From assembly GCA_963771355.1 (NCBI GenBank), contig CAVYTA010000006.1, positions 544,001 through 608,000 on the forward strand: a DNA stretch of 64,000 nucleotides. Direction: 5' to 3'. The notes beneath the pieces are model-generated. The model saw only the letters and a list, made by a program, of their open reading frames with translations. It was not told the origin of the DNA and made no database searches. Within the stretch, counting starts at the first letter, position 1; each line of letters begins with the position of its first letter. The DNA is from an uncultured Candidatus Rokubacteria bacterium (lineage in GTDB: Bacteria > Methylomirabilota > Methylomirabilia > Rokubacteriales > CSP1-6). Both the position numbers and the translations under genes were made by a program. Shown here in pieces: positions 1-64,000 of the stretch.

Positions 1-978
1 CTCGTGGAAAAGATCGCCGAGATGACGGGCGGCCGCCTCCAGGTCGATCTGCAGCCCGCCGGCACCGTCGTGCCGGCCTTCGAGGTCCTGGACGCGGTGA
101 ACCGGGGCATCATCGACGCGGGCCACTCGTGGCCCGGCTTCTGGACCGGGAAGCACCCGGCGGCGACGCTGTTCGGCAGCGCGCCGGGGGGACCGTACGG
201 CATGAACGCCGAGGACTACCTCGGGTGGATCTACCTCGGCGGCGGGCTCGAGCTCTACAACGAGCTCCTCCAGAAGGAGATGAAGATGAACGTCGTGGTC
301 TTCCCGACCTTCGGGGAGACCCCGGAGCCGCAAGGCTGGTTCCGCAAGGCCATCAAGTCCCCCGCCGACCTCAAGGGGCTCAAGTTCCGCGCCACCGGCA
401 TCTCGGCGGAAGTCTTCAAGGAGATGGGGATGGCGGTGGTGAGCATCCCACCCGGCGAGATCGTGCCGGCGCTCGAGCGGGGCGTGGTGGACGCCGCCGA
501 GTTCAGCGATCCCAGCGCCGACATGGCGATCGGCCTCCACCAGGTGCGGAAGTTCTATCACATGCCGGGCATCCATCAGCCGACCGGCATCATGGAGCTG
601 CAGATCAACAAGGCGAAGTGGGAGGCCCTGCCGGCGGACGTGAAGTCGATCGTGAAGCACGCGGCCATGGCCGAGGCGCTGCACTACACGCTCAAGATGC
701 TCGACCGCAACAGCCAGGATCTGGTCACGCTCGTGAGCAAGCACGGCGTCACCGTCGTCGAGACGCCGCGCGAGGTCTTCGACGAGATCCTCAAGGCCTG
801 GGACAAGGTTGCGGAGCGCAAGGCCAAGGAGAATCCGTTCTTCGCCAAGGTGCTGGAGTCGCAGAAGGCCTGGGCCCAGCGCGTGGTGCCGTACCGCCGG
901 TGCTGCCATCCGCCCTACGAGTTCGCCGCCGACTACTACTGGAAGGGCGTCAACCCGTACAAGATCGTCAAGCCCTGA
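1..978 (+). CDS. TRAP transporter substrate-binding protein (DctP/TakP-like), 5'-truncated by window edge
   Basis: GWFRKAIKSPADLKGLKFR and GEIVPALERGVVDAAEF motifs typical of DctP family. Confidence 0.9.
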   Translation, partial: LVEKIAEMTGGRLQVDLQPAGTVVPAFEVLDAVNRGIIDAGHSWPGFWTGKHPAATLFGSAPGGPYGMNAEDYLGWIYLGGGLELYNELLQKEMKMNVVVFPTFGETPEPQGWFRKAIKSPADLKGLKFRATGISAEVFKEMGMAVVSIPPGEIVPALERGVVDAAEFSDPSADMAIGLHQVRKFYHMPGIHQPTGIMELQINKAKWEALPADVKSIVKHAAMAEALHYTLKMLDRNSQDLVTLVSKHGVTVVETPREVFDEILKAWDKVAERKAKENPFFAKVLESQKAWAQRVVPYRRCCHPPYEFAADYYWKGVNPYKIVKP

Positions 979-1429
979 GCGTCTTCTCCATGAAGACGCT
1001 CAGCGGGTCCGGCGTGTAGCCGGCGAAGGGCGCGATCTCCACGAAGCCCGCCGCGCGGAAGAGGCCCAGGGCCTCCGGCTGGTGGATCCCGGTCTCGAGG
1101 CAGAGACGCGTGAGCCGCTCCCGCCGCGCCTGCTCCTCGAGGGCGGCGAGGAGGCGCCGGCCCAGGGCGAGGCCGCGCGCCCGCGGGGGCACGTAGAGGC
1201 GCTTCACCTCGCCGTAGCCCGCGGGGTCGACGCGAAGGGCGACACAGCCCAGGGCCTCGCCCTCACGCCGGGCCACGAAGAAGCGGATGTCGGGCTGCGC
1301 CAGGGTCTCGATGTCGAGCAGGTGGTTGCTCGCGGCGGGGTAGAGCGCCCCGAGATATTCGTCCAGCTCCTCCACCAGGCGCACGATCTCGGCCTGGCGG
1401 GGCGACTCCGGCGCGATGGTGATGGTCAC
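968..1429 (-). CDS. GNAT N-acetyltransferase
   Basis: GEVKRLYVPPRARGLALGRRLL acetyl-CoA motif A; LETGIHQPEA. Confidence 0.85.
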   Translation of the reverse strand: MTITIAPESPRQAEIVRLVEELDEYLGALYPAASNHLLDIETLAQPDIRFFVARREGEALGCVALRVDPAGYGEVKRLYVPPRARGLALGRRLLAALEEQARRERLTRLCLETGIHQPEALGLFRAAGFVEIAPFAGYTPDPLSVFMEKTLRA

Positions 1430-1438
1430 GCCCGAAGG

Positions 1439-2197
1439 TCAGCGGGCGGTCAGGCCGCCGTCCACCGGCATGGCCTGGCCGGTGACGAAGGAGGCGGCGT
1501 CTGAGCAGAGCCACACCACCGCTTCGGCGATCTCATCCGGCGTTCCAATTCGCCCAATTGGCTCGATGTGGCTCACACGCTCCTCGAGCCCTGGCTGACT
1601 CGCCAGAAAGGGCGCCGTCATGCCGGTGCGAATATAGCCGGGGCACACCGCGTTGATGCGGATGCCCTCGCGCGCGTACTCCAGCGCGGCGGTGCGGGTG
1701 AGGCCCACCACCCCGTGCTTGCTCACCGTGTAGGCCGCGTGGCGGGGGAAGCCCTGGAGCCCGGCCACGGAGGCGGTGTTCACGATGGCGCCGCCGCCCT
1801 GGGCGAGCATGCGCGGGATCTCCGCCTTCATGCAGAGCCAGACGCCGGTGAGGTTCACGGCCAGGACGCGCGCCCAGGTCTCGGCGCCATAGTCGGCGGT
1901 GCGGGCCTGCTCGCCGGGAATGCCGGCGTTGTTGAAGGCGCAGTCGAGCCGGCCGAAGCGGCGCACCGTCTCGTCCACCATGGCGGTCACGTCCGCCTCG
2001 CGGGAGACGTCGGCGCGCACGAAGCAGGCCTCGCCGCCCGCGGCCTTGATGAGGCGCACCGTCTCATCGCCGCCCTCGGCGGCCACGTCCGAGACGGCCA
2101 CCCGCGCACCGTCGCGCGCAAAGGCCAGCGCCGCCGCGCGGCCGATCCCGGAGGCGCCGCCGGTGACCAGCGCCACCCGGCCCGTGAGGGAGGCCAT
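1439..2197 (-). CDS. Short-chain dehydrogenase/reductase
   Basis: TGGASGIG, NNAG, YTVSK (YxxxK); ATG at 2197 overlaps upstream stop. Confidence 0.9.
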   Translation of the reverse strand: MASLTGRVALVTGGASGIGRAAALAFARDGARVAVSDVAAEGGDETVRLIKAAGGEACFVRADVSREADVTAMVDETVRRFGRLDCAFNNAGIPGEQARTADYGAETWARVLAVNLTGVWLCMKAEIPRMLAQGGGAIVNTASVAGLQGFPRHAAYTVSKHGVVGLTRTAALEYAREGIRINAVCPGYIRTGMTAPFLASQPGLEERVSHIEPIGRIGTPDEIAEAVVWLCSDAASFVTGQAMPVDGGLTAR

Positions 2198-3723
2198 CAC
2201 ACCCGGGTGGCGCGATCGGCCCAGTAGGGCTCGCGGAGCACGCGCTTGATGAGCTTGCCCGCGGCGTCTCGCGGGAACTCCTGGTGGAAGGAAACCTCGC
2301 GGGGCGCCTTGTAGTCGGCGATGTGCTCGCGGGCGAAGCGCACCACCTCGTCCGCGGTGAGCTGGGCGCCCGGGCGGGGCTGCACCGCCGCGTGCACGCG
2401 CTCTCCCCACTCCTCGTCGGGCACCCCGAACACCGCCACGTCCTCGATGTCGGGATGGCGATGCAGGGCGTCCTCGATCTCGGCGGGGTAGATGTTCACT
2501 CCGCCGGAGATGATCATGTCCCGCTTCCGATCGCAGATGTAGTAGAAGCCCTCCGGGTCCACGTAGGCCACGTCCCCCACCGAAAGCCACTCCCCGCGCT
2601 GCGTCTCCTGGGTGGCCTGGGGATTCCGGTAGTACCCGTCGAAGACGCCCGGGTAGCGGCGGATGTAGAGCTCGCCGGGCTCTCCCATCGGCAGGGGGGT
2701 GCCGTCGTCGTCCAGGATGGCCAGCTCGATGCCCGGCGCGGCTCGGCCGCAGGAGCCGGGCTTTCGCAGCACGTCCTCGGGCCGGAGGATGGTGTTCACG
2801 CTGAGCTCGGTGGAGCCGTAGAACTCGTAGAGGGAGGGCCCGAAATACGCCATCGCCTGCTCCTTGACCCGCATGGGGCAGGGGGCCGCCGCCACCACGA
2901 GCACGCGCATGGAGGAGACGTCGTAGCGCGCGCGGGTGGACTCGGGCAGGTCCACGATGCGCTTGACCAGGGTCGGCGCCATGAAGGTGCTGGTGCAGCG
3001 ATGGGCCTGGATGAGGCGGAGCGCTTCCTCCGCGTCGAACTTCCGCATCACCACCACGCGGCCGCCGAACATCTGGGTCGTCATGGCGAAGGAGCCGGGG
3101 GCGGAGTGATAGAGCGGGCCCGCGGCGAGATGGACGTGGGGCTCGGCGAGGTCGAGCGCCTCGAGAAAGCGCATGGTCACCTGGGGATCCACCGCGCCGC
3201 GGATCGCGCCCTTGGGCCGCCCGGTGGTGCCGCCGGTGTAGATCATGGAGCCGCCCAGCCCCTGCGCGGCGTCCGCAGGCGGGGGCTCGGGCCGCCCGCG
3301 CGCGACGAGATCGTCGAGATGCTCGGCCCAGGGCCGGCGCTCCTTGCCCATGCAGATCCAGTGGCGGACCTTGGCGGCGTTCGGCCGTACCGCTTCCGCG
3401 ACGGGGAGGAACGCATCGCCCACGAAGACGGCGGCGGCGTCGGCATTGTCGAGGATATAGGTGACTTCCTCGGGGGTGAGCCGGTGGTTCATCGGCGCCG
3501 CCACCGCGCCGATGGCGCGCACGGCGGCGGGGGCGATCATGCAGTCGAGCGAGTTGTGCTCGTAGACGATCACGTTGTCGCCGCGCCCGATGCCGAGCGC
3601 GCGCAGCGAGAAGGCGAGGCGATTGCGCCGGTCGAGCTCTTCCGCCCAGGTGAGCCGATGCTCGCCTTCGATCAGCGCGATGGCCTGCGGCTGCTTGGCC
3701 GCGTACGCCGCGATAAAATCCAT
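2197..3723 (-). CDS. AMP-dependent acyl-CoA synthetase
   Basis: YTGGTTGRPKG, YGSTE, DRKRDMIISGGVNIYPAEIE. Confidence 0.9.
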   Translation of the reverse strand: MDFIAAYAAKQPQAIALIEGEHRLTWAEELDRRNRLAFSLRALGIGRGDNVIVYEHNSLDCMIAPAAVRAIGAVAAPMNHRLTPEEVTYILDNADAAAVFVGDAFLPVAEAVRPNAAKVRHWICMGKERRPWAEHLDDLVARGRPEPPPADAAQGLGGSMIYTGGTTGRPKGAIRGAVDPQVTMRFLEALDLAEPHVHLAAGPLYHSAPGSFAMTTQMFGGRVVVMRKFDAEEALRLIQAHRCTSTFMAPTLVKRIVDLPESTRARYDVSSMRVLVVAAAPCPMRVKEQAMAYFGPSLYEFYGSTELSVNTILRPEDVLRKPGSCGRAAPGIELAILDDDGTPLPMGEPGELYIRRYPGVFDGYYRNPQATQETQRGEWLSVGDVAYVDPEGFYYICDRKRDMIISGGVNIYPAEIEDALHRHPDIEDVAVFGVPDEEWGERVHAAVQPRPGAQLTADEVVRFAREHIADYKAPREVSFHQEFPRDAAGKLIKRVLREPYWADRATRV

Positions 3724-4514
3724 CAGGCGTCGACTTCCTTCAGGTACTCCCCCACGAGGCGGTTGAAGGTATCCGCGCGCTCGAAGTAGACGGAGTGGCC
3801 CGACCTGGGCACGCGCGCCAGCCGGCCCTTGGGCAGGAGCGTGACGAGGGTCTCGATGGCGGGCGTGGGGATCACCACGTCCTCCTCCCCGGTGATGCAG
3901 AGGACCGGCATGGTCAGCGCGGCGAGGGCCGACGGGGGAGTATTGCGCATGGACCAGAGCTTCTTGCGCGTGGCTTCCATGTCCAGGCCGAGGCGCAGGC
4001 GGCCGATGGCCTGGTAGAGGTACTGGAGCGCGGGCTGCTCCGCTTCCATGGTGGCACCGGCGGCCGGTGAGATGCCCCGCGCCACGAGATCGGCCTGCGC
4101 CCGGGTGAACTCGGGCGCGGCGAGGACACGGTCGATGTCCGGATGGGAGACGGTGCCGACCGTGCAGGCGAGCACGAGCCCCCGCACCTTTCGCGGCTCG
4201 CGGAGCGCGTAGCCGAGGCAGGTCCAGCCGCCCATGGATTGCGCCACCAGGCGCACCTCGGGCAGGCGGAGATGCTCGATCAGCGCGGCGAGGTCGTCCA
4301 CGAAGCCGAGCGGGCCGACCGCCCCCGGTCCCGCTTCCGAGGGCGAGAAGCCCCGGTGGGCGAAGGTGACGCAGGTGTAGCGGTCACGGAAATGGGGCAC
4401 CTGCTGCCACCAGGAGAGGTGATTGCCGCCCAGTCCGTGCGCGAAGATCAGCGCGGGGCCCCGGCCTTCGGTCTCGTAGTAGAGCCGGCAGTCCGGACGA
4501 TCGAGATAGGCCAT
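3723..4514 (-). CDS. Alpha/beta hydrolase
   Basis: HGLGG oxyanion motif, AQSMGG nucleophile elbow, GEEDVV acid, GHSVY His. Confidence 0.88.
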   Translation of the reverse strand: MAYLDRPDCRLYYETEGRGPALIFAHGLGGNHLSWWQQVPHFRDRYTCVTFAHRGFSPSEAGPGAVGPLGFVDDLAALIEHLRLPEVRLVAQSMGGWTCLGYALREPRKVRGLVLACTVGTVSHPDIDRVLAAPEFTRAQADLVARGISPAAGATMEAEQPALQYLYQAIGRLRLGLDMEATRKKLWSMRNTPPSALAALTMPVLCITGEEDVVIPTPAIETLVTLLPKGRLARVPRSGHSVYFERADTFNRLVGEYLKEVDA

Positions 4515-4523
4515 GGCGCGGGC

Positions 4524-5306
4524 TCAGACGAGGAAGCGGTTGACCGCGGTGGCAACGGCTTCGGGGCGCTCGTAGGGCAGCATGTGTCCGGCCTCCGGGA
4601 AGATCTCGATGGTGGCGTGCGGGAGCAGCTCGGCCCAGCGCGCGGCGTAGGCGGGCGGGATGAGGCGATCCTCCGCGCCCCAGAGCACGAGCGTGGGCGC
4701 GGTGAGACGGTACAGGCGCTTGGAGAGCCGCCGGTTGGGGATGGGGAAGAGGATTTTCCCCGCCATGGCCAGCCGGCGCGCATTGCCGATGTAGAAGTCC
4801 TTCAGCGCGTCCATGTCGTTGAGGTCGAGCCCGCCGGTGAGGAGCGTCGCGCCCTGGACGGGATCGGCGAAGAGCAGGCCCGGGATCTCGAAGGGCAGCG
4901 CGGCGAAGATATCCGGGATCGGCTGGGCGTCCAGCCAGAGGCCGGCCGCGCTCACGAGGACGAGGCGGCCGAGATCGTGGGGAGCGAGGCAGGCCATCTC
5001 GGCGGCGATCATGCCGCCCATGGAGTGGCCGATCAGATGCGGGCGGCGGAGCCCGAGGGCCTCCACCACGTCCCAGCCATGCAGCGCGAAGTCGAGCATG
5101 TCCTCCAGCAGGTCCTCGCCGGTGGACTCGCCGTAGCCCGGCCACTCGGGGGCGAGGACATGGTGCCGCTGCGCGAGGTCGTCGAGGAAGGGATTGTCGC
5201 GGAGGAGCCCGCCGGCGCCATGGAAGAAGACGAGCGGCGCCCCGCTCCCGGCCTCGAACACGCGGCACCGGATGCCGCGGCGGGTCTCGACCGTTCTCGC
5301 CTTCAT
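4524..5306 (-). CDS. Alpha/beta hydrolase
   Basis: HGAGG, GHSMGG, GAEDRLI, AGHMLP; ATG at 5306 overlaps LLM stop. Confidence 0.88.
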   Translation of the reverse strand: MKARTVETRRGIRCRVFEAGSGAPLVFFHGAGGLLRDNPFLDDLAQRHHVLAPEWPGYGESTGEDLLEDMLDFALHGWDVVEALGLRRPHLIGHSMGGMIAAEMACLAPHDLGRLVLVSAAGLWLDAQPIPDIFAALPFEIPGLLFADPVQGATLLTGGLDLNDMDALKDFYIGNARRLAMAGKILFPIPNRRLSKRLYRLTAPTLVLWGAEDRLIPPAYAARWAELLPHATIEIFPEAGHMLPYERPEAVATAVNRFLV

Positions 5307-6604
5307 GGCCGCCGTGACCCGCTGCCGCGACTGTCCGGGACGCGCTTCGGCCCCACCGCCTCGCCGCCGCCCACCGGCGGCAGCCCGGCGGGCCGCAGCC
5401 GGTCTTCCATGGGCTTGATCCACCAGCGATCGTCGTGCGCCCACTCCGGCCAGACGTCGCGGAGCTTGGGCATGACCTTCTCCGCGAAGAGCTTGGTGGA
5501 ATAGCGCGTCTTCCAGTCCGGCATGTTGCCCTTGTGGAAGAGGCAGAAGACATGGCCCACGCGCAGCCCCTTGATGCACTCCTCGAGCTGCTGGCGGACG
5601 GTCTCGGGGCTGCCCGCGATGACGAAGCGCTCGTCCACGATCTGCTTCCAGGTGAGGTGCTGCAGGATCTTCTGCGCGTCCTGGCGGAGCTGGGAGAGCG
5701 CGCCGTACTTGATGGTGTTGATGGTGCGGTAGCCGGGCGGGTCCGCGAAGGGCGGGAAGATGTGGAGGCAGCGGTTGAAGAAGTAGAGGCAGTGCTCGGC
5801 GTAGAGCTCCTCCGCCTGGGCGTCGGTCTCCGCCACGCAGATGATCTGGGCGAAGGCGGCGCGATAGGGCGAGGCGTCCTTCCCCCGCTCGGCCACGCGG
5901 TTCCAGTACCCCTCCATGAGCTGCTTGGCGCGGAGATAGCCGAAGAAGGAGAGGTAGGAGTAGTTGTAGTCGTGGTCGAGGCAGAAGTCCCAGGTCTCGA
6001 TGGAGCCGCCGCCCGGCACGTAGATGGGCGGGTGGGGCTTCTGGATGGGCTTGGGCCAGCAGTTCACGTAGCGGAGCTGATTGTACTTGCCGTCGAAGGC
6101 GAAGGGCTCGTCCTCGGCCCAGGCCCGCATGATCAGCTCATGCGCCTCGCGGTACTTGTCGCGGGTGAGCGCCGGGATCTGGCCGTAGCAGAAGTTGGTG
6201 TCCATGGAGGTGCCCACCGGGAAGCCCGCCACCAGGCGTCCGCCCGAGAGCACGTCGAGCATGGCGAACTCCTCGGCCACGCGGATGGGCGGATTGTAGA
6301 GCGCGATGGAGTTGCCGATCACGCACAGCGCGGCCTTGGAGGTGCGGCGGGCCAGCCCGGCGGCAATGAGGTTGGGCGAGGGCATGAGGCCGTACCCGTT
6401 CTGATGGTGCTCGTTCACGCCGATGCCGTCGAAGCCCAGCGACTCCGCGTACTCGAGCTGGTCCATGTACTCGTGGTAGACGTGATGGCCCTGGCGCGGG
6501 TCATAGAGGCGGCTGGGAATGTCCACCCACACCGACCGGTTCTTCTCGCGGAAGTCGTCGGGCAGGTGCGGCCAGGGCATCAAGTTAAACCACGTGAACT
6601 TCAT
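5303..6604 (-). CDS. Luciferase-like (LLM class) flavin-dependent oxidoreductase/monooxygenase
   Basis: GFDGIGVNEHH, PIRVAEEFAMLDVLSGGRL, PKPIQKPHPPI, GSPETV. Confidence 0.88.
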   Translation of the reverse strand: MKFTWFNLMPWPHLPDDFREKNRSVWVDIPSRLYDPRQGHHVYHEYMDQLEYAESLGFDGIGVNEHHQNGYGLMPSPNLIAAGLARRTSKAALCVIGNSIALYNPPIRVAEEFAMLDVLSGGRLVAGFPVGTSMDTNFCYGQIPALTRDKYREAHELIMRAWAEDEPFAFDGKYNQLRYVNCWPKPIQKPHPPIYVPGGGSIETWDFCLDHDYNYSYLSFFGYLRAKQLMEGYWNRVAERGKDASPYRAAFAQIICVAETDAQAEELYAEHCLYFFNRCLHIFPPFADPPGYRTINTIKYGALSQLRQDAQKILQHLTWKQIVDERFVIAGSPETVRQQLEECIKGLRVGHVFCLFHKGNMPDWKTRYSTKLFAEKVMPKLRDVWPEWAHDDRWWIKPMEDRLRPAGLPPVGGGEAVGPKRVPDSRGSGSRRP

Positions 6605-6643
6605 GCGGTTCGCTCCGATTTCTGCGGGTACGTCCGATTTCTG

Positions 6644-6696
6644 GATTTGATCTACGGTCATCGCAAGCGACGACCTCTCATAGGGAGGCTATCGCA
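6644..6696 (-). repeat. Intergenic hairpin repeat, copy 1
   Basis: GATTTGATCTACGGTCATCGCAAGCGACGACCTC (6644-6677) matches the cores at 8627-8660 and 10376-10409. Confidence 0.85.
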
Positions 6697-6721
6697 ACTC
6701 TTGGAGTCGCGCTCCGGTGAT

Positions 6722-7645
6722 TCAGCGTAGCCGCCCGCCGCCGGCGCCGCGGAGGCGGGGGTCGAGGAGGTCGCGTAGCGCGTCGCCCAGCATGTTGAAG
6801 CCGAACACCGCCAGCGAGATCGCCGCTCCCGGCCAGATCGCCATCCAGGGCGCGGTGTACATGTACGAGCGGCCGGAGCCGGAGAGCATGGCGCCCCACG
6901 ACGGATAGGGCGGGGGAACCCCGAAGCCGAGGAAAGACAGCGCTGACTCCGCGAGGATGGCCCCGCCGAGCCCGATGGTGGCGAGGATGATGATGGTGGC
7001 GGTGACGTTGGGGAAGACGTAGCGGCACATGATGCGGAGGTGGCCGGCTCCTACCGCGCGCGCCGCCTCGATGTACTGGTGCTGGATGATCGAGATGGTG
7101 GCGCCGCGAATGACGCGCGAGGCGGCGGCGGCGCCGAGCACGCCCAGGGCGAGGATGACGTTGAGCATGCCCGGGCCCAGCACGGCCATGATCGACAGGA
7201 TCACCACGAGGAAGGGGAAGGACTGCCAGGCGTCGACCACCCGCTGTACGCAGATGTCGTACTTGCCGCCGAAGTAGCCGCTGGTGATGCCGATCACGGT
7301 GGCGAGGAAGTTTCCCAGGAGCACGGCGCCGAAGCCCACGGTGACGGAGACGCGCGCCCCATAGACCACCCGGCTGAAGATGTCGCGGCCGAGATTGTCC
7401 GTGCCCATCCAGAATTGCGCCCCCGGCGCCTTCATCCGCGCTCCCCGGATGGTCTCGTCGTAGCTGTACGGCGCGATCCAGTTGGCGAAGACGGCCATGC
7501 CGAGCATGAGGATCACGAGGAGGCCACCGATCGCGCCGAGGGGCTTCGCGCGGCAGAAGCGCCAGAGGGCCCCCAGCGCCCGCAGGGGCCGGGCGGGGGC
7601 CCGCAGGGTGCTGGGGGCATCGAGGGCGCCGACGTGATTGGCCAT
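6722..7645 (-). CDS. Peptide/nickel-family ABC permease (DppC/OppC-like)
   Basis: MGTDNLGRDIFSRVVYGARVS, EAA loop YIEAARAVGA, ESALSFLGFG. Confidence 0.92.
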   Translation of the reverse strand: MANHVGALDAPSTLRAPARPLRALGALWRFCRAKPLGAIGGLLVILMLGMAVFANWIAPYSYDETIRGARMKAPGAQFWMGTDNLGRDIFSRVVYGARVSVTVGFGAVLLGNFLATVIGITSGYFGGKYDICVQRVVDAWQSFPFLVVILSIMAVLGPGMLNVILALGVLGAAAASRVIRGATISIIQHQYIEAARAVGAGHLRIMCRYVFPNVTATIIILATIGLGGAILAESALSFLGFGVPPPYPSWGAMLSGSGRSYMYTAPWMAIWPGAAISLAVFGFNMLGDALRDLLDPRLRGAGGGRLR

Positions 7646-7652
7646 CGCGGGG

Positions 7653-8595
7653 TCAGTACCGGATGCGCGGGTCGAGGAACGCGTACGTCGCGTCCACGAG
7701 GAGGTTCATGCCGACCACCACCGAGACGATGACCAGGTTCACGCCCTGGATCACCGGGTAGTCGCGCTGGTTGATGGCGTCGAAGAGGAAGCGGCCCATA
7801 CCCGGCAGGCCGAAGATCTGCTCGAAGATCACGGTGCCGCCGAGGATCTGGGCGATCTGGATCCCGAGCACGGTCACGACGGGGATGATCGCGTTCTTGA
7901 GGCTGTGCTTGGCCACCACCACGCTCTCGCGGAGCCCCTTGGCCCAGGCGGTGCGCACATAGTCCTGGCGCAGCACCTCGAGAAGCATGGCGCGGGTGAG
8001 GCGCATGATCGCGGCGGCGGAGGCGATGCCGAGGATGAAGGCGGGGAGGAGGAACTGCGAGATGTGGGCCCACTTGTCCTTCGAGAACTCGGTGAACTGG
8101 ATGGGCGGGCTCCAGCCCCACCAGATGGCGGGGAGGAGGATCACGAGGGTGGCGATCCAGAAGCCGGGCACCGAGAGGCCCAGGATGGCCAGGCTCCGGG
8201 CGAGGAAGTCGCGAGACGGAGTCCTGCCGGACGGCGGCGAGCACGCCGATGGGCAGGGCGATGACGATGGCGAAGAAGAGGGCGAGGAGGCCCAGCTCGA
8301 GGCTCACGGGGAGCCGGCGCATGAGTTCCTCGATCACGGGCCGCCGCGTCCACAGGGACTCGCCGAGGTCACCCGTGGCCACCCGCCCCAGCCACTCCCA
8401 GTACTGGACGTAGAAGGGGCGGTTGAGCCCCATCTTGGCCCGCAGCTCCTCGAGGTCCTTGCCGTAGGCCTTTTCCTCGAGCATGAGCTGAACCACGTCC
8501 CCCGGCAGCATCCGTGGCAGCGAGAACACGATCACCGATGCGATGAGCAGCGACGGGATCGCGACGAGCAGCCGGCGCAGGACGTACTTCTTCAC
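7653..8595 (-). CDS. Peptide/nickel-family ABC permease (DppB/OppB-like), one frameshift near 8211
   Basis: N-terminus MKKYVLRRLL...PGD in one frame, C-terminus QDYVRTAWAKGL...DPRIRY in another; removing one base after RQDSVS restores DFLARSLAILG. Confidence 0.88.
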
Positions 8596-8606
8596 GGGTC
8601 GGCGCG

Positions 8607-8677
8607 CCCTCGCTCCGCTCGGGGGTGATTTGATCTACGGTCGTCGCAAGCGACGACCTCTATGAGGTGGCTTCGCA
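8607..8677 (-). repeat. Intergenic hairpin repeat, copy 2
   Basis: CCCTCGCTCCGCTCGGGGGTGATTTGATCTACGGTCGTCGCAAGCGACGACCTCTATGAGGTGGCTTCGCA, beginning right after the SBP stop codon. Confidence 0.9.
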
Positions 8678-8678
8678 C

Positions 8679-10341
8679 TTATTTGTCGAGCCAGGCGGCC
8701 ATCATGCGCCCACCGTAGTCGTGGCCGATATTGGGCCCGAAGTTCTTCACATAGGGCTCCCAGGCCGCCATCGCGCTCACCGAGGGGCCGAACAGGAGAT
8801 AGGCCTGCTGGGCCACGTAGCGCTGGATGTCGTAGATGATGTCCCGCCGCTTGGCCACGTCGAAGGTGCGGCGCTGGAGCTTGACCATCTCCGCGAGCTT
8901 GGGATCGTTGATCCCGGCGGCGTTCAGCGGCTGGCCGGGAATGTAGTAGCGATAGAGATAGCTGTCGGGATCGGTCCAGGCGCCGAAGAGGCCGGAGCCC
9001 ACCTTATCGAACTTGCCGAAGATGGTGCTCGAGATGAAGGCGCCGTACTCCTTCATCTTGAGCTCGGCGTCGATGCCGGCCGCCTTCCAGTTCTTGAGCC
9101 CGATCTGCACCGCGTCCACGTAGTCGGGGCCGTAGCCGGGGGTGGTCTCCAGGGGGAACTTGATGCCGTTGGGATGGCCCGCCTCGGCGAGGAGCCGCTT
9201 GGCTCCGGCGGTGTCCTGCTCGTAGAGCCGCCGGCCCTCCGCGGAGAGCTGGTCGATCGGCAACGCCCAGTCCTTCAGGGCGGCCGGCACCGCGGTGTTC
9301 GGGACGCCGTGGCCGAGCGACCAGGCATTGGTCTCCAGCACCTCGCGCCAGTTGGCCGCCATGCCCATGGCGCGCCGGACGCGGATGTCCTTGAACGGGT
9401 CCTGGTCGAGCTTGGGCCAGGTGATGCCGCCGAAGACCACGATGTAGTCCTTGGTCTGGAGCTTGGGCTTGCGCTGCTTGGCGACGTCCAGGTCGCTCCG
9501 GCGCACGACCATGCCGTACTCCGGTCCGAAGTCGTACTTGCCGGCGAGGAAGGCTGCGAAGCCGGAAGCGGGATCGGTGTCGATCGTGATCTCCACGTTG
9601 TCGACATAAGGGAGGCCCGGTACGAAGTAATTGGGGTGGCGGACGAAGGACATGCGGGTGCCGGGCTCATAGCGCTCCAGCATCCACGGCCCCGTCCCGA
9701 TCACCGACTCCGGCTTCTTGAGATCGCCGAACTTCTCGACGCACTCCTTGGCCACGATCCAGGTCGAGGTGGAAGCGAGCGCATCCACGAACCAGGCGAA
9801 GGGCTCCTTCATGGTGAACTTGACGGTGTGCTTGTCCACCACCTCGATCTTGTCCAGCGCCTCCAGCGTGCCCCGGTTCGGGTTGGTGGTGGCGAGGTAC
9901 CGCTCGTAGGTGAACTTGACGTCGTCCGCGGTGAGCTCGCGGCCGTTGACCGGGGGCTTGTTGTGCCAGCGCACACCCTTCTTGAGCTTGAAGATGTAGG
10001 TGGTGTCGTTGGGCTGGGTCCAGGACTCCGCAAGGTCGGGCTCGACCTGCTGGCTTCCCGGGACCACCGAGGAGCCGGCCTTGACCTTCACGAGCCGGCT
10101 GTAGGCGAAGGACAGCGGGATCATGGTCGAGAAGGCCAGGATCGCGTGCGGATCGAAGTGGGGAGGCTGAACGTGGGAGCGAAGGCGGAAGGTGCCGCCG
10201 CGCTTCGGCGTCTGGGCGGCCGCGGGTGCGGGCCGCGCCGAGGTCGAGCACCTGCGCGCCGGCGCCGACCATCGCGGCGGCGCTGCCGAGCTTGAGCAGA
10301 TCACGGCGGCTCAGGTCGCTCATCGTCAGGCGCTCGTCCAT
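8679..10341 (-). CDS. ABC substrate-binding protein family 5 (Tat-exported), frameshift near 10230
   Basis: SRRDLLKLG Tat motif in one frame; PKRGG...EPDLAESW...WHNKPPVNGRELTADDV...IGTGPW...AAWLDK in the next. Confidence 0.88.
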
Positions 10342-10356
10342 CGGTGTTCCTCCTGT

Positions 10357-10426
10357 CCCTCGCTCCGCGAGGGGGGATTTGATCTACGGTCGTCGCATGC
10401 GACGACCTCAATAAGTTGGCCGCGCA
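10357..10426 (-). repeat. Intergenic hairpin repeat, copy 3
   Basis: CCCTCGCTCCGCGAGGGGGGATTTGATCTACGGTCGTCGCATGCGACGACCTCAATAAGTTGGCCGCGCA, a few bases after the SBP stop codon. Confidence 0.9.
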
Positions 10427-10429
10427 TGG

Positions 10430-12098
10430 TTAGCGGTCCAGCCAGGCGGCGGTGAGGCGGCCGCCCTGGTCGTAGCCCAGATTGGGAGAGTAGTTCTTGA
10501 CCGCGCCGTCCCAGACGAAGACGTAGACGCCCGACGGCATCTGCACGTAGTACTGCTGCTTGGCGAGGTAGCGCTGGATCTCGAAGATGACCTCGCGCCG
10601 CTTGGCGGGGTCCAGGGTGCGGCGCTGGCGCACCAGCATGTCGGCGACCACCGGATCGTTGATGAGCCCGTGATTCTTGGTCTCGCCCGGGTAGTACTGG
10701 CCGTAGAGGAAATTGTCCGGATCCAGGAACGGCGTCTGCGGCCCGAAGGCCATCGCGTCGTACTTGCCGTAGAAGGTGGTGGAGATGTAGGCGCCGTATT
10801 CCTTCTGGTTCAGCTTGGCGTCGATGCCCACCGTCTTGAGGTCCTTGAGGATGAGCTGCATCTGGTCGACGAGAACGGTGGAGCCGTAGGTGGTGAAATC
10901 CAGCGTGGCCGAGAACCCGTTGGGCTGGCCCGGCCTCGGCCAGCAGCTTGCTTGGCGGCGGCGGGATCGTGCTTGTACCACTGGCGCGCCTTCCCCGAGC
11001 TGGTCGAAGGGGATGGCCCAGTCCTTCAGCGCGGCGGGGACGGGCGGGTTGAGGCTGCCGACGCCCTCGAAGGTGGACGTCGATGATGCTGCTGCCGGTT
11101 GATGGCCAGCGACATCGCGCGCCGCACCCGGACGTCGTTGAACGGGCGCCTTGTCGGTGCGCATGTAGATGTGGCTCATCACGTTGGACGGGCGACTCCA
11201 TGGTGCGGAGCCCCGGCCGGCGCTGCTTGAGCACGTCCTTGATCTGCACCCAGTCCACCCGGTTGATGGTGCCGGGATTCTCCCAGCCGAGGTCGTACTT
11301 GCCGGCGAGGAACGCGGCCATGCGCGAGGCATTGTCCTCGTCGACGACCGCTTCGACCTTGTCGATATAGGGCTGCCCGGAGACGAAGTAGCTGGGGTGC
11401 CGGACGAAGGTGAAGCCCACGTTGGGCCGGTAGCGAGTCGAGCATCCAGGGACCGGTGCCGATCACCGCCTCCGACTTCTTGAGGTCGCCGAACTTCTCC
11501 ACCGCCTCCTTGGCCACGATGCAGGCCGCCATCGGGTTGGCGAGCACGTCGAGGAACCAGGCGAAGGGCTCCTTCAAGGTGAAGCGCACGGTGTACTTGT
11601 CGAGCGCCTCGACCTTGTCCACCGAGGCCAGCATGTAGGCGTTGGCATTGCCCTTGACGGTGCGGAAGCGCTCCATCGAGTAGACGACGTCGTCCGCGGT
11701 GAGCTCGCGCCCGTTGACCGGGGGCTTGTTGTGCCACCGCACGCCGCGGCGCAGCTTGAACACGTAGGTGTTCTCGTTGGGCTGGCTCCAGGACTCGGCG
11801 AGATCGCCCTCGATCGGGAAGGTGCCGGGCTGGACGTGGGGCCGGCCTTGTGCTTGACGAGCCGGCTATGCGTGAAGGTGAGCGCGGTATGGGTCTTGTA
11901 CGAGATCTGCAGCTGCGGGTCCCAGTGCGGCGGATCCCAGAGCCGGAGGGACAGCGTGCCGCCGCGCTTGGGCGCCTGCCCCCAGGCGGCGGAGGGAAGC
12001 GAGGTGGCGGCGGCAGCGGTGGCGAGCGCGCCTCCGGTCAGACCGAGCCATTGCCGGCGGGTCACGGGCGTCGTTGTCGTCGTCTCGATCCGATGCAT
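10430..12098 (-). CDS. ABC substrate-binding protein family 5 (Tat-exported), multiple frameshifts
   Basis: TRRQWLG Tat motif, PKRGGTLSLRLWDPPHWDP, WHNKPPVNGRELTA, IGTGPWML and AAWLDR pieces spread over several frames. Confidence 0.8.
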
Positions 12099-12121
12099 GC
12101 GGCCTCCTCGATGGGGGTGCG

Positions 12122-13810
12122 TTACCGATCGAGCCAGGCGGCCATGAGCCGGCCGCCGTAGTCGTAGCCGTGATTGGGCCCGTAGTTCTTGACGGCGCCG
12201 TCCCAGACGGCGACGTGGGTGGGGGAGGGCATCTGCACGTAGTACTGCTGCTTCGCCAGATGGCGCTGGATGTCGAAGATCATCTCGCGGCGCTTCGCGG
12301 GGTCCTGGGTGCGGCGCTGCCGGATCAGCATGTCGGCCACGACCGGATCGTTGATGTGGCTCTGGTTCTTCAGCTCGCCCGGGTAGTACTGGCCGAAGAG
12401 GATGGTTGTCGGGCTCCTGGAAGCCGGTCTGGGGCCCGAAGGCCAGGGAGTCGAACTTGCCGTAGAAGGTGGTGGAGATGTAGGCGCCGTACTCCTTGGT
12501 GACGAGCTTGGCGTCGATGCCCACGTCCTTGAGGTACTTGAGGACGAGCTGGCACGAGTCCACGACGATGTTGGAGCCGTAGGTGGTGAACTCCACCGTG
12601 GCGGGGAAGCCGTTCGGGCAGCCCGCCTCGGCGAGCAGCTTCTTCGCGGCGGCCGGGATCGTACTTGTAGTTGGCGAGCCCCTCGCCGAGCTGGTCCATG
12701 GGGATGGACCACTCGCGGAGCGCCGCCGGCACCGCCGGGTTGAGCGCGCCCACCCCCTCGTAGAGGGAGTCGATGATGGCCTTGCGGTCGATGGCCATGG
12801 ACATCGCCCGGCGCACGCGGACGTCGCTGAAGGGCGCCTTGTCGGTGCGCATCGAGATGTGGCTCATCACCGGCGTGGTGAACTCGAGCGTCTGGAGCCG
12901 CGGCCGCTTCTGCTTGAGCACGTCCTTGATCTGCACCCAGTCCACGCGGTTGATGATGCCCATGAACTCCCAGCCGAGGTCGTACTTGCCCGACGATGAA
13001 GGCGGCCATGCGGGAGGCATTGTCCTCGTCGACGAAGACCTCGACCCGGTCGATATGGGGGAGCCCGGCCAGGAAGTAGCTCGGATTGCGCACGAAGGTG
13101 AACCCGACATTGGGCCGGTACGAGTCGAGCATCCAGGGCCCGGTGCCGATGGTCGCCTCGTGGCGCTTGAGGTCGCCGAACTTGTCCACGCACTCGCTGG
13201 CGACGATGGGCACCGCGTGCGAGTTGGCGAGCATGTCCAGGAGCCAGACGTAGGGCTCCTTCAGGGTGATCTTGACGGTGTACTTGTCGGGCGCCTCCAC
13301 CTTGTCCACCGAGGACAGCATGTAGGCGTTGGCATTGCCCTTGACCGTGCGGAAGCGATCGATGGAGTAGACGACGTCCTCGGCGGTGAGCTCGCGCCCG
13401 TTCACCGGGGGCTTGTTATGCCACCGCACGCCCTTGCGGAGCTTGAAGACGTATGTCGTCTCGTTGGGCTGGCTCCACGACTCGGCCAGATCGCCCTCGA
13501 TCGGGAAGGTGCCTGGGGCCACGCCGGGGCCGGCGCGGTACTTGAGGAGCCGGCTATGCGTGAAGGAGTACGCGATATGGGTCTTGTACGAGATGGTCAG
13601 GTGCGGATCCCAGTGGGGCGGGTCCCAGGCCCGGACATTGATGGTGCCGCCACGCTTTGGGCGTCTGGGCGTGGGCGGGTCCGGCGATGAGATGTGGGGC
13701 GACCGCGGCGCCCGGCCAAGGCCGCGCCGCCGAGCCTGAGCAGGCTCTCGTCGGGTGACGCCTTCGTCACTGTGGGTCCTCTTCGACTCTTCCTTCATGA
13801 TCCGGGGCAT
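12122..13810 (-). CDS. ABC substrate-binding protein family 5, multiple frameshifts
   Basis: PKRGGTINVRAWDPPHWDP, GDLAESWSQ, WHNKPPVNGRELTA, DVRVRRAMSMAIDR and AAWLDR pieces in different frames. Confidence 0.8.
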   Translation of the reverse strand: MPRIMKEESKRTHSDEGVTRREPAQARRRGLGRAPRSPHISSPDPPTPRRPKRGGTINVRAWDPPHWDPHLTISYKTHIAYSFTHSRLLKYRAGPGVAPGTFPIEGDLAESWSQPNETTYVFKLRKGVRWHNKPPVNGRELTAEDVVYSIDRFRTVKGNANAYMLSSVDKVEAPDKYTVKITLKEPYVWLLDMLANSHAVPIVASECVDKFGDLKRHEATIGTGPWMLDSYRPNVGFTFVRNPSYFLAGLPHIDRVEVFVDEDNASRMAAFIVGQVRPRLGVHGHHQPRGLGADQGRAQAEAAAAPDARVHHAGDEPHLDAHRQGALQRRPRAPGDVHGHRPQGHHRLPLRGGGRAQPGGAGGAPRVVHPHGPARRGARQLQVRSRPPRRSCSPRRAARTASPPRWSSPPTAPTSSWTRASSSSSTSRTWASTPSSSPRSTAPTSPPPSTASSTPWPSGPRPASRSPTTILFGQYYPGELKNQSHINDPVVADMLIRQRRTQDPAKRREMIFDIQRHLAKQQYYVQMPSPTHVAVWDGAVKNYGPNHGYDYGGRLMAAWLDR

Positions 13811-13913
13811 GATCGGGGGCCCTCCTGGGCGTCATCTATGACGCAAAACGAGGCGGATGGCCGCGAAATTGCCGACACTTTGGCGGCAAAGCCCACGGAA
13901 GTCAAGGGGGACC

Positions 13914-13942
13914 TTGGCCGCGCGGCCGCCCTCGGCTATCAT
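13914..13942 (+). promoter_or_regulatory. Putative sigma-70 promoter, probably leaderless, for the Rieske oxygenase
   Basis: TTGGCC-N17-TATCAT; ATG 8 nt after the -10 box, no SD. Confidence 0.45.
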
Positions 13943-13950
13943 TCTTCGCG

Positions 13951-15138
13951 ATGCAATCCGGCTACGGGCGTCCTCGTCCTATTGAAAACGCTGAGCTCAC
14001 CCATGTGGGTCCCGGCACGCCGGCCGGGGAGCTCCTTCGCCGCTACTGGCAGCCGGTGGGGCTGGCCCCGGCGCCGGGTGATCCCCCGCGTCCCGTGCGG
14101 GTCCTGGGCGAGGACCTCGTGCTCTTCCGGGACGGCCGCGGCCGCCCCGGCCTTGTCGATGCCCATTGCTGCCACCGTGGCACCTCGCTCGAGTACGGCC
14201 GCGTGGAGGCGGACGGGATCCGCTGCTGCTATCACGGCTGGCTGTTCGATTTCGAAGGCCGCTGCCTGGAGCAGCCCTGCGAGCCGGCGGACAGCACCTA
14301 CAAGGACCGCGTGCGTCAACCCTGGTACCCGTGCCGCGAGTACGGCGGCCTGGTCTTCGCCTACCTGGGACCGCTCGACCGGATGCCGCTCCTGCCCCGG
14401 TACGATCTGGTGGAAGAAGGCGAGGGCGTGGTCGTCGCCGACGGCACCAGCTATGGCCTGGGCGGCGGGGAGATCCTCGACTGCAACTGGCTGCAGATCT
14501 ACGAGAACGTGATGGACCCGTTCCACGTGGCGGTGCTCCACTCGGTGTTCAGCGGCGGGCAGTTCTCGGACGCGCTGAATCTCCGGCCGCAGGTGAGCTG
14601 GGAGGAGACCCCTCACGGGATGCGCTCCACCCAGGACCGCGAGCTCCCGGACGGCCGTCTCTTCCGCCGCGTGACCGAGCTCCTCCTGCCCAACGTCCGT
14701 ATCGTGCCCAGCGTGGCGGCCGGCAGCCCGGGGGAGGGCTTCGAGCGGGCGGGGCATATCGGGTGGATCCTGCCCATCGACGACACCCATACGCGGATGT
14801 ACTCGCTGCTCCGCGTGCCCCTGCGTGACGGCCATCCCGTGTTCCCCCCGCGCGCGCGGCACGGGGGCAAGCTCTGGGCCGAGCTCACCGAGGAGGAGCA
14901 CCATCGGATGCCCGGCGACCACGAAGCCATCGTGAGCCAGCGGCCCATCGCGATTCATGCGCTCGAGCATCTGGCCACGTCGGACCGCGGGGTCATCATG
15001 ACCCGCCGCATGGTCGCGCGGGCCATCGCCGCAGTGGCCGAGGGCGGCGACCCTCCCGGCGTCCTGCGGGATTCTGCCGCGTCCCTGATCACCACCACCG
15101 CCGGCAATGCCGTGCTCGCGACCTCGCGGCCGGCTTGA
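13951..15138 (+). CDS. Rieske non-heme iron oxygenase alpha subunit (phthalate dioxygenase/LigX-like group)
   Basis: CCHRG...CCYHGW Rieske ligands; ENVMDPFHVAVLH mononuclear Fe motif; VGPGTPAGELLRRYWQP N-terminus. Confidence 0.9.
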   Translation: MQSGYGRPRPIENAELTHVGPGTPAGELLRRYWQPVGLAPAPGDPPRPVRVLGEDLVLFRDGRGRPGLVDAHCCHRGTSLEYGRVEADGIRCCYHGWLFDFEGRCLEQPCEPADSTYKDRVRQPWYPCREYGGLVFAYLGPLDRMPLLPRYDLVEEGEGVVVADGTSYGLGGGEILDCNWLQIYENVMDPFHVAVLHSVFSGGQFSDALNLRPQVSWEETPHGMRSTQDRELPDGRLFRRVTELLLPNVRIVPSVAAGSPGEGFERAGHIGWILPIDDTHTRMYSLLRVPLRDGHPVFPPRARHGGKLWAELTEEEHHRMPGDHEAIVSQRPIAIHALEHLATSDRGVIMTRRMVARAIAAVAEGGDPPGVLRDSAASLITTTAGNAVLATSRPA

Positions 15139-15159
15139 CGAGGCGAGAGGAGAGACAAC

Positions 15160-15420
15160 GTGTTCGAGCGCTATAGCCCGACCATCTTCCTGGACAAGCT
15201 CTTCACCGAGGCCGTGATGGCGGGGTGGATCGTGACCCTGCTGGGCGCGGGCCTCCTGCTCCTGGCCGCCGCCTGGTGGTCCTTCGCCCAGGACTCGTCC
15301 CAGCAGAGCCCGCGCTCGGGTCTCTGGCGGGGACTCTGCACGCTCGGGTTCGTGACCTTCCTGGCGGGGATCGGCTGGCAGCTGGTCGGCTACGTCCGCT
15401 TCGGCATCCTCAACTGGTAG
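15160..15420 (+). CDS. Small membrane protein, two predicted TM helices
   Basis: GAGGAG SD upstream; two hydrophobic segments. Confidence 0.6.
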   Translation: MFERYSPTIFLDKLFTEAVMAGWIVTLLGAGLLLLAAAWWSFAQDSSQQSPRSGLWRGLCTLGFVTFLAGIGWQLVGYVRFGILNW

Positions 15421-16303
15421 GGGGCCAGGGGATCTTCATCGCGTCCAGCCGCCGCAGGCGATCCTGCCCCAGCGCGCGGTCGTAGACCTCGCCGAGCGCC
15501 TCCGCCGTCCACCCCTCCGCTCGCGTCGCGGTGCGCAGCGCCGCCGGATGCGAGAAGAGCGTGACCTCGTTACCGCGCACCCCGATCACCTGCCCGGTGA
15601 CGTGCGCGGCGCGGTCGCTGGCGAGGAACACCACCACCGGCGCGATGGCCTCGGGCGGCGTGGCGGTGGCGGCCCCCCGGCGCTCGTCGGGCAGCCGCTG
15701 GGTCATGCGGGTGTCCGCGGTGGGCGAGATCGAGTTCACCGTCACGCCGTACTTCGCCATGGCGAGCGCGGTGGAGCGCGTGAGCCCCACGATGCCCTCC
15801 TTGGCCGCCGAGTAGTTGGGCTGGCCGGGGCTGCCCTCGAGGCCCGCCGCGGAGGTGAAGGTGATGATGCGGCCCTGGCGCTTCTCCCGCATGTGACGCG
15901 TGGCGGGTTGCATCACGGTGAAGTGCCCCTTGAGGTGGACGGCCACCACCGAGTCCCACTCCTCCTCGCTCATGTTGAAGATCATCCGCTCCTTGAGGAT
16001 GCCCGCACAGCACACGGCGATGTGGAGGTCGCCGTAGGTGGACAGCGCCCGCTCCACGATGGCGCGGCCGCCCGCCATGGTGGCCACGCTGTCGGCGCTG
16101 GCCACCGCTTGTCCGCCCGCGGCCACGATCTCGCCCACCACCGCCTCGGCGGGGGCGCTCGAGGGCTCGCGGCCGTCGACGCTCACGCCGTAATCGTTCA
16201 CGACCACCCGCGCGCCCGCCCGGGCCAGCCCCAGCGCGACGGAGCGGCCGATGCCGCTACCCGCGCCCGTCACCACCGCCACCTTCCCCTCGAGCAATGG
16301 CAT
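15410..16303 (-). CDS. Short-chain dehydrogenase/reductase (3-hydroxyacyl-CoA dehydrogenase-like)
   Basis: TGAGSGIG, VVNDYG, VHLKGHF, YSAAK. Confidence 0.9.
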   Translation of the reverse strand: MPLLEGKVAVVTGAGSGIGRSVALGLARAGARVVVNDYGVSVDGREPSSAPAEAVVGEIVAAGGQAVASADSVATMAGGRAIVERALSTYGDLHIAVCCAGILKERMIFNMSEEEWDSVVAVHLKGHFTVMQPATRHMREKRQGRIITFTSAAGLEGSPGQPNYSAAKEGIVGLTRSTALAMAKYGVTVNSISPTADTRMTQRLPDERRGAATATPPEAIAPVVVFLASDRAAHVTGQVIGVRGNEVTLFSHPAALRTATRAEGWTAEALGEVYDRALGQDRLRRLDAMKIPWPPTS

Positions 16304-16311
16304 CGCGGCGC

Positions 16312-16692
16312 TCAGGCGGGACCGAAGCCGACCATGGTCTGTTCTCCCACGACGAGGGGACGGAAGCGCACGCTGAGCCCCACCCGGAGCGACTCCAGGG
16401 GCAGATCCACCACCCGGCCGAGCAGCGAGACACCCTCGGTGAGCTGCACCACCACCACCGCGTAGGGCGTCTGCCCGGTATGCCCGCGGGGGGCGACGCG
16501 GATCACGGTGTAGGAGGCGACGGTGCCATCGCCCTTGAGGGGGACGGCGTCCCACGCGCGCTTGCCGCACGCCGCGCAGAGCTCCTTGGGCGGGATGGTG
16601 AGCTCGCCGCATTCCCGGCAACGGATGCCGGTCAGCCGCCCTGCACGGACCTCCGCGAAGAAGTGCTGCAGGGTCACCACGGCATCAGTCAC
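16312..16692 (-). CDS. DUF35-type Zn-ribbon/OB-fold protein (thiolase partner)
   Basis: CRECG...CAACG Zn ribbon, PYAVVVVQLTEG; overlaps thiolase end. Confidence 0.88.
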   Translation of the reverse strand: MTDAVVTLQHFFAEVRAGRLTGIRCRECGELTIPPKELCAACGKRAWDAVPLKGDGTVASYTVIRVAPRGHTGQTPYAVVVVQLTEGVSLLGRVVDLPLESLRVGLSVRFRPLVVGEQTMVGFGPA

Positions 16693-17839
16693 GGCCGAAC
16701 AAGCTCACGAGCACGGTGGCGGTGTTGCCGCCAAGGGTGTGAGTGAGCCCGGTCCGGGCACCCTCGACCTGTCGCGGCCCCGCCTCGCCGCGCAGCTGGG
16801 TGACGATCTCGGCGATCTGGGCGGCGCCGGTGGCGCCGATGGGATGGCCCTTGGACTTGAGCCCGCCCGACGGATTGACCGGGATCTTGCCGCCCACGCT
16901 GGTCCAGCCCTTCTCGGCGGCCATGCCGCCCGTGCCCGGCTCGAAGAAGCCCAGGCCCTCGGTGGCCACGATCTCGGCGATGGTGAAGCAGTCGTGGAGC
17001 TCGACCACGTCCACGTCGCCGGGACCCCGGCCCGCCTGCCGGTAGGCGCCTGCGGCCGCGCGCTCGGTGGCGGGCACGCGGGAGAGATCCCGCTTCTCGT
17101 GCATGAACATGGTGTCGGTGGCGGCATGGGTACCGAGCACCCAGATGGGCCGGCGGTGGCGCCGGGCCACTTCCTCGGAGGCCAGGATCACCGCCGCCCC
17201 GCCGTCGGTGAAGGGACAGCAGTCGAGGAGCTTGAGCGGATCGGCGACGTAGGCGCTCTTGAGCACCGCGTCGAGGCTGATCTCCTTCCGGAACTGCGCC
17301 TTCGGATTGTGGAGACCGTGCCGGTGATTCTTCACCGCCACGTGCGCCATCTGCTCCTCGGTGGTCCCGTACTTCTCCATGTGGGCGCGCGCGATGAGGG
17401 CGAAGACGCCGGGGAAGGTGAGACCGGTAGGCTGCTCGTAGGCCGCGTCCGAGCAGAAGGCGAAGTACTCGGTGGCGTGGTCGGTGGGCACGTGCAGGAT
17501 GCGCTCCGCGCCGCCCACCAGCACCACGTCGGAGACGCCCGCACCGATCTCCATCACCGCGTGCCGGAATGCCGCGTGGCTGGTCGCGCACGCGTTCTCG
17601 AAGCGGGTGGAAGGGACGGTGGGCAGGCCCAGCAGGGTGGCGGCCAGCGGCCCCATGTGCAGCTGGCGCTCGCTCTCCCCCCCGGTGACGTTGCCGTAGT
17701 AGAGCGCCTGGATGGCGCGGGGCTCGATGTCCGCGTCGATGATGGCGTCGCGGGCGGCTTCCGCGAAGAGCTCCGCGCTCGAGCGATCGTGCTTGCCGAA
17801 CCTGGTCACGCCGACTCCGATCACGGCGATGCGGCGCAT
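16685..17839 (-). CDS. Thiolase, SCP2/archaeal type
   Basis: ENACATS, ELHDCFT, NPSGGLKSKGHPIGATG. Confidence 0.92.
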   Translation of the reverse strand: MRRIAVIGVGVTRFGKHDRSSAELFAEAARDAIIDADIEPRAIQALYYGNVTGGESERQLHMGPLAATLLGLPTVPSTRFENACATSHAAFRHAVMEIGAGVSDVVLVGGAERILHVPTDHATEYFAFCSDAAYEQPTGLTFPGVFALIARAHMEKYGTTEEQMAHVAVKNHRHGLHNPKAQFRKEISLDAVLKSAYVADPLKLLDCCPFTDGGAAVILASEEVARRHRRPIWVLGTHAATDTMFMHEKRDLSRVPATERAAAGAYRQAGRGPGDVDVVELHDCFTIAEIVATEGLGFFEPGTGGMAAEKGWTSVGGKIPVNPSGGLKSKGHPIGATGAAQIAEIVTQLRGEAGPRQVEGARTGLTHTLGGNTATVLVSLFGRD

Positions 17840-17985
17840 CCGGACCTCCAGGGGGAACAGGGATGGGGAGTGCTCGCCTTCGATGATACCGCGAGGGCGG
17901 GCGGCGGGCCAACGCGCTAATCCTGTGTCCGGTGCGGGGGGCCGTGCTAACGTGACCGCGGCGCATTCACGAAGGAGCGCTCGAC

Positions 17986-19814
17986 GTGAGCCTCGACGAG
18001 ATCCTGATTCTGCTGCTGGCGCTGGCGACCGGCGTCCTGCTCTTCGTGGGCCTGGCGCAGGCGCTGGAGGGCCGTCCGCGACAGCGGCCGGTGCGCCGCT
18101 TGCCCCACCTGGCCGGCTGGCGCAGCTTCAGCGCGGAAGAGCGCGTGCTCGAGCACCGCGCACGCGGCGCCCGCACGGGCGTGAGCCCGTTCGCGACGCC
18201 GCCTCCGCCCCCCGTCCCCGAGGCGCCGCGTGCGGCCCGGTTTGGCGCCGGGCGGTCCCTCGCCCGGACGGCGGCCCCCACCGCGGCGCCTGCCGCCGCC
18301 CCAAGTGTTGCCCCAACCGCTACCCCCACTGCCACCGAAGACCGGCCGAGGCCGGAGCAGATCTCGCTGCTCGACGCGGCGCCATCCCCCGAGTCAACCG
18401 CACCCGAGGCGCCGCCGCTGGAATCGCCGGACTCCGGTCCCGAGCCATCGCTTGCCACGCCCGACTCGGTGGCGCCGCTGCCCGTCTCCATGGCCGCCCC
18501 GGTGGAGGAGGAGACCGTGGTGGCGGCGCCCGGCGCGCCGATTCCGGAAGAGGCCGCGACGCCAGTGACGGCGCCGCCGGATGCGCTGCCCGCGGATTCC
18601 AGGCTGGACGAGCCCGAACCCGTGCCGGCGCCGGCTCCCGCCGGCCTCTCTCCCGCCCTGGTCGCCGAGTGTGCGCGGCTGCTGAAGTCGGGGCATCCCG
18701 GCGAGGTCCGCGCGCTGGCCGAGCCTCTGCTCACGCGGCGAGCGCGCGGGCGTGGTGCTCGCACGCCGGCGTCCTATGATCGGGCGCTGCTCTGGTGCCT
18801 GGTCGGGCTCGCGCACCGGGACGCGGGGGACGAGGAAGCGGGCCTGCGCGCGGCCTTCGAGCAGGGCGTCCGCGCGCTGCCAAGGAACGATGCGAGCGGC
18901 CCCGATCCTGCCGTGGTGGCCCTCGCGAATTCCCTGGGCAGCCAGCTCCTGGCCTCCGGCGAGGCGGCGACCGGCGCGTCCGGCGCCACGCTCGCCGAGC
19001 TCCGGCTCTCGGTGGGACTGTTGCGCGGGGTGGCGGTGGCGCCGCCCGGCCACGCAGCGGACGCGGGGGACGCGGGCGGGCCCGAGGCGAGCGGCGGGGA
19101 CGAGCTTCCCCCTGGGGCAAGGCGCTCCAGGCGCATCTCGCCGTCGAGCGCGCGCGCGAGGCTCTGGCCAATGCGTGTGTGAGGAAGGTCGACGCGCTGC
19201 TCGAGCGAGGTGATCGGGACGCCGCGCATCGGTGGATACAGGAGGTGGCCGGCTGGGACGAGCTCGACGGCCGCCTCCAGGACCTGGAGGAGCCGTACTG
19301 GAAGGCGGTGACCGGTGAAGTGACCCGGCTCACGGGCCTGGCGCTGGAGTCCGCCGTCGATCTCGACGCTGCGATGCGGACCCTGCAGAGCGCGGAGGCG
19401 GTGGTCCGCGATCTGCCCGAAGCGGCGACCGCCTCACCCCGACTTCCCGAGATGAGGCGGCGGCTCTGGTGGAGCTATACGAAGCTCGGCGTCCAGCGTC
19501 TGGACGGCGGGGACGAGGGGCCGGCGCTGGAGCTCCTCTATCATGCGCTCCGGCTCGCCGAGGGCCCCGATCGCGAGATGGAGACGCGCCACTCCCTGGC
19601 CCAGGCGCTGGATGCCATGGCGACGCGGGCGTCGGACGCGATCGCGGAGCGGCTGCGCGCCGGCGACCAGACCGCCGCGGAGGCGGCGGGGCAGGCGCTG
19701 TGCCGCGCCGTCGACCGCGCCCTCGCCGAGGGGGTATCGCAGGAGGAGCTGGCGGGCGCGCTCGACAAGCGCCAGCACGTGATGGGGCTCATCGCCCAGG
19801 CCGACGCGCGGTGA
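17986..19814 (+). CDS. Hypothetical membrane-anchored protein with Pro-rich linker and helical-repeat domain; frameshift in C5 run at 19108-19112
   Basis: N-terminal TM, P/A/E-rich linker; adding one C joins DELPP to WGKALQAHLAVE and the helical C-terminal ORF ending at 19814. Confidence 0.6.
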
Positions 19815-21451
19815 GCGATCCAGGCCCCGCGCTCGCGCTCGGCGACCTGCTGGACGGGGCGGCCGCGCGGTACCCCGACCGGGAGGCGGTCGTCTTCCGC
19901 GACGAGCGGGTGACCTATCGCGAGCTCAAGCGCCGGGCGGACGACTTCGCGCGGGGGCTGCTGGACCTGGGCGTCCGGCCCGGCGATCACGTCGTCCTGT
20001 GGATGCCGAACCGCACCGAGTGGAACGTGGCCAATCTGGGCATCGCCAAGATCGGCGCGGTCACGGTGACGTGCAACAGCCGCTACAAGGCGTATGAAGT
20101 CGAGTACGTGCTTCGGCAGTCGGACGCCAAGGCCCTCATCATGGTCGACCGCTTCGCCGCCGCCAAGGTGGACTACCTCGCCATCCTCGACGAGCTGCTG
20201 CCCGAGGCGCGGGAAGCGGGCCCGCTCCGCAGCGCGCGGTTCCCCGCGCTCCGGCACCTGGTGGTGCTGGGGGACGCGGTGCCTGCCGGCGCCCGGGCCT
20301 TCGAGGCGGTGGAGCGCGCGGGCGGACGGCCGGGCTCGCCCGCGCTCGGCGGCATCGTCGTGCGGCCCGACGATCCCGTCGAGATGCTCTACACGTCGGG
20401 CACCACCGGCGAGCCCAAGGGTTGCCTCCTCTCGCACGGGAACATGTACTACAAGTGCCGCGTGTACGTGGACCTGCACCGCTGGACACACGCCGACCGC
20501 TACCTCGTGCCGGTGCCGTACTTCCACATCTTCGGCTCCATGGGCGGCGTGGCCGCCAACTGCCTCGCGGGCTCCACCCAGGTGGTGATGGAGGTGTTCG
20601 ACGCGGGCGAGGCCATGCGGCTCATCGAGGCCGAGCGCGTCACCATCTTCTCGGGCGTGCCCACCATGTTCATCACCCTGCTGGGCCATCCCGCCTTCGG
20701 AACGTTCGACCTCTCGTCGCTCCGCACGGGCTCCATCGGGGCGGCGCCGGTGCCGGTGGAGATCATGCGCCGGATCCTCGACCGCGAGGCGGGCCTGGGC
20801 ATGGACGCCCTCGTGGTGTATGGGCTCACCGAGGCCACCGGGGGCACGCACTGGACGCGCGGGGGCGATCCCATCGAGAAGCGGGTGGCCACGGTGGGGC
20901 TGCGCACGCCGGAGATCGAGGACCGCATCGTGGATCCCGTGACCGGCCGCCCGCTGCCGCCAGGGCAGGAGGGCGAGGTCTGCATCAAGGGGCCGACCCT
21001 CATGCTGGGCTACTACAAGAAGCCCGACGCCACCGCGGACAAGGTCCGCGACGGATGGCTGCACACGGGTGACATGGGGATCAAGGACGCCGACGGCTAT
21101 CTCCGCATCACCGGCCGCGTCACCGACATGATCATCGTGGGCGGATTCAACACCTACCCGGCCGAGATCGAGAACTTCTTCCTCCGCCATCCCGGCATCC
21201 TCGACGTGTCCATCGTGGGGGTGCCGGATCCGGTGATGGGCGAGGTGGTGATGGCCTTCGTGATCCCCAGGCCCGGGCACGTTCTTTCCCCGGACGACGT
21301 GGTGGCCTTCGCGCGCGACCGGATCGCCAACTTCAAGCTGCCGCGCTACGTGGAGATCGTGGACCAGTTCCCGCTCACCGGTTCGGGGAAGGTCCAGAAA
21401 TTCAAGCAGAAGGCCTACGCGGTCGAGAAGTACGATCTCAAGGGACCGTAG
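19811..21451 (+). CDS. Acyl-CoA synthetase (AMP-forming)
   Basis: YTSGTTGEPKG, YGLTE, GWLHTGD, FPLTGSGKVQK; GTG overlaps upstream stop. Confidence 0.92.
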   Translation: MSDPGPALALGDLLDGAAARYPDREAVVFRDERVTYRELKRRADDFARGLLDLGVRPGDHVVLWMPNRTEWNVANLGIAKIGAVTVTCNSRYKAYEVEYVLRQSDAKALIMVDRFAAAKVDYLAILDELLPEAREAGPLRSARFPALRHLVVLGDAVPAGARAFEAVERAGGRPGSPALGGIVVRPDDPVEMLYTSGTTGEPKGCLLSHGNMYYKCRVYVDLHRWTHADRYLVPVPYFHIFGSMGGVAANCLAGSTQVVMEVFDAGEAMRLIEAERVTIFSGVPTMFITLLGHPAFGTFDLSSLRTGSIGAAPVPVEIMRRILDREAGLGMDALVVYGLTEATGGTHWTRGGDPIEKRVATVGLRTPEIEDRIVDPVTGRPLPPGQEGEVCIKGPTLMLGYYKKPDATADKVRDGWLHTGDMGIKDADGYLRITGRVTDMIIVGGFNTYPAEIENFFLRHPGILDVSIVGVPDPVMGEVVMAFVIPRPGHVLSPDDVVAFARDRIANFKLPRYVEIVDQFPLTGSGKVQKFKQKAYAVEKYDLKGP

Positions 21452-21468
21452 CCCCGCTGGCCCGCCGA

Positions 21469-22533
21469 TTACTCGAGGGACTTCTTCCGGATCTCCTCGA
21501 GCATCCCGAGCGGCACGCTGAGGAAGCTCCCCACCACGGCGGGGTCGAAGTGGGTGCCCCCCGAGCGCCGGATCTCGCCGCGCGCGTCCTCGAAGGCGAT
21601 GGCGCGCGAGTAGGGCCGGTCGAAGGTCATGGCGTCGAAGGCATCCGCCACCGCGAAGATGCGCGCGCCGAGCGGGATGGCCTCGCCCTTGAGACCCTGC
21701 GGATAGCCGGTGCCGTCCCAGCGCTCGTGATGGTGGTAGACGATGGGCACCGCCGGGCGCAGGAAGGGGATCTGCTCCACCAGCTGCCGGCCGATCTCGG
21801 GATGCGTCCGCATGATCTTCCACTCCGCGGGCGTGAGCGGCCCCGGCTTGAGGAGAATGGCGTCGGGAATGCCGATCTTGCCGATGTCGTGGAGGAGCAC
21901 GCCGTGCTCGAGGTCCCGGAGCGCCTTCTCGTCGGTCATGCCATGGGTCCGCGCGAGGAGGAGCGAGTAACCGCGTACGCGGCGCGAGTGTGCCTGCGTG
22001 CCGAGGTCGCGGGTGTCGATGGCGGACCCGAGCGCCTCCAGCGTGCTGCGGTAGGTTTCCTCCAGCGCGCCCAGCGTGGTCTCGAGGTCGCGCGTGGCCT
22101 CCGCCACCCGCCGCTCCAGGAGGGTGTGGTACTCGCGGCGCTCGATGAGCAGCTCCCGGTGCTCCAGCGCGCGCTCGGCCGCGACGAGGAGCTGATCCAT
22201 GTTCACCGGCTTGAGGATGAAGTCGTAGGCGCCGTACTTCAGGCTCTCCACCGCGGTCTGGATGTCCCCCACGCCGGTGAGGACGAGGAAGGCCGCGTCG
22301 GGATCGATGGCGCGGGCCTGGCGGAGGAACTCGACCCCGTTCATGGCCGGCATGTCCACGTCGGTGACGGTGAGCAGCGGCCGCTCGGCGCCGAAGCGCT
22401 CCAGCCCCTCCGCGCCGTTGGCGGCCTGGCGGCAGTCGTACCCGCTGCCGGTGAAGAACTCGGACAGCACGCGCCGGATCTGGCGGTCGTCGTCCACGAT
22501 GAGCACCCGGCGGGCGGGGCGGTCCGAGCTCAC
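21469..22533 (-). CDS. Response regulator with HD-GYP c-di-GMP phosphodiesterase (RpfG-like)
   Basis: REC (IVDDD, TDVDMP, KP) + HDIGKIG, HHHERWDGTGYP, ADAFDAMT. Confidence 0.92.
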   Translation of the reverse strand: MSSDRPARRVLIVDDDRQIRRVLSEFFTGSGYDCRQAANGAEGLERFGAERPLLTVTDVDMPAMNGVEFLRQARAIDPDAAFLVLTGVGDIQTAVESLKYGAYDFILKPVNMDQLLVAAERALEHRELLIERREYHTLLERRVAEATRDLETTLGALEETYRSTLEALGSAIDTRDLGTQAHSRRVRGYSLLLARTHGMTDEKALRDLEHGVLLHDIGKIGIPDAILLKPGPLTPAEWKIMRTHPEIGRQLVEQIPFLRPAVPIVYHHHERWDGTGYPQGLKGEAIPLGARIFAVADAFDAMTFDRPYSRAIAFEDARGEIRRSGGTHFDPAVVGSFLSVPLGMLEEIRKKSLE

Positions 22534-23531
22534 GTCGAGCGCCCCGGCTTGCGCGTGGTAGCCGCGGCGGCGCCCACGTCCTCGAACACCGACACGCGGT
22601 TCTTCCCCGCGCGCTTGGCCGCGTACAGCGCCTCGTCGGCGGCGCGGATGAGATCGTCGGCGGCGGGCGCCACGTCCTCGGGCAGCGCGGCGATCCCGAA
22701 GCTGGCGGTGACGCGGCGACCGTTCGCGAAGGGATAGGTGGCGAGCACCTGCCGGATGCGGTCGGCGTACAGGCGCGCCCCCGCCTTGGAGGTCTCCACC
22801 AGGAGCACCGCGAACTCGTCCCCGCCGTAGCGGCAGATCACGTTGATGCCGCGCGAGTACTTGAGGAGGATGTCCGCCATGTCGCGCAGGGTCGCATCGC
22901 CGGCGCCGTGCCCCAGCTCGTCGTTGACGGCCTTGAAGCCGTCGAGGTCGATCAGCATCACCGACACGGGATGGTTGAATCGGCGGTAGCGCGAGACCTC
23001 CTCCTCGAGCCGGATGGAGAAGAAGCGACGATTGTAGAGCCCGGTGACTTCGTCCTTGAAGGAGAACTCCTTGAGGCGCGCATTGTTGAACTCGAGCTCC
23101 TTGTACGCGGCCTCGAGCCGCTGGGCGAAGTCGTTGATCTCGTTGCCCTGCTCCTCGATCTTTCCGAGGATGCGGGAGAACGAGCCCATCATCACGCCCG
23201 TCTCCTTGCCCTCCGGGCTGTCCGCGCTCGCCGCCGTCGGTGAGGCCGCGTCGGCGAGCTCGGCGCCGTCCCGGCGCGACCCCGGCCCCGCCAGGGCGGG
23301 CATCCGCGCGAGGGCCAGCCCGCCGGCGAGCGACAGCAGGACGACGAGGACGACGAGGATCTGGGCGGCGACCAGGGCCGCTCGGCCAGGGCCGGGCGCC
23401 AGGAGCGGTCGCAGCGCGAACTCCAAGACCAGGACAAGACCCGTCATCGCGACGGCCGCCGCCGCGACGAGACCAACGGCACCAGTCCAACTGCGGGGAC
23501 TCGGGACGGTAAGCATGGAGCTCGGCACCAA
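22530..23531 (-). CDS. Membrane-bound diguanylate cyclase
   Basis: Two TM helices, coiled coil, DEVTGLYNRR, IDLDGFKAVND, RYGGDEF; start uncertain. Confidence 0.9.
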   Translation of the reverse strand: MVPSSMLTVPSPRSWTGAVGLVAAAAVAMTGLVLVLEFALRPLLAPGPGRAALVAAQILVVLVVLLSLAGGLALARMPALAGPGSRRDGAELADAASPTAASADSPEGKETGVMMGSFSRILGKIEEQGNEINDFAQRLEAAYKELEFNNARLKEFSFKDEVTGLYNRRFFSIRLEEEVSRYRRFNHPVSVMLIDLDGFKAVNDELGHGAGDATLRDMADILLKYSRGINVICRYGGDEFAVLLVETSKAGARLYADRIRQVLATYPFANGRRVTASFGIAALPEDVAPAADDLIRAADEALYAAKRAGKNRVSVFEDVGAAAATTRKPGRST

Positions 23532-23669
23532 GAATAACGGGGTTCCCGGCCGAGCCGGCGAGCTATTTCTGGCCTGCCGCGATTATTCTCCTCCGTCTCG
23601 CGGGGTGTCAACCGAGCGGGGAGCCGGCTTGACGGGGCGGCGAGGCGTGGGGTAGGGTAGGGCCACACG

Positions 23670-23918
23670 ATGGAAACGTCGAAAGTCGTCAATGTTGACA
23701 GGCAGATTGACTGCATCGGTCTTTTCTGTCCCATGCCGATCGTGAAGACGCGCGAGGCCATCCGCGAGATGACGGTGGGCCAGGTCCTCGAGATGCACTC
23801 CGATGATCCCGCCTCCGACGCGGACATGAAGACCTGGGCCGAGCGCTCCGGTCACGAGTTGATCGGTGTCTCCCGGGAAGGAGCCGTCTACCGGTTCCTG
23901 GTCCGGAAGACGCGGTAG
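23670..23918 (+). CDS. tusA: Sulfur carrier TusA/SirA family
   Basis: IDCIGLFCPMPIVK (CPxP) and DDPASDAD motifs, 82 aa. Confidence 0.9.
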   Translation: METSKVVNVDRQIDCIGLFCPMPIVKTREAIREMTVGQVLEMHSDDPASDADMKTWAERSGHELIGVSREGAVYRFLVRKTR

Positions 23919-23922
23919 GGGC

Positions 23923-25191
23923 GTGGAGGCAGGCGGAGAATCCCCGGGTCGCGTCTATCTCGACTACGCCGGCTTCGCGCCGGTGGACCCGCGCGTCCTT
24001 GCCGTGATGCGGCCGTTCCTCGAAGCGGGGATCGGCAATCCCTCCGCCCGCCACTCCCTCGGCGCGGAGGCGCGCGAGTCGCTGGAAGCCGCCCGCCTCA
24101 AGGTGGCGCGGCTCGTGGGCGGCGCGCCCGGAGGGATCGTCTTCACCTCCGGCGCCACCGAGGCCAACAACCTCGCCGTCAAGGGCACCACGCTCCGCGC
24201 CGGGGAGCGCGGTGCCCACGTGATCGCGTCCTGCGTCGAGCACATCTCGGTGCTCAACGCGTGCCGCGAGCTCGAAAAGGGGGGCACGACGGTCACGCTG
24301 CTGCCCGTGGACGGGCAGGGACGCGTGGATCCCGACGCGCTTCGCCGCGCGCTGCGCCCCGACACCGCGCTCGTTTCCATCGCGGCCGCCAATGAGGAGA
24401 TCGGCACGCTGCAGCCGCTCGCGGAGCTGGCGCGGGTGACCCGGGCGGCGCGGGTGCCGCTGCACGTGGACGGCGTGGGCGCCATCGGACGCACCGTGCT
24501 GTCCGCGGAGCCGCTCGGCATCGATCTGCTCACGCTGTCCGGCAACGACATCTACGGGCCGCCCGGCACGGGAGCACTGTGGGTGCGGCCCGGCGTCAAG
24601 CTGGCGCCGCAGATCCTGGGCGGGGGCCAGGAAGTGGGGCTCCGCTCGGGAACGGAGAATCTTCCCGCGCTGGTCGGGCTCGGGGTGGCGGCGGAGCTCA
24701 TCCGCACCGAGTCGGCGCATGGGGAGCCCGCTCGGCTCGCCTCACTGCGCGACCGGCTGCTACAGGGCGTGCTGGAGGCGGTGCCCGAGTGCCGGGTCAC
24801 CGGGCCGCTCGACCGTCGCCTCCCGCATCACGCGAGCATGATCGTGGCCGGCGTGAAGGCGGACAGCGTGCTGCTGGACCTCGACCTCGCGGGCATCGCC
24901 GCCTCGTCCGGCTCCGCCTGCGCCACCCTGACCCAGACGCCCTCGCATGTGCTGCGGGCGATCGGCTGCACGGCCGCCGAGGCGGAAGGCTCCCTCTGCT
25001 TCACCCTCGGCCGCTGGAGCACCGCCACGGAAGTGGAGCTGCTCCTCGACCGCCTGCCGACCATCGTGGCGCGTCTCCGCGCGGTCGCCCCCGCGCCGGC
25101 CGCGCCCCGTGCCCCCGGCGCGCGCGGCGCGCCCACTCCGCCTCGCGCTCCGAGCGCCCGCAGCGCCCCCACCCCGCGCCGCGCCCCGTGA
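23923..25191 (+). CDS. IscS/NifS-like cysteine desulfurase homologue with PLP Lys replaced by Asp
   Basis: YLDY, GNPS, FTSGATEANN, GGGQEVGLRSGTEN, SSGSAC retained; SGND at the canonical SxHK position. Confidence 0.88.
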   Translation: MEAGGESPGRVYLDYAGFAPVDPRVLAVMRPFLEAGIGNPSARHSLGAEARESLEAARLKVARLVGGAPGGIVFTSGATEANNLAVKGTTLRAGERGAHVIASCVEHISVLNACRELEKGGTTVTLLPVDGQGRVDPDALRRALRPDTALVSIAAANEEIGTLQPLAELARVTRAARVPLHVDGVGAIGRTVLSAEPLGIDLLTLSGNDIYGPPGTGALWVRPGVKLAPQILGGGQEVGLRSGTENLPALVGLGVAAELIRTESAHGEPARLASLRDRLLQGVLEAVPECRVTGPLDRRLPHHASMIVAGVKADSVLLDLDLAGIAASSGSACATLTQTPSHVLRAIGCTAAEAEGSLCFTLGRWSTATEVELLLDRLPTIVARLRAVAPAPAAPRAPGARGAPTPPRAPSARSAPTPRRAP

Positions 25192-25883
25192 CCGCCTGGC
25201 GTCGTCTCGTCCTCTGGGACATCGACGGCACCCTCCTGTCTGCGCGCGGCGCAGGGCGGCGGGCGCTGGGCCGTGCGCTCGAGCGCGTGTACGGGACCGC
25301 CGGACGCATCGACGACTACGACTTCCGGGGCAAGACCGATCCGCGCATCGTCCTCGATCTCATGGGCGTGGCGGGCCTGGCTGACGACGCCATCCGCGCC
25401 GGCTTCGACGAGTGCTTCGAGTGCTACGCGCGCGGGCTGACGGAGGAGATCGGCGACGGCGCCGGGGTGAAGCTCCTGCCCGGCGTGCCGGAGCTGGTCC
25501 GGCGACTGGACGGGACGCCCGGCGTCATGCAGGGCCTGCTCACCGGCAATATCGAGGCAGGTGCGCACATCAAGCTCGCCTCCACCGGGCTTGGGCCCTT
25601 CTTCCGCACCGGCGCCTACGGCTCCGATGACGCCGATCGGCGGCGGCTACCCTCGCTGGCGGCGCGGCGCGCGGAGGCCCTCGTCGGCCACCGCTTCGCT
25701 CCGCCCGACGTGCTGGTGATCGGCGACACCCCGCTCGACGTGGAGTGCGCGCGCGCCTTCGGCGCCGTGGCGGTGGCCGTGGCCACCGGCTTTCATCCGC
25801 GTGAGGAGCTGGCCGCCCTGCGCCCCGATCTCCTCTTCGACGACTTCGCCGACGTGGAGGCCGCCGCCGCGCTTCTGGGCTGA
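25188..25883 (+). CDS. HAD-superfamily hydrolase
   Basis: WDIDGTL motif I, LLTGN motif II, IGDTPLD motif IV. Confidence 0.9.
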   Translation: MTAWRRLVLWDIDGTLLSARGAGRRALGRALERVYGTAGRIDDYDFRGKTDPRIVLDLMGVAGLADDAIRAGFDECFECYARGLTEEIGDGAGVKLLPGVPELVRRLDGTPGVMQGLLTGNIEAGAHIKLASTGLGPFFRTGAYGSDDADRRRLPSLAARRAEALVGHRFAPPDVLVIGDTPLDVECARAFGAVAVAVATGFHPREELAALRPDLLFDDFADVEAAAALLG

Positions 25884-25896
25884 GGTCGCGCCCCGG

Positions 25897-26088
25897 TCAC
25901 GGGCCGCCGCGCGAGAGACAGGCACCGTCCAGGAACCCCAGCCCCTGGCGGGCGCACTCCGCGCGGCGGTCCCGATCACGCTCTGCCCAGGCTTGCTGGG
26001 CGGCGGCCCGCTCCTCCGGCGTGACCGCGCAGGCCGCCGCGAGCGCCACGAGCACCATCAGCACGACGCCTCGAGCCACTTGACCCAT
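25897..26088 (-). CDS. Small putative lipoprotein
   Basis: Signal peptide with lipobox LAAAC; GGAGG SD; two further Cys. Confidence 0.55.
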   Translation of the reverse strand: MGQVARGVVLMVLVALAAACAVTPEERAAAQQAWAERDRDRRAECARQGLGFLDGACLSRGGP

Positions 26089-26166
26089 GCCTCCAGTACG
26101 CATGGGGCCGCGTTCTCTGTCCACGATAAGGAGTGCGTTCGCCGGCACGCTCATCCGCATGGCCTC

Positions 26167-26820
26167 CTAGGCGGGCAGCCCGGTGATCTTGATGCCGGAG
26201 TTCTTGAGCTTGTAGCGGCGGTTGATGGTGGCGAGCACGGCGGTGATGCCCTCCAGCGACCCCGCATTGGTCAGCGGCCCCACGTCGATGGCGCGGAGCC
26301 CCATCGACGTCCCCAGCTCGGTCACCTGCTTCTTCGCCTCCGCGTCTCCGCCGCAGAGCAGCAGGTCGCACTCGATGGCGTGGTCGGTGGCCGAGAGCTC
26401 ATGGGCGGCGATGTGGTGGAACGCGGCCACCACCCGGGCCTCGGGCCCGAGCAGCTCCTGCACCACCTCCGCCGCGGAGCCGGGGGGCGGCGGCGTGAAG
26501 AGGCGGGGCCCCCCGAAGGTGAGCGGGACCACGGTGCTCACCACCACCTTGCCCCGGCAGGCGTCCTTGACGTCCGGGACAGTCGCCGCGAGGCCGTCGG
26601 CGGGCACCGCGAGCACCACGATGTCGGCGGCGGCGGCCGCGTCGCGATTGCCCGCGCCGGTGATGCGGGCGCCGGGCACCGCCGCAGCCAGCTCGGCGGC
26701 CTTGGCCTGGGCCCGCGCGGCGTCCCGGGAGCCGATGACGATCTCGTGCCCCGCCTGGGCCCAGCGCGCTCCCAGCCCCGCGCCTTCCTTCCCAGTCCCG
26801 CCGACAATGCCGATTTTCAT
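26167..26820 (-). CDS. npdG: NADPH-dependent F420 reductase (Fno)
   Basis: KIGIVGGTGKEG, IGSRD, VVAAFH, DLLLCGGD; F420 gene context. Confidence 0.9.
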   Translation of the reverse strand: MKIGIVGGTGKEGAGLGARWAQAGHEIVIGSRDAARAQAKAAELAAAVPGARITGAGNRDAAAAADIVVLAVPADGLAATVPDVKDACRGKVVVSTVVPLTFGGPRLFTPPPPGSAAEVVQELLGPEARVVAAFHHIAAHELSATDHAIECDLLLCGGDAEAKKQVTELGTSMGLRAIDVGPLTNAGSLEGITAVLATINRRYKLKNSGIKITGLPA

Positions 26821-26860
26821 GACCTGGTCTCTCTTTAGGGTGGATCGGGTCAGAATTGCG

Positions 26861-27613
26861 TTAACGGAAGAGATCGCGCGAAGGGTCGCGGAGCAGCGGG
26901 CGGCTGTCCGACTCGGCCGCAGTCCATCGGACCCCGCGGATGATGGCGACCGGGATGCGGTCGAGCTTGCCCATCACCGGCTCCGCGGCGGAGGCCAGCT
27001 CGTCGGCGAGCGCGAGAATGGTGGCCTGGAGCACATGACCCGCCGGGTCCGTCTCGCCGAGATAGCTGACGATGGGCTCGAAGCCGGCCAGGCCCACCGC
27101 GACATTCACGAGCCCCTCGCGCCAGGGCCGGCCGAAGGTGTCCGCGATCACGACCGCGAGCGTGTGGCCGGTGAGCGCGGCGATCCGGCTCCGGAGGGCG
27201 CGCGCGGAGGCGTCGGAATCCAGGGGCAGCAGGCAGGCGGTGTCGGCGTCCACGTTCGACTGATCGACGCCCGCATTGGCGCAGATCCAGCCATGGTGCG
27301 TCTCGACGATGAGGACGCCCTTGGCGTGGCGCACGATGCGCCGGCTCTCGCCGAGTATCACCTCCACCAGCCGGGGATCGCGGTCGATCTCCAGCGCGAG
27401 CGCCTGGGCACGGGGGGACACCGCCACCTGGTCGAGACGGACGAGCCGGCCCTCCGTCTTGGAGACGATCTTCTGACTCACCACGAGGAGATCGCCGGCG
27501 GCCAGCGGCGTGCCCTGGGCGCGGGCGGCGTCCACGATGAGGGGTCCGAGATCGGCGCCCCGCGCGATCTCGGGGAGGCCCGCGACGCCGATCACCTCGA
27601 AGCGCGGCGGCAT
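26861..27613 (-). CDS. cofE: Coenzyme F420-0:L-glutamate ligase (single domain)
   Basis: SQKIVSKTEG, CANAGVDQSN, DTFGRPWREG, ADELASAA. Confidence 0.93.
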   Translation of the reverse strand: MPPRFEVIGVAGLPEIARGADLGPLIVDAARAQGTPLAAGDLLVVSQKIVSKTEGRLVRLDQVAVSPRAQALALEIDRDPRLVEVILGESRRIVRHAKGVLIVETHHGWICANAGVDQSNVDADTACLLPLDSDASARALRSRIAALTGHTLAVVIADTFGRPWREGLVNVAVGLAGFEPIVSYLGETDPAGHVLQATILALADELASAAEPVMGKLDRIPVAIIRGVRWTAAESDSRPLLRDPSRDLFR

Positions 27614-27616
27614 CGT

Positions 27617-28291
27617 CTAGCCGGCGGCGGAGAGGCGCGCCGCGATGCCGCGCGCGAGCAGCAGGCGGCCGGCGCGGGTGTGGGGGCCGCGCGCGAGGAG
27701 CAGGCGAAGGTCCTCGGGCGCGTCCACGTCGAGACCGATCCCGGGGAGCTCGAGCACGGTCGGGATGAGACCGTGGGCGCGCGCCGCGTCGAGGTGATTC
27801 GCGAACGAGGGCTCGCCGAACTTGAGCGGCATGGCGTCGGGCGGCGCCAGCAGCGCGGCGTTGGTCCCGAAGCCGGACAGCGAGGGCACGAAGGCCGCGC
27901 CGGGGCTGCCGCCCAGCGCGGCGAGGAGCGCGCGGACCTCCGCCGCCGAGGCGCAGGGCACGTCCCCGGGGATGGTGAGGAATCGGGCGAAGCCGCGCTC
28001 CGCCGCCACGCGCTGGCCGAGCGCCACCGCTTCCGTGTGCCCGCGGTTCGCGCTCTCGGTGAGGCAGGGGGTCCCGCGGCGGCTCGCCAGCGCCAGCACC
28101 TCGAGGTCCTTGGTCACGAGGTGCACCGCTACGTCGTCCACGGCGTCGAGGGCGTCGAGCACGTCCTCCAGCATGGCCGCGGCGAGATCATGGCGCTCGT
28201 CGGGAGCCAGGGCGGGCATCAACCGCTGCTTGGCATTGAGGAGGTCCTTGACCGGGAGCGCGGCCAGCACGGTGGGAGCCGACCTGGTCAT
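27617..28291 (-). CDS. cofC: 2-phospho-L-lactate/PEP guanylyltransferase (FbiD)
   Basis: LPVKDLLNAKQRL, PGDVP, GTNA, FGEPSF, LDVDAPEDL. Confidence 0.9.
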   Translation of the reverse strand: MTRSAPTVLAALPVKDLLNAKQRLMPALAPDERHDLAAAMLEDVLDALDAVDDVAVHLVTKDLEVLALASRRGTPCLTESANRGHTEAVALGQRVAAERGFARFLTIPGDVPCASAAEVRALLAALGGSPGAAFVPSLSGFGTNAALLAPPDAMPLKFGEPSFANHLDAARAHGLIPTVLELPGIGLDVDAPEDLRLLLARGPHTRAGRLLLARGIAARLSAAG

Positions 28292-29214
28292 GGGATCAGC
28301 GTCAAGAGATGCCGCGCCAGCGCGGTCTCCGCCGCGCGGCCGGTCATGAGCGTGTCGGCGGTCGCCGCCCGGGGGCCCAGGGCCTCGATCTCGGGGACCA
28401 GCGCGCGATCGCGCTCGTCGGCCACCAGGACGTCGAGCCAGCCGGCGTAGGCGCGGGCCACCCCCGCGGCGGACACCGGCAGCCCCGCCATGGCCATGAG
28501 GCGCCCCGCCGGCCCCGAGACCGCGTCGCCGCCGATTATGGGGCTCACCGCGAGGACGGTGGCGCGCGTGGCCGCCAGCGCGGCGGCGATCCCGGGCACG
28601 GCCAGGATCGGCCCCACCGAGGTGATGGGGTTGGACGGGCAGACGATCACCGCTCCCGCTTCCGCGATGGCGGCCACCACGCCCGGCGCCGGCGCCGCCG
28701 CGGCCGCGCCCGCGTACTCGACGGCGCGGACGTCCGTCTGGGCCTTCTCGCGCACGAAGTACTCCTGGAAGGAGATCCACCCCTCGGGCCCGAGGATGCG
28801 GGTGCGCACGGGCTGGTCCGACATGGGCAGCACGCGGGCGGGCACCCCCAGCGCGGCGACGATGTCCGCGGTGATCTCGGTGAGCGTGCGCCCCTCGCGG
28901 AGGAGTCGGGTGCGGTGCAGGTGGGTGGCGAGGTCGCGATCGCCCAGCCCGAACCACGCGGGCTCGCCGAAGCGGGGCATCTGCTCCAGCGCGTGGAAGG
29001 TCTCGTCGCGGAGCCCCCAGCCCTTCCGCTCGTCGATGAGGCCGGCGAGGGTGTAGCAGACAGTGTCCAGATCTGGGGAAACGTGCAGGCCCCAGATCTC
29101 GGTGTCGTCGCCGGTATTGCCGATGATGGTGAGCTCCGCGGGATCGACCAGCGGCGCCAGGCCGCGCAAGAGCTTGGCCGCGCCGGTGCCCCCGGCGAGA
29201 GCGACGATCTTCAT
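28288..29214 (-). CDS. cofD: 2-phospho-L-lactate transferase (FbiA)
   Basis: LAGGTGAAK, NTGDD, SPDLDT, LGDRDLATH, FQEYFV, PSNPITS, SGPA. Confidence 0.95.
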   Translation of the reverse strand: MKIVALAGGTGAAKLLRGLAPLVDPAELTIIGNTGDDTEIWGLHVSPDLDTVCYTLAGLIDERKGWGLRDETFHALEQMPRFGEPAWFGLGDRDLATHLHRTRLLREGRTLTEITADIVAALGVPARVLPMSDQPVRTRILGPEGWISFQEYFVREKAQTDVRAVEYAGAAAAAPAPGVVAAIAEAGAVIVCPSNPITSVGPILAVPGIAAALAATRATVLAVSPIIGGDAVSGPAGRLMAMAGLPVSAAGVARAYAGWLDVLVADERDRALVPEIEALGPRAATADTLMTGRAAETALARHLLTLIP

Positions 29215-29220
29215 CGCGAC

Positions 29221-29745
29221 CTAGCGGCGGCGCCGGCCGGCGGTGGGCGGAGCGGCGGCGCGACGCGCGGCCTCCGCTCGCCCGGCCATGCTCCAGATGG
29301 CGGTGCCGCCGCGCCAGCCGAAGAGGCCGATGCCGGGTCGCCCGCGAAGGGCTTCCGGCAGGTCGGCCTCGGGAATGGGAATGAAGCCGTTGCGTACCCA
29401 GACGCGATCCAGGCTCTGCGGTCGCGTGTAGAGGGTGATGATGCCCTGAGCCTCGGCAAGACTCAGGGCATCGTCGAGGAGCCGGGCCGCGATCTCGACG
29501 GCGGCGTCCGGATCGGGCGTATCGGAAGCCACCACCACGGGGCCGTAGAGCATGGCCGCGGTTTCCGCCCGCTCGAGCAGGAGGGCTCCGGCGAGCCGAT
29601 CGCCCTCCCACGCGCCCCAGCCGGCCGAGACCGCCAGCGCGGGCGGGAGCCACGCGCCCACGAATCCGAAGAGGTCCCGGGCGTCCTCCCCGGGAGCGGG
29701 AAGGGCTCGATACACGAGCCCCTCAGGATCGCTACTTCTTGCCAA
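29221..29745 (-). CDS. Hypothetical GNAT-fold protein
   Basis: Fills gap between HU and cofD; LLDDALSLAEAQGIITLY...WVRNGF resembles a GNAT C-terminal half; start uncertain. Confidence 0.55.
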   Translation of the reverse strand: MARSSDPEGLVYRALPAPGEDARDLFGFVGAWLPPALAVSAGWGAWEGDRLAGALLLERAETAAMLYGPVVVASDTPDPDAAVEIAARLLDDALSLAEAQGIITLYTRPQSLDRVWVRNGFIPIPEADLPEALRGRPGIGLFGWRGGTAIWSMAGRAEAARRAAAPPTAGRRRR

Positions 29746-30019
29746 GCACCGTGTCCTTGAGGCTCTTCGAGAGCCGGAACTTCACCACGCGCTTCGCGGG
29801 GATCTTGATGGGCTCGCCGGTCTGGGGGTTGCGGCCCATGCGCGCCTTGCGGTTGGCGAGGACCAGGCGCCCGAAGCCGGGGACGACGAAGACGTTCTTC
29901 GCCTCCTTGGTCGCGAGCGAGAGGAGCTGATCCATCAGCTCGACCACCTGCTTCTTGCTGAGATTGGACTTCTGCGCGAGGTGGCCGATGATGGCGGACT
30001 TGGTCATCGTTTTTGCCAT
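29732..30019 (-). CDS. hup: HU family DNA-binding protein
   Basis: MTKS, PGFGRL, RKARMGRNPQTGEPIKIPAKRVVKF. Confidence 0.95.
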   Translation of the reverse strand: MAKTMTKSAIIGHLAQKSNLSKKQVVELMDQLLSLATKEAKNVFVVPGFGRLVLANRKARMGRNPQTGEPIKIPAKRVVKFRLSKSLKDTVLGKK

Positions 30020-30081
30020 GAGGGAAGCCTCCGTTTCAGGGGTTGGGGTGAAAGGCCGGATCAAGCGGCGACTAGTGTCAC

Positions 30082-31347
30082 TCAACCGGCGGACGTCTTC
30101 AAGGGGTGCACGAAACGAAACTGCGTGGACGCAGTGAGCCTCCGGTATGAACCGAAGCGCGCTTCCGCGTCGGCGACGTTGTCGAGCGGCGAGGCCTCGT
30201 CGTCGTCTTCCGTCTTGTACACCTTGATGAGCTCGTACTCGGTATTGCGGCGGGCGGGGATGCGTCCCGCGTCGCGGACGAGCCGGCGGAGCTCGGCGGG
30301 CGGCACCAGCTGGCCAAAGCCCGCGCCCGCCGAGGTGGAGATGGACTCGTTGATGAGCGTCCCGCCGAGGTCGTTGGCCCCGCAGGTGAGGAGCTGCTGC
30401 GAGAGCTTCGGCCCCTCCTTCACCCACGAGCACTGGATGTTGCGGAAGCTCGGCCCGAGGATGAGTCGCGCGAGCGCGTGCATCTTGATGACCTCGAGCC
30501 CGGTGGCGCCCGGCCGCACGCCGGGGACCAGCCCGCGCTGGTACATCGGCGCCTCCGAGTGGATGAGGGAGAGCGGCACGAACTCCGTGAAGCCGCCGGT
30601 GCGGTGCTGGATCCCGCGCAGGAGATCCATGTGGCGGATCCAGTGCTCGGGGCGCTCGATGTGGCCGTACATGATGGTGGAGGTGGTGCGGATGCCCAGC
30701 GCATGGGCGGAGGTGATCACCTCCTGCCACTGCTCCACGGTGATGCGGCCCTTGGCGATGACGTCGCGGATCTCCTGATCGAGGATCTCCGCGGAGGTGC
30801 CGGGCAGGGTGCCGAGCCCCGCCGCCTTGAGCTCCCGCAGGTAGTCGGGGATCGCCATGCCCGCGCGCGTCGAGCCGTACAGTATTTCCTCGGGAGAGAA
30901 GGCGTGGAGATGCATCTCCGGCACCGCCGCCTTGATGGCGCGGCAGAGATCGACGTAATAGCTGCCGTCGAGCTTGGGGGGCAGTCCGGCCTGGATGCAG
31001 ACCTCCGTGGCGCCCATCTCCCAGGCCTCGATGGCGCGTCGCACCACTTCATCGAGGGGGAGAAAGTAGCCCTCCTCCTCGCGATGGTCACGGCTGAAGG
31101 CGCAGAAGGTGCAGTGCTTGATGCAGACGTTGGTGAAGTTGATGTTGCGGTTGACCACGTAGGTGACGACGTCGCCGGCCTGCCGGTGCCGCATCTCGTC
31201 GGCGACGAGGCAGAGGGCGTGGAAGTCGCGCCCTTCGACCTCGGTCAGCCGGATCCCGTCGGCCACCGTGAGCTCCTCGCCGTCCAGCGCGCGGCCCAGG
31301 ATGGTCCGCACCTCGGGTCCCGCCCAGTTCAGGTCCTTGCTGTCCAC
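30082..31347 (-). CDS. cofH: FO synthase subunit 2 (radical SAM)
   Basis: NRNINFTNVCIKHCTFCAF, PGTSAEIL, TSTIMYGH, GGFTEFVPL, NDLGGTL. Confidence 0.93.
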   Translation of the reverse strand: MDSKDLNWAGPEVRTILGRALDGEELTVADGIRLTEVEGRDFHALCLVADEMRHRQAGDVVTYVVNRNINFTNVCIKHCTFCAFSRDHREEEGYFLPLDEVVRRAIEAWEMGATEVCIQAGLPPKLDGSYYVDLCRAIKAAVPEMHLHAFSPEEILYGSTRAGMAIPDYLRELKAAGLGTLPGTSAEILDQEIRDVIAKGRITVEQWQEVITSAHALGIRTTSTIMYGHIERPEHWIRHMDLLRGIQHRTGGFTEFVPLSLIHSEAPMYQRGLVPGVRPGATGLEVIKMHALARLILGPSFRNIQCSWVKEGPKLSQQLLTCGANDLGGTLINESISTSAGAGFGQLVPPAELRRLVRDAGRIPARRNTEYELIKVYKTEDDDEASPLDNVADAEARFGSYRRLTASTQFRFVHPLKTSAG

Positions 31348-31371
31348 AGGTCTGTCCTCCGTCCTCAGAGA

Positions 31372-32568
31372 CTACCAGCTTCGCCAGCGCTCGAGGTCCT
31401 GACGGACGAGGCCGTCCGGACCGACATAGTTGGCCACGCGCGCGCGGAGCGCGCCATCCAGGAATTCGGGGCGGGCGGTGTACTCGGGGTAGATGGCGAG
31501 CCGCTCACGCAGCTCGTGTCCCGCGGCCTCGGTGACCCGGCGCAGCTCCCGCAGCAGAGGCCATGGCCGCTCGGGGTTGATGTGGTCGGGCGTCAGCGGC
31601 GAGATGCCGCCCCAGTCGTTGAGGCCGCCGGCGGGGAGGCCGCCGTAGCCCGCGTCGGCGAGATTGGGCGGAGCCTGGATGTTCATCTCGGCGCCGAGCA
31701 GGAGCCGCGCCACCGCGAGGGTTCGCAGGAGCTCCGGCAGGGTCGGGTCCGGCACCCCGCGCATCGGGATGGTGGGCTTGGCCCGGAAGTTCTGGATGAT
31801 GACTTCCTGGATGTGGCCGTGCTGCTCGTGCAGCGCGCGGATGGCGAGGAGCGCGTCCACACGCTCGGCATGCGTCTCTCCGATCCCGATCAGGATCCCC
31901 GTGGTGAAGGGGATCTGGAGCTTGCCCGCCAGGGCGATGGTCTTGAGCCGGCGCGCCGGGACCTTGTCGGGCGCGCGATCGTGAGCGAGGCCCGGACCGA
32001 GCAGCCGCTCGGAGGTGGTCTCCAGCATGATGCCCATGCTGACATTGACCTCGCGCAGCGTGGAGAGATCGCGCTCGGACATCAGGCCCGGATTGGCGTG
32101 CGGCAGGAGCGCGGACTCGTGCAGCACCCGCTCGGAGACGGCGCGCAAGTACGCGAGGGTGGTCCGGTAACCGAGGCGCCGCAGGAAATCGCGATGCTCG
32201 GGGAAGAGCGCCTCCGGCTTGTCGCCGAGGGAGAACAGCGCCTCCTTGGCGCCCAGGCGCTCGCCCGCCTGCACGAGCGCGATCACCTCGTCCGGCAGCA
32301 TGGTATGCGCGCCCGGCTGACCGGGGTCCTTCCGGAAGGTGCAGTAGCCGCAGTAATCCCGGCAGAGCGTGGTCAGGGGCACGAAGACCTTGGCCGAGAA
32401 GGTGAGGCGCCGGCCATGGCCGCGATCGCGAAGCGCGCCGGCGGGAGCGAGCAGCTCGGGGAGCCGCTCGTCCGGGGTGGCCAGGAGCGCCTCGGCCTGC
32501 GCGGCGTCGAGCGCGCGGCCGGAGGCGGCGCGCGCCAGCGCGCGATCCAGCGCCAGCGCGCTCATCAC
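31372..32568 (-). CDS. cofG: FO synthase subunit 1 (radical SAM)
   Basis: VFVPLTTLCRDYCGYCTF, PHANPG, PFTTGILIGIGE, QAPPNL, DHINPERPWP. Confidence 0.93.
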   Translation of the reverse strand: MMSALALDRALARAASGRALDAAQAEALLATPDERLPELLAPAGALRDRGHGRRLTFSAKVFVPLTTLCRDYCGYCTFRKDPGQPGAHTMLPDEVIALVQAGERLGAKEALFSLGDKPEALFPEHRDFLRRLGYRTTLAYLRAVSERVLHESALLPHANPGLMSERDLSTLREVNVSMGIMLETTSERLLGPGLAHDRAPDKVPARRLKTIALAGKLQIPFTTGILIGIGETHAERVDALLAIRALHEQHGHIQEVIIQNFRAKPTIPMRGVPDPTLPELLRTLAVARLLLGAEMNIQAPPNLADAGYGGLPAGGLNDWGGISPLTPDHINPERPWPLLRELRRVTEAAGHELRERLAIYPEYTARPEFLDGALRARVANYVGPDGLVRQDLERWRSW

Positions 32569-32996
32569 GCGAAGCTCCAGTGGCTGATGCGGCCCGGCGT
32601 CACCTTGATCATGGTGCCCGGCTCCGGCGGCAGTCCCATCCGGCGGTACTGCGGGTACTTGTCGAGGAGGAGCTCGGTGCCGCGCCGGTAATCCGGCCCG
32701 CCGGTGAGGATCTCCGCCCGGCCCTGGATGATGACCCAGCGCAGGCGACTCCAGTCCTCGTCGTACTCGTCGATGACGACACTCACCTTCGGGTTGGCCC
32801 GGATGTTCCGGACGCGGCGCAGCTCGCCGGCGGCGGCCCGCTTGGGCTTGGCGTCGATGGCGGAGAAGAGCGCCTCCCCGTCCCAGGCGTAGCAGAAGGG
32901 CACCACCAGGGGATCGCCGGTGGCATCCGCGGTGCCGAGGCGGCCCACGCGACCGGCGGAGATGAAGCCCGCGACGGGCTCGGGCAAGGCCGGCAT
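32565..32996 (-). CDS. PPOX-class (split beta-barrel) putative F420-dependent oxidoreductase
   Basis: AIDAKPK, LRRVRNIRANPKVS, DEYDEDWSRLRWV, KYPQY. Confidence 0.85.
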   Translation of the reverse strand: MPALPEPVAGFISAGRVGRLGTADATGDPLVVPFCYAWDGEALFSAIDAKPKRAAAGELRRVRNIRANPKVSVVIDEYDEDWSRLRWVIIQGRAEILTGGPDYRRGTELLLDKYPQYRRMGLPPEPGTMIKVTPGRISHWSFA

Positions 32997-33003
32997 GGGC
33001 CCG

Positions 33004-33969
33004 CTATCGCGGGAGTCGCTGGACTTTGGGACGCACGTCGCGGGCGAAACGCTCGAGGAGCGCCAGCGCGCCCTTGAGGTCCGTGGCGGTGAGGTCCCAG
33101 ACGAAATGCGTGACCCCGAGGCGCTGATAGGTGCGAATGTCCTCCACCACCTCCGCCACCGTGCCCCGGAACAGCGTCCGGTCGCCGCCCGCGGGCTTGG
33201 CGCCGCGCGGGCGGATCTCGAGGGGAACGCGGTAGCTCATGGTGATGGCCCGGGGGTCGCGACCCGCCTTGCGCGCCCAGTCCCGCACCACCGCCACCTT
33301 CTCCGCGTACTCCTTGGGCTCGAGCAGTCCCGGCGGGCGCAGCCCGATGGGATGCCAGCCGTCGGCCACCTGCCCCGCGCGCCGTAGCGCGGGCTCGGTG
33401 TGTCCGCCCGTCCACACCGGGATACCGCCCTTCTGGAGGGGCTTGGGCAGCGCGCTGACCTTGCCGAGCGTGTAGTACTGGCCCTTGAAGTCCACCGGCT
33501 CACGCTTCCACATCTCCCGCATGAGGCGGATGAACTCGTCGGTGACCCGCCCGCGCTCCTTGTAGGAGGGCGCGTTCAGCGCCTGGAACTCCTCCTCCAT
33601 CCAGCCCACGCCCGCGCCCAGGATGATGCGGCCGCCGGAGAGCACGTCCATGGTGGCGAGCATCTTCGCGGTGACCACCGGATTGCGATACGGGATGATG
33701 AGAACGCTGGTGCCGATGCGGATGCGCTTGGTCAGCGCGGCCAGGTGGGCCATGAGCGGCAGCGGCTCGAGATAGCCCTCTTTCCAGTCCCCCGCCACGC
33801 GGCCATTGGCCGAGTACGGGTACGCCGACTCGATCTCGACCGGGATCACGACGTGATCGGTGACGAAGACCGACTCATAGCGAAGGGCATCGCCCTTCTG
33901 CGCGAGCTTGAAGAGAATCTCGGGCTTCGAGAGCGGACCGCGACCTTGCAGGGCAAAGCCGAATTGCAT
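33004..33969 (-). CDS. LLM-class putative F420-dependent oxidoreductase
   Basis: VTDHVVIP, ATMDVLSGGR, GVGWMEEEF, PKPLQ, ADGWHP; first gene of the F420 cluster. Confidence 0.88.
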   Translation of the reverse strand: MQFGFALQGRGPLSKPEILFKLAQKGDALRYESVFVTDHVVIPVEIESAYPYSANGRVAGDWKEGYLEPLPLMAHLAALTKRIRIGTSVLIIPYRNPVVTAKMLATMDVLSGGRIILGAGVGWMEEEFQALNAPSYKERGRVTDEFIRLMREMWKREPVDFKGQYYTLGKVSALPKPLQKGGIPVWTGGHTEPALRRAGQVADGWHPIGLRPPGLLEPKEYAEKVAVVRDWARKAGRDPRAITMSYRVPLEIRPRGAKPAGGDRTLFRGTVAEVVEDIRTYQRLGVTHFVWDLTATDLKGALALLERFARDVRPKVQRLPR

Positions 33970-33976
33970 GGGCGCC

Positions 33977-34005
33977 ATATTGCGCGCCGGCCCTGAGCGT
34001 GTCAA
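33977..34005 (-). promoter_or_regulatory. Putative sigma-70 promoter of the F420 cluster
   Basis: Minus strand TTGACA-N17-CAATAT, 7 nt before the ATG at 33969. Confidence 0.5.
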
Positions 34006-34176
34006 GCACGCGAGGTCCGAGCACCCATCATCGGCCTCCAACCGTTCGGGATGGGTAAATGGTTTCCCAGTGCGCTTCAAATACTTGAACTACAATGAAT
34101 TACCAAGATTTGAAGTGTCACCCAGATGACACAAGGGTTGGCTTCATGCTAGGCTAAATGCGAGGTGGGAAAAGCC

Positions 34177-35535
<1,359 letters not shown>

Positions 35536-35668
35536 CCGTCCCACCTCGACACTCCGTCGTCAATCCCGCAACGCCGGCGCCCCGCGCCCTTGCGAGCTAA
35601 CTACGTGGAATTGTGGGTTCCTGGGTTAGGCAGCCTTATTGCTACCCAAGGGGCTGGACCGAATACGC

Positions 35669-36064
35669 ATGCCGACCATGTTGATCGTTGACGACGATCC
35701 CGCCTGGCGTGGGCTCCTGAGCGCCGAGTTCGAGGCCGGCTTCCGTCTGGTGGAGGCCAGCGACGGGATCGAGGCGCTCGCCCAGCTCGACCGCGCGAGA
35801 CCCGACATCATCGTCCTCGACCTCCGCCTCCCGCGCCTCAACGGACTGGACTTCCTGCGCGCGCTGGAACGTAAGGGGCTGGCGACCCCCGTGGTCGTCT
35901 GCTCGGGCCTCGTGACCGAGGACGGTGGGCTCGCCATTCCCGGTGTGAAGGCCGCCCCGAAAACCGCGGATCTCCGCCTGCTACGCACCGCCGTTGAAGA
36001 GACACTCGCGGCTACCGTCTCGGCTCCTCCCACCGTCCAACGGAGCGTCGCTCGCCCCAGCTGA
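35669..36064 (+). CDS. Single-domain response regulator receiver
   Basis: LIVDDD, PDIIVLDLRLPRLNG. Confidence 0.75.
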   Translation: MPTMLIVDDDPAWRGLLSAEFEAGFRLVEASDGIEALAQLDRARPDIIVLDLRLPRLNGLDFLRALERKGLATPVVVCSGLVTEDGGLAIPGVKAAPKTADLRLLRTAVEETLAATVSAPPTVQRSVARPS

Positions 36065-36077
36065 CTCCCAGCGCGGG

Positions 36078-36124
36078 TGCCTAGCGCCGAGGCATTTCCC
36101 GGACGGGTGCCCAATCTGTGTGCA
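36078..36124. promoter_or_regulatory. Tandem 17-bp NtrC-like enhancer boxes upstream of glnK
   Basis: TGCCTAGCGCCGAGGCA (36078) and TGCCCAATCTGTGTGCA (36108), 30 bp apart. Confidence 0.7.
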
Positions 36125-36157
36125 GGGATCGCCCCCTCCGCTTCTCGCATCGCCCTG

Positions 36158-36576
<419 letters not shown>

Positions 36577-36601
36577 AGCGCAGACGCGGCAAGGAGGATA
36601 C

Positions 36602-38098
36602 GTGGTGGTCAAAGGTGAACGGTGTCTCGTGATCGTGCTGTTGCTCACCGTGCTCGCGCTGGTGGGCACGTCGGCGTGGGCTCAGGCTCCGGCCACGCCT
36701 CCGGCGGCCGCGCCCGCGGCGGAGGCGCCCAAGGCCGACGCCCCCGCGGCAGCGGCTTCCGCGGCGGCGCCCGCCCCACCCAAGATCGACACCGGTGACA
36801 CCGCGTGGGTGCTCACCTCCACGGCGCTGGTGCTGCTCATGACGGCGCCGGGCCTCGCGCTCTTCTACGGCGGCATGGTGCGGCAGAAGAATGCCCTGGG
36901 CACGCTGATGCACAGCTTCATCATCCTGGCCCTCATCTCCATCCAGTGGGTGCTGTGGGGCTACACCCTCGCCTTCGGCCCCGACCGGGGCGGCATCATC
37001 GGGGGGCTCGACTGGATGGGCCTGCGCGGGGTGGGGCAGACGCCCAACGCCGACTACGCGGCCACCATTCCGCATCAGGTGTTCATGCTCTTCCAGATGA
37101 TGTTCGCCGTCATCACGCCGGCGCTCATCACCGGCGCCTTCGCCGAGCGGAAGAAGTTCTCGACCTTCATCGTGTTCATCCTGGCGTGGGCCACGCTCGT
37201 CTACGACCCGCTCGCCCACTGGGTGTGGGGCGTGGGGGGCTGGCTGCGCAACCTGGGGGCGCTGGACTTCGCGGGCGGGACCGTGGTCCACATCTCCTCG
37301 GGCATCTCCGCTCTCGCCGCCGCGCTCGTCATCGGCAAGCGAAAGGGATTCGGGCATCACCCGATGCCGCCGCACAACCTGCCCTTGACGGTGATGGGCG
37401 CGGGCCTCCTCTGGTTCGGGTGGTTCGGGTTCAACGCCGGCAGCGCGCTCGGCGCCAACGGGCTGGCCGGACACGCCTTCACCACCACGAACACCGCCGC
37501 GGCGGCGGCGGCGCTGGGCTGGATGTTCACGGAATGGAGCTCACGTGGCAAGCCCACCGTGCTCGGGGCGGCCTCGGGCGCGGTGGCGGGGCTGGTGGCG
37601 ATCACCCCGGCGGCCGGATTCGTCACCCCGCTGGCCTCGATCGTGATCGGCGCGGTGGCGGGGATCATCTGCTACAGCGCCTGCAACCTCAAGACGAAGG
37701 TCGGCTACGACGACTCGCTCGATGTGGTGGGCGTGCACGGGGTGGGCGGCACCTGGGGCGCGCTGGCCACGGGAATCTTCGCCACCAAGAGCGTGAACGA
37801 GGCCGGCGCCGACGGGCTTCTCTACGGCAATCCCAAGCAGCTGCTGTATCAGCTCATCGCGGTGCTGGTCACCATCGTGCTGGGCTTCGTGATGACCACC
37901 ATCATTCTCAAGGTCCTCGACGGGCTGATGGGCCTGCGCGTGAGCGACGAGGACGAGCAGGCCGGTCTCGATCTCTCGCAGCATTCGGAGACCGCCTACG
38001 CCCTCGGCGGAGGGACGGAGTATTCGCAGACGGGCGGCAGCGGCGGTGCCTTCGCGGAAGCCATGCGGGCGAGCGAGGCGAAGGCTCGCAGCCACTAG
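36602..38098 (+). CDS. amtB: Ammonium transporter
   Basis: [49 protein letters not shown]. Confidence 0.97.
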
Positions 38099-38105
38099 CG
38101 GGGAC

Positions 38106-38134
38106 TTGACGAGGCTCCAGGGGGGCACTAGTGT
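38106..38134 (+). promoter_or_regulatory. Putative sigma-70 promoter of glnA
   Basis: TTGACG-N17-TAGTGT. Confidence 0.45.
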
Positions 38135-38227
38135 TCTAGGCCGGCGGGGCAGGGACGCCCCGCCGGCTCCCGGTTTTGGATCGACGCCAATTCTCATCAG
38201 CGCAAATGTCATAAGGAGGATGGACGC

Positions 38228-39652
38228 ATGACGCCGAAGGAAGTGGTGAAGTTCGCGAAGGAGAAGGGAGTCAGGATCGTGGACCTCCGGTTCATCGATC
38301 TGCCGGGACTCTGGCAGCACTTCTCGATCCCCATGTCCGAGCTCAACGAGGGAATCTTCGAGGACGGCCTGGGATTCGACGGCTCCTCCATCCGGGGCTT
38401 CCAGACCATCGACGAGTCGGACATGCTGCTGATCCCGGATTCCACCACCGCCCAGATGGATCCCTACACCGCCGTGCCCACCATGGTGCTGATCTGCAAC
38501 GTCAAGGATCCGGTGACGGGGAAGGCGTACACACGTGACCCGCGCTACGTCGCCCAAAAGGCCGAGGCCTACGTGAAGAAGGGCGGGCTGGCCGACACCA
38601 TCTACATCGGCCCCGAGCTCGAGTTCTTCTTCTTCGACTCCATCCGCTTCGACCAGGGCTACAACCACGGCTACTACTTCATCGATTCCGAGGCGGGCGC
38701 CTGGAACACCGGCAAGGAAGGCACGCCCGACCGGCCGAACCTCGGCTACAAGCCGCGCTACAAGCAGGGGTACTTCCCGGTGCCGCCGATGGACCAGTTC
38801 CAGGACATCCGGTCCGACATGGTGCTGGCGCTGGAGTCGGTGGGGATCCGGGTCGAGGTGCACCACCATGAGGTGGCCACCGGCGGCCAGACCGAGATCG
38901 ACATGCGGTACGACACCCTGACCAAGATGGCGGACCGGGTGTGCTGGTACAAGTACTGCGCCAAGAACACCGCCAAGAAGTGGGGCAAGACCGCCACCTT
39001 CATGCCCAAGCCGCTCTTCCAGGACAACGGCTCCGGTATGCACACCCACCAGTCGCTGTGGAAGAACGGCAAGAACCTCTTCTACGAGCGGGGCGGGTAC
39101 GCGGACATCTCCAAGACCTGCCTCTACTATATCGGCGGCATTCTCAAGCACGCGCCCGCGCTGCTCGCCTTCATCGCGCCGTCCACCAATAGCTACAAGC
39201 GGCTGGTGCCGGGCTACGAGGCGCCGATCAACCTCGTGTATAGCCAGCGGAACCGCTCCGCCGCCATTCGCATCCCCATGTACTCCAAGGCCGAGGGCGC
39301 CAAGCGCATCGAGTTCCGCACCCCCGACCCGACCTGCAACCCCTATCTCTCCTTCGCGGCCTGCGTGATGGCCGGCCTGGACGGGATCGCCAACAAGATC
39401 GATCCGGGCAAGCCGGTGGACAAGGACCTCTACGAGCTGCCGCCCGCCGAGCAGAAGAAGATCAAGCAGCTGCCCGGCGCGCTGGACATCGTGCTCGACA
39501 ACCTGGAGAAGGATCACGACTTCCTGCTCAAGGGCGACGTCTTCACGCCCGACCTGATCGAGACCTGGATCGACTACAAGCGCAAGAACGAGGTGGATCC
39601 CATCCGGCTGCGTCCGCATCCGTACGAGTTCGCCCTCTACTACGACATCTAG
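38228..39652 (+). CDS. glnA: Glutamine synthetase type I
   Basis: [43 protein letters not shown], adenylylation-site DLYE. Confidence 0.98.
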
Positions 39653-39670
39653 CTTCGTCCGCGCCTTTCG

Positions 39671-39710
39671 CCGCCTGCCCGCTCCCATTCGATCGGGGGC
39701 GGGCGGGCGG
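39671..39710 (+). terminator. GC-rich hairpin after glnA (terminator or stabiliser)
   Basis: CCGCCTGCCCGCTCCC-N8-GGGGGCGGGCGGGCGG, 16-bp stem with two G.U pairs; no U-tract. Confidence 0.5.
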
Positions 39711-39717
39711 CGCCGCA

Positions 39718-39764
39718 TGCCGCTTCGTTAGGCAGACCTGCCGAAGGTGCCGCGCCCGTGAGCA
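39718..39764. promoter_or_regulatory. Tandem 17-bp enhancer boxes upstream of the porin gene
   Basis: TGCCGCTTCGTTAGGCA (39718) and TGCCGCGCCCGTGAGCA (39748), 30 bp apart. Confidence 0.6.
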
Positions 39765-39968
39765 ATCCGTCGTGCCGGCCCGCGCGTCTCGCGCGCCGCC
39801 TGCGGATGCTGGACGGCGTGCCGGATCGCCATTCCCGGACGATTGCGGCTGCCTAAGTGCGCGCCATTACGAATTGGTGGCGGAGAAATCCGGCGAGGGA
39901 ATCGACGGGCCGGGGCCAGGCGACGCGCACGCCGGCCCCGATTCCAGCAGGGGCCGGGACGCCATCCC

Positions 39969-39985
39969 TTGGCACCAGAATCGCA
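39969..39985 (+). promoter_or_regulatory. Sigma-54 promoter of the porin gene
   Basis: TTGGCACCAGAATCGCA: GG-N10-GC. Confidence 0.7.
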
Positions 39986-40095
39986 CTGCCTGCCGTGACC
40001 GACGACGGTGGTTTCGCGTCGTCCGCCTGCTCGTGGGAGCAGAGGAGTCCGAGGGCTCACGACCGAGAACCCGGATCACGCGAAGGAGAACGCCG

Positions 40096-41337
40096 ATGAT
40101 CAGACGAGCCACACGGTGGATGGCGGCGACCCTGATGCTGGCGGGGGGATGGGCGGCGCCCGTGCTGGCGCAGACACCGGCGCCGGTGCCGGGTCCTTCC
40201 CCGGCCGCCGCCGACAACAAGGAGGAGGAGAAGCCCAAGACCTACTGGGAAGAGCACAAGCTCTTCGCGTACATCGAGAACAGCTACACATTCAATCTGA
40301 CGGGGGCGGGGCGGGGTGGGACCAACGAGCTCCGCTTCTACGACAACTACGAGGGCTATACCTTCAACATGGCGGAGTTCAGCATCAAGAAGGACCCCTC
40401 GGAGAAGTACTGGTGGGGCTACGGGCTCGTCGTCACCGCCGGGGTCGACTCGCAGAAGAACCACTCCCTGGGCATATTCCGGGAGAAGGATGACACCTTC
40501 CCGTTCCGAAACACGGCGCCGTTCGACCTCCAGGAAGCCTATCTCTCGGCGATGCTGCCGGTGGGCAACGGCTTGATCGTCAAGGGGGGGAAGTTCGTCA
40601 CGCTCCTCGGCTACGAGGTCATCGAGTCGCCGAACAACCTCAACTTCTCCCGGGGCTACCTGTTCAGCTTCGCCATCCCGCTCACCCATACCGGCGGGCT
40701 GCTGTCCTATGCCTTCACGGACTGGTTCAACGCGACGGTGGGGGTGGTGGTCGGGTGGGACAACTCCGGTGACAACAACAGCGCGCCGTCCTACACCGGC
40801 CAGCTCGCCTTCACGCCGATCAAGGATCTGAGCGCGAGCATGAACTGGATCGTGGGCCCCGAGCAGAACGACCGGGACCATCGCCTGCGGTACGTGCTCG
40901 ACTGGGTGGTGGCCTACACCGGCTTCAAGAACATCACGCTGGCGCTGAACGTCGACTACGGCTCCGAGCGGAAGGAGGCCTTCCTCGAGTCGCTGGCCAC
41001 CCGGCAGGACACCGACGCCACCTGGTGGGGAGTAGCCGCGTACTTCGCCTACGACATCACCGAGGCCTTCCGGCTCGCGCTGCGGCAGGAATACTTCCGC
41101 GACGCCAACGGCGCGCGCACGGGCTTCGGCAACGCCTTGAACCTCTCGTCCACGACGCTCACCGCCCAGTACAAGATCTGGAAGGGCCTGGTCGGGCGCG
41201 TGGAGTATCGGCACGACGCGGCGGACGAGAAGGTCTACAAGGCCAAAACCACTCGGCCCGACGCCTCCGGGGGCGTGGTGGCGCAGTCCAAGAGCATGGA
41301 CACGATCTCGATCAGCCTCTACTACTCCTTTTTCTAG
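40096..41337 (+). CDS. Outer-membrane beta-barrel porin (putative BBP2/OmpL-like family)
   Basis: Signal peptide, LQEAY, GKFVTLLGYEVIESPNNLNFSR, PLTHTG, EYRHD, C-terminal aromatic YYSFF. Confidence 0.8.
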   Translation: MIRRATRWMAATLMLAGGWAAPVLAQTPAPVPGPSPAAADNKEEEKPKTYWEEHKLFAYIENSYTFNLTGAGRGGTNELRFYDNYEGYTFNMAEFSIKKDPSEKYWWGYGLVVTAGVDSQKNHSLGIFREKDDTFPFRNTAPFDLQEAYLSAMLPVGNGLIVKGGKFVTLLGYEVIESPNNLNFSRGYLFSFAIPLTHTGGLLSYAFTDWFNATVGVVVGWDNSGDNNSAPSYTGQLAFTPIKDLSASMNWIVGPEQNDRDHRLRYVLDWVVAYTGFKNITLALNVDYGSERKEAFLESLATRQDTDATWWGVAAYFAYDITEAFRLALRQEYFRDANGARTGFGNALNLSSTTLTAQYKIWKGLVGRVEYRHDAADEKVYKAKTTRPDASGGVVAQSKSMDTISISLYYSFF

Positions 41338-41360
41338 TTCGACCTTCGAGTTCGTGGGGC

Positions 41361-41473
41361 TGCTCAGACGCTCGGCGCCCTCTGCTGAGATGCCTGGCGC
41401 CTGAGCAGCCGGCTCACTGACCGCCTGCTAATGCCCCGATTTCCCGTTCGCCCCCCTTGGCATCGCCCTTGCT
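41361..41473 (+). promoter_or_regulatory. Enhancer boxes, IHF-like site and sigma-54 promoter of the ANTAR gene
   Basis: TGCTCAGACGCTCGGCG (41361), TGCCTGGCGCCTGAGCA (41391); one-mismatch IHF site 41429-41441; TTGGCATCGCCCTTGCT (41457-41473). Confidence 0.75.
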
Positions 41474-41486
41474 CCCTCCCCACGGC

Positions 41487-42083
41487 ATGAGACCAAGATG
41501 GAAGGTAGTCATCGTCGACGATCACGCTCCATCCCGTGCTGCGGTAGCCGAGGCAGTCACCCTCCAGGGCGGACTCGTGCTCGGTAACGGAAGCAAGGTC
41601 GAGGACGTCTCGCATCTGGTGGACAAGCACCAGCCCGACGCCGTCATCATGGCGGTCGGCTTGCCGGATGGCGACGGGGTGGAGGCGGCGCGCCAGGTGA
41701 TGGCCTCGGGCGCCTGCCCGGTGGTGCTCCTCACCAGCCATACCGACTTCGCGGTGTCGAGCCGCGCGATCCAGGCCGGCGTGCTCGGCTTCCTGGCGAA
41801 GCCGCTGCGTCCGGAGGAGCTCGGACCCGCGCTCGACGTGGCGGTGTCTCGCTTCCGCGAGCTCTCGGCCGTGCGCCTGGAGAACGAGACGCTCAAGCGT
41901 ACGCTCGAGACCCGCAAGCTGGTGGAGCGGGCCAAGGGCATTCTCATGAAACGCCTCGGTCTCTCCGAGCCGGACGCATTCCGCCGCATCCAGAAGACCG
42001 CGATGGACACGCGGAAGCCGATGTCCGAGGTGGCGCAGGCTCTCCTCCTCACGGAGGAGATGGCCCAGAGCCGGAGCAAGTAG
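41487..42083 (+). CDS. ANTAR-domain regulator (AmiR/NasT-like) with pseudo-receiver
   Basis: Receiver fold with VIMAVGLP (Ala at the phospho-Asp position); ANTAR RKLVERAKGILM...AFRRIQKTAMD. Confidence 0.9.
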   Translation: MRPRWKVVIVDDHAPSRAAVAEAVTLQGGLVLGNGSKVEDVSHLVDKHQPDAVIMAVGLPDGDGVEAARQVMASGACPVVLLTSHTDFAVSSRAIQAGVLGFLAKPLRPEELGPALDVAVSRFRELSAVRLENETLKRTLETRKLVERAKGILMKRLGLSEPDAFRRIQKTAMDTRKPMSEVAQALLLTEEMAQSRSK

Positions 42084-42088
42084 GTCGC

Positions 42089-42203
42089 TGCTCGCTTCTT
42101 CAGCAAGCGCGCCCGGCTGCCTGTTCCTGAGGCAGTCGGGCCCCCGCCTCTCCCGCGCAATTGCTTGAAAAGGCTTACCTACGGGTAAGGCATACCCCTT
42201 GCT
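42089..42203 (+). promoter_or_regulatory. Enhancer boxes, IHF-like site and sigma-54 promoter of the urt-ure operon
   Basis: TGCTCGCTTCTTCAGCA (42089), TGCCTGTTCCTGAGGCA (42118); one-mismatch IHF site 42158-42170; AGGCATACCCCTTGCT (GG 42189-90, GC 42201-02). Confidence 0.75.
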
Positions 42204-42299
42204 GTCGATTGAAGCGCTCGACGGGGACAGTGCGGTTTCCGCGGGCTCGGCACCGCCGCCGGGTGGCTCCACAACTCACGACGTGAAAGGAGAAGCAGA

Positions 42300-43595
42300 A
42301 TGCAGGGTGTGACGAGGCGGGACTTCCTCAGGACGGCGGCGGTGGTCGGGGCGGGCACGGCGGCGGGCATCGGCTTTCCGTCGGTTCTCCGGGCCCAGGG
42401 TGGAACGGTGAAGGTGGGCGTGCTGCACTCGCTCTCCGGCACCATGGCCATCAGCGAGGTGTCGCTCCGCGACGTCTGCATGATGGCGTTCGACGAGATC
42501 AACGCCAAGGGCGGGGTCATGGGCAAGAAGATCGAGCCGGTGGTGGTGGACCCCGCCTCGAACTGGGACCTCTTCGCGGAGAAGGCGAAGCAGCTCCTCC
42601 TGCAGGACAAGGTGGCGGTGACCTTCGGCTGCTGGACCTCGGTGAGCCGCAAGTCGGTGCTGCCGGTGTTCGAGAACAACAACGGCCTGCTCTTCTATCC
42701 TGTGCAGTACGAGGGCGAGGAGTGCTCGAAGAACGTCTTCTACACGGGCGCCACGCCGAACCAGCAGCTGATCCCGGCGGCGGAGTACCTGATGTCGAAG
42801 GAGGGCGGGGGTTACAAGAAGTTCTACCTGCTCGGCACCGATTACGTCTTCCCGCGCACCGCCAACAAGATCCTGCGCGCGTTCCTGCTCGCCAAGGGCA
42901 TTCCCGCGGACTCCATCGCGGAGGAGTACACGCCGTTCAATCACCAGGACTATCAGACGATTGTCGGCAAGATCAAGCGCTTCGCCTCCGGCGGGAACGC
43001 CGCCGTGCTCTCCACCATCAACGGCGACTCCAACGTGCCCTTCTACAAGGAGTTCTCGAACCAGGGCCTGCGCTCCGAGAACGCGCCCATCATGGCCTTC
43101 AGCGTGGCCGAGGACGAGCTGCGGGGCATGGACACCTCGGCGCTGGTCGGCCACCTCGCCGCCTGGAACTACTACCAGTCCGTTTCCACGCCCCAGAACA
43201 AGACCTTCGTCAACAGCTTCAAGGCCTACGCCAAGAAGGCCAATCTGCCCGGCGGCGACAAGCGCGTCACCGACGATCCGATGGAAGCGGCCTATTTCGG
43301 CGTCTATATCTGGAAGCAGGCGGTGGAGAAGGCCAAGTCCTTCGAGGTGGACGCCGTCCGCAAGGCGGTGTACGGCCAGGAGTTCCTCGCGCCCGGCGGC
43401 AAGATCAAGATGGACGAGGCCAACCACCACACCTACAAGCCGGTGCTCATCGGCGAGATCCTCAAGGACGGCCAGTTCAAGGTGGTCTCCCGCTCCAGGG
43501 GCCTGGTGAAGGCCGAGCCGTGGAGCATGTACACGAGCCCCGACAAGGGGTGCGACTGGGTGAAGGAGAAGGGCACGTACACCAAGAAGGCCTGA
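42300..43595 (+). CDS. urtA: Urea ABC transporter substrate-binding protein (Tat signal)
   Basis: TRRDFL; VKVGVLHSLSGTMAISE, FGCWTSVSRKSVLPVFE, YPVQYEG, GTDYVFPRTANK. Confidence 0.95.
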   Translation: MQGVTRRDFLRTAAVVGAGTAAGIGFPSVLRAQGGTVKVGVLHSLSGTMAISEVSLRDVCMMAFDEINAKGGVMGKKIEPVVVDPASNWDLFAEKAKQLLLQDKVAVTFGCWTSVSRKSVLPVFENNNGLLFYPVQYEGEECSKNVFYTGATPNQQLIPAAEYLMSKEGGGYKKFYLLGTDYVFPRTANKILRAFLLAKGIPADSIAEEYTPFNHQDYQTIVGKIKRFASGGNAAVLSTINGDSNVPFYKEFSNQGLRSENAPIMAFSVAEDELRGMDTSALVGHLAAWNYYQSVSTPQNKTFVNSFKAYAKKANLPGGDKRVTDDPMEAAYFGVYIWKQAVEKAKSFEVDAVRKAVYGQEFLAPGGKIKMDEANHHTYKPVLIGEILKDGQFKVVSRSRGLVKAEPWSMYTSPDKGCDWVKEKGTYTKKA

Positions 43596-43612
43596 GCCAC
43601 GGATCCACGCCT

Positions 43613-45304
43613 GTGGTGAAGCACATCCTGCTGGTGCTCATGCTGCTGTCGGGGCTCGCCGCCCCGGCAGCGGCGCAGGGCCCGGCATCGGTCGCGCCGC
43701 CTCCCGAGATCGCGAAGGCCATCGCCGAGGTCGCCTCGGGCGACGGCGCGGTCCAGGAGGCGGCGGCGGTGGCGCTCGGCAAGACCCGCGACCGCAAGAT
43801 CCTCCCCCTCCTCGAGGCGCTGCGCGAAGGCAGCGTCATGGTCCGATCTCTGCCGGGCGGGAAAAAAGAGACCGTCATCGTCGGAGACAAGGTGAGCGAG
43901 GGCGACAAGACCCTCGTGCCGCTGTTCACCGCCTACGGGAAGGAGCCGATCCTCGCGCCCGGCGGCAAGCCGTTGTTGATGGAGCTCTCGACGCTGGAGG
44001 AAGTCGCCACCGGACGCAGCCTGCGGCTGGCGATCCGTCCGCTCATCGACGCCTTCTCCGGTAATACCCAGCTCGCGGACGCGGACTGGACCGTGCGCAA
44101 GTCGGCCGCCACCAAGATGGGCAACTCGGGCGATCCCTCGGCACTGCCGGCGCTCAGCGAGGCGCTGGCCAAGGAGAAGGACCGCTGGGTGCGCTACGAG
44201 CTCGAGCAGGCTGTCGCGCTGATCCGGCTCAAGGCGGGGTCCGACGCGGAGCGCACGGCGGCGGCGACGGCGCTGGGGGATCTCGGCAGCGCCGATGCCC
44301 TGGACCGGCTGCGGGACGTCGCCGCGGACGGGGCGGCGCCCGCCGCGCTCCGGCAGGCGGCGGCGGCGTCCATGAAGCGGGTGGAGCGCTGGGCGCTGCT
44401 GACCTCGACCATCCAGACAGGCTTCCAGGGCCTGTCCCTGGGCTCCATTCTGCTGCTGATGGCGCTGGGCCTGGCCATCGTGTTCGGGCTCATGGGCGTC
44501 ATCAACATGGCGCACGGTGAGCTCATGGCCCTGGGCGCCTATGCCACCTTCGTGACCCAGGGCCTGTTCCAGCTGCATGCCCCGGGAGCCTTCGACTACT
44601 ACTTCCTGGTGGCGCTCCCGCTGTCCTTCCTGGTGTCGGCCGCCGCCGGCCTCGCGCTGGAGCGCGGGGTCATCCGCTTCCTCTACGGCCGGCCGCTGGA
44701 GACCCTGCTCCTCACCTGGGGCGTGAGCCTCATGATCCAGCAGGGGCTCCGGCTCTGGTTCGGCGCCGCCAACGTGGACGTCATCTCACCCCGGTGGCTA
44801 TCGGGCGGGATCCCGGTGATGATCGGCGTGCAGCTGCCCTACAACCGCCTCTTCATCATCGGCCTCGCGGCGGTGGCGGTGGCGGCCATGTACGTGCTCC
44901 TCTTCTGGACCAGCGCGGGCCTGCGCATCCGCGCCGTCACCCAGAATCGCGGGATGGCAGCCTGCCTCGGCGTCCGCTCGCGGCGCGTGGACGCGCTTAC
45001 CTTCGCGATGGGGGCAGGGCTGGCCGGCATCGCCGGCTGCGCGCTCACCCAGATCGGCAACGTGGGCCCCGAGCTTGGCCAGAACTACATCGTGGATTCC
45101 TTCATGGTGGTGGTGACGGGCGGAGTCGGGAAGCTCGCCGGCACCATCTTCGCCGCCGCGGGCATCGGCGGGCTCAACAAGATCATCGAGCCGGGGCTGG
45201 GGGCGGTGTTCGGCAAGGTGGCCATCCTCGTCGCCGTCATCCTCTTCATCCAGCGGCGCCCGTCCGGGCTCTTCGCGGCGAAGGGGCGCTATGCGGACTC
45301 GTGA
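43613..45304 (+). CDS. urtB: Urea ABC permease with N-terminal HEAT-like periplasmic domain
   Basis: GLAIVFGLMGVINMAHGE, LYGRPLETLLLTWG, GQNYIVDSFMVVV. Confidence 0.93.
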   Translation: MVKHILLVLMLLSGLAAPAAAQGPASVAPPPEIAKAIAEVASGDGAVQEAAAVALGKTRDRKILPLLEALREGSVMVRSLPGGKKETVIVGDKVSEGDKTLVPLFTAYGKEPILAPGGKPLLMELSTLEEVATGRSLRLAIRPLIDAFSGNTQLADADWTVRKSAATKMGNSGDPSALPALSEALAKEKDRWVRYELEQAVALIRLKAGSDAERTAAATALGDLGSADALDRLRDVAADGAAPAALRQAAAASMKRVERWALLTSTIQTGFQGLSLGSILLLMALGLAIVFGLMGVINMAHGELMALGAYATFVTQGLFQLHAPGAFDYYFLVALPLSFLVSAAAGLALERGVIRFLYGRPLETLLLTWGVSLMIQQGLRLWFGAANVDVISPRWLSGGIPVMIGVQLPYNRLFIIGLAAVAVAAMYVLLFWTSAGLRIRAVTQNRGMAACLGVRSRRVDALTFAMGAGLAGIAGCALTQIGNVGPELGQNYIVDSFMVVVTGGVGKLAGTIFAAAGIGGLNKIIEPGLGAVFGKVAILVAVILFIQRRPSGLFAAKGRYADS

Positions 45305-46442
45305 GCGCTGGCTGTACCTGTCGGCGGCGCTCCTGGTGGTGGTGGCGCTGCCCGTGCTCAACATGCTTCCCAAGGGCTCACCGCTCCACGTCTCCGACTT
45401 CACCCTGAACCTGTTCGGCAAGTTCGTCACCTACGCCATTCTCGCCCTCGGGATCGACCTCATCTGGGGCTATGCCGGCGTGCTGTCACTGGGCCACGGC
45501 GTCTTCTTCGGCCTGGGCGCCTACGCCATGGGCATGCACCTCATGCTGGAGATCGGCACCCAGAGCGTGTACCGGAACGTGCTCCCGGACTTCATGGTCT
45601 GGAACCGCGTCATCGAGCTGCCGCTGTTCTGGAAGCCGTTCTACAGCGTGCCCTTCACCCTCCTGGCGGTGGTGGCGGTGCCCGGCCTGGTGGCGCTCCT
45701 ATTCGGCTTTCTGACCTTCCGGAGCCGCATCCGGGGCGTCTACTTCTCCATCATCACTCAGGCCCTGGCCCTCTGCGCGTGGCTGACCTTCAACCGCAAC
45801 GCCATGAATCTCGGGGGCACCAACGGGCTCTCGGGGTTCAAGACGATATTCGGCTTCTCCCTCAATGACCCCGGCACCCAGCGCGGCCTCTACGTGGCGA
45901 GCGCGCTCTGCCTCTGCGCGGCGTTCCTGCTCTGTCGCTGGATCGTCCGCTCGCCGGCAGGCAAGGTGCTGGTGGCCATCCGGGACAGCGAGACGCGCGT
46001 GCTCTTCTGCGGGTACTCGCCCGCCGCCTTCAAGGTCTTCGTCTTCACCGTCTCGGCGGTCCTGGCCGGCGTGGCGGGCGCGCTCTACGTGGGCCAGGTG
46101 GGCATCATCACTCCGGCGCGTATCGGCGTCCTGCCCTCGATCGAGATGATCATCTGGGTGGCGGTGGGGGGCCGGGGAACGCTGCTGGGCCCCGTGGTGG
46201 GCGCGGTGGGCGTGAACTGGCTGCAGAGCCTGCTCACCACGCACTACCCGGATCTCTGGCTGCTCGTCCTGGGCGGGATGTTCGTGACGGTGGTGCTTTT
46301 CTTCCCCGACGGCGTGGTGGGGACGATTCAGAAGCTCGCGGCGCGGTTCCGGAGGGTCGGCGGCGAGCCGGAAGGGGCGAGGAGGGAGCGGGCGCCCCTG
46401 CTGGCCCAGTCTCCGCCACCGGCGAGGAAGCCTCAGTCATGA
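45291..46442 (+). CDS. urtC: Urea ABC permease
   Basis: DLIWGYAGVLSLGHG, PDFMVW, FRSRIRGVYFSIITQAL. Confidence 0.95.
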   Translation: MRTRERWLYLSAALLVVVALPVLNMLPKGSPLHVSDFTLNLFGKFVTYAILALGIDLIWGYAGVLSLGHGVFFGLGAYAMGMHLMLEIGTQSVYRNVLPDFMVWNRVIELPLFWKPFYSVPFTLLAVVAVPGLVALLFGFLTFRSRIRGVYFSIITQALALCAWLTFNRNAMNLGGTNGLSGFKTIFGFSLNDPGTQRGLYVASALCLCAAFLLCRWIVRSPAGKVLVAIRDSETRVLFCGYSPAAFKVFVFTVSAVLAGVAGALYVGQVGIITPARIGVLPSIEMIIWVAVGGRGTLLGPVVGAVGVNWLQSLLTTHYPDLWLLVLGGMFVTVVLFFPDGVVGTIQKLAARFRRVGGEPEGARRERAPLLAQSPPPARKPQS

Positions 46443-47221
46443 CCGTCAACGCCGCGGCGCAAGGGTCGATCATCTACCTGGAGGACGTCACCGTCGAGTA
46501 CGACGGCTTCAAGGCGCTCAACGCGCTGAACTTCTTCATGGACTACAAGGAGCTCCGCGTGGTGATCGGGCCCAACGGAGCGGGGAAGACCACGCTCCTG
46601 GACGTGATCACGGGCAAGGTCCAACCCTCGGCGGGCCGGGTGATATTCGGAAAGAGGACCGAGCTCACGGGGCGGCGCGAGAACGAGATCGCTGGGCTCG
46701 GGGTGGGACGCAAGTTCCAGACGCCGTCCATCTTCGCCAACCTCACGGTGCGAGAGAACCTGGAGCTCGCGCTGGGACGCAAGAGCCGCGGCGTGCTGGC
46801 CACCCTCCGAGCGCGGCTCGACGGCGACCAGCGCGCGCGAGTGGACACCGCCCTCGAAAGCATCGGCCTCGCCGCGGAGGCCGAGACCCGCGCGGGCGGC
46901 CTGTCGCACGGGCAGAAGCAGTGGCTCGAGATCGGCATGGTCATGGTCCAGGATGCGGAGCTGCTCCTTGTGGACGAGCCGGTGGCGGGCATGACCGATG
47001 AAGAGACGGAGAAAACCGGTCTCTTGCTGGAGTCGGTGTCCCGGGAGCGCGCGGTGCTCGTCATCGAGCACGACATGGAGTTCGTCCGCCGCATCGCGCG
47101 CACGGTGACCGTGCTGCACGAGGGCAGCGTGCTCTGCGAGGGCCCGGTGGACCAGGTCCAGCAGGACGAGCGAGTGCTGGAGGTCTACCTGGGGCGGAGC
47201 CGGGACGCCTCGCATGCTTGA
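46439..47221 (+). CDS. urtD: Urea ABC ATP-binding protein
   Basis: GPNGAGKT, GRKFQTP, LSHGQKQWLEIGM, DEPVAGMT. Confidence 0.95.
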   Translation: MTVNAAAQGSIIYLEDVTVEYDGFKALNALNFFMDYKELRVVIGPNGAGKTTLLDVITGKVQPSAGRVIFGKRTELTGRRENEIAGLGVGRKFQTPSIFANLTVRENLELALGRKSRGVLATLRARLDGDQRARVDTALESIGLAAEAETRAGGLSHGQKQWLEIGMVMVQDAELLLVDEPVAGMTDEETEKTGLLLESVSRERAVLVIEHDMEFVRRIARTVTVLHEGSVLCEGPVDQVQQDERVLEVYLGRSRDASHA

Positions 47222-47912
47222 CATCCAGGGGCTCGACGTCGCCTACGGCGAGAGCCAGGTGCTCTGGGACGTCTCCCTCACCGTGCCGGCGGGCGGCGTG
47301 GTCTGCCTCATGGGCCGAAACGGGGTGGGAAAGACCACCTTGCTCAAGACCATCATGGGTCTCCTGCGTCCCCGGTCCGGGCGCATCGTCTTCGACGGGA
47401 TCGACTTGGCCGGCCGGAGGTCCGAGGAGCGGTCCGCGTGTGGGATCGGGTATGTGCCTCAGGGCCGCGAGATCTTCCCCAACCTCACCGTGGCCGAGAA
47501 CCTGCGGGTGGGGGCGATGGGGCGGAGCCGGGGACAGGCCGCCGGCGACGACCTGGATGAGATCTTCGCGCTTTTCCCCAAGCTCAAGCAGCTGCTGGGG
47601 CGCAAGGGCGGCGTGCTTTCGGGCGGCGAGCAGCAGCAGCTCGCCATCGGCCGCGTGCTCCTGGCCCGGCCCAAGCTCCTCCTCATGGACGAGCCCACCG
47701 AGGGAATACAGCCGAATGTGATCCTCCAGATCGAGGACGCCATCGAGCGCATCAAGCAGCGCGGCATCGCGGTGCTCCTCGTCGAGCAGTACCTGGAGTT
47801 CGCGTGGCGCCTCGCCGGCTCCTATGCCATCATGCGCAAGGGCGCCATCGTGGCCCAGGGCGGTACCGCCGACCTGCGCACCGACGTGGTCCGCCAGCAT
47901 CTGACCGTCTAG
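47214..47912 (+). CDS. urtE: Urea ABC ATP-binding protein
   Basis: [40 protein letters not shown]. Confidence 0.95.
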
Positions 47913-47956
47913 CCCGAGCATCCGAGAGGATCGATGACGCTCCGCCGGCCGATCCC

Positions 47957-48259
47957 GTGCATCTGACTCCCCGCGAGCAGGACAAGCTCCTCATCTTCGT
48001 CGCCGCCGAGGTGGCGCGCCGGCGTCGCGGGCGCGGGCTCAAGCTGAACCATCCCGAAGCGATGGCGCTGATCACCGCCGAGATCCTGGAAGGGATACGC
48101 GACGGCCGCTCCGTCTCCGACCTGATGTCGTTCGGGACCACCATCCTCGCCCGCGGTGACGTGATGGAGGGCGTGCCCGAGATGCTCGACGAGGTCCAGG
48201 TCGAGGGGACCTTCCCCGACGGAACCAAGCTGGTCACCGTGCACCACCCCATCCGATGA
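47957..48259 (+). CDS. ureA: Urease gamma subunit
   Basis: [38 protein letters not shown]. Confidence 0.97.
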
Positions 48260-48353
48260 GTGGGCACGGGCTCGTGCATTTACCATCAGCGGGGGCCCAG
48301 AAATGGCCCCCGCTCTCCCCCAGACGGCGGACAACGCTATGGCGGACATTGCG

Positions 48354-48737
48354 ATGATTCCTGGTGAGTATCTTCTCGGAGAGGGCGACATCGACGCCAA
48401 TGTGGGGCGGAAGACGGTTCAGGTGACGGTGGCGAATACGGGGGATCGGCCCATCCAGGTGGGCTCGCACTTCCACTTCTTCGAGGCCAATCGCGAGCTG
48501 CGGTTCGACCGCGCGCGGGCCTTCGGGATGCGGCTCAATATCCCCGCCGGCACCGCGGTGCGATTCGAGCCGGGCGACGAGAAGGCGGTGACCCTCGTCG
48601 AGCTGGCCGGCGCGCGGGAAGTGCACGGCCTCAACGGACTCACCAACGGGCCCGCCGGTGACGGCACCCGGGCCGCCGCCCTCGAGCGGGCGGCGCGGGA
48701 AGGCTTCAAGGGAGCGGGGCCGGGAGCGGCCGGATGA
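48354..48737 (+). CDS. ureB: Urease beta subunit
   Basis: [34 protein letters not shown]. Confidence 0.97.
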
Positions 48738-50449
48738 CCCTCCGCATCCCGCGCCGGCAGTACGCGGACCTGTTCGGTCCCACCGTGGGGGACCGGGTGC
48801 GCCTGGCCGATACCGAGCTCCTCATCGAGGTGGAGCGCGACTTCACCGTATACGGCGACGAGGTGAAGTTCGGCGGCGGCAAGGTGATCCGCGACGGTAT
48901 GGGGCAGTCGGCCCGGGCGGTGGCCGCCGATGGCGTCCTGGATCTCGTGATCACCAATGCGCTGATTCTCGACCACTGGGGCATCGTGAAGGCCGATATC
49001 GGCGTGCGCGGCGGCCGTATCGTGGGGGTGGGCAAGGCGGGAAACCCCGACATCATGGCGGGAGTGACCGCGGGCATGGTGATCGGCGCCTCCACCGAGG
49101 TGATCGCCGGCGAGGGGCGCATCGTCACCGCGGGCGGCATCGACAGCCATATCCACTTCATCTGTCCGCAGCTCGTGGACGAAGCGCTGGCGGCCGGCCT
49201 CACCACCCTCATCGGCGGTGGCACCGGCCCCGCCACCGGTACCAATGCCACCACGTGCGCGTCCGGGGCCTGGAATATCCACCGCATGCTCGAGGCCGCC
49301 GAGGGCCTGCCCATCAATCTGGGCTTTCTCGCCAAGGGCAATGCCTCGCGTCCCGATCCGCTGCGCGAACAGGTGGCGGCGGGCGCCATCGGGCTCAAGC
49401 TGCACGAGGACTGGGGCACCACGCCGGCCGCCATCGACAACTGCCTCTCCGTGGCCGAAGAGACGGATACGCAGGTGGCCATCCACACCGACACGCTGAA
49501 CGAGGCCGGCTTCGTGGAGACGTCCATCCAGGCGTTCAAGGGACGGACCATCCACACCTATCACACCGAGGGGGCGGGCGGCGGGCATGCCCCCGACATC
49601 CTCCGCGTGTGCGGCGAGGTGAACTGTCTCCCGTCCTCCACCAACCCCACCATGCCGTTCACGGTGAACACCATGGACGAGCACCTCGACATGCTCATGG
49701 TGTGCCATCACCTGAACCCCAAGATCCCCGAGGACCTGGCCTTCGCGGAGTCGCGCATCCGCGCCGAGACCATCGCCGCCGAGGACGTTCTCCACGATCT
49801 CGGCGCCATCAGCATGCTCTCGTCCGACTCGCAGGCCATGGGGCGGATCGCGGAAGTGATCATGCGAACCTGGCAGACGGCGGACAAGATGAAGCGCCAG
49901 CGCGGCGCGCTGCCCGGTGACGGTCGCGCCGACAACCAGCGCGCCAAGCGCTACGTGGCGAAATACACCATCAATCCGGCCATCTCGCACGGCATCAGCC
50001 ACGAGGTGGGCTCGATCGAGGCGGGCAAGCTCGCCGACCTCGTGATCTGGAAGCCGGCCTTCTTCGGCGTCAAACCCGAGATGGTGGTCAAGGGCGGCCT
50101 CATCGTGACCGCGGCGATGGGCGATCCCAATGCCTCGATCCCGACGCCGCAGCCGGTGCGCTATCGCCCGATGTTCGCCGCCTATGGCCGCGCCATCGGC
50201 TCCACCTCGCTGACCTTCGTATCGCGCGCGGCGCTGGAGGCGGAGGTGCCGGCGCGCCTCGGGCTCGGCAAGCGGGTGAGCGCGGTACGCGGCTGCCGCG
50301 GCCTCACCAAGGCGGCCATGGTCCACAACAGCTACGTGCCCCGCATGGAAGTCGACGCGGAGACCTACGAGGTGCGGGCCGACGGTCAGCTCCTCACCTG
50401 TGAGCCCGCCTCGGTGCTGCCGATGGCGCAGCGGTACTTCCTCTTCTAG
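48734..50449 (+). CDS. ureC: Urease alpha subunit
   Basis: [35 protein letters not shown]. Confidence 0.98.
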
Positions 50450-50455
50450 GGCTCC

Positions 50456-50899
50456 ATGCTGGTGATCACCGAATCGCCCCTGCCGGTGGAGCCGGCGGCG
50501 CTGGCCGGCCTCGAGCGCGACACCCTGTCGCTCACGTGGGAAGAGCGGCGCTGGACGCGCAAGCGGGTGCGCAGCACGGCCGGGCGCGAGGTGGCGCTGG
50601 CGCTGCCGACGGGCAGCTTGCTGCGGCCGGGGGATGTGCTCGCGCGCGGGGCGGGCTGGTACCTGGTGGTGGAGGGCCGTCCGGAGCCGGTGCTCGCGGT
50701 ATTCCCGCGGGACCGCGCGGAGGCCATCCGCATCGCCTTCGAGGTGGGCAACCGACACTTCTCGCTCGCCCTCGAGGGCGAGGGCATCCTGGTTCCGGAC
50801 GATACCGCCATGGAGCAGCTCCTCATCCGGCTCGGCGTCGCGTGGAAGCGGCGGGAAGCGATCTATGATCCCCTCGGCGCCGCGCCGCATCCGCACTGA
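50456..50899 (+). CDS. ureE: Urease accessory protein UreE
   Basis: [15 protein letters not shown], short HPH tail. Confidence 0.88.
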
Positions 50900-50905
50900 C
50901 CGCGC

Positions 50906-51598
50906 GTGATGCTCGATCCCGCGCTCCTCCCGCTGCTGCACTTGACGGATACCGCGCTTCCCACCGGCGGCTACGCGCACTCGTTCGGCCTGGAAACCTA
51001 CTGTCAGGACGGCCGGGTCACCGACGCCGAGTCGCTCGGCGACTTTCTCGCCATGCATCTCGAGGGTGCGACGGGTCCCGGCGATGCCACCGCCGCGGTG
51101 GCGGCGCGGCGCCGCTTCCTCGCCGGCGACATCGGCGGCTGCGCGGGGCTCGACGCCACGCTCGAGGCGATGAAACCGGCCCGCGAGCTGCGCGAGGCGA
51201 GCCGGCAGATGGGGCGCCAGACGCTGCGGGTGGCGGGCGCTCTCACCGGACATCCCGCGCTCATCGGCTACCTGGCCGACGTGGACGCCGGGCGCGCCGC
51301 CGGACACCACGGGGTGGCCTTCGGCATGGCGGCGGGCGCGCTGGGCGTGGCGGATGGCTCGGTGGCCGCGGCGTATCTCTACTCGTCCACGTCCCTCCTC
51401 GTGGGCGCCGCGCAGCGGCTCATGCGGCTGGGACAGCTCGAGGGACAGCGGGTGCTCTGGCTCCTACATCCCTTGATCGCGCGGGTGGCGGCGGAGGCCA
51501 CTGCGCGCGACGCCGCGGACATGTGGAGCTGGGCACCCGGGCTCGAGCTGGCGAGCATCCGCCACGCGGGACTCGACGCGAGGCTCTTCCGCTCATGA
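50906..51598 (+). CDS. ureF: Urease accessory protein UreF
   Basis: [17 protein letters not shown]-terminal RLFRS. Confidence 0.93.
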
Positions 51599-52233
51599 GC
51601 GCGGCGCTGGCGGCCAAGACGACGCTCCCGCGCCCGCTCAAGATCGGCATTGGCGGGCCGGTGGGCTCGGGGAAGACCGCGCTGGTGGAGCGGCTCTCGC
51701 GGCTCCTCAAGGAGCGCTACGATCTGGCCGTCATCACCAACGACATCTACACCCAGGAAGACGCGCAGTTCCTCGTCCGGCGCGGCGTCTTGCCCGCCGA
51801 GCGTGTGATCGGCGTGGAGACGGGCGGCTGTCCGCATACCGCCATCCGGGAAGATGCGTCCGTGAATCTCGAGGCGGTGCATCAGCTCCGGGGGCGCTTT
51901 CCCGGCCTCGAGCTGCTTTTCGTGGAGAGCGGCGGCGACAACCTGGCGGCGACCTTCAGTCCCGAGCTGGTGGACGCGACGATCTACGTGATCGACGTGG
52001 CGGAGGGCGACAAGATTCCCCGCAAGGGCGGGCCGGGCATCACGCGCTCGGATCTTCTCGTGATCAACAAGATCGACCTCGCCCCCTACGTGGGCGCGGA
52101 CCTGGCGGTCATGGAGCGCGACGCCAAGCGGATGAGAGGAGGCCGGCCGTTTGTCTTCAGCAATCTCCGTGACGGCGAGGGGGCCCAGGCCATCGCCGAT
52201 TGGATCCGCCGGGAGCTCCTCTTCGAGCCCTGA
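51595..52233 (+). CDS. ureG: Urease accessory GTPase UreG
   Basis: [33 protein letters not shown]. Confidence 0.97.
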
Positions 52234-53092
52234 GGCAGCCCGCCGCGTCGGACGCGACGGCCTGATCTCCCTGGGCTTCGAGCGGCGCGGCGGCCGGACC
52301 GTGCTCACCGAGCGTCGCTCCGCGCTCCCGCTCCAGGTGCTGGAGCCCATGGAGCTCGAGCCAGGGGTGGCCGCCCTGATGCTGCTGAATCCCACCGGCG
52401 GCGTGGTCGGCGGCGACCGGCTTCACACCGAGGTACGGCTGGGCGCGCGGAGCCATGCCTGCCTGACCACGCCCTCGGCCACCCGGGTCTACCGCAGCGC
52501 GGGCCCGCCCTCGGTGCTGACCTTCCGCGCGACCCTGGATTCGGGCGCCCGGCTCGAATACGTGCCCGACCATTTGATCCCGTCTCCCGGCGCGCGGGCG
52601 CGCCAGTCCACCGAGCTGGTGCTGGCACCGGGAGCCACGGCCCTCGTGCTCGATGCCTGGTCGGTGGGGCGGCCCGCCCGCGGCGAGCGGTGGGCCTTCG
52701 CCGAGCTGGATCTCGCGCTTGGCGTGTCGGATGCCGACGGTCCCATCCTCCGGGAGCGGGCCTGTCTCGGCGGCCGCCGCTCCTGGGAGGGGCTGGGCGG
52801 CGCGGAGGGTCACGCCTACATCGCGACCTTTGCCGCCGTGGGTGCCGCCGCGCAAACGGATCCGACTGGAGGGGAACCGCAGTGGGAGGCCCTCGCAGCT
52901 GAGCTGACGGCGCGCGCAGCGGAGCTCACCGCCGGAGTGCGCGTCGGCGTCAGCGCTCTGGGTCGCGGCGGCGTGCTCGCGCGGGTCCTGGCGCGCTCCG
53001 CGCCGGCTCTGCTGGAGGCGACCGATGCCCTCTGGGCCGCGAGCCGGCGGCGGCTGTATGGGCTTCCCCCGCTGCCCTTGCGGAAGCTCTAG
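52151..53092 (+). CDS. ureD: Urease accessory protein UreD (start uncertain)
   Basis: [42 protein letters not shown] end. Confidence 0.88.
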
Positions 53093-53168
53093 GGGCCGCG
53101 GGGGTCTCAGGCTCCTGTGATAGCCTGCGCGGAGCCAGCATGACGCCTCATGAAGAAGGAGCAGGCGA

Positions 53169-53369
53169 ATGATCTCGTCCCCGCCGTCCGACGGAGAAGG
53201 GATGATGCGCTACGCGGAGCACGCGGCCGCGGCCATCGGTCTGCCCCTCGACCCCGCGCGGAAGGCGGCGGTGGTGCAGCACCTCGCCGTGATGCTCGCC
53301 GCCACCACGCTGGTGCTCGAGTTTCCGCTGCCGGACGAGGTCGAGGCCGCGCCGGTGTTCGAGCCGTGA
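53169..53369 (+). CDS. AtzG/HpxX-like small amidase partner (DUF4089-like)
   Basis: GLPLDP...LEFPLPDEVEAAPVFEP; overlaps amidase start. Confidence 0.75.
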   Translation: MISSPPSDGEGMMRYAEHAAAAIGLPLDPARKAAVVQHLAVMLAATTLVLEFPLPDEVEAAPVFEP

Positions 53370-54772
53370 CGCCGCCGCCGAGTCCGGCGACGCTCGCGGC
53401 GCTCGACGCCGTCGGCACCGCCGAGGCGGTCCGCGCCGGTCGGCTCGGCGCCCGCGACGCCGTGGAGGCCGCGCTGGCGCGAATCGCTTCGCTGGACCCC
53501 GCGCTCAACTGCTTCACCGCGGTGCTCGCGGACACGGCCCGCCGTGACGCGGAGGCGGTCGACGCGCGGGTGGCGCGCGGCGAGGATCCCGGCCTGCTCG
53601 CGGGGGTGCCCTTCGCGGTCAAGAACCTCTTCGACGTGGCGGGGCTCACGACGCTGGCCGGCTCGCGCATTCATGCGTCGCGCCCACCCGCGGCGCGGGA
53701 TGCCGCCGCCGTCGCCGCCCTGCGACGGGCGGGGGCCGTGCTGGTGGGCACGCTGAACATGGACGAGTACGCGTTCGGCTTCACCACCGAGAACAGCCAC
53801 TACGGTCCCACGCGCAATCCCCATGACCGGGAGCGGGTGGCGGGCGGCTCCTCGGGCGGCTCGGGCGCGGCGGTGGGCGCGGGGCTGGTGCCGCTCACGC
53901 TCGGCTCTGACACCAATGGGTCGATCCGCGTGCCCGCCTCCCTGTGCGGGGTGTTCGGGCTCAAGCCCACCTATGGCCGCGTCTCGCGGGCAGGGACCGC
54001 GCTCTTCGCAGGGAGCTTCGACCACGTGGGGCCGCTCGCGCGATCGACCCGCGACCTTGCCGCCGCCCTCGACGCGCTGCAGGGCCCGGACGCCGGTGAT
54101 CCGGTGGCGAGCCGCCGCCCCGCCGAGCCCTGCCGCCTCGAGCTCACGCGCGGGATCGCGGGGCTCCGCTTCGCGGTGGCCGACGGCCACTTCGCGCGCG
54201 GGGGCGAGCCGGCGGCGCTCGCCGCGGTGGGAGCGGTGGCGGAGGCGCTGGGCGCGCGGGACACCGTGACCCTGCCGGAGGCGCATCGCGCGCGCGCCGC
54301 CGCCATGATCATCACCGCGGCGGAGGGGGCGCAGCTCCATCTGCCGGATCTCCGGTCGCGGCCCGAGGAGTTCGACCCGTTGACCCGGGACCGGTTCCTC
54401 GCCGGCGCCCTCCTTCCCGCCACCGCCTACGTGGCGGCGCAGCGCTTCCGCGCGTGGTATCGCGCCCGAGTCGCCGAGCTCTTCGAGGGGATCGACGTCA
54501 TTCTCGCGCCCACCACGCCGTACCCGGCGCCCCGTATCGGCCAGGAGCGGATCACGGTGGCGGGGGCGGAGGTTCCGATGCGACCGACGCTCGGACTCTA
54601 TACCCAGCCGCTGTCCTTCATCGGGCTGCCCGTGATCACGGTGCCGCTGGCGCGGCAGTCCGGATTGCCGCTGGGCGTCCAGCTCGTCGCGGCGCCCTTT
54701 CGCGAGTCCTTCCTGCTGCGCACCGCCCACTATCTCGAGTCGGCCGGCGTGGTCGCGGCTCCCATCGCCTGA
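53366..54772 (+). CDS. AtzE/HpxY-family amidase (amidase signature)
   Basis: VKNLFDVAGLTTLAGS, NMDEYAFGFTTEN, GGSSGGS, GSDTNGSIRVP. Confidence 0.9.
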   Translation: MTPPPSPATLAALDAVGTAEAVRAGRLGARDAVEAALARIASLDPALNCFTAVLADTARRDAEAVDARVARGEDPGLLAGVPFAVKNLFDVAGLTTLAGSRIHASRPPAARDAAAVAALRRAGAVLVGTLNMDEYAFGFTTENSHYGPTRNPHDRERVAGGSSGGSGAAVGAGLVPLTLGSDTNGSIRVPASLCGVFGLKPTYGRVSRAGTALFAGSFDHVGPLARSTRDLAAALDALQGPDAGDPVASRRPAEPCRLELTRGIAGLRFAVADGHFARGGEPAALAAVGAVAEALGARDTVTLPEAHRARAAAMIITAAEGAQLHLPDLRSRPEEFDPLTRDRFLAGALLPATAYVAAQRFRAWYRARVAELFEGIDVILAPTTPYPAPRIGQERITVAGAEVPMRPTLGLYTQPLSFIGLPVITVPLARQSGLPLGVQLVAAPFRESFLLRTAHYLESAGVVAAPIA

Positions 54773-54781
54773 GCCATCCAC

Positions 54782-54817
54782 CAGCGACGCAGCCCCGTGC
54801 AGCGACGCAGCCCCGTG
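54782..54817 (+). repeat. Perfect 18-bp tandem duplication
   Basis: CAGCGACGCAGCCCCGTG twice, just before the SD of the next gene. Confidence 0.9.
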
Positions 54818-54828
54818 AGGAGGAAGCA

Positions 54829-55212
54829 GTGGACCTGAACATTCCCGAGGTCGTGGCCGAGGTCGGCGCCGCGTTCAACCGCTACGAGGCCGCGCTCACC
54901 ACCAACGATGTCCCCGCGCTGGACAGCTTCTTCTGGAACGACCCGCGCGTGATCCGCTTTTCGCTGTCCGACAATGGCTACGGCTTCGAGGCCATCATGA
55001 AGGCGCGGCGTGCGCGCAACAACGTGGACCTTCGGCGCCGGCTCATGCGCACCGTGGTCACCACCTTCGGCCGGGACTTCGCCACCGTGAACACCGAGTT
55101 CAAGCGGGAGGACTCCGGGCGCGAGGGACGGCAGAGCCAGACCTGGGTGCGGACCGCGGAGGGCTGGAAGGTCGTGAGCGCGCACGTGTCGTGGCTGACG
55201 CCGCCGTCCTGA
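54829..55212 (+). CDS. AtzH/HpxZ-like protein (DUF3225, NTF2-like)
   Basis: FNRYEAALTTNDV, LDSFFW, TFGRDFAT, GRQSQTWVR, SAHVS. Confidence 0.88.
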   Translation: MDLNIPEVVAEVGAAFNRYEAALTTNDVPALDSFFWNDPRVIRFSLSDNGYGFEAIMKARRARNNVDLRRRLMRTVVTTFGRDFATVNTEFKREDSGREGRQSQTWVRTAEGWKVVSAHVSWLTPPS

Positions 55213-55219
55213 CCCTTCC

Positions 55220-55332
55220 TGCACAAGATACGGGCTCCCTGCTGATCTCTTGAGCAGACGGCGGTACCCGTCTTACCACCATCCCGCCAAGCGGCTGATT
55301 TACTGAGCCTCCCCCTCGGCACATTGTTTGCT
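55220..55332 (+). promoter_or_regulatory. Enhancer boxes, IHF site and sigma-54 promoter of the stand-alone HTH gene
   Basis: TGCACAAGATACGGGCT (55220), TGCTGATCTCTTGAGCA (55240); IHF match 55288-55300 (minus AATCAGCCGCTTG); CGGCACATTGTTTGCT (GG 55318-19). Confidence 0.7.
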
Positions 55333-55376
55333 CCGGACTTCCAACACAGGACCGGATCGGAAAGGGAGCGGATAGC

Positions 55377-55658
55377 ATGAACGGAATCGAGCTGGCCGGT
55401 GAATTCGAACGGCTCGTGGTGAGCGCGCTGCCCGCGCTCGTGCGGGAAGAGGGAGCCACGGACCGGGGACGCCTCTATCGCGCGGTCATGGCGCGGGTCG
55501 AGCTTCCACTGCTGCGGCATGTGCTGCAGCTGTCGGGGGGCAATCAGCTGAAGGCGGCGCGGCTGCTGGGAATCAATCGCAATACCCTCCGGAAGCGGCT
55601 GCGCGTGCTCGGGCTCCTCCCCGCGGCGCCCAGCCCGAATGGATCGGGGCGCGGCTAG
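55377..55658 (+). CDS. Stand-alone Fis/NtrC-type helix-turn-helix protein
   Basis: LYRAVMARVELPLL...GGNQLKAARLLGINRNTLRKRL; 93 aa, no REC or AAA+ domain. Confidence 0.85.
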   Translation: MNGIELAGEFERLVVSALPALVREEGATDRGRLYRAVMARVELPLLRHVLQLSGGNQLKAARLLGINRNTLRKRLRVLGLLPAAPSPNGSGRG

Positions 55659-55708
55659 CGCGGCATCCATCTGGCTGTTGCGGTGAGTCGGCGGTACACT
55701 CCGGGATC

Positions 55709-56773
55709 GTGCGCACCCGCCTCGCTCCCCCCCTTCACGCGCTCGTCGTCGGGCTGAGTCTGCTCGCGCTGGGCTGCGCTGGCGTGGGCAATGAGCCCTT
55801 GCCGGGCGCGCCCGCCCATCACGTCGCGGGCGGATTCCGGAATGTCGATCCGACCTATCCGCGCGCCGGCGGCTGGGCCCGCTTCAAGTTCATCGTGAGT
55901 CGGTTCTGGGATAGCCTGCTCTCCCCACGCAACTTCGAAACCCCGCGGGAGACGGTCGAGGGCCTGGCGGCGGGGCGCGCGCTTCGCGCCGGGCCGGATC
56001 CCACTGTGACCTGGATCGGCCACGCCACGGTGTTACTGCGCATGGACGGGTTGACCCTCCTCACCGACCCCAGCTGGAGCGAGCGGGCCAGCCCGCTGTC
56101 CTGGGCGGGTCCGCGTCGGCTGGTGCCGCCGGGACTGCCCTTCGAGGAGCTGCCGCGGGTGGACGTGGTCGTGATCTCGCACGATCACTACGACCATCTG
56201 GACCTCGCCACCGTGAAGCGGCTGGCCGCGGCGCACGATCCGCTCTTCGTGGTGCCGCTGGGCCTCAAGGCCTGGTTCGCCGACAACGGCATCACCCGCG
56301 TCGAGGAGCGCGACTGGTGGCAGCGGGTAGAGCATCGAGGTGTCACCTTCGTCTGCGTGCCCGCGCAGCACTTCTCGCAGCGCACGCCATGGGATTCGAA
56401 TCGCCGGCTCTGGGCTACGTGGGCGGTGCTCGGTTCCACGCGGCGCTTCTACTTCACCGGCGACACCGGGTACTTCCCGGGCTTCAAGGAGGTGGGCGCG
56501 CGCATGGGTCCATTCGATCTCGCAGCGGTCGCCATCGGCGCCTATCTCCCCCCGGAGATCATGCGCGCGGTGCACGTGACGCCCGAGGAAGCGGTGCAGC
56601 TGGCGGAGGACGTCCGCGCGCGCGTGCTGCTCGGCATTCACTGGGGCACCTTCGACCTCGCCGAGGAGCCGCTGGGGGAGCCGCCCGAGCGGATGCGGGC
56701 AGAGGCGGCGCGCCGGGCCCTCGGGCCCGATCGCGCCTGGATCCTGCGGATCGGCGAGACGCGCCGCTGGTAA
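55709..56773 (+). CDS. MBL-fold metallo-hydrolase (NAPE-PLD/RomA-like), probable lipoprotein
   Basis: TWIGHAT, SHDHYDHLD, FTGDTGY, IHWGTF; LALGC lipobox. Confidence 0.88.
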   Translation: MRTRLAPPLHALVVGLSLLALGCAGVGNEPLPGAPAHHVAGGFRNVDPTYPRAGGWARFKFIVSRFWDSLLSPRNFETPRETVEGLAAGRALRAGPDPTVTWIGHATVLLRMDGLTLLTDPSWSERASPLSWAGPRRLVPPGLPFEELPRVDVVVISHDHYDHLDLATVKRLAAAHDPLFVVPLGLKAWFADNGITRVEERDWWQRVEHRGVTFVCVPAQHFSQRTPWDSNRRLWATWAVLGSTRRFYFTGDTGYFPGFKEVGARMGPFDLAAVAIGAYLPPEIMRAVHVTPEEAVQLAEDVRARVLLGIHWGTFDLAEEPLGEPPERMRAEAARRALGPDRAWILRIGETRRW

Positions 56774-56785
56774 GATGGCCCCGGC

Positions 56786-57475
56786 ATGGCGAGCCGGGTG
56801 CTGGTCGTCGAGGACGAGGCGGACATCCGCGATCTCCTCGCCTTCCATCTCGAGCGTGATGGCTACCAGGTCACCCGCGCGACCACCGGGCCGGAGGCCT
56901 TGCGCCAGCTGCGCGCCGCGCCCCCCGACCTGGTCATCCTCGATCTCATGCTCCCGGAGCTGGACGGGCTCGAGGTGTGCCGGCGGCTCCGCGCGGACCC
57001 GGCCACGGCCACCCTGCCCGTGATCATGCTCACCGCCAAGGGAGACGAGGTGGACCGGGTGGTCGGTCTCGAGCTGGGCGCCGACGACTACGTGGTCAAG
57101 CCGTTCTCGCCCAAGGAGATGCTGGCGCGCGTGCGGGCGGTGCTCCGGCGGGCGCGCACGCCGCTCTCGGGCGCGCCGCTGGCGGTGGGCGGCATCACGC
57201 TGGACGGCGCCACCCATCAGGCCACCGTGTCGGAGCGGCCGCTGACGCTCACGCCCAAGGAGTTCGATCTCCTCCGCGCGCTCCTCGAGGCGCGCGGGCG
57301 CGTGCTCTCGCGCGAGTTCCTCCTCGACCGCGTCTGGGGCTATGCGCGGGCCGGCGAGATCGAGTCGCGGACGGTGGACGTCCACGTGCGCCGGCTGCGT
57401 GCCAAGCTCGGGCCCGAGGGGGAGCGCATCCTCACCGTGAAGAACGTGGGCTACCGGCTGGCCCCGGACGCCTGA
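56786..57475 (+). CDS. phoB: PhoB/OmpR-family response regulator
   Basis: VVEDE, ILDLMLP, GADDYVVKPFS, RTVDVHVRRLR; precedes phoR-like kinase and phoD. Confidence 0.85.
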   Translation: MASRVLVVEDEADIRDLLAFHLERDGYQVTRATTGPEALRQLRAAPPDLVILDLMLPELDGLEVCRRLRADPATATLPVIMLTAKGDEVDRVVGLELGADDYVVKPFSPKEMLARVRAVLRRARTPLSGAPLAVGGITLDGATHQATVSERPLTLTPKEFDLLRALLEARGRVLSREFLLDRVWGYARAGEIESRTVDVHVRRLRAKLGPEGERILTVKNVGYRLAPDA

Positions 57476-57477
57476 GC

Positions 57478-59307
57478 GTGCGGAGGCTCCTGCTCTTTCT
57501 CCGCCGCCGTATCGCGCTGAAGCTCACGCTGACCCTGGTGGGCTTCACCGCCATCGCCGGGCTCGCGGCGGCGCTGTACCTCAATCACGCGCTGGAGGCC
57601 TACGCGGTGGAGTCGCTGGAGGCCCGCCTGGTGGCGCTCGAGCGCGTGCTCCACGACGAGGCGCGCGATCTCCTGCGCGGCCCGGCCCCGGAAGCGGTCC
57701 GGCAGGCCTTCGCCCAGCGGGCGGCGCGCGCCACCGGCGCCCGCGTGACCTTGATCCGGCCCGACGGCCGTGTGGTGGCGGACTCGGACGCACGGCCGGG
57801 TGGTCTCGCCGGCATGGAGAGCCACGGCGACCGCCCGGAAGTGCGCGCAGCGCTCGCCGGCCGGGTCGGCCGTGACCTGCGCATCAGCAGCACGCTCGAG
57901 ACGCCGCTGCTCTATGTCGCCTCCCCCGCGCGCGATGGGGACCGGATCGTCGGCGTAATGCGGCTGGCCTTGCCGCTCACCGAGGTGACCGCCTCCCACG
58001 AAAACGTGCATCGGGTGATGCTGGTGGGCGGGCTGCTGGCCCTCGCGGTGGCGCTCGGCATCGGCCTCTTCGTGTCGGGAAGGGTGACGCGCCCGGTGGT
58101 CGAGATGCAGTCCATCGCCCGCCAGCTCAGCGAGGGCAACTTCGCCGTGCGCGCCCCCGTGCACTCCCCGGACGAGATCGGCACCCTCGGCCGCTCCCTC
58201 AACGTGCTCGCCGCCCGGCTCCGCGAGAAGATCCAGGACCTCGCGCAAGAGCAGGCCAAGGTCACCGCCATCCTCGACGGCATGGTGGAGGGCGTGATCG
58301 CGGTGGACGGCCACGATCACATCCTGCTCATGAACGAGCGGGCGCGCGCCATGTTCAACCTGGGATCGGGCCGCCTGGAGCGAAAACCGTTCCTGGAAGT
58401 GATCCGCAACGCCGATCTCCACGACGTGTTTCGCGAGGGGCGCGCGGCGGGGATCGAGGTGGCGGGAGACGGGGCGGCGGTCCGACGCGAGCTCCGGCTG
58501 TCCACTCCGGTCGAGCGGATCTTGCAGGTCCACGCCGTCCCCCTTCGTCTGGGCCCCGGCGAGACCGGCGTGGCCATGGTGCTCCACGACATCACCGCGC
58601 TCCGCCAGCTCGAGCAGGTCCGGACCGAGTTCGTGGCCAATGTCTCGCACGAGCTCCGGACGCCCCTCACCGCGATCCAGGGATACCTGGAGACCCTCCT
58701 CGGGGGGGCGATGGACGATCCCGCGCATGCCCGGCGCTTTCTCGAGGTGGTGTTCCGGCATACCGAGCGGCTGGGCCGCCTGCTCAACGACCTCACCGAT
58801 CTGTCCAATATCGAGCTGGGCCGGGTCTCGCTGCAGCGGGGGCCGGTCGCGCTCGGGGAAGTGGTGGACGGCACGCTGGACATCATCCGCGCCAAGGCCG
58901 ACGCGGGCGGGGTGAGGCTGGAGGCGCGGCTGCCCGCAGAGCTGCCCGCCGTCCAGGCGGATCGCGACCGCCTCGCCCAGATCCTCATCAACCTCGTGGA
59001 CAATGCCGTCAAGTACACGCCGCGTGGCGGGCAGGTGGCGGTGGAGGCGGCGGCGGGAGAGGGCCTGGTGGAGGTGGCGGTGGTCGATACCGGCGTCGGC
59101 ATCCCGCCCGCGGACCTGCCCCGCATCACGGAGCGTTTCTACAGAGTGGACCGGGCGCGCTCGCGGGAGCTCGGCGGGACCGGGCTCGGGCTCGCCATCG
59201 TCAAGCATCTGGTCGCCGCGCACGGCGGCACCCTCGTCATCGAGAGCCGTCCCGGCGAGGGTACCCGGGTGCGCGTCACGCTGCCCGCCGCGCCGCCGCC
59301 GGCCTGA
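57478..59307 (+). CDS. phoR: PhoR-like sensor histidine kinase (TM, HAMP, PAS, HisKA, HATPase)
   Basis: EFVANVSHELRTPLT, NLVDNAVKY, ERFYRVDRARSRELGGTGLGLAIVKH. Confidence 0.88.
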   Translation: MRRLLLFLRRRIALKLTLTLVGFTAIAGLAAALYLNHALEAYAVESLEARLVALERVLHDEARDLLRGPAPEAVRQAFAQRAARATGARVTLIRPDGRVVADSDARPGGLAGMESHGDRPEVRAALAGRVGRDLRISSTLETPLLYVASPARDGDRIVGVMRLALPLTEVTASHENVHRVMLVGGLLALAVALGIGLFVSGRVTRPVVEMQSIARQLSEGNFAVRAPVHSPDEIGTLGRSLNVLAARLREKIQDLAQEQAKVTAILDGMVEGVIAVDGHDHILLMNERARAMFNLGSGRLERKPFLEVIRNADLHDVFREGRAAGIEVAGDGAAVRRELRLSTPVERILQVHAVPLRLGPGETGVAMVLHDITALRQLEQVRTEFVANVSHELRTPLTAIQGYLETLLGGAMDDPAHARRFLEVVFRHTERLGRLLNDLTDLSNIELGRVSLQRGPVALGEVVDGTLDIIRAKADAGGVRLEARLPAELPAVQADRDRLAQILINLVDNAVKYTPRGGQVAVEAAAGEGLVEVAVVDTGVGIPPADLPRITERFYRVDRARSRELGGTGLGLAIVKHLVAAHGGTLVIESRPGEGTRVRVTLPAAPPPA

Positions 59308-59487
59308 GGTCCTGCGTCACGGTCGAAGCGGGCGCTGGCGATACACGCACGCCGGCATCAACCGCTCGGCAAAGGCCAGGCCCACGGAGAGTCAGGAGCC
59401 GCAGGCGAGGTGGGCCACCCTCGTCATGCGGAGAACCGCCGGCGGAATCATCGCCGCGTGATCGCACGTTGATGGGAGGATCACACC

Positions 59488-61067
59488 ATGGCAACCAGGC
59501 CCGGCCCTTCGCTCACCCGTCGGCGTTTCCTCGGCGCGTCCGCCGCCGCGGCGGGCTCGCTCGCGTTGCCCTCTCCGCTCGCCCGCGGGCCGTTCGCCCA
59601 GCCCGCGGCGGGCTCGCGCCCCGGCGTGCCCTACGGAGTCCAGAGCGGCGAGGTGGGCCCGCACCAGGGCGTCGTGTGGAGCGCCACCGACCGGCCCGCG
59701 CGGATGCTCGTGGAGTACGCGACCACCGACGCGTTCACCGACGTTCGCCGTGTGACAGGATCGGCGGCGCTACCGGAGACCGGTTATGCCGCCAAGGTGG
59801 CGCTGGTCGACCTGCCCGCCGGCCAGCCGATCTTCTATCGCGTGACCTTTCAGGACCTGGGGAATCTCCGGGCCCTCAGCGCGCCGGTAACGGGGCGCTT
59901 CAAGACGGCGCCGGCCGACTACCGCGACGTGAGCTTCGTGTGGTCGGGCGACACCGCCGGGCAGGGGTGGGGGATCAACGCCGAGTGGGGAGGGATGAAG
60001 CTCTACGAGGTCATGCGCCGCACCGAGCCCGACTTCTTCGTGCACAGCGGGGACATGATCTACGCGGATGGTCCCATCGCCGCCGAAGTGCGCCCCCGTC
60101 GGGCATGGTGTGGAAGAACCAGGTGACCGAGGCGAAGGCCAAGGTGGCCGAGACCCTCGAGGAGTTCCGGGGCAACTACAAGTATAACCTCCTCGACGCG
60201 CACGTCCGGCGCTTCAACGGGGAGGTCGCCCAGTACGTCCAGTGGGATGACCACGACGTGACGGACAACTGGTTCACGGAGCGGATTCTCGAGGACGCCC
60301 GCTACACCGTCAAGAGCTGCGCGCTCCTGGCCGCGCGTGCCAAGCGGGCCATGTTCGAGTTCACCCCGCTGGTGGGCCACCCGATCGACTCGGAGCGCGT
60401 CTACCGGGCGGTGCGGCGCGGACCCCTGCTGGATGTCTTCATGCTCGACATGCGCTCGTACCGCGGCGCCAACGGCGAGAACCGGCAAGCGACCCTCGAC
60501 GACGACGCCCGCATCCTGGGCCACGCGCAAGCGGCGTGGCTCAAGCGTGAGCTCCTTGCCTCGCGGGCGACGTGGAAGGTGATCGCCGCCGACATGCCCC
60601 TGGGGCTCGTCGTGCGCCATGATGCCGCGCGCGGCTGGGGGTCGGAAGCGGTGGCCCAGGGAGACGGGCCGCCTCTCGGCCGCGAGCTCGAGATCGCGGA
60701 CCTCCTGCGCTTCATCAAGCTGAACGGGATCCGGAACGTGATCTGGATCACTGCCGACGTCCACTACTGCGCCACTCACCTCTACGATCCGGCGCGCGCG
60801 CAGTTCCAGGACTTCGCGCCCTTCTACGAGTTCGTCTCGGGGCCGCTCCACGCCGGCGGCTTCGGGCCCAACGCACTCGACAATACCTTCGGCCCCCAGG
60901 TCGTCTTCACCCGGAATCCAGGAGGGCGCACGAACACGCCGCCCACCGAGGGGGGGCTCTACTTCGGCCATGTCCGCATCGATGGCCGCACGCGCGCGAT
61001 GACGGTGACCCATCGAGACCTCACCGGCGCGGTGCTGCACCGGCTGGAGCTGCCCGCGGAGGGGTAG
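59488..61067 (+). CDS. phoD: Alkaline phosphatase D (Tat-exported), frameshift in C5 run at 60093-60097
   Basis: TRRRFLG, YGVQSG, HSGDMIYADG then WDDHD, LDMRSYR, TADVHY in the next frame. Confidence 0.88.
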
Positions 61068-61103
61068 GCCCGTCCGTCAGCGACCGGGGCGGCGGCTGGC
61101 CAC

Positions 61104-61142
61104 TTGACTTACCTTCCATAGTTTGATACATATCAAACTATG
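61104..61142 (+). promoter_or_regulatory. ars promoter/operator
   Basis: TTGACT -35 and a perfect 12-2-12 inverted repeat CATAGTTTGATA-CA-TATCAAACTATG covering the arsR ATG. Confidence 0.8.
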
Positions 61143-61448
61143 AAACAGCGAGCTCCGCTCTCCCTCAACCAGCTGGACGCCAGCGAGGGGCACGTCGAGG
61201 CCTTCAAGGCCCTGGCCCATCTCACGCGCCTGCAGGTGTTCTTCTTCCTGGTCCGCGCCGGCCAGGAAGTCCCGGTGGGTGAGATCCAGGAGGCGGTGGA
61301 GATCTCGGCGCCCACGCTATCCCATCACCTGGCCGCGCTCCGGCGGGCCGGGCTCGTCCAGAGCCGCAAGGAAGAGCGGTACATCTATTACTCTGTCCGG
61401 CGGGACACCGCGACCGCCCTGGTCCGGCTGCTCACCGCCTGCTGCTGA
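61140..61448 (+). CDS. arsR: ArsR/SmtB repressor with C-terminal CC
   Basis: FKALAHLTRL, APTLSHHL; the only cysteines are the terminal pair. Confidence 0.9.
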   Translation: MKQRAPLSLNQLDASEGHVEAFKALAHLTRLQVFFFLVRAGQEVPVGEIQEAVEISAPTLSHHLAALRRAGLVQSRKEERYIYYSVRRDTATALVRLLTACC

Positions 61449-61458
61449 GGAGAAATCC

Positions 61459-61911
61459 ATGAGCGCTAAGGTCCACATCCACATGCACGTCTCCGACCTC
61501 GACAAGAGCCGCGCCTTCTATCGCGCCTTCTTCGGCGCCGAGCCGGTGAAAGAGAAGCCCGGCTACGCCAAGTTCCTGCCCGAATGGGGACCGGTCAACC
61601 TGGCGCTCTCTCAGGGCGGGGGACCCGGCACGGGGCCGGTGAATCATCTGGGCGTTCAGCTGGAAACCACCGCCGAGGTGATGAGCCAGCTCGATCGGAT
61701 CAAGGCGGCGGGGCTCCCGGTGCGTGAGGAGATGGCCGTGGACTGCTGCCACGCCAACCAGGACAAGTTCTGGGTGGTGGATCCCGATGGCGCGGAGTGG
61801 GAAGTCTATCACCTCAACTACGACCTCGAAGACGAGCTCCCGACGACGACCCAGCCCGTGAGCCTCGGCCTGCCGATGGCGAAGTCGGCGGGCGGCTGCT
61901 GCTCCCGATAA
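61459..61911 (+). CDS. arsI: ArsI/CadI-family VOC metalloenzyme (putative C-As lyase)
   Basis: HIHMHVSDL, GYAKF, NHLG, DCCHANQDKFWVVDPDGAEWE. Confidence 0.82.
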   Translation: MSAKVHIHMHVSDLDKSRAFYRAFFGAEPVKEKPGYAKFLPEWGPVNLALSQGGGPGTGPVNHLGVQLETTAEVMSQLDRIKAAGLPVREEMAVDCCHANQDKFWVVDPDGAEWEVYHLNYDLEDELPTTTQPVSLGLPMAKSAGGCCSR

Positions 61912-61924
61912 GAGGAGACCCATC

Positions 61925-62746
61925 ATGGCCGGCGATGACATCAAGGAAATCGTGAAGGAGAAGTACGGTCAGGCCGCGCTCCGCGTGGTGTCGGAGGGGA
62001 GCGCGTCCTGCTGCGGCACGGCGTCGTCGCGCGGGGGCGCTGACCCGATCACGTCGAATCTCTACGCGGAGACTCAGACCTGCGGGCTTCCCGAGGCGGC
62101 GGTGGCGGCGTCGCTCGGCTGCGGCAACCCGACCGCGCTCGCCCAGCTCCAGGCCGGGGAGACGGTGCTGGATCTCGGCTCCGGGGGCGGCATCGACGTG
62201 CTGCTGTCGGCCCAGCGCGTCGGCCCCACCGGCAAAGCCTATGGGCTCGACATGACCGACGAGATGCTCGCGCTGGCCCGCGAAAACCAGAAGAAGTCGG
62301 GCCTGGCTAATGTCGAGTTCCTCAAGGGTGAAATCGAGCAGATCCCGCTGCCTGATGATTCGGTCGACGTGATCATCTCGAACTGCGTGATCAACCTGTC
62401 GGCGGACAAGGATCGTGTGCTCGCGGAGGCCTTCCGTGTCCTCCGGCCGGGCGGGCGCTTCGCGGTATCGGACGTGGTCGTGCGCGGGGAGGTCCCCGCC
62501 GGCATCCGCCGCAGCGTCGAACTGTGGATCGGTTGCGTGGCGGGCGCCCTCGAGGACAGTGAGTACCGGGGCAAGCTCGCCAAGGTTGGCTTCGAAGCTA
62601 TCGAGGTCGAGCCGACGAGAGTCTATCGTGTCGAGGACGCGCGCGAGCTTCTCGCCGGCGCCGGGTTCGATGTCGAAGCCATCGCGCCGCAGGTCGACGG
62701 CAAGTTCATGAGCGCGTTCGTCCGGGCCCGCAAACCGATGCGCTGA
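61925..62746 (+). CDS. arsM: Arsenite S-adenosylmethionine methyltransferase
   Basis: SLGCGNP, LDLGSGGGID, IISNCVINL, WIGCVAGAL. Confidence 0.92.
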   Translation: MAGDDIKEIVKEKYGQAALRVVSEGSASCCGTASSRGGADPITSNLYAETQTCGLPEAAVAASLGCGNPTALAQLQAGETVLDLGSGGGIDVLLSAQRVGPTGKAYGLDMTDEMLALARENQKKSGLANVEFLKGEIEQIPLPDDSVDVIISNCVINLSADKDRVLAEAFRVLRPGGRFAVSDVVVRGEVPAGIRRSVELWIGCVAGALEDSEYRGKLAKVGFEAIEVEPTRVYRVEDARELLAGAGFDVEAIAPQVDGKFMSAFVRARKPMR

Positions 62747-62764
62747 GCCCGGCGCCGAGTCCGC

Positions 62765-62804
62765 TTTACTCAGGATTTACCCGGCCGTCATCAAGCCGTA
62801 ACCC
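62765..62804 (+). promoter_or_regulatory. PHO-box-like 11-bp periodic repeats
   Basis: TTTACTC, TTTACCC, GTCATCA, GTAACCC at 62765/62776/62787/62798. Confidence 0.5.
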
Positions 62805-62843
62805 GGGGCAGTCACTCTCCGGTACGTGAGAGCCGCCGGAGAG

Positions 62844-63608
62844 ATGACGCCCCCCGCGCAGCGACGCCGCCCCGCCGGAGAGCCCGCCAGCCCTCCGGGC
62901 CGGGAGCGGCTCGGCCGGGTCCTCGTGGTCGAGGACGAGCCGGATGTCGCCGAGCTGATCCGCTTCAACCTCCACAAGGAAGGGTACGAGGTCACCGTCC
63001 TGGGCAACGGCGCGGATGCCATCCGCCACGCCCGGGACGGTAAGCCCGACGTGATCCTGCTCGACATCATGGTGCCCCAGCTCAATGGCTGGGAGATCTG
63101 CCGCCGGATCAAGCAGGATCCCGAGACCCGACGCATCCCCGTGATCATGGTGACCGGCCGCGTGGACGAGGGCGACAAGGTGCTCGGCTTCGAGCTGGGC
63201 GCCGACGACTACGTCACCAAGCCCTTTTCACCCCGTGAGCTCGTCGCGCGCGTCCGGGCCGTCACGCGACGAGGGCGCGCCGCCGATGGCGCGGACCGGA
63301 AGCGCCAGCTCAAAGCGGGCGATCTCGAGATTGATCGCGATCGTTTCGAGGTGCGGATGAAGGGCCGCGCGGTCGAGCTCACTCCCAAGGAGTTCGAGCT
63401 CCTCGCGACCCTCGCGGGCGCTCCCGGCCGGGTGTTCGGGCGGGAAGAGCTGCTGGATCAGGTCTGGGGGCGCGATGGATTCGTGGAGCCCCGCACCGTG
63501 GACGTCCATGTGGCCCGTCTGCGCGGCAAGTTCCTGGCCGCCAAGGTGTCCGAGCCCGGGGTGGAGACGGTCCGGGGAGTCGGCTACCGCTACCGGGACC
63601 AGCGTTAA
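62844..63608 (+). CDS. Second PhoB-family response regulator
   Basis: VVEDE, LLDIMVP, GADDYVTKPFSPRELVAR, RTVDVHVARLR, ETVRGVGY. Confidence 0.88.
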   Translation: MTPPAQRRRPAGEPASPPGRERLGRVLVVEDEPDVAELIRFNLHKEGYEVTVLGNGADAIRHARDGKPDVILLDIMVPQLNGWEICRRIKQDPETRRIPVIMVTGRVDEGDKVLGFELGADDYVTKPFSPRELVARVRAVTRRGRAADGADRKRQLKAGDLEIDRDRFEVRMKGRAVELTPKEFELLATLAGAPGRVFGREELLDQVWGRDGFVEPRTVDVHVARLRGKFLAAKVSEPGVETVRGVGYRYRDQR

Positions 63609-63644
63609 CACAAACGTAACATTGCGGTTATGTGCCTGAAACAC
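63605..63644 (+). promoter_or_regulatory. PHO-box-like 11-bp periodic repeats upstream of pstS
   Basis: TTAACAC, GTAACAT, (GTTATGT), GAAACAC at 63605/63616/63627/63638. Confidence 0.55.
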
Positions 63645-63683
63645 ACGCGCGGCACCCTGCGACTAACCGACAAGGAGAAGAAA

Positions 63684-64000
63684 ATGAGAAAGCGAAGCAT
63701 CCTGCCAACTGCGCTGATGATTGCGCTGACGGCGGTCGGCCTGGTGGCCGGCTACGCGGTGGCCAGCGGGCCGCCCAAGCTGGATCCGGCGCTCCCCGGC
63801 TACAAGGCGGTGAGCGGGGTCAGCGGCAATGTCTCGAGCATCGGCTCGGACTCGCTCAACAACCTGATGACCCTCTGGGCCGAGAGCTTCGGCAAGTTCT
63901 ATCCAAACGCCAAGATCCAGATCGAAGGCAAGGGCTCGTCCACGGCGCCCCCCGCGTTGATCTCGGGCACGGCGCAGCTCGGACCGATGTCGCGCGAGAT
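63684..64000 (+). CDS. pstS: Phosphate ABC substrate-binding protein, 3'-truncated by window edge
   Basis: AAGGAG SD; my translation gives MRKRSILP...[18 protein letters not shown]...[12 protein letters not shown]...GPMSR. Confidence 0.9.

Follow-up and report, generated by a model that had tools for sequence, protein, structure and literature searches.

We describe a stand-alone DNA-binding protein of 93 residues (hereafter, the mini-protein) from an uncultured Rokubacteria bacterium. Its fold is a known one and its place in a predicted nitrogen regulon appears well supported; the direction of its effect is a proposal. On balance, we think it probable that the mini-protein is induced by the nitrogen activator NtrC and competes with NtrC for the enhancer boxes, acting as a delayed feedback brake. 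Since the protein cannot activate sigma-54 transcription, seems to be made under NtrC control and has no strong predicted sites beyond the NtrC enhancers, a brake is the simplest role to assign to it. The proposal starts from observations on the reading frame, the modeled fold, selection, promoter anatomy, the recognition helix shared with NtrC and the restriction of tandem boxes to the nitrogen locus. The window, meaning the whole 64,000-nucleotide stretch analyzed (contig C6 of genome G000, 544001-608000), contains a 19-kb nitrogen cluster that the mini-protein gene closes. The cluster comprises glnK, amtB, glnA, a BBP2 porin gene, a receiver-ANTAR regulator gene, the genes for a urea ABC transporter and urease, and AtzG-, AtzE- and AtzH-like genes (Table 1). 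The names glnK, glnA, urt and ure follow sequence resemblance and are presumptive; the Atz names, including that of the AtzH-like gene preceding the mini-protein gene, rest on the annotation made in this analysis.

Table 1. Features of the nitrogen cluster and of the mini-protein gene (window coordinates)
Feature	Position	Strand	Remark
Tandem boxes and weaker sigma-54 site before glnK-amtB, glnA next	36078..36200	+	Predicted shared target
Tandem boxes before BBP2 porin gene	39718..39764		No sigma-54 site scored
Boxes (one weak) and sigma-54 site before receiver-ANTAR regulator gene	41361..41473	+	Composite matrix match
Tandem boxes and sigma-54 site before urtA	42089..42203	+	Composite match and box-pair scan
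urt ABC transporter, urease, AtzG-like, AtzE amidohydrolase and AtzH-like genes	42300..55212	+	Directly upstream of the promoter below
Distal 17-bp NtrC-type box	55220..55236		98 bp upstream of the -24 GG
Proximal 17-bp NtrC-type box	55240..55256		78 bp upstream of the -24 GG
IHF-like site	55288..55300		One mismatch to consensus; position conserved in close relatives
Sigma-54 -24/-12 element	55316..55332	+	GG-N10-GC at 55318-55331
Gene for stand-alone Fis-fold DNA-binding protein	55377..55658	+	93 aa; ATG at 55377, stop at 55658

The reading frame given in a preliminary description of this DNA was recovered with the same sequence, and a purine-rich stretch resembling a ribosome-binding site lies 5' of its ATG (55360-55368). 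HTH_8, at residues 39-76, is the sole Pfam family above its cut-off, and a domain search found neither a receiver nor an AAA+ domain with a GAFTGA loop. The AlphaFold model (mean pLDDT 88.6) has helices at residues 3-28, 33-52, 57-64 and 68-77, corresponding to two N-terminal helices, a helix-turn-helix (HTH) with recognition helix NRNTLRK, and a short basic tail (median net charge +2 in the mini-protein family versus -2 in NtrC). The preliminary description had seen a dimerization helix and an HTH only; the HTH is indeed the only recognizable domain, but two helices, not one, precede it. In a Foldseek search of the PDB the best match was E. coli Fis (1fip_A, target TM-score 0.79). Pfam, the model and Foldseek together identify a four-helix Fis fold with HTH_8.

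The enhancer boxes, IHF match and -24/-12 promoter initially ascribed to this gene were all located and are conserved in relatives. When ten hand-picked orthologous promoters were aligned (one row starting late), the invariant or near-invariant columns fell almost entirely within the two boxes and the IHF-like and sigma-54 elements; the start codon is conserved along with the promoter. The proximal box is the top-scoring intergenic box of the whole genome. The IHF-like match, judged against the consensus, is perfect in two relatives (L035 and L036). A third apparent box (55293-55309) was rejected because it overlaps the IHF-like site and its palindrome is not conserved. Spacing between paired boxes varies among promoters, being either 19-21 or 29-30 bp. 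Conserved TGC-N11-GCA boxes lie 70-125 bp upstream of -24/-12 elements in a genome that has rpoN, ntrBC and five HU/IHF-family genes; TGC-N11-GCA is the described NtrC motif (PMC10746234). Farther downstream, here and in close relatives, lie a metallo-beta-lactamase-fold gene and a phoB-phoR-like pair (55709-59307); a TACACT hexamer just 5' of 55709 suggests that they may own a promoter. Beyond them a phosphatase-like gene, which we presume to resemble PhoD, is split over two frames near 60105-60126 (59469-61067) by a frameshift or an assembly error.

The connection between the mini-protein and NtrC-type control was followed through 80 loci (L032-L111), mostly short-frame top matches and a part of all such matches. 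Setting aside full-length activators, fragments of other activators and copies without the motif left 65 copies from 63 genomes; upstream DNA is absent in five of these, and 60 are informative. A promoter with boxes and a sigma-54 site precedes 29 of the 60 (25 by a strict pattern and four by matrix, one of the latter lying about 440 bases upstream, across decayed DNA). A nitrogen gene lies directly ahead on the same strand in 30 of the 60: the porin gene in 17, a cyanase gene in eight (one of them a remnant), ureD in three and the ANTAR regulator gene in two. Neither feature accompanies one copy, which appears to be broken. These counts carry no p-value since copies from kin are not independent. 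The promoter is kept beside unrelated genes in three cases (L043, L052 and L055), and some neighbors are decayed fragments (L041, L042). The upstream neighbor thus appears to change freely while the NtrC-type control link persists, and we regard this as our strongest result: with such a promoter or a nitrogen-gene neighbor at 59 of 60 copies, expression would be tied to the regulon wherever the gene is placed. The preliminary description held that a dusB-fis type of housekeeping context would speak against its proposal. Nothing of the kind was met among the relatives, dusB being directly upstream in none of the 60 informative copies, and the genome's own dusB has no fis behind it. In one genome (G153, L093) the ANTAR regulator and mini-protein genes are duplicated in tandem, and in another (G015, L048 and L050) two near-identical copies occupy different nitrogen contexts.

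It had been anticipated that the true activator might be encoded elsewhere and carry an RNTL helix. This expectation was borne out by comparison with the 23 sigma-54 activators listed for the genome: NRNTLRK occurs in one of them, an NtrC encoded on contig C7 (L001:10024-11457) beside an ntrB-like kinase gene. Its best NCBIfam match is ntrC, with 547 bits against a cut-off of 558.6. The pair is intact and sits behind tsaD and other housekeeping genes; Rokubacteriales ntrBC is located behind tsaD. The mini-protein and this NtrC are 64% identical over 44 residues, and every position of NRNTLRK is also the consensus residue among 25 Rokubacteriales NtrC tails. The activator encoded in the window itself (34177-35535) ends in GLRRPTLYSK, as stated in the preliminary description, and was rejected as the cognate because its recognition helix differs. 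In another sigma-54 activator gene (G000:C6:773640-775129), the HTH and the AAA+ domain are encoded in different frames. The 300 bases before ntrB contain no strong box or sigma-54 site at any of 24 loci (best box score 6.2), where ntrB usually lies inside an operon, and there are no box pairs on contig C7. In rhizobia, the dusB-ntrBC operon is autorepressed by NtrC (PMC10746234).

Potential targets were sought genome-wide with matrices for two boxes and a sigma-54 site, trained solely on copies from other genomes. Composite matches numbered four among 5046 upstream regions, against none in 3 x 5046 Markov shuffles. They precede urtA, the mini-protein gene, the ANTAR regulator gene and glnK; the match at the mini-protein gene is partly circular, the training promoters being those of its orthologues, and the other three are independent. 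Tandem box pairs also number four in the genome. All are intergenic, lying before glnK, the porin gene, urtA and the mini-protein gene, and the scan returned none outside the nitrogen locus. Column-permuted matrices (40) gave a mean of 0.6 pairs, and one in 40 reached four; the count is therefore modest and it is the location that carries weight. Because the pairs are confined to the nitrogen locus, the strongest predicted targets of the mini-protein are NtrC's own enhancers. The preliminary description had also considered repression of nitrogen-sufficiency genes; the lack of tandem boxes beyond the locus leaves this idea without support, though single weak sites may exist. The boxes before the porin gene are strong, yet the matrix finds no sigma-54 site there (39718-39866). 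The glnA gene has no boxes or sigma-54 site of its own, unlike family f4, where 17-bp boxes and a sigma-54 site precede glnA in five of five genomes; among glnK-type loci in families f4, f7 and f11, six of 11 have the same arrangement. As no short orthologue was found in those families, the boxes would be NtrC sites independently of the mini-protein gene. These data define a predicted nitrogen regulon for an uncultured soil lineage.

We envision the following sequence of events. Under nitrogen limitation, NtrB and NtrC from contig C7 would activate the mini-protein promoter. The product would dimerize through its two N-terminal helices and bind the boxes at glnK, the porin gene, the ANTAR regulator gene, urtA and its own promoter. 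Rising amounts of it would displace NtrC and so cap or shorten the response, since 17-bp boxes occupied by a protein unable to activate would yield no activation; pairing with the C-terminal domain of NtrC might offer a second route. The mini-protein may in this way supply negative feedback to a system in which ntrBC, without boxes and behind housekeeping genes, apparently cannot repress itself. Several features count against a brake. The basic tail would suit non-specific binding. The helix is changed in 10 of 66 family copies (it is exact in the other 56) and reads NRNTFH in relatives fused to PII. The trees do not place the family inside the genome's NtrC clade, and families outside the organism's own (f1) apparently run the same promoters without a mini-protein. 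Finally, a second family of HTH-only proteins, described below, has a sigma-54 promoter and no activator with the same helix in this genome, so such proteins need not mirror an activator.

Nac, a regulator of LysR fold, acts as a relay downstream of NtrC in enterobacteria, and one could imagine that the NtrC-induced mini-protein similarly acts elsewhere, turning sigma-70 promoters down or up by way of single or degenerate sites. The promoter and context counts link its expression to NtrC, NtrC proteins of other bacteria repress through the TGC-N11-GCA motif, and the second family just mentioned has no same-helix activator in this genome. There are also sites that such a relay might use, as 10 of the 17 intergenic single boxes scoring at least 13 genome-wide lie outside the nitrogen locus. 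However, no function evidently unites these outside boxes, several share TGC/GGCA letters with sigma-54 sites that they overlap, and no tandem boxes lie beyond the locus. Moreover, NtrC should bind whatever the mini-protein binds, so a relay would add little. We regard it as unlikely.

The prospects are somewhat poorer for a positive role, in which the mini-protein would bend DNA or hold one box, aiding NtrC assembly or looping. A Fis fold and two boxes per promoter at varying spacing would suit such a helper, but the stretch between boxes and promoter already has a conserved IHF-like site. An activator in need of help might be suspected from the loop sequence, which is GAFTDA in all Rokubacteriales NtrC copies shown versus GAFTGA in 13 of 13 copies from other Methylomirabilia families, and which might weaken activation. 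Yet family f4 has a GAFTDA NtrC and the same promoters, and no short orthologue was found in it; GAFTDA is, besides, listed among the variants expected to stay active (PMC4641369).

The relationship to Fis deserves closer consideration. Fis is a broad DNA binder of low specificity and has an N-terminal beta-hairpin arm. Like the beta/gamma Fis proteins (PRK00430, PRK01905; PDB 1ETY, 6M10), the mini-protein is a stand-alone four-helix protein of similar size and has the GNQ..AA..LG.NR.TLRK motif; its scores with the Fis models also exceed that with the ntrC model. Unlike them, it reaches just 58.4 bits against a cut-off of 122 for PRK01905 and 54.4 against 99 for PRK00430, and its model is helical from residue 3, without beta strands, where the title of PDB 1F36 refers to an extended transactivation region of Fis. 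The dusB-fis operon likewise differs from the sigma-54 promoter with NtrC-type boxes, or the place behind nitrogen genes, that marks the mini-protein. Cut-offs, beta arm and dusB context having all given negative answers, we do not class it as Fis. For the same reasons, and given its separation from the Fis clade in trees, we find it improbable that the mini-protein is an independent Fis analogue, a broad binder that reorganizes the chromosome in nitrogen starvation, even though Fis provides its top profile and structure matches, its tail is basic, the genome's dusB lacks a fis and a joint clade with beta/gamma Fis is not rejected. The comparison does correct one point. NRNTLRK had been taken as a mark of alphaproteobacterial NtrC as opposed to Fis, but Fis-type proteins of beta- and gammaproteobacteria carry NRNTLRKK too (L136, L160, L166, L173, L175 and L189, most with dusB-like or purH-like neighbors). 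Because these proteins have the helix too, and Fis binds broadly, helix identity is no proof that the targets are the same.

The mini-protein family forms one clade in a quick tree of 110 rows (SH-aLRT 95), made up of 34 of 66 family copies, 16 of 25 Rokubacteriales NtrC, 13 of 13 other Methylomirabilia NtrC, 20 of 20 outside short proteins and 27 of 56 outside activators, and again in a more careful tree of 58 rows (support 89/83). In both, built on 78 columns, it is separate from beta/gamma Fis and does not fall within Rokubacteriales NtrC. Over the same 78 columns AU tests reject none of three origins, namely with Rokubacteriales NtrC (p = 0.5), with beta/gamma Fis (p = 0.59) or with other Methylomirabilia NtrC (p = 0.71), and placement is biased because the outside sequences were chosen by similarity to the query. 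We claim no donor. In relation to the C-terminal domain of NtrC (TIGR01818 positions 403-461), the mini-protein has a recognition helix identical to that of the genome's NtrC and a predicted 17-bp site in common with it; it differs in being a separate gene product, with no receiver or AAA+ domain and with a diverged first helix.

In the genomes searched, the mini-protein was found in a single Rokubacteria family, f1. A homologue search with the 93-residue protein gave 703 matches, most of the 120 listed being 92-96 residues long. Among the 151 phylum genomes searched, 90 of the 95 other genomes of family f1 had a match, and 62 f1 genomes had two or more by count from the search table. Outside f1, 50 of 55 genomes were matched, 49 of them once. 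The listed matches there sit in open frames of at least 483 residues, and the 14 loci inspected (L112-L125), together with the f4 loci, encode full activators. No short orthologue was found outside f1 in this search, a statement that leaves out a second match in G100, a 79-residue frame in G162 and 59 unlisted table rows. Over a 48-codon core of 64 copies, the median dN/dS is 0.28 (1716 pairs with pS 0.1-0.6, 99.9% of them below 1), and the values fall to 0.04-0.11 between the copy described here and four copies of the same genus. This is a real gene under purifying selection. Contigs assembled from rhizosphere RNA in one study cover it in three of four runs (X1, 55363-55566; X2, 55417-55719; X3, 55242-55491 and 55527-55723). 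One contig crosses the promoter, assembled contigs cannot show transcription and there was no silent control stretch, so this coverage is not counted as evidence of expression. The preliminary description had allowed that the gene might be what is left of a truncated ntrC; two relatives' copies do appear broken (L058, L059) and some neighbors are decayed, but a non-functional remnant is hardly credible in view of the selection, a length of about 92-96 residues kept in many homologues, a single clade spanning the family, a conserved promoter and start codon, and an upstream AtzH-like gene in place of any AAA+ leftover.

The brakes on sigma-54 activators known to us depend on contact between proteins, on small RNA or on autorepression. 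NifL, FleN and HrpV, for example, are anti-activators that contact the activator. In the Ntr system the feedback routes include NtrC autorepression and the small RNA NfeR1 (PMC10746234). All these, like Nac, either curb an enhancer-binding protein's output or relay it. NfeR1, NifL, FleN, HrpV and Nac do so by RNA pairing, activator contact or a LysR fold, whereas the mini-protein would copy the activator's DNA-binding domain. Other stand-alone Fis-fold regulators are NinH of phage lambda (PMC7166090) and Fis1-3 of Legionella; Fis1 and Fis2 are reported to be able to heterodimerize, and the Legionella proteins bind AT-rich motifs (bioRxiv 2024.09.25.615009). Neither text, in the portions compared, ties these proteins to sigma-54 or to the enhancer of a cognate activator. 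Literature searches, which covered few subscription papers, returned no account of the mini-protein family, nor of feedback regulators that consist of an activator's DNA-binding domain standing alone. The phylum goes unmentioned in the main text of PMC12316311, the supplements of which might list these promoters.

The mini-protein may not be the only one of its kind. A second HTH-only gene (G000:C5:768652-768927; L254:4653-4928), with helix GLQRTYL, lies behind a ferredoxin-like gene. Of 36 relatives in f1, 32 have a match, most often in a short frame; the best f4 matches are mostly in long ones. A sigma-54 site is upstream in 24 of 24 loci (L256-L279), and the 18 loci returned by a stricter pattern have 18-bp TGC-N12-GCA boxes and no 17-bp boxes. 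The GLQRTYL helix is absent from the 23 activators listed for the genome. The sole other strong 18-bp box pair genome-wide (G000:C3:81883-81933) precedes a response-regulator-like gene. Members of the mini-protein family are also fused to a PII domain in seven 90%-clusters from metagenomes (P0165, P0276-P0281), with a PII part that lacks the RGFG motif and a helix that reads NRNTFH; P0182 is a looser eighth case. On some of the contigs concerned (L212-L224), siroheme-synthase-like genes precede the fusion gene, and the pattern used gives no sigma-54 site. A search of 251 phylum genomes at E <= 1e-52, run without a positive control, found no such fusion.

Further variations on the theme were encountered among more distant proteins. 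Proteins of about 150-205 residues with two Fis-like domains in tandem (P0141, P0163, P0171, P0178, P0180, P0181, P0188, P0235, P0186 and P0195) are possible single-chain Fis dimers. Four proteins of about 350 residues in myxobacteria-like genomes (L138, L150, L158 and L180) have an NtrC-like tail and no intact AAA+ motifs; a dusB-like gene lies ahead of both annotated members of this set. Short Fis-like frames with NRNTLRKK occur in Alphaproteobacteria and Oligoflexia (L144, L149, L202, L190 and L201), that of L144 being preceded by the end of a dusB-like gene.

It is quite possible, though somewhat less likely than not, that in Rokubacteria, and maybe in other phyla rich in sigma-54, DNA-binding domains of enhancer-binding proteins have more than once been turned into feedback microproteins: each activator would induce a copy of its DNA-binding part, and that copy would then close the activator's enhancers. 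The present family would be a second, independent birth of a Fis-like protein, one that kept NtrC specificity. If this is true, the second family and the PII-fused forms would be evidence of a recurrent design that can also be joined to a nitrogen-sensor domain. A dedicated gene for an activator's DNA-binding domain within the activator's own regulon would represent another type of control, and the mini-protein a portable part for tuning sigma-54 circuits. Fis itself was reportedly proposed by Morett and Bork in 1998 to be a derivative of NtrC. The mini-protein would be a living analogue of that step, and because it comes with predicted binding sites, the idea becomes testable.
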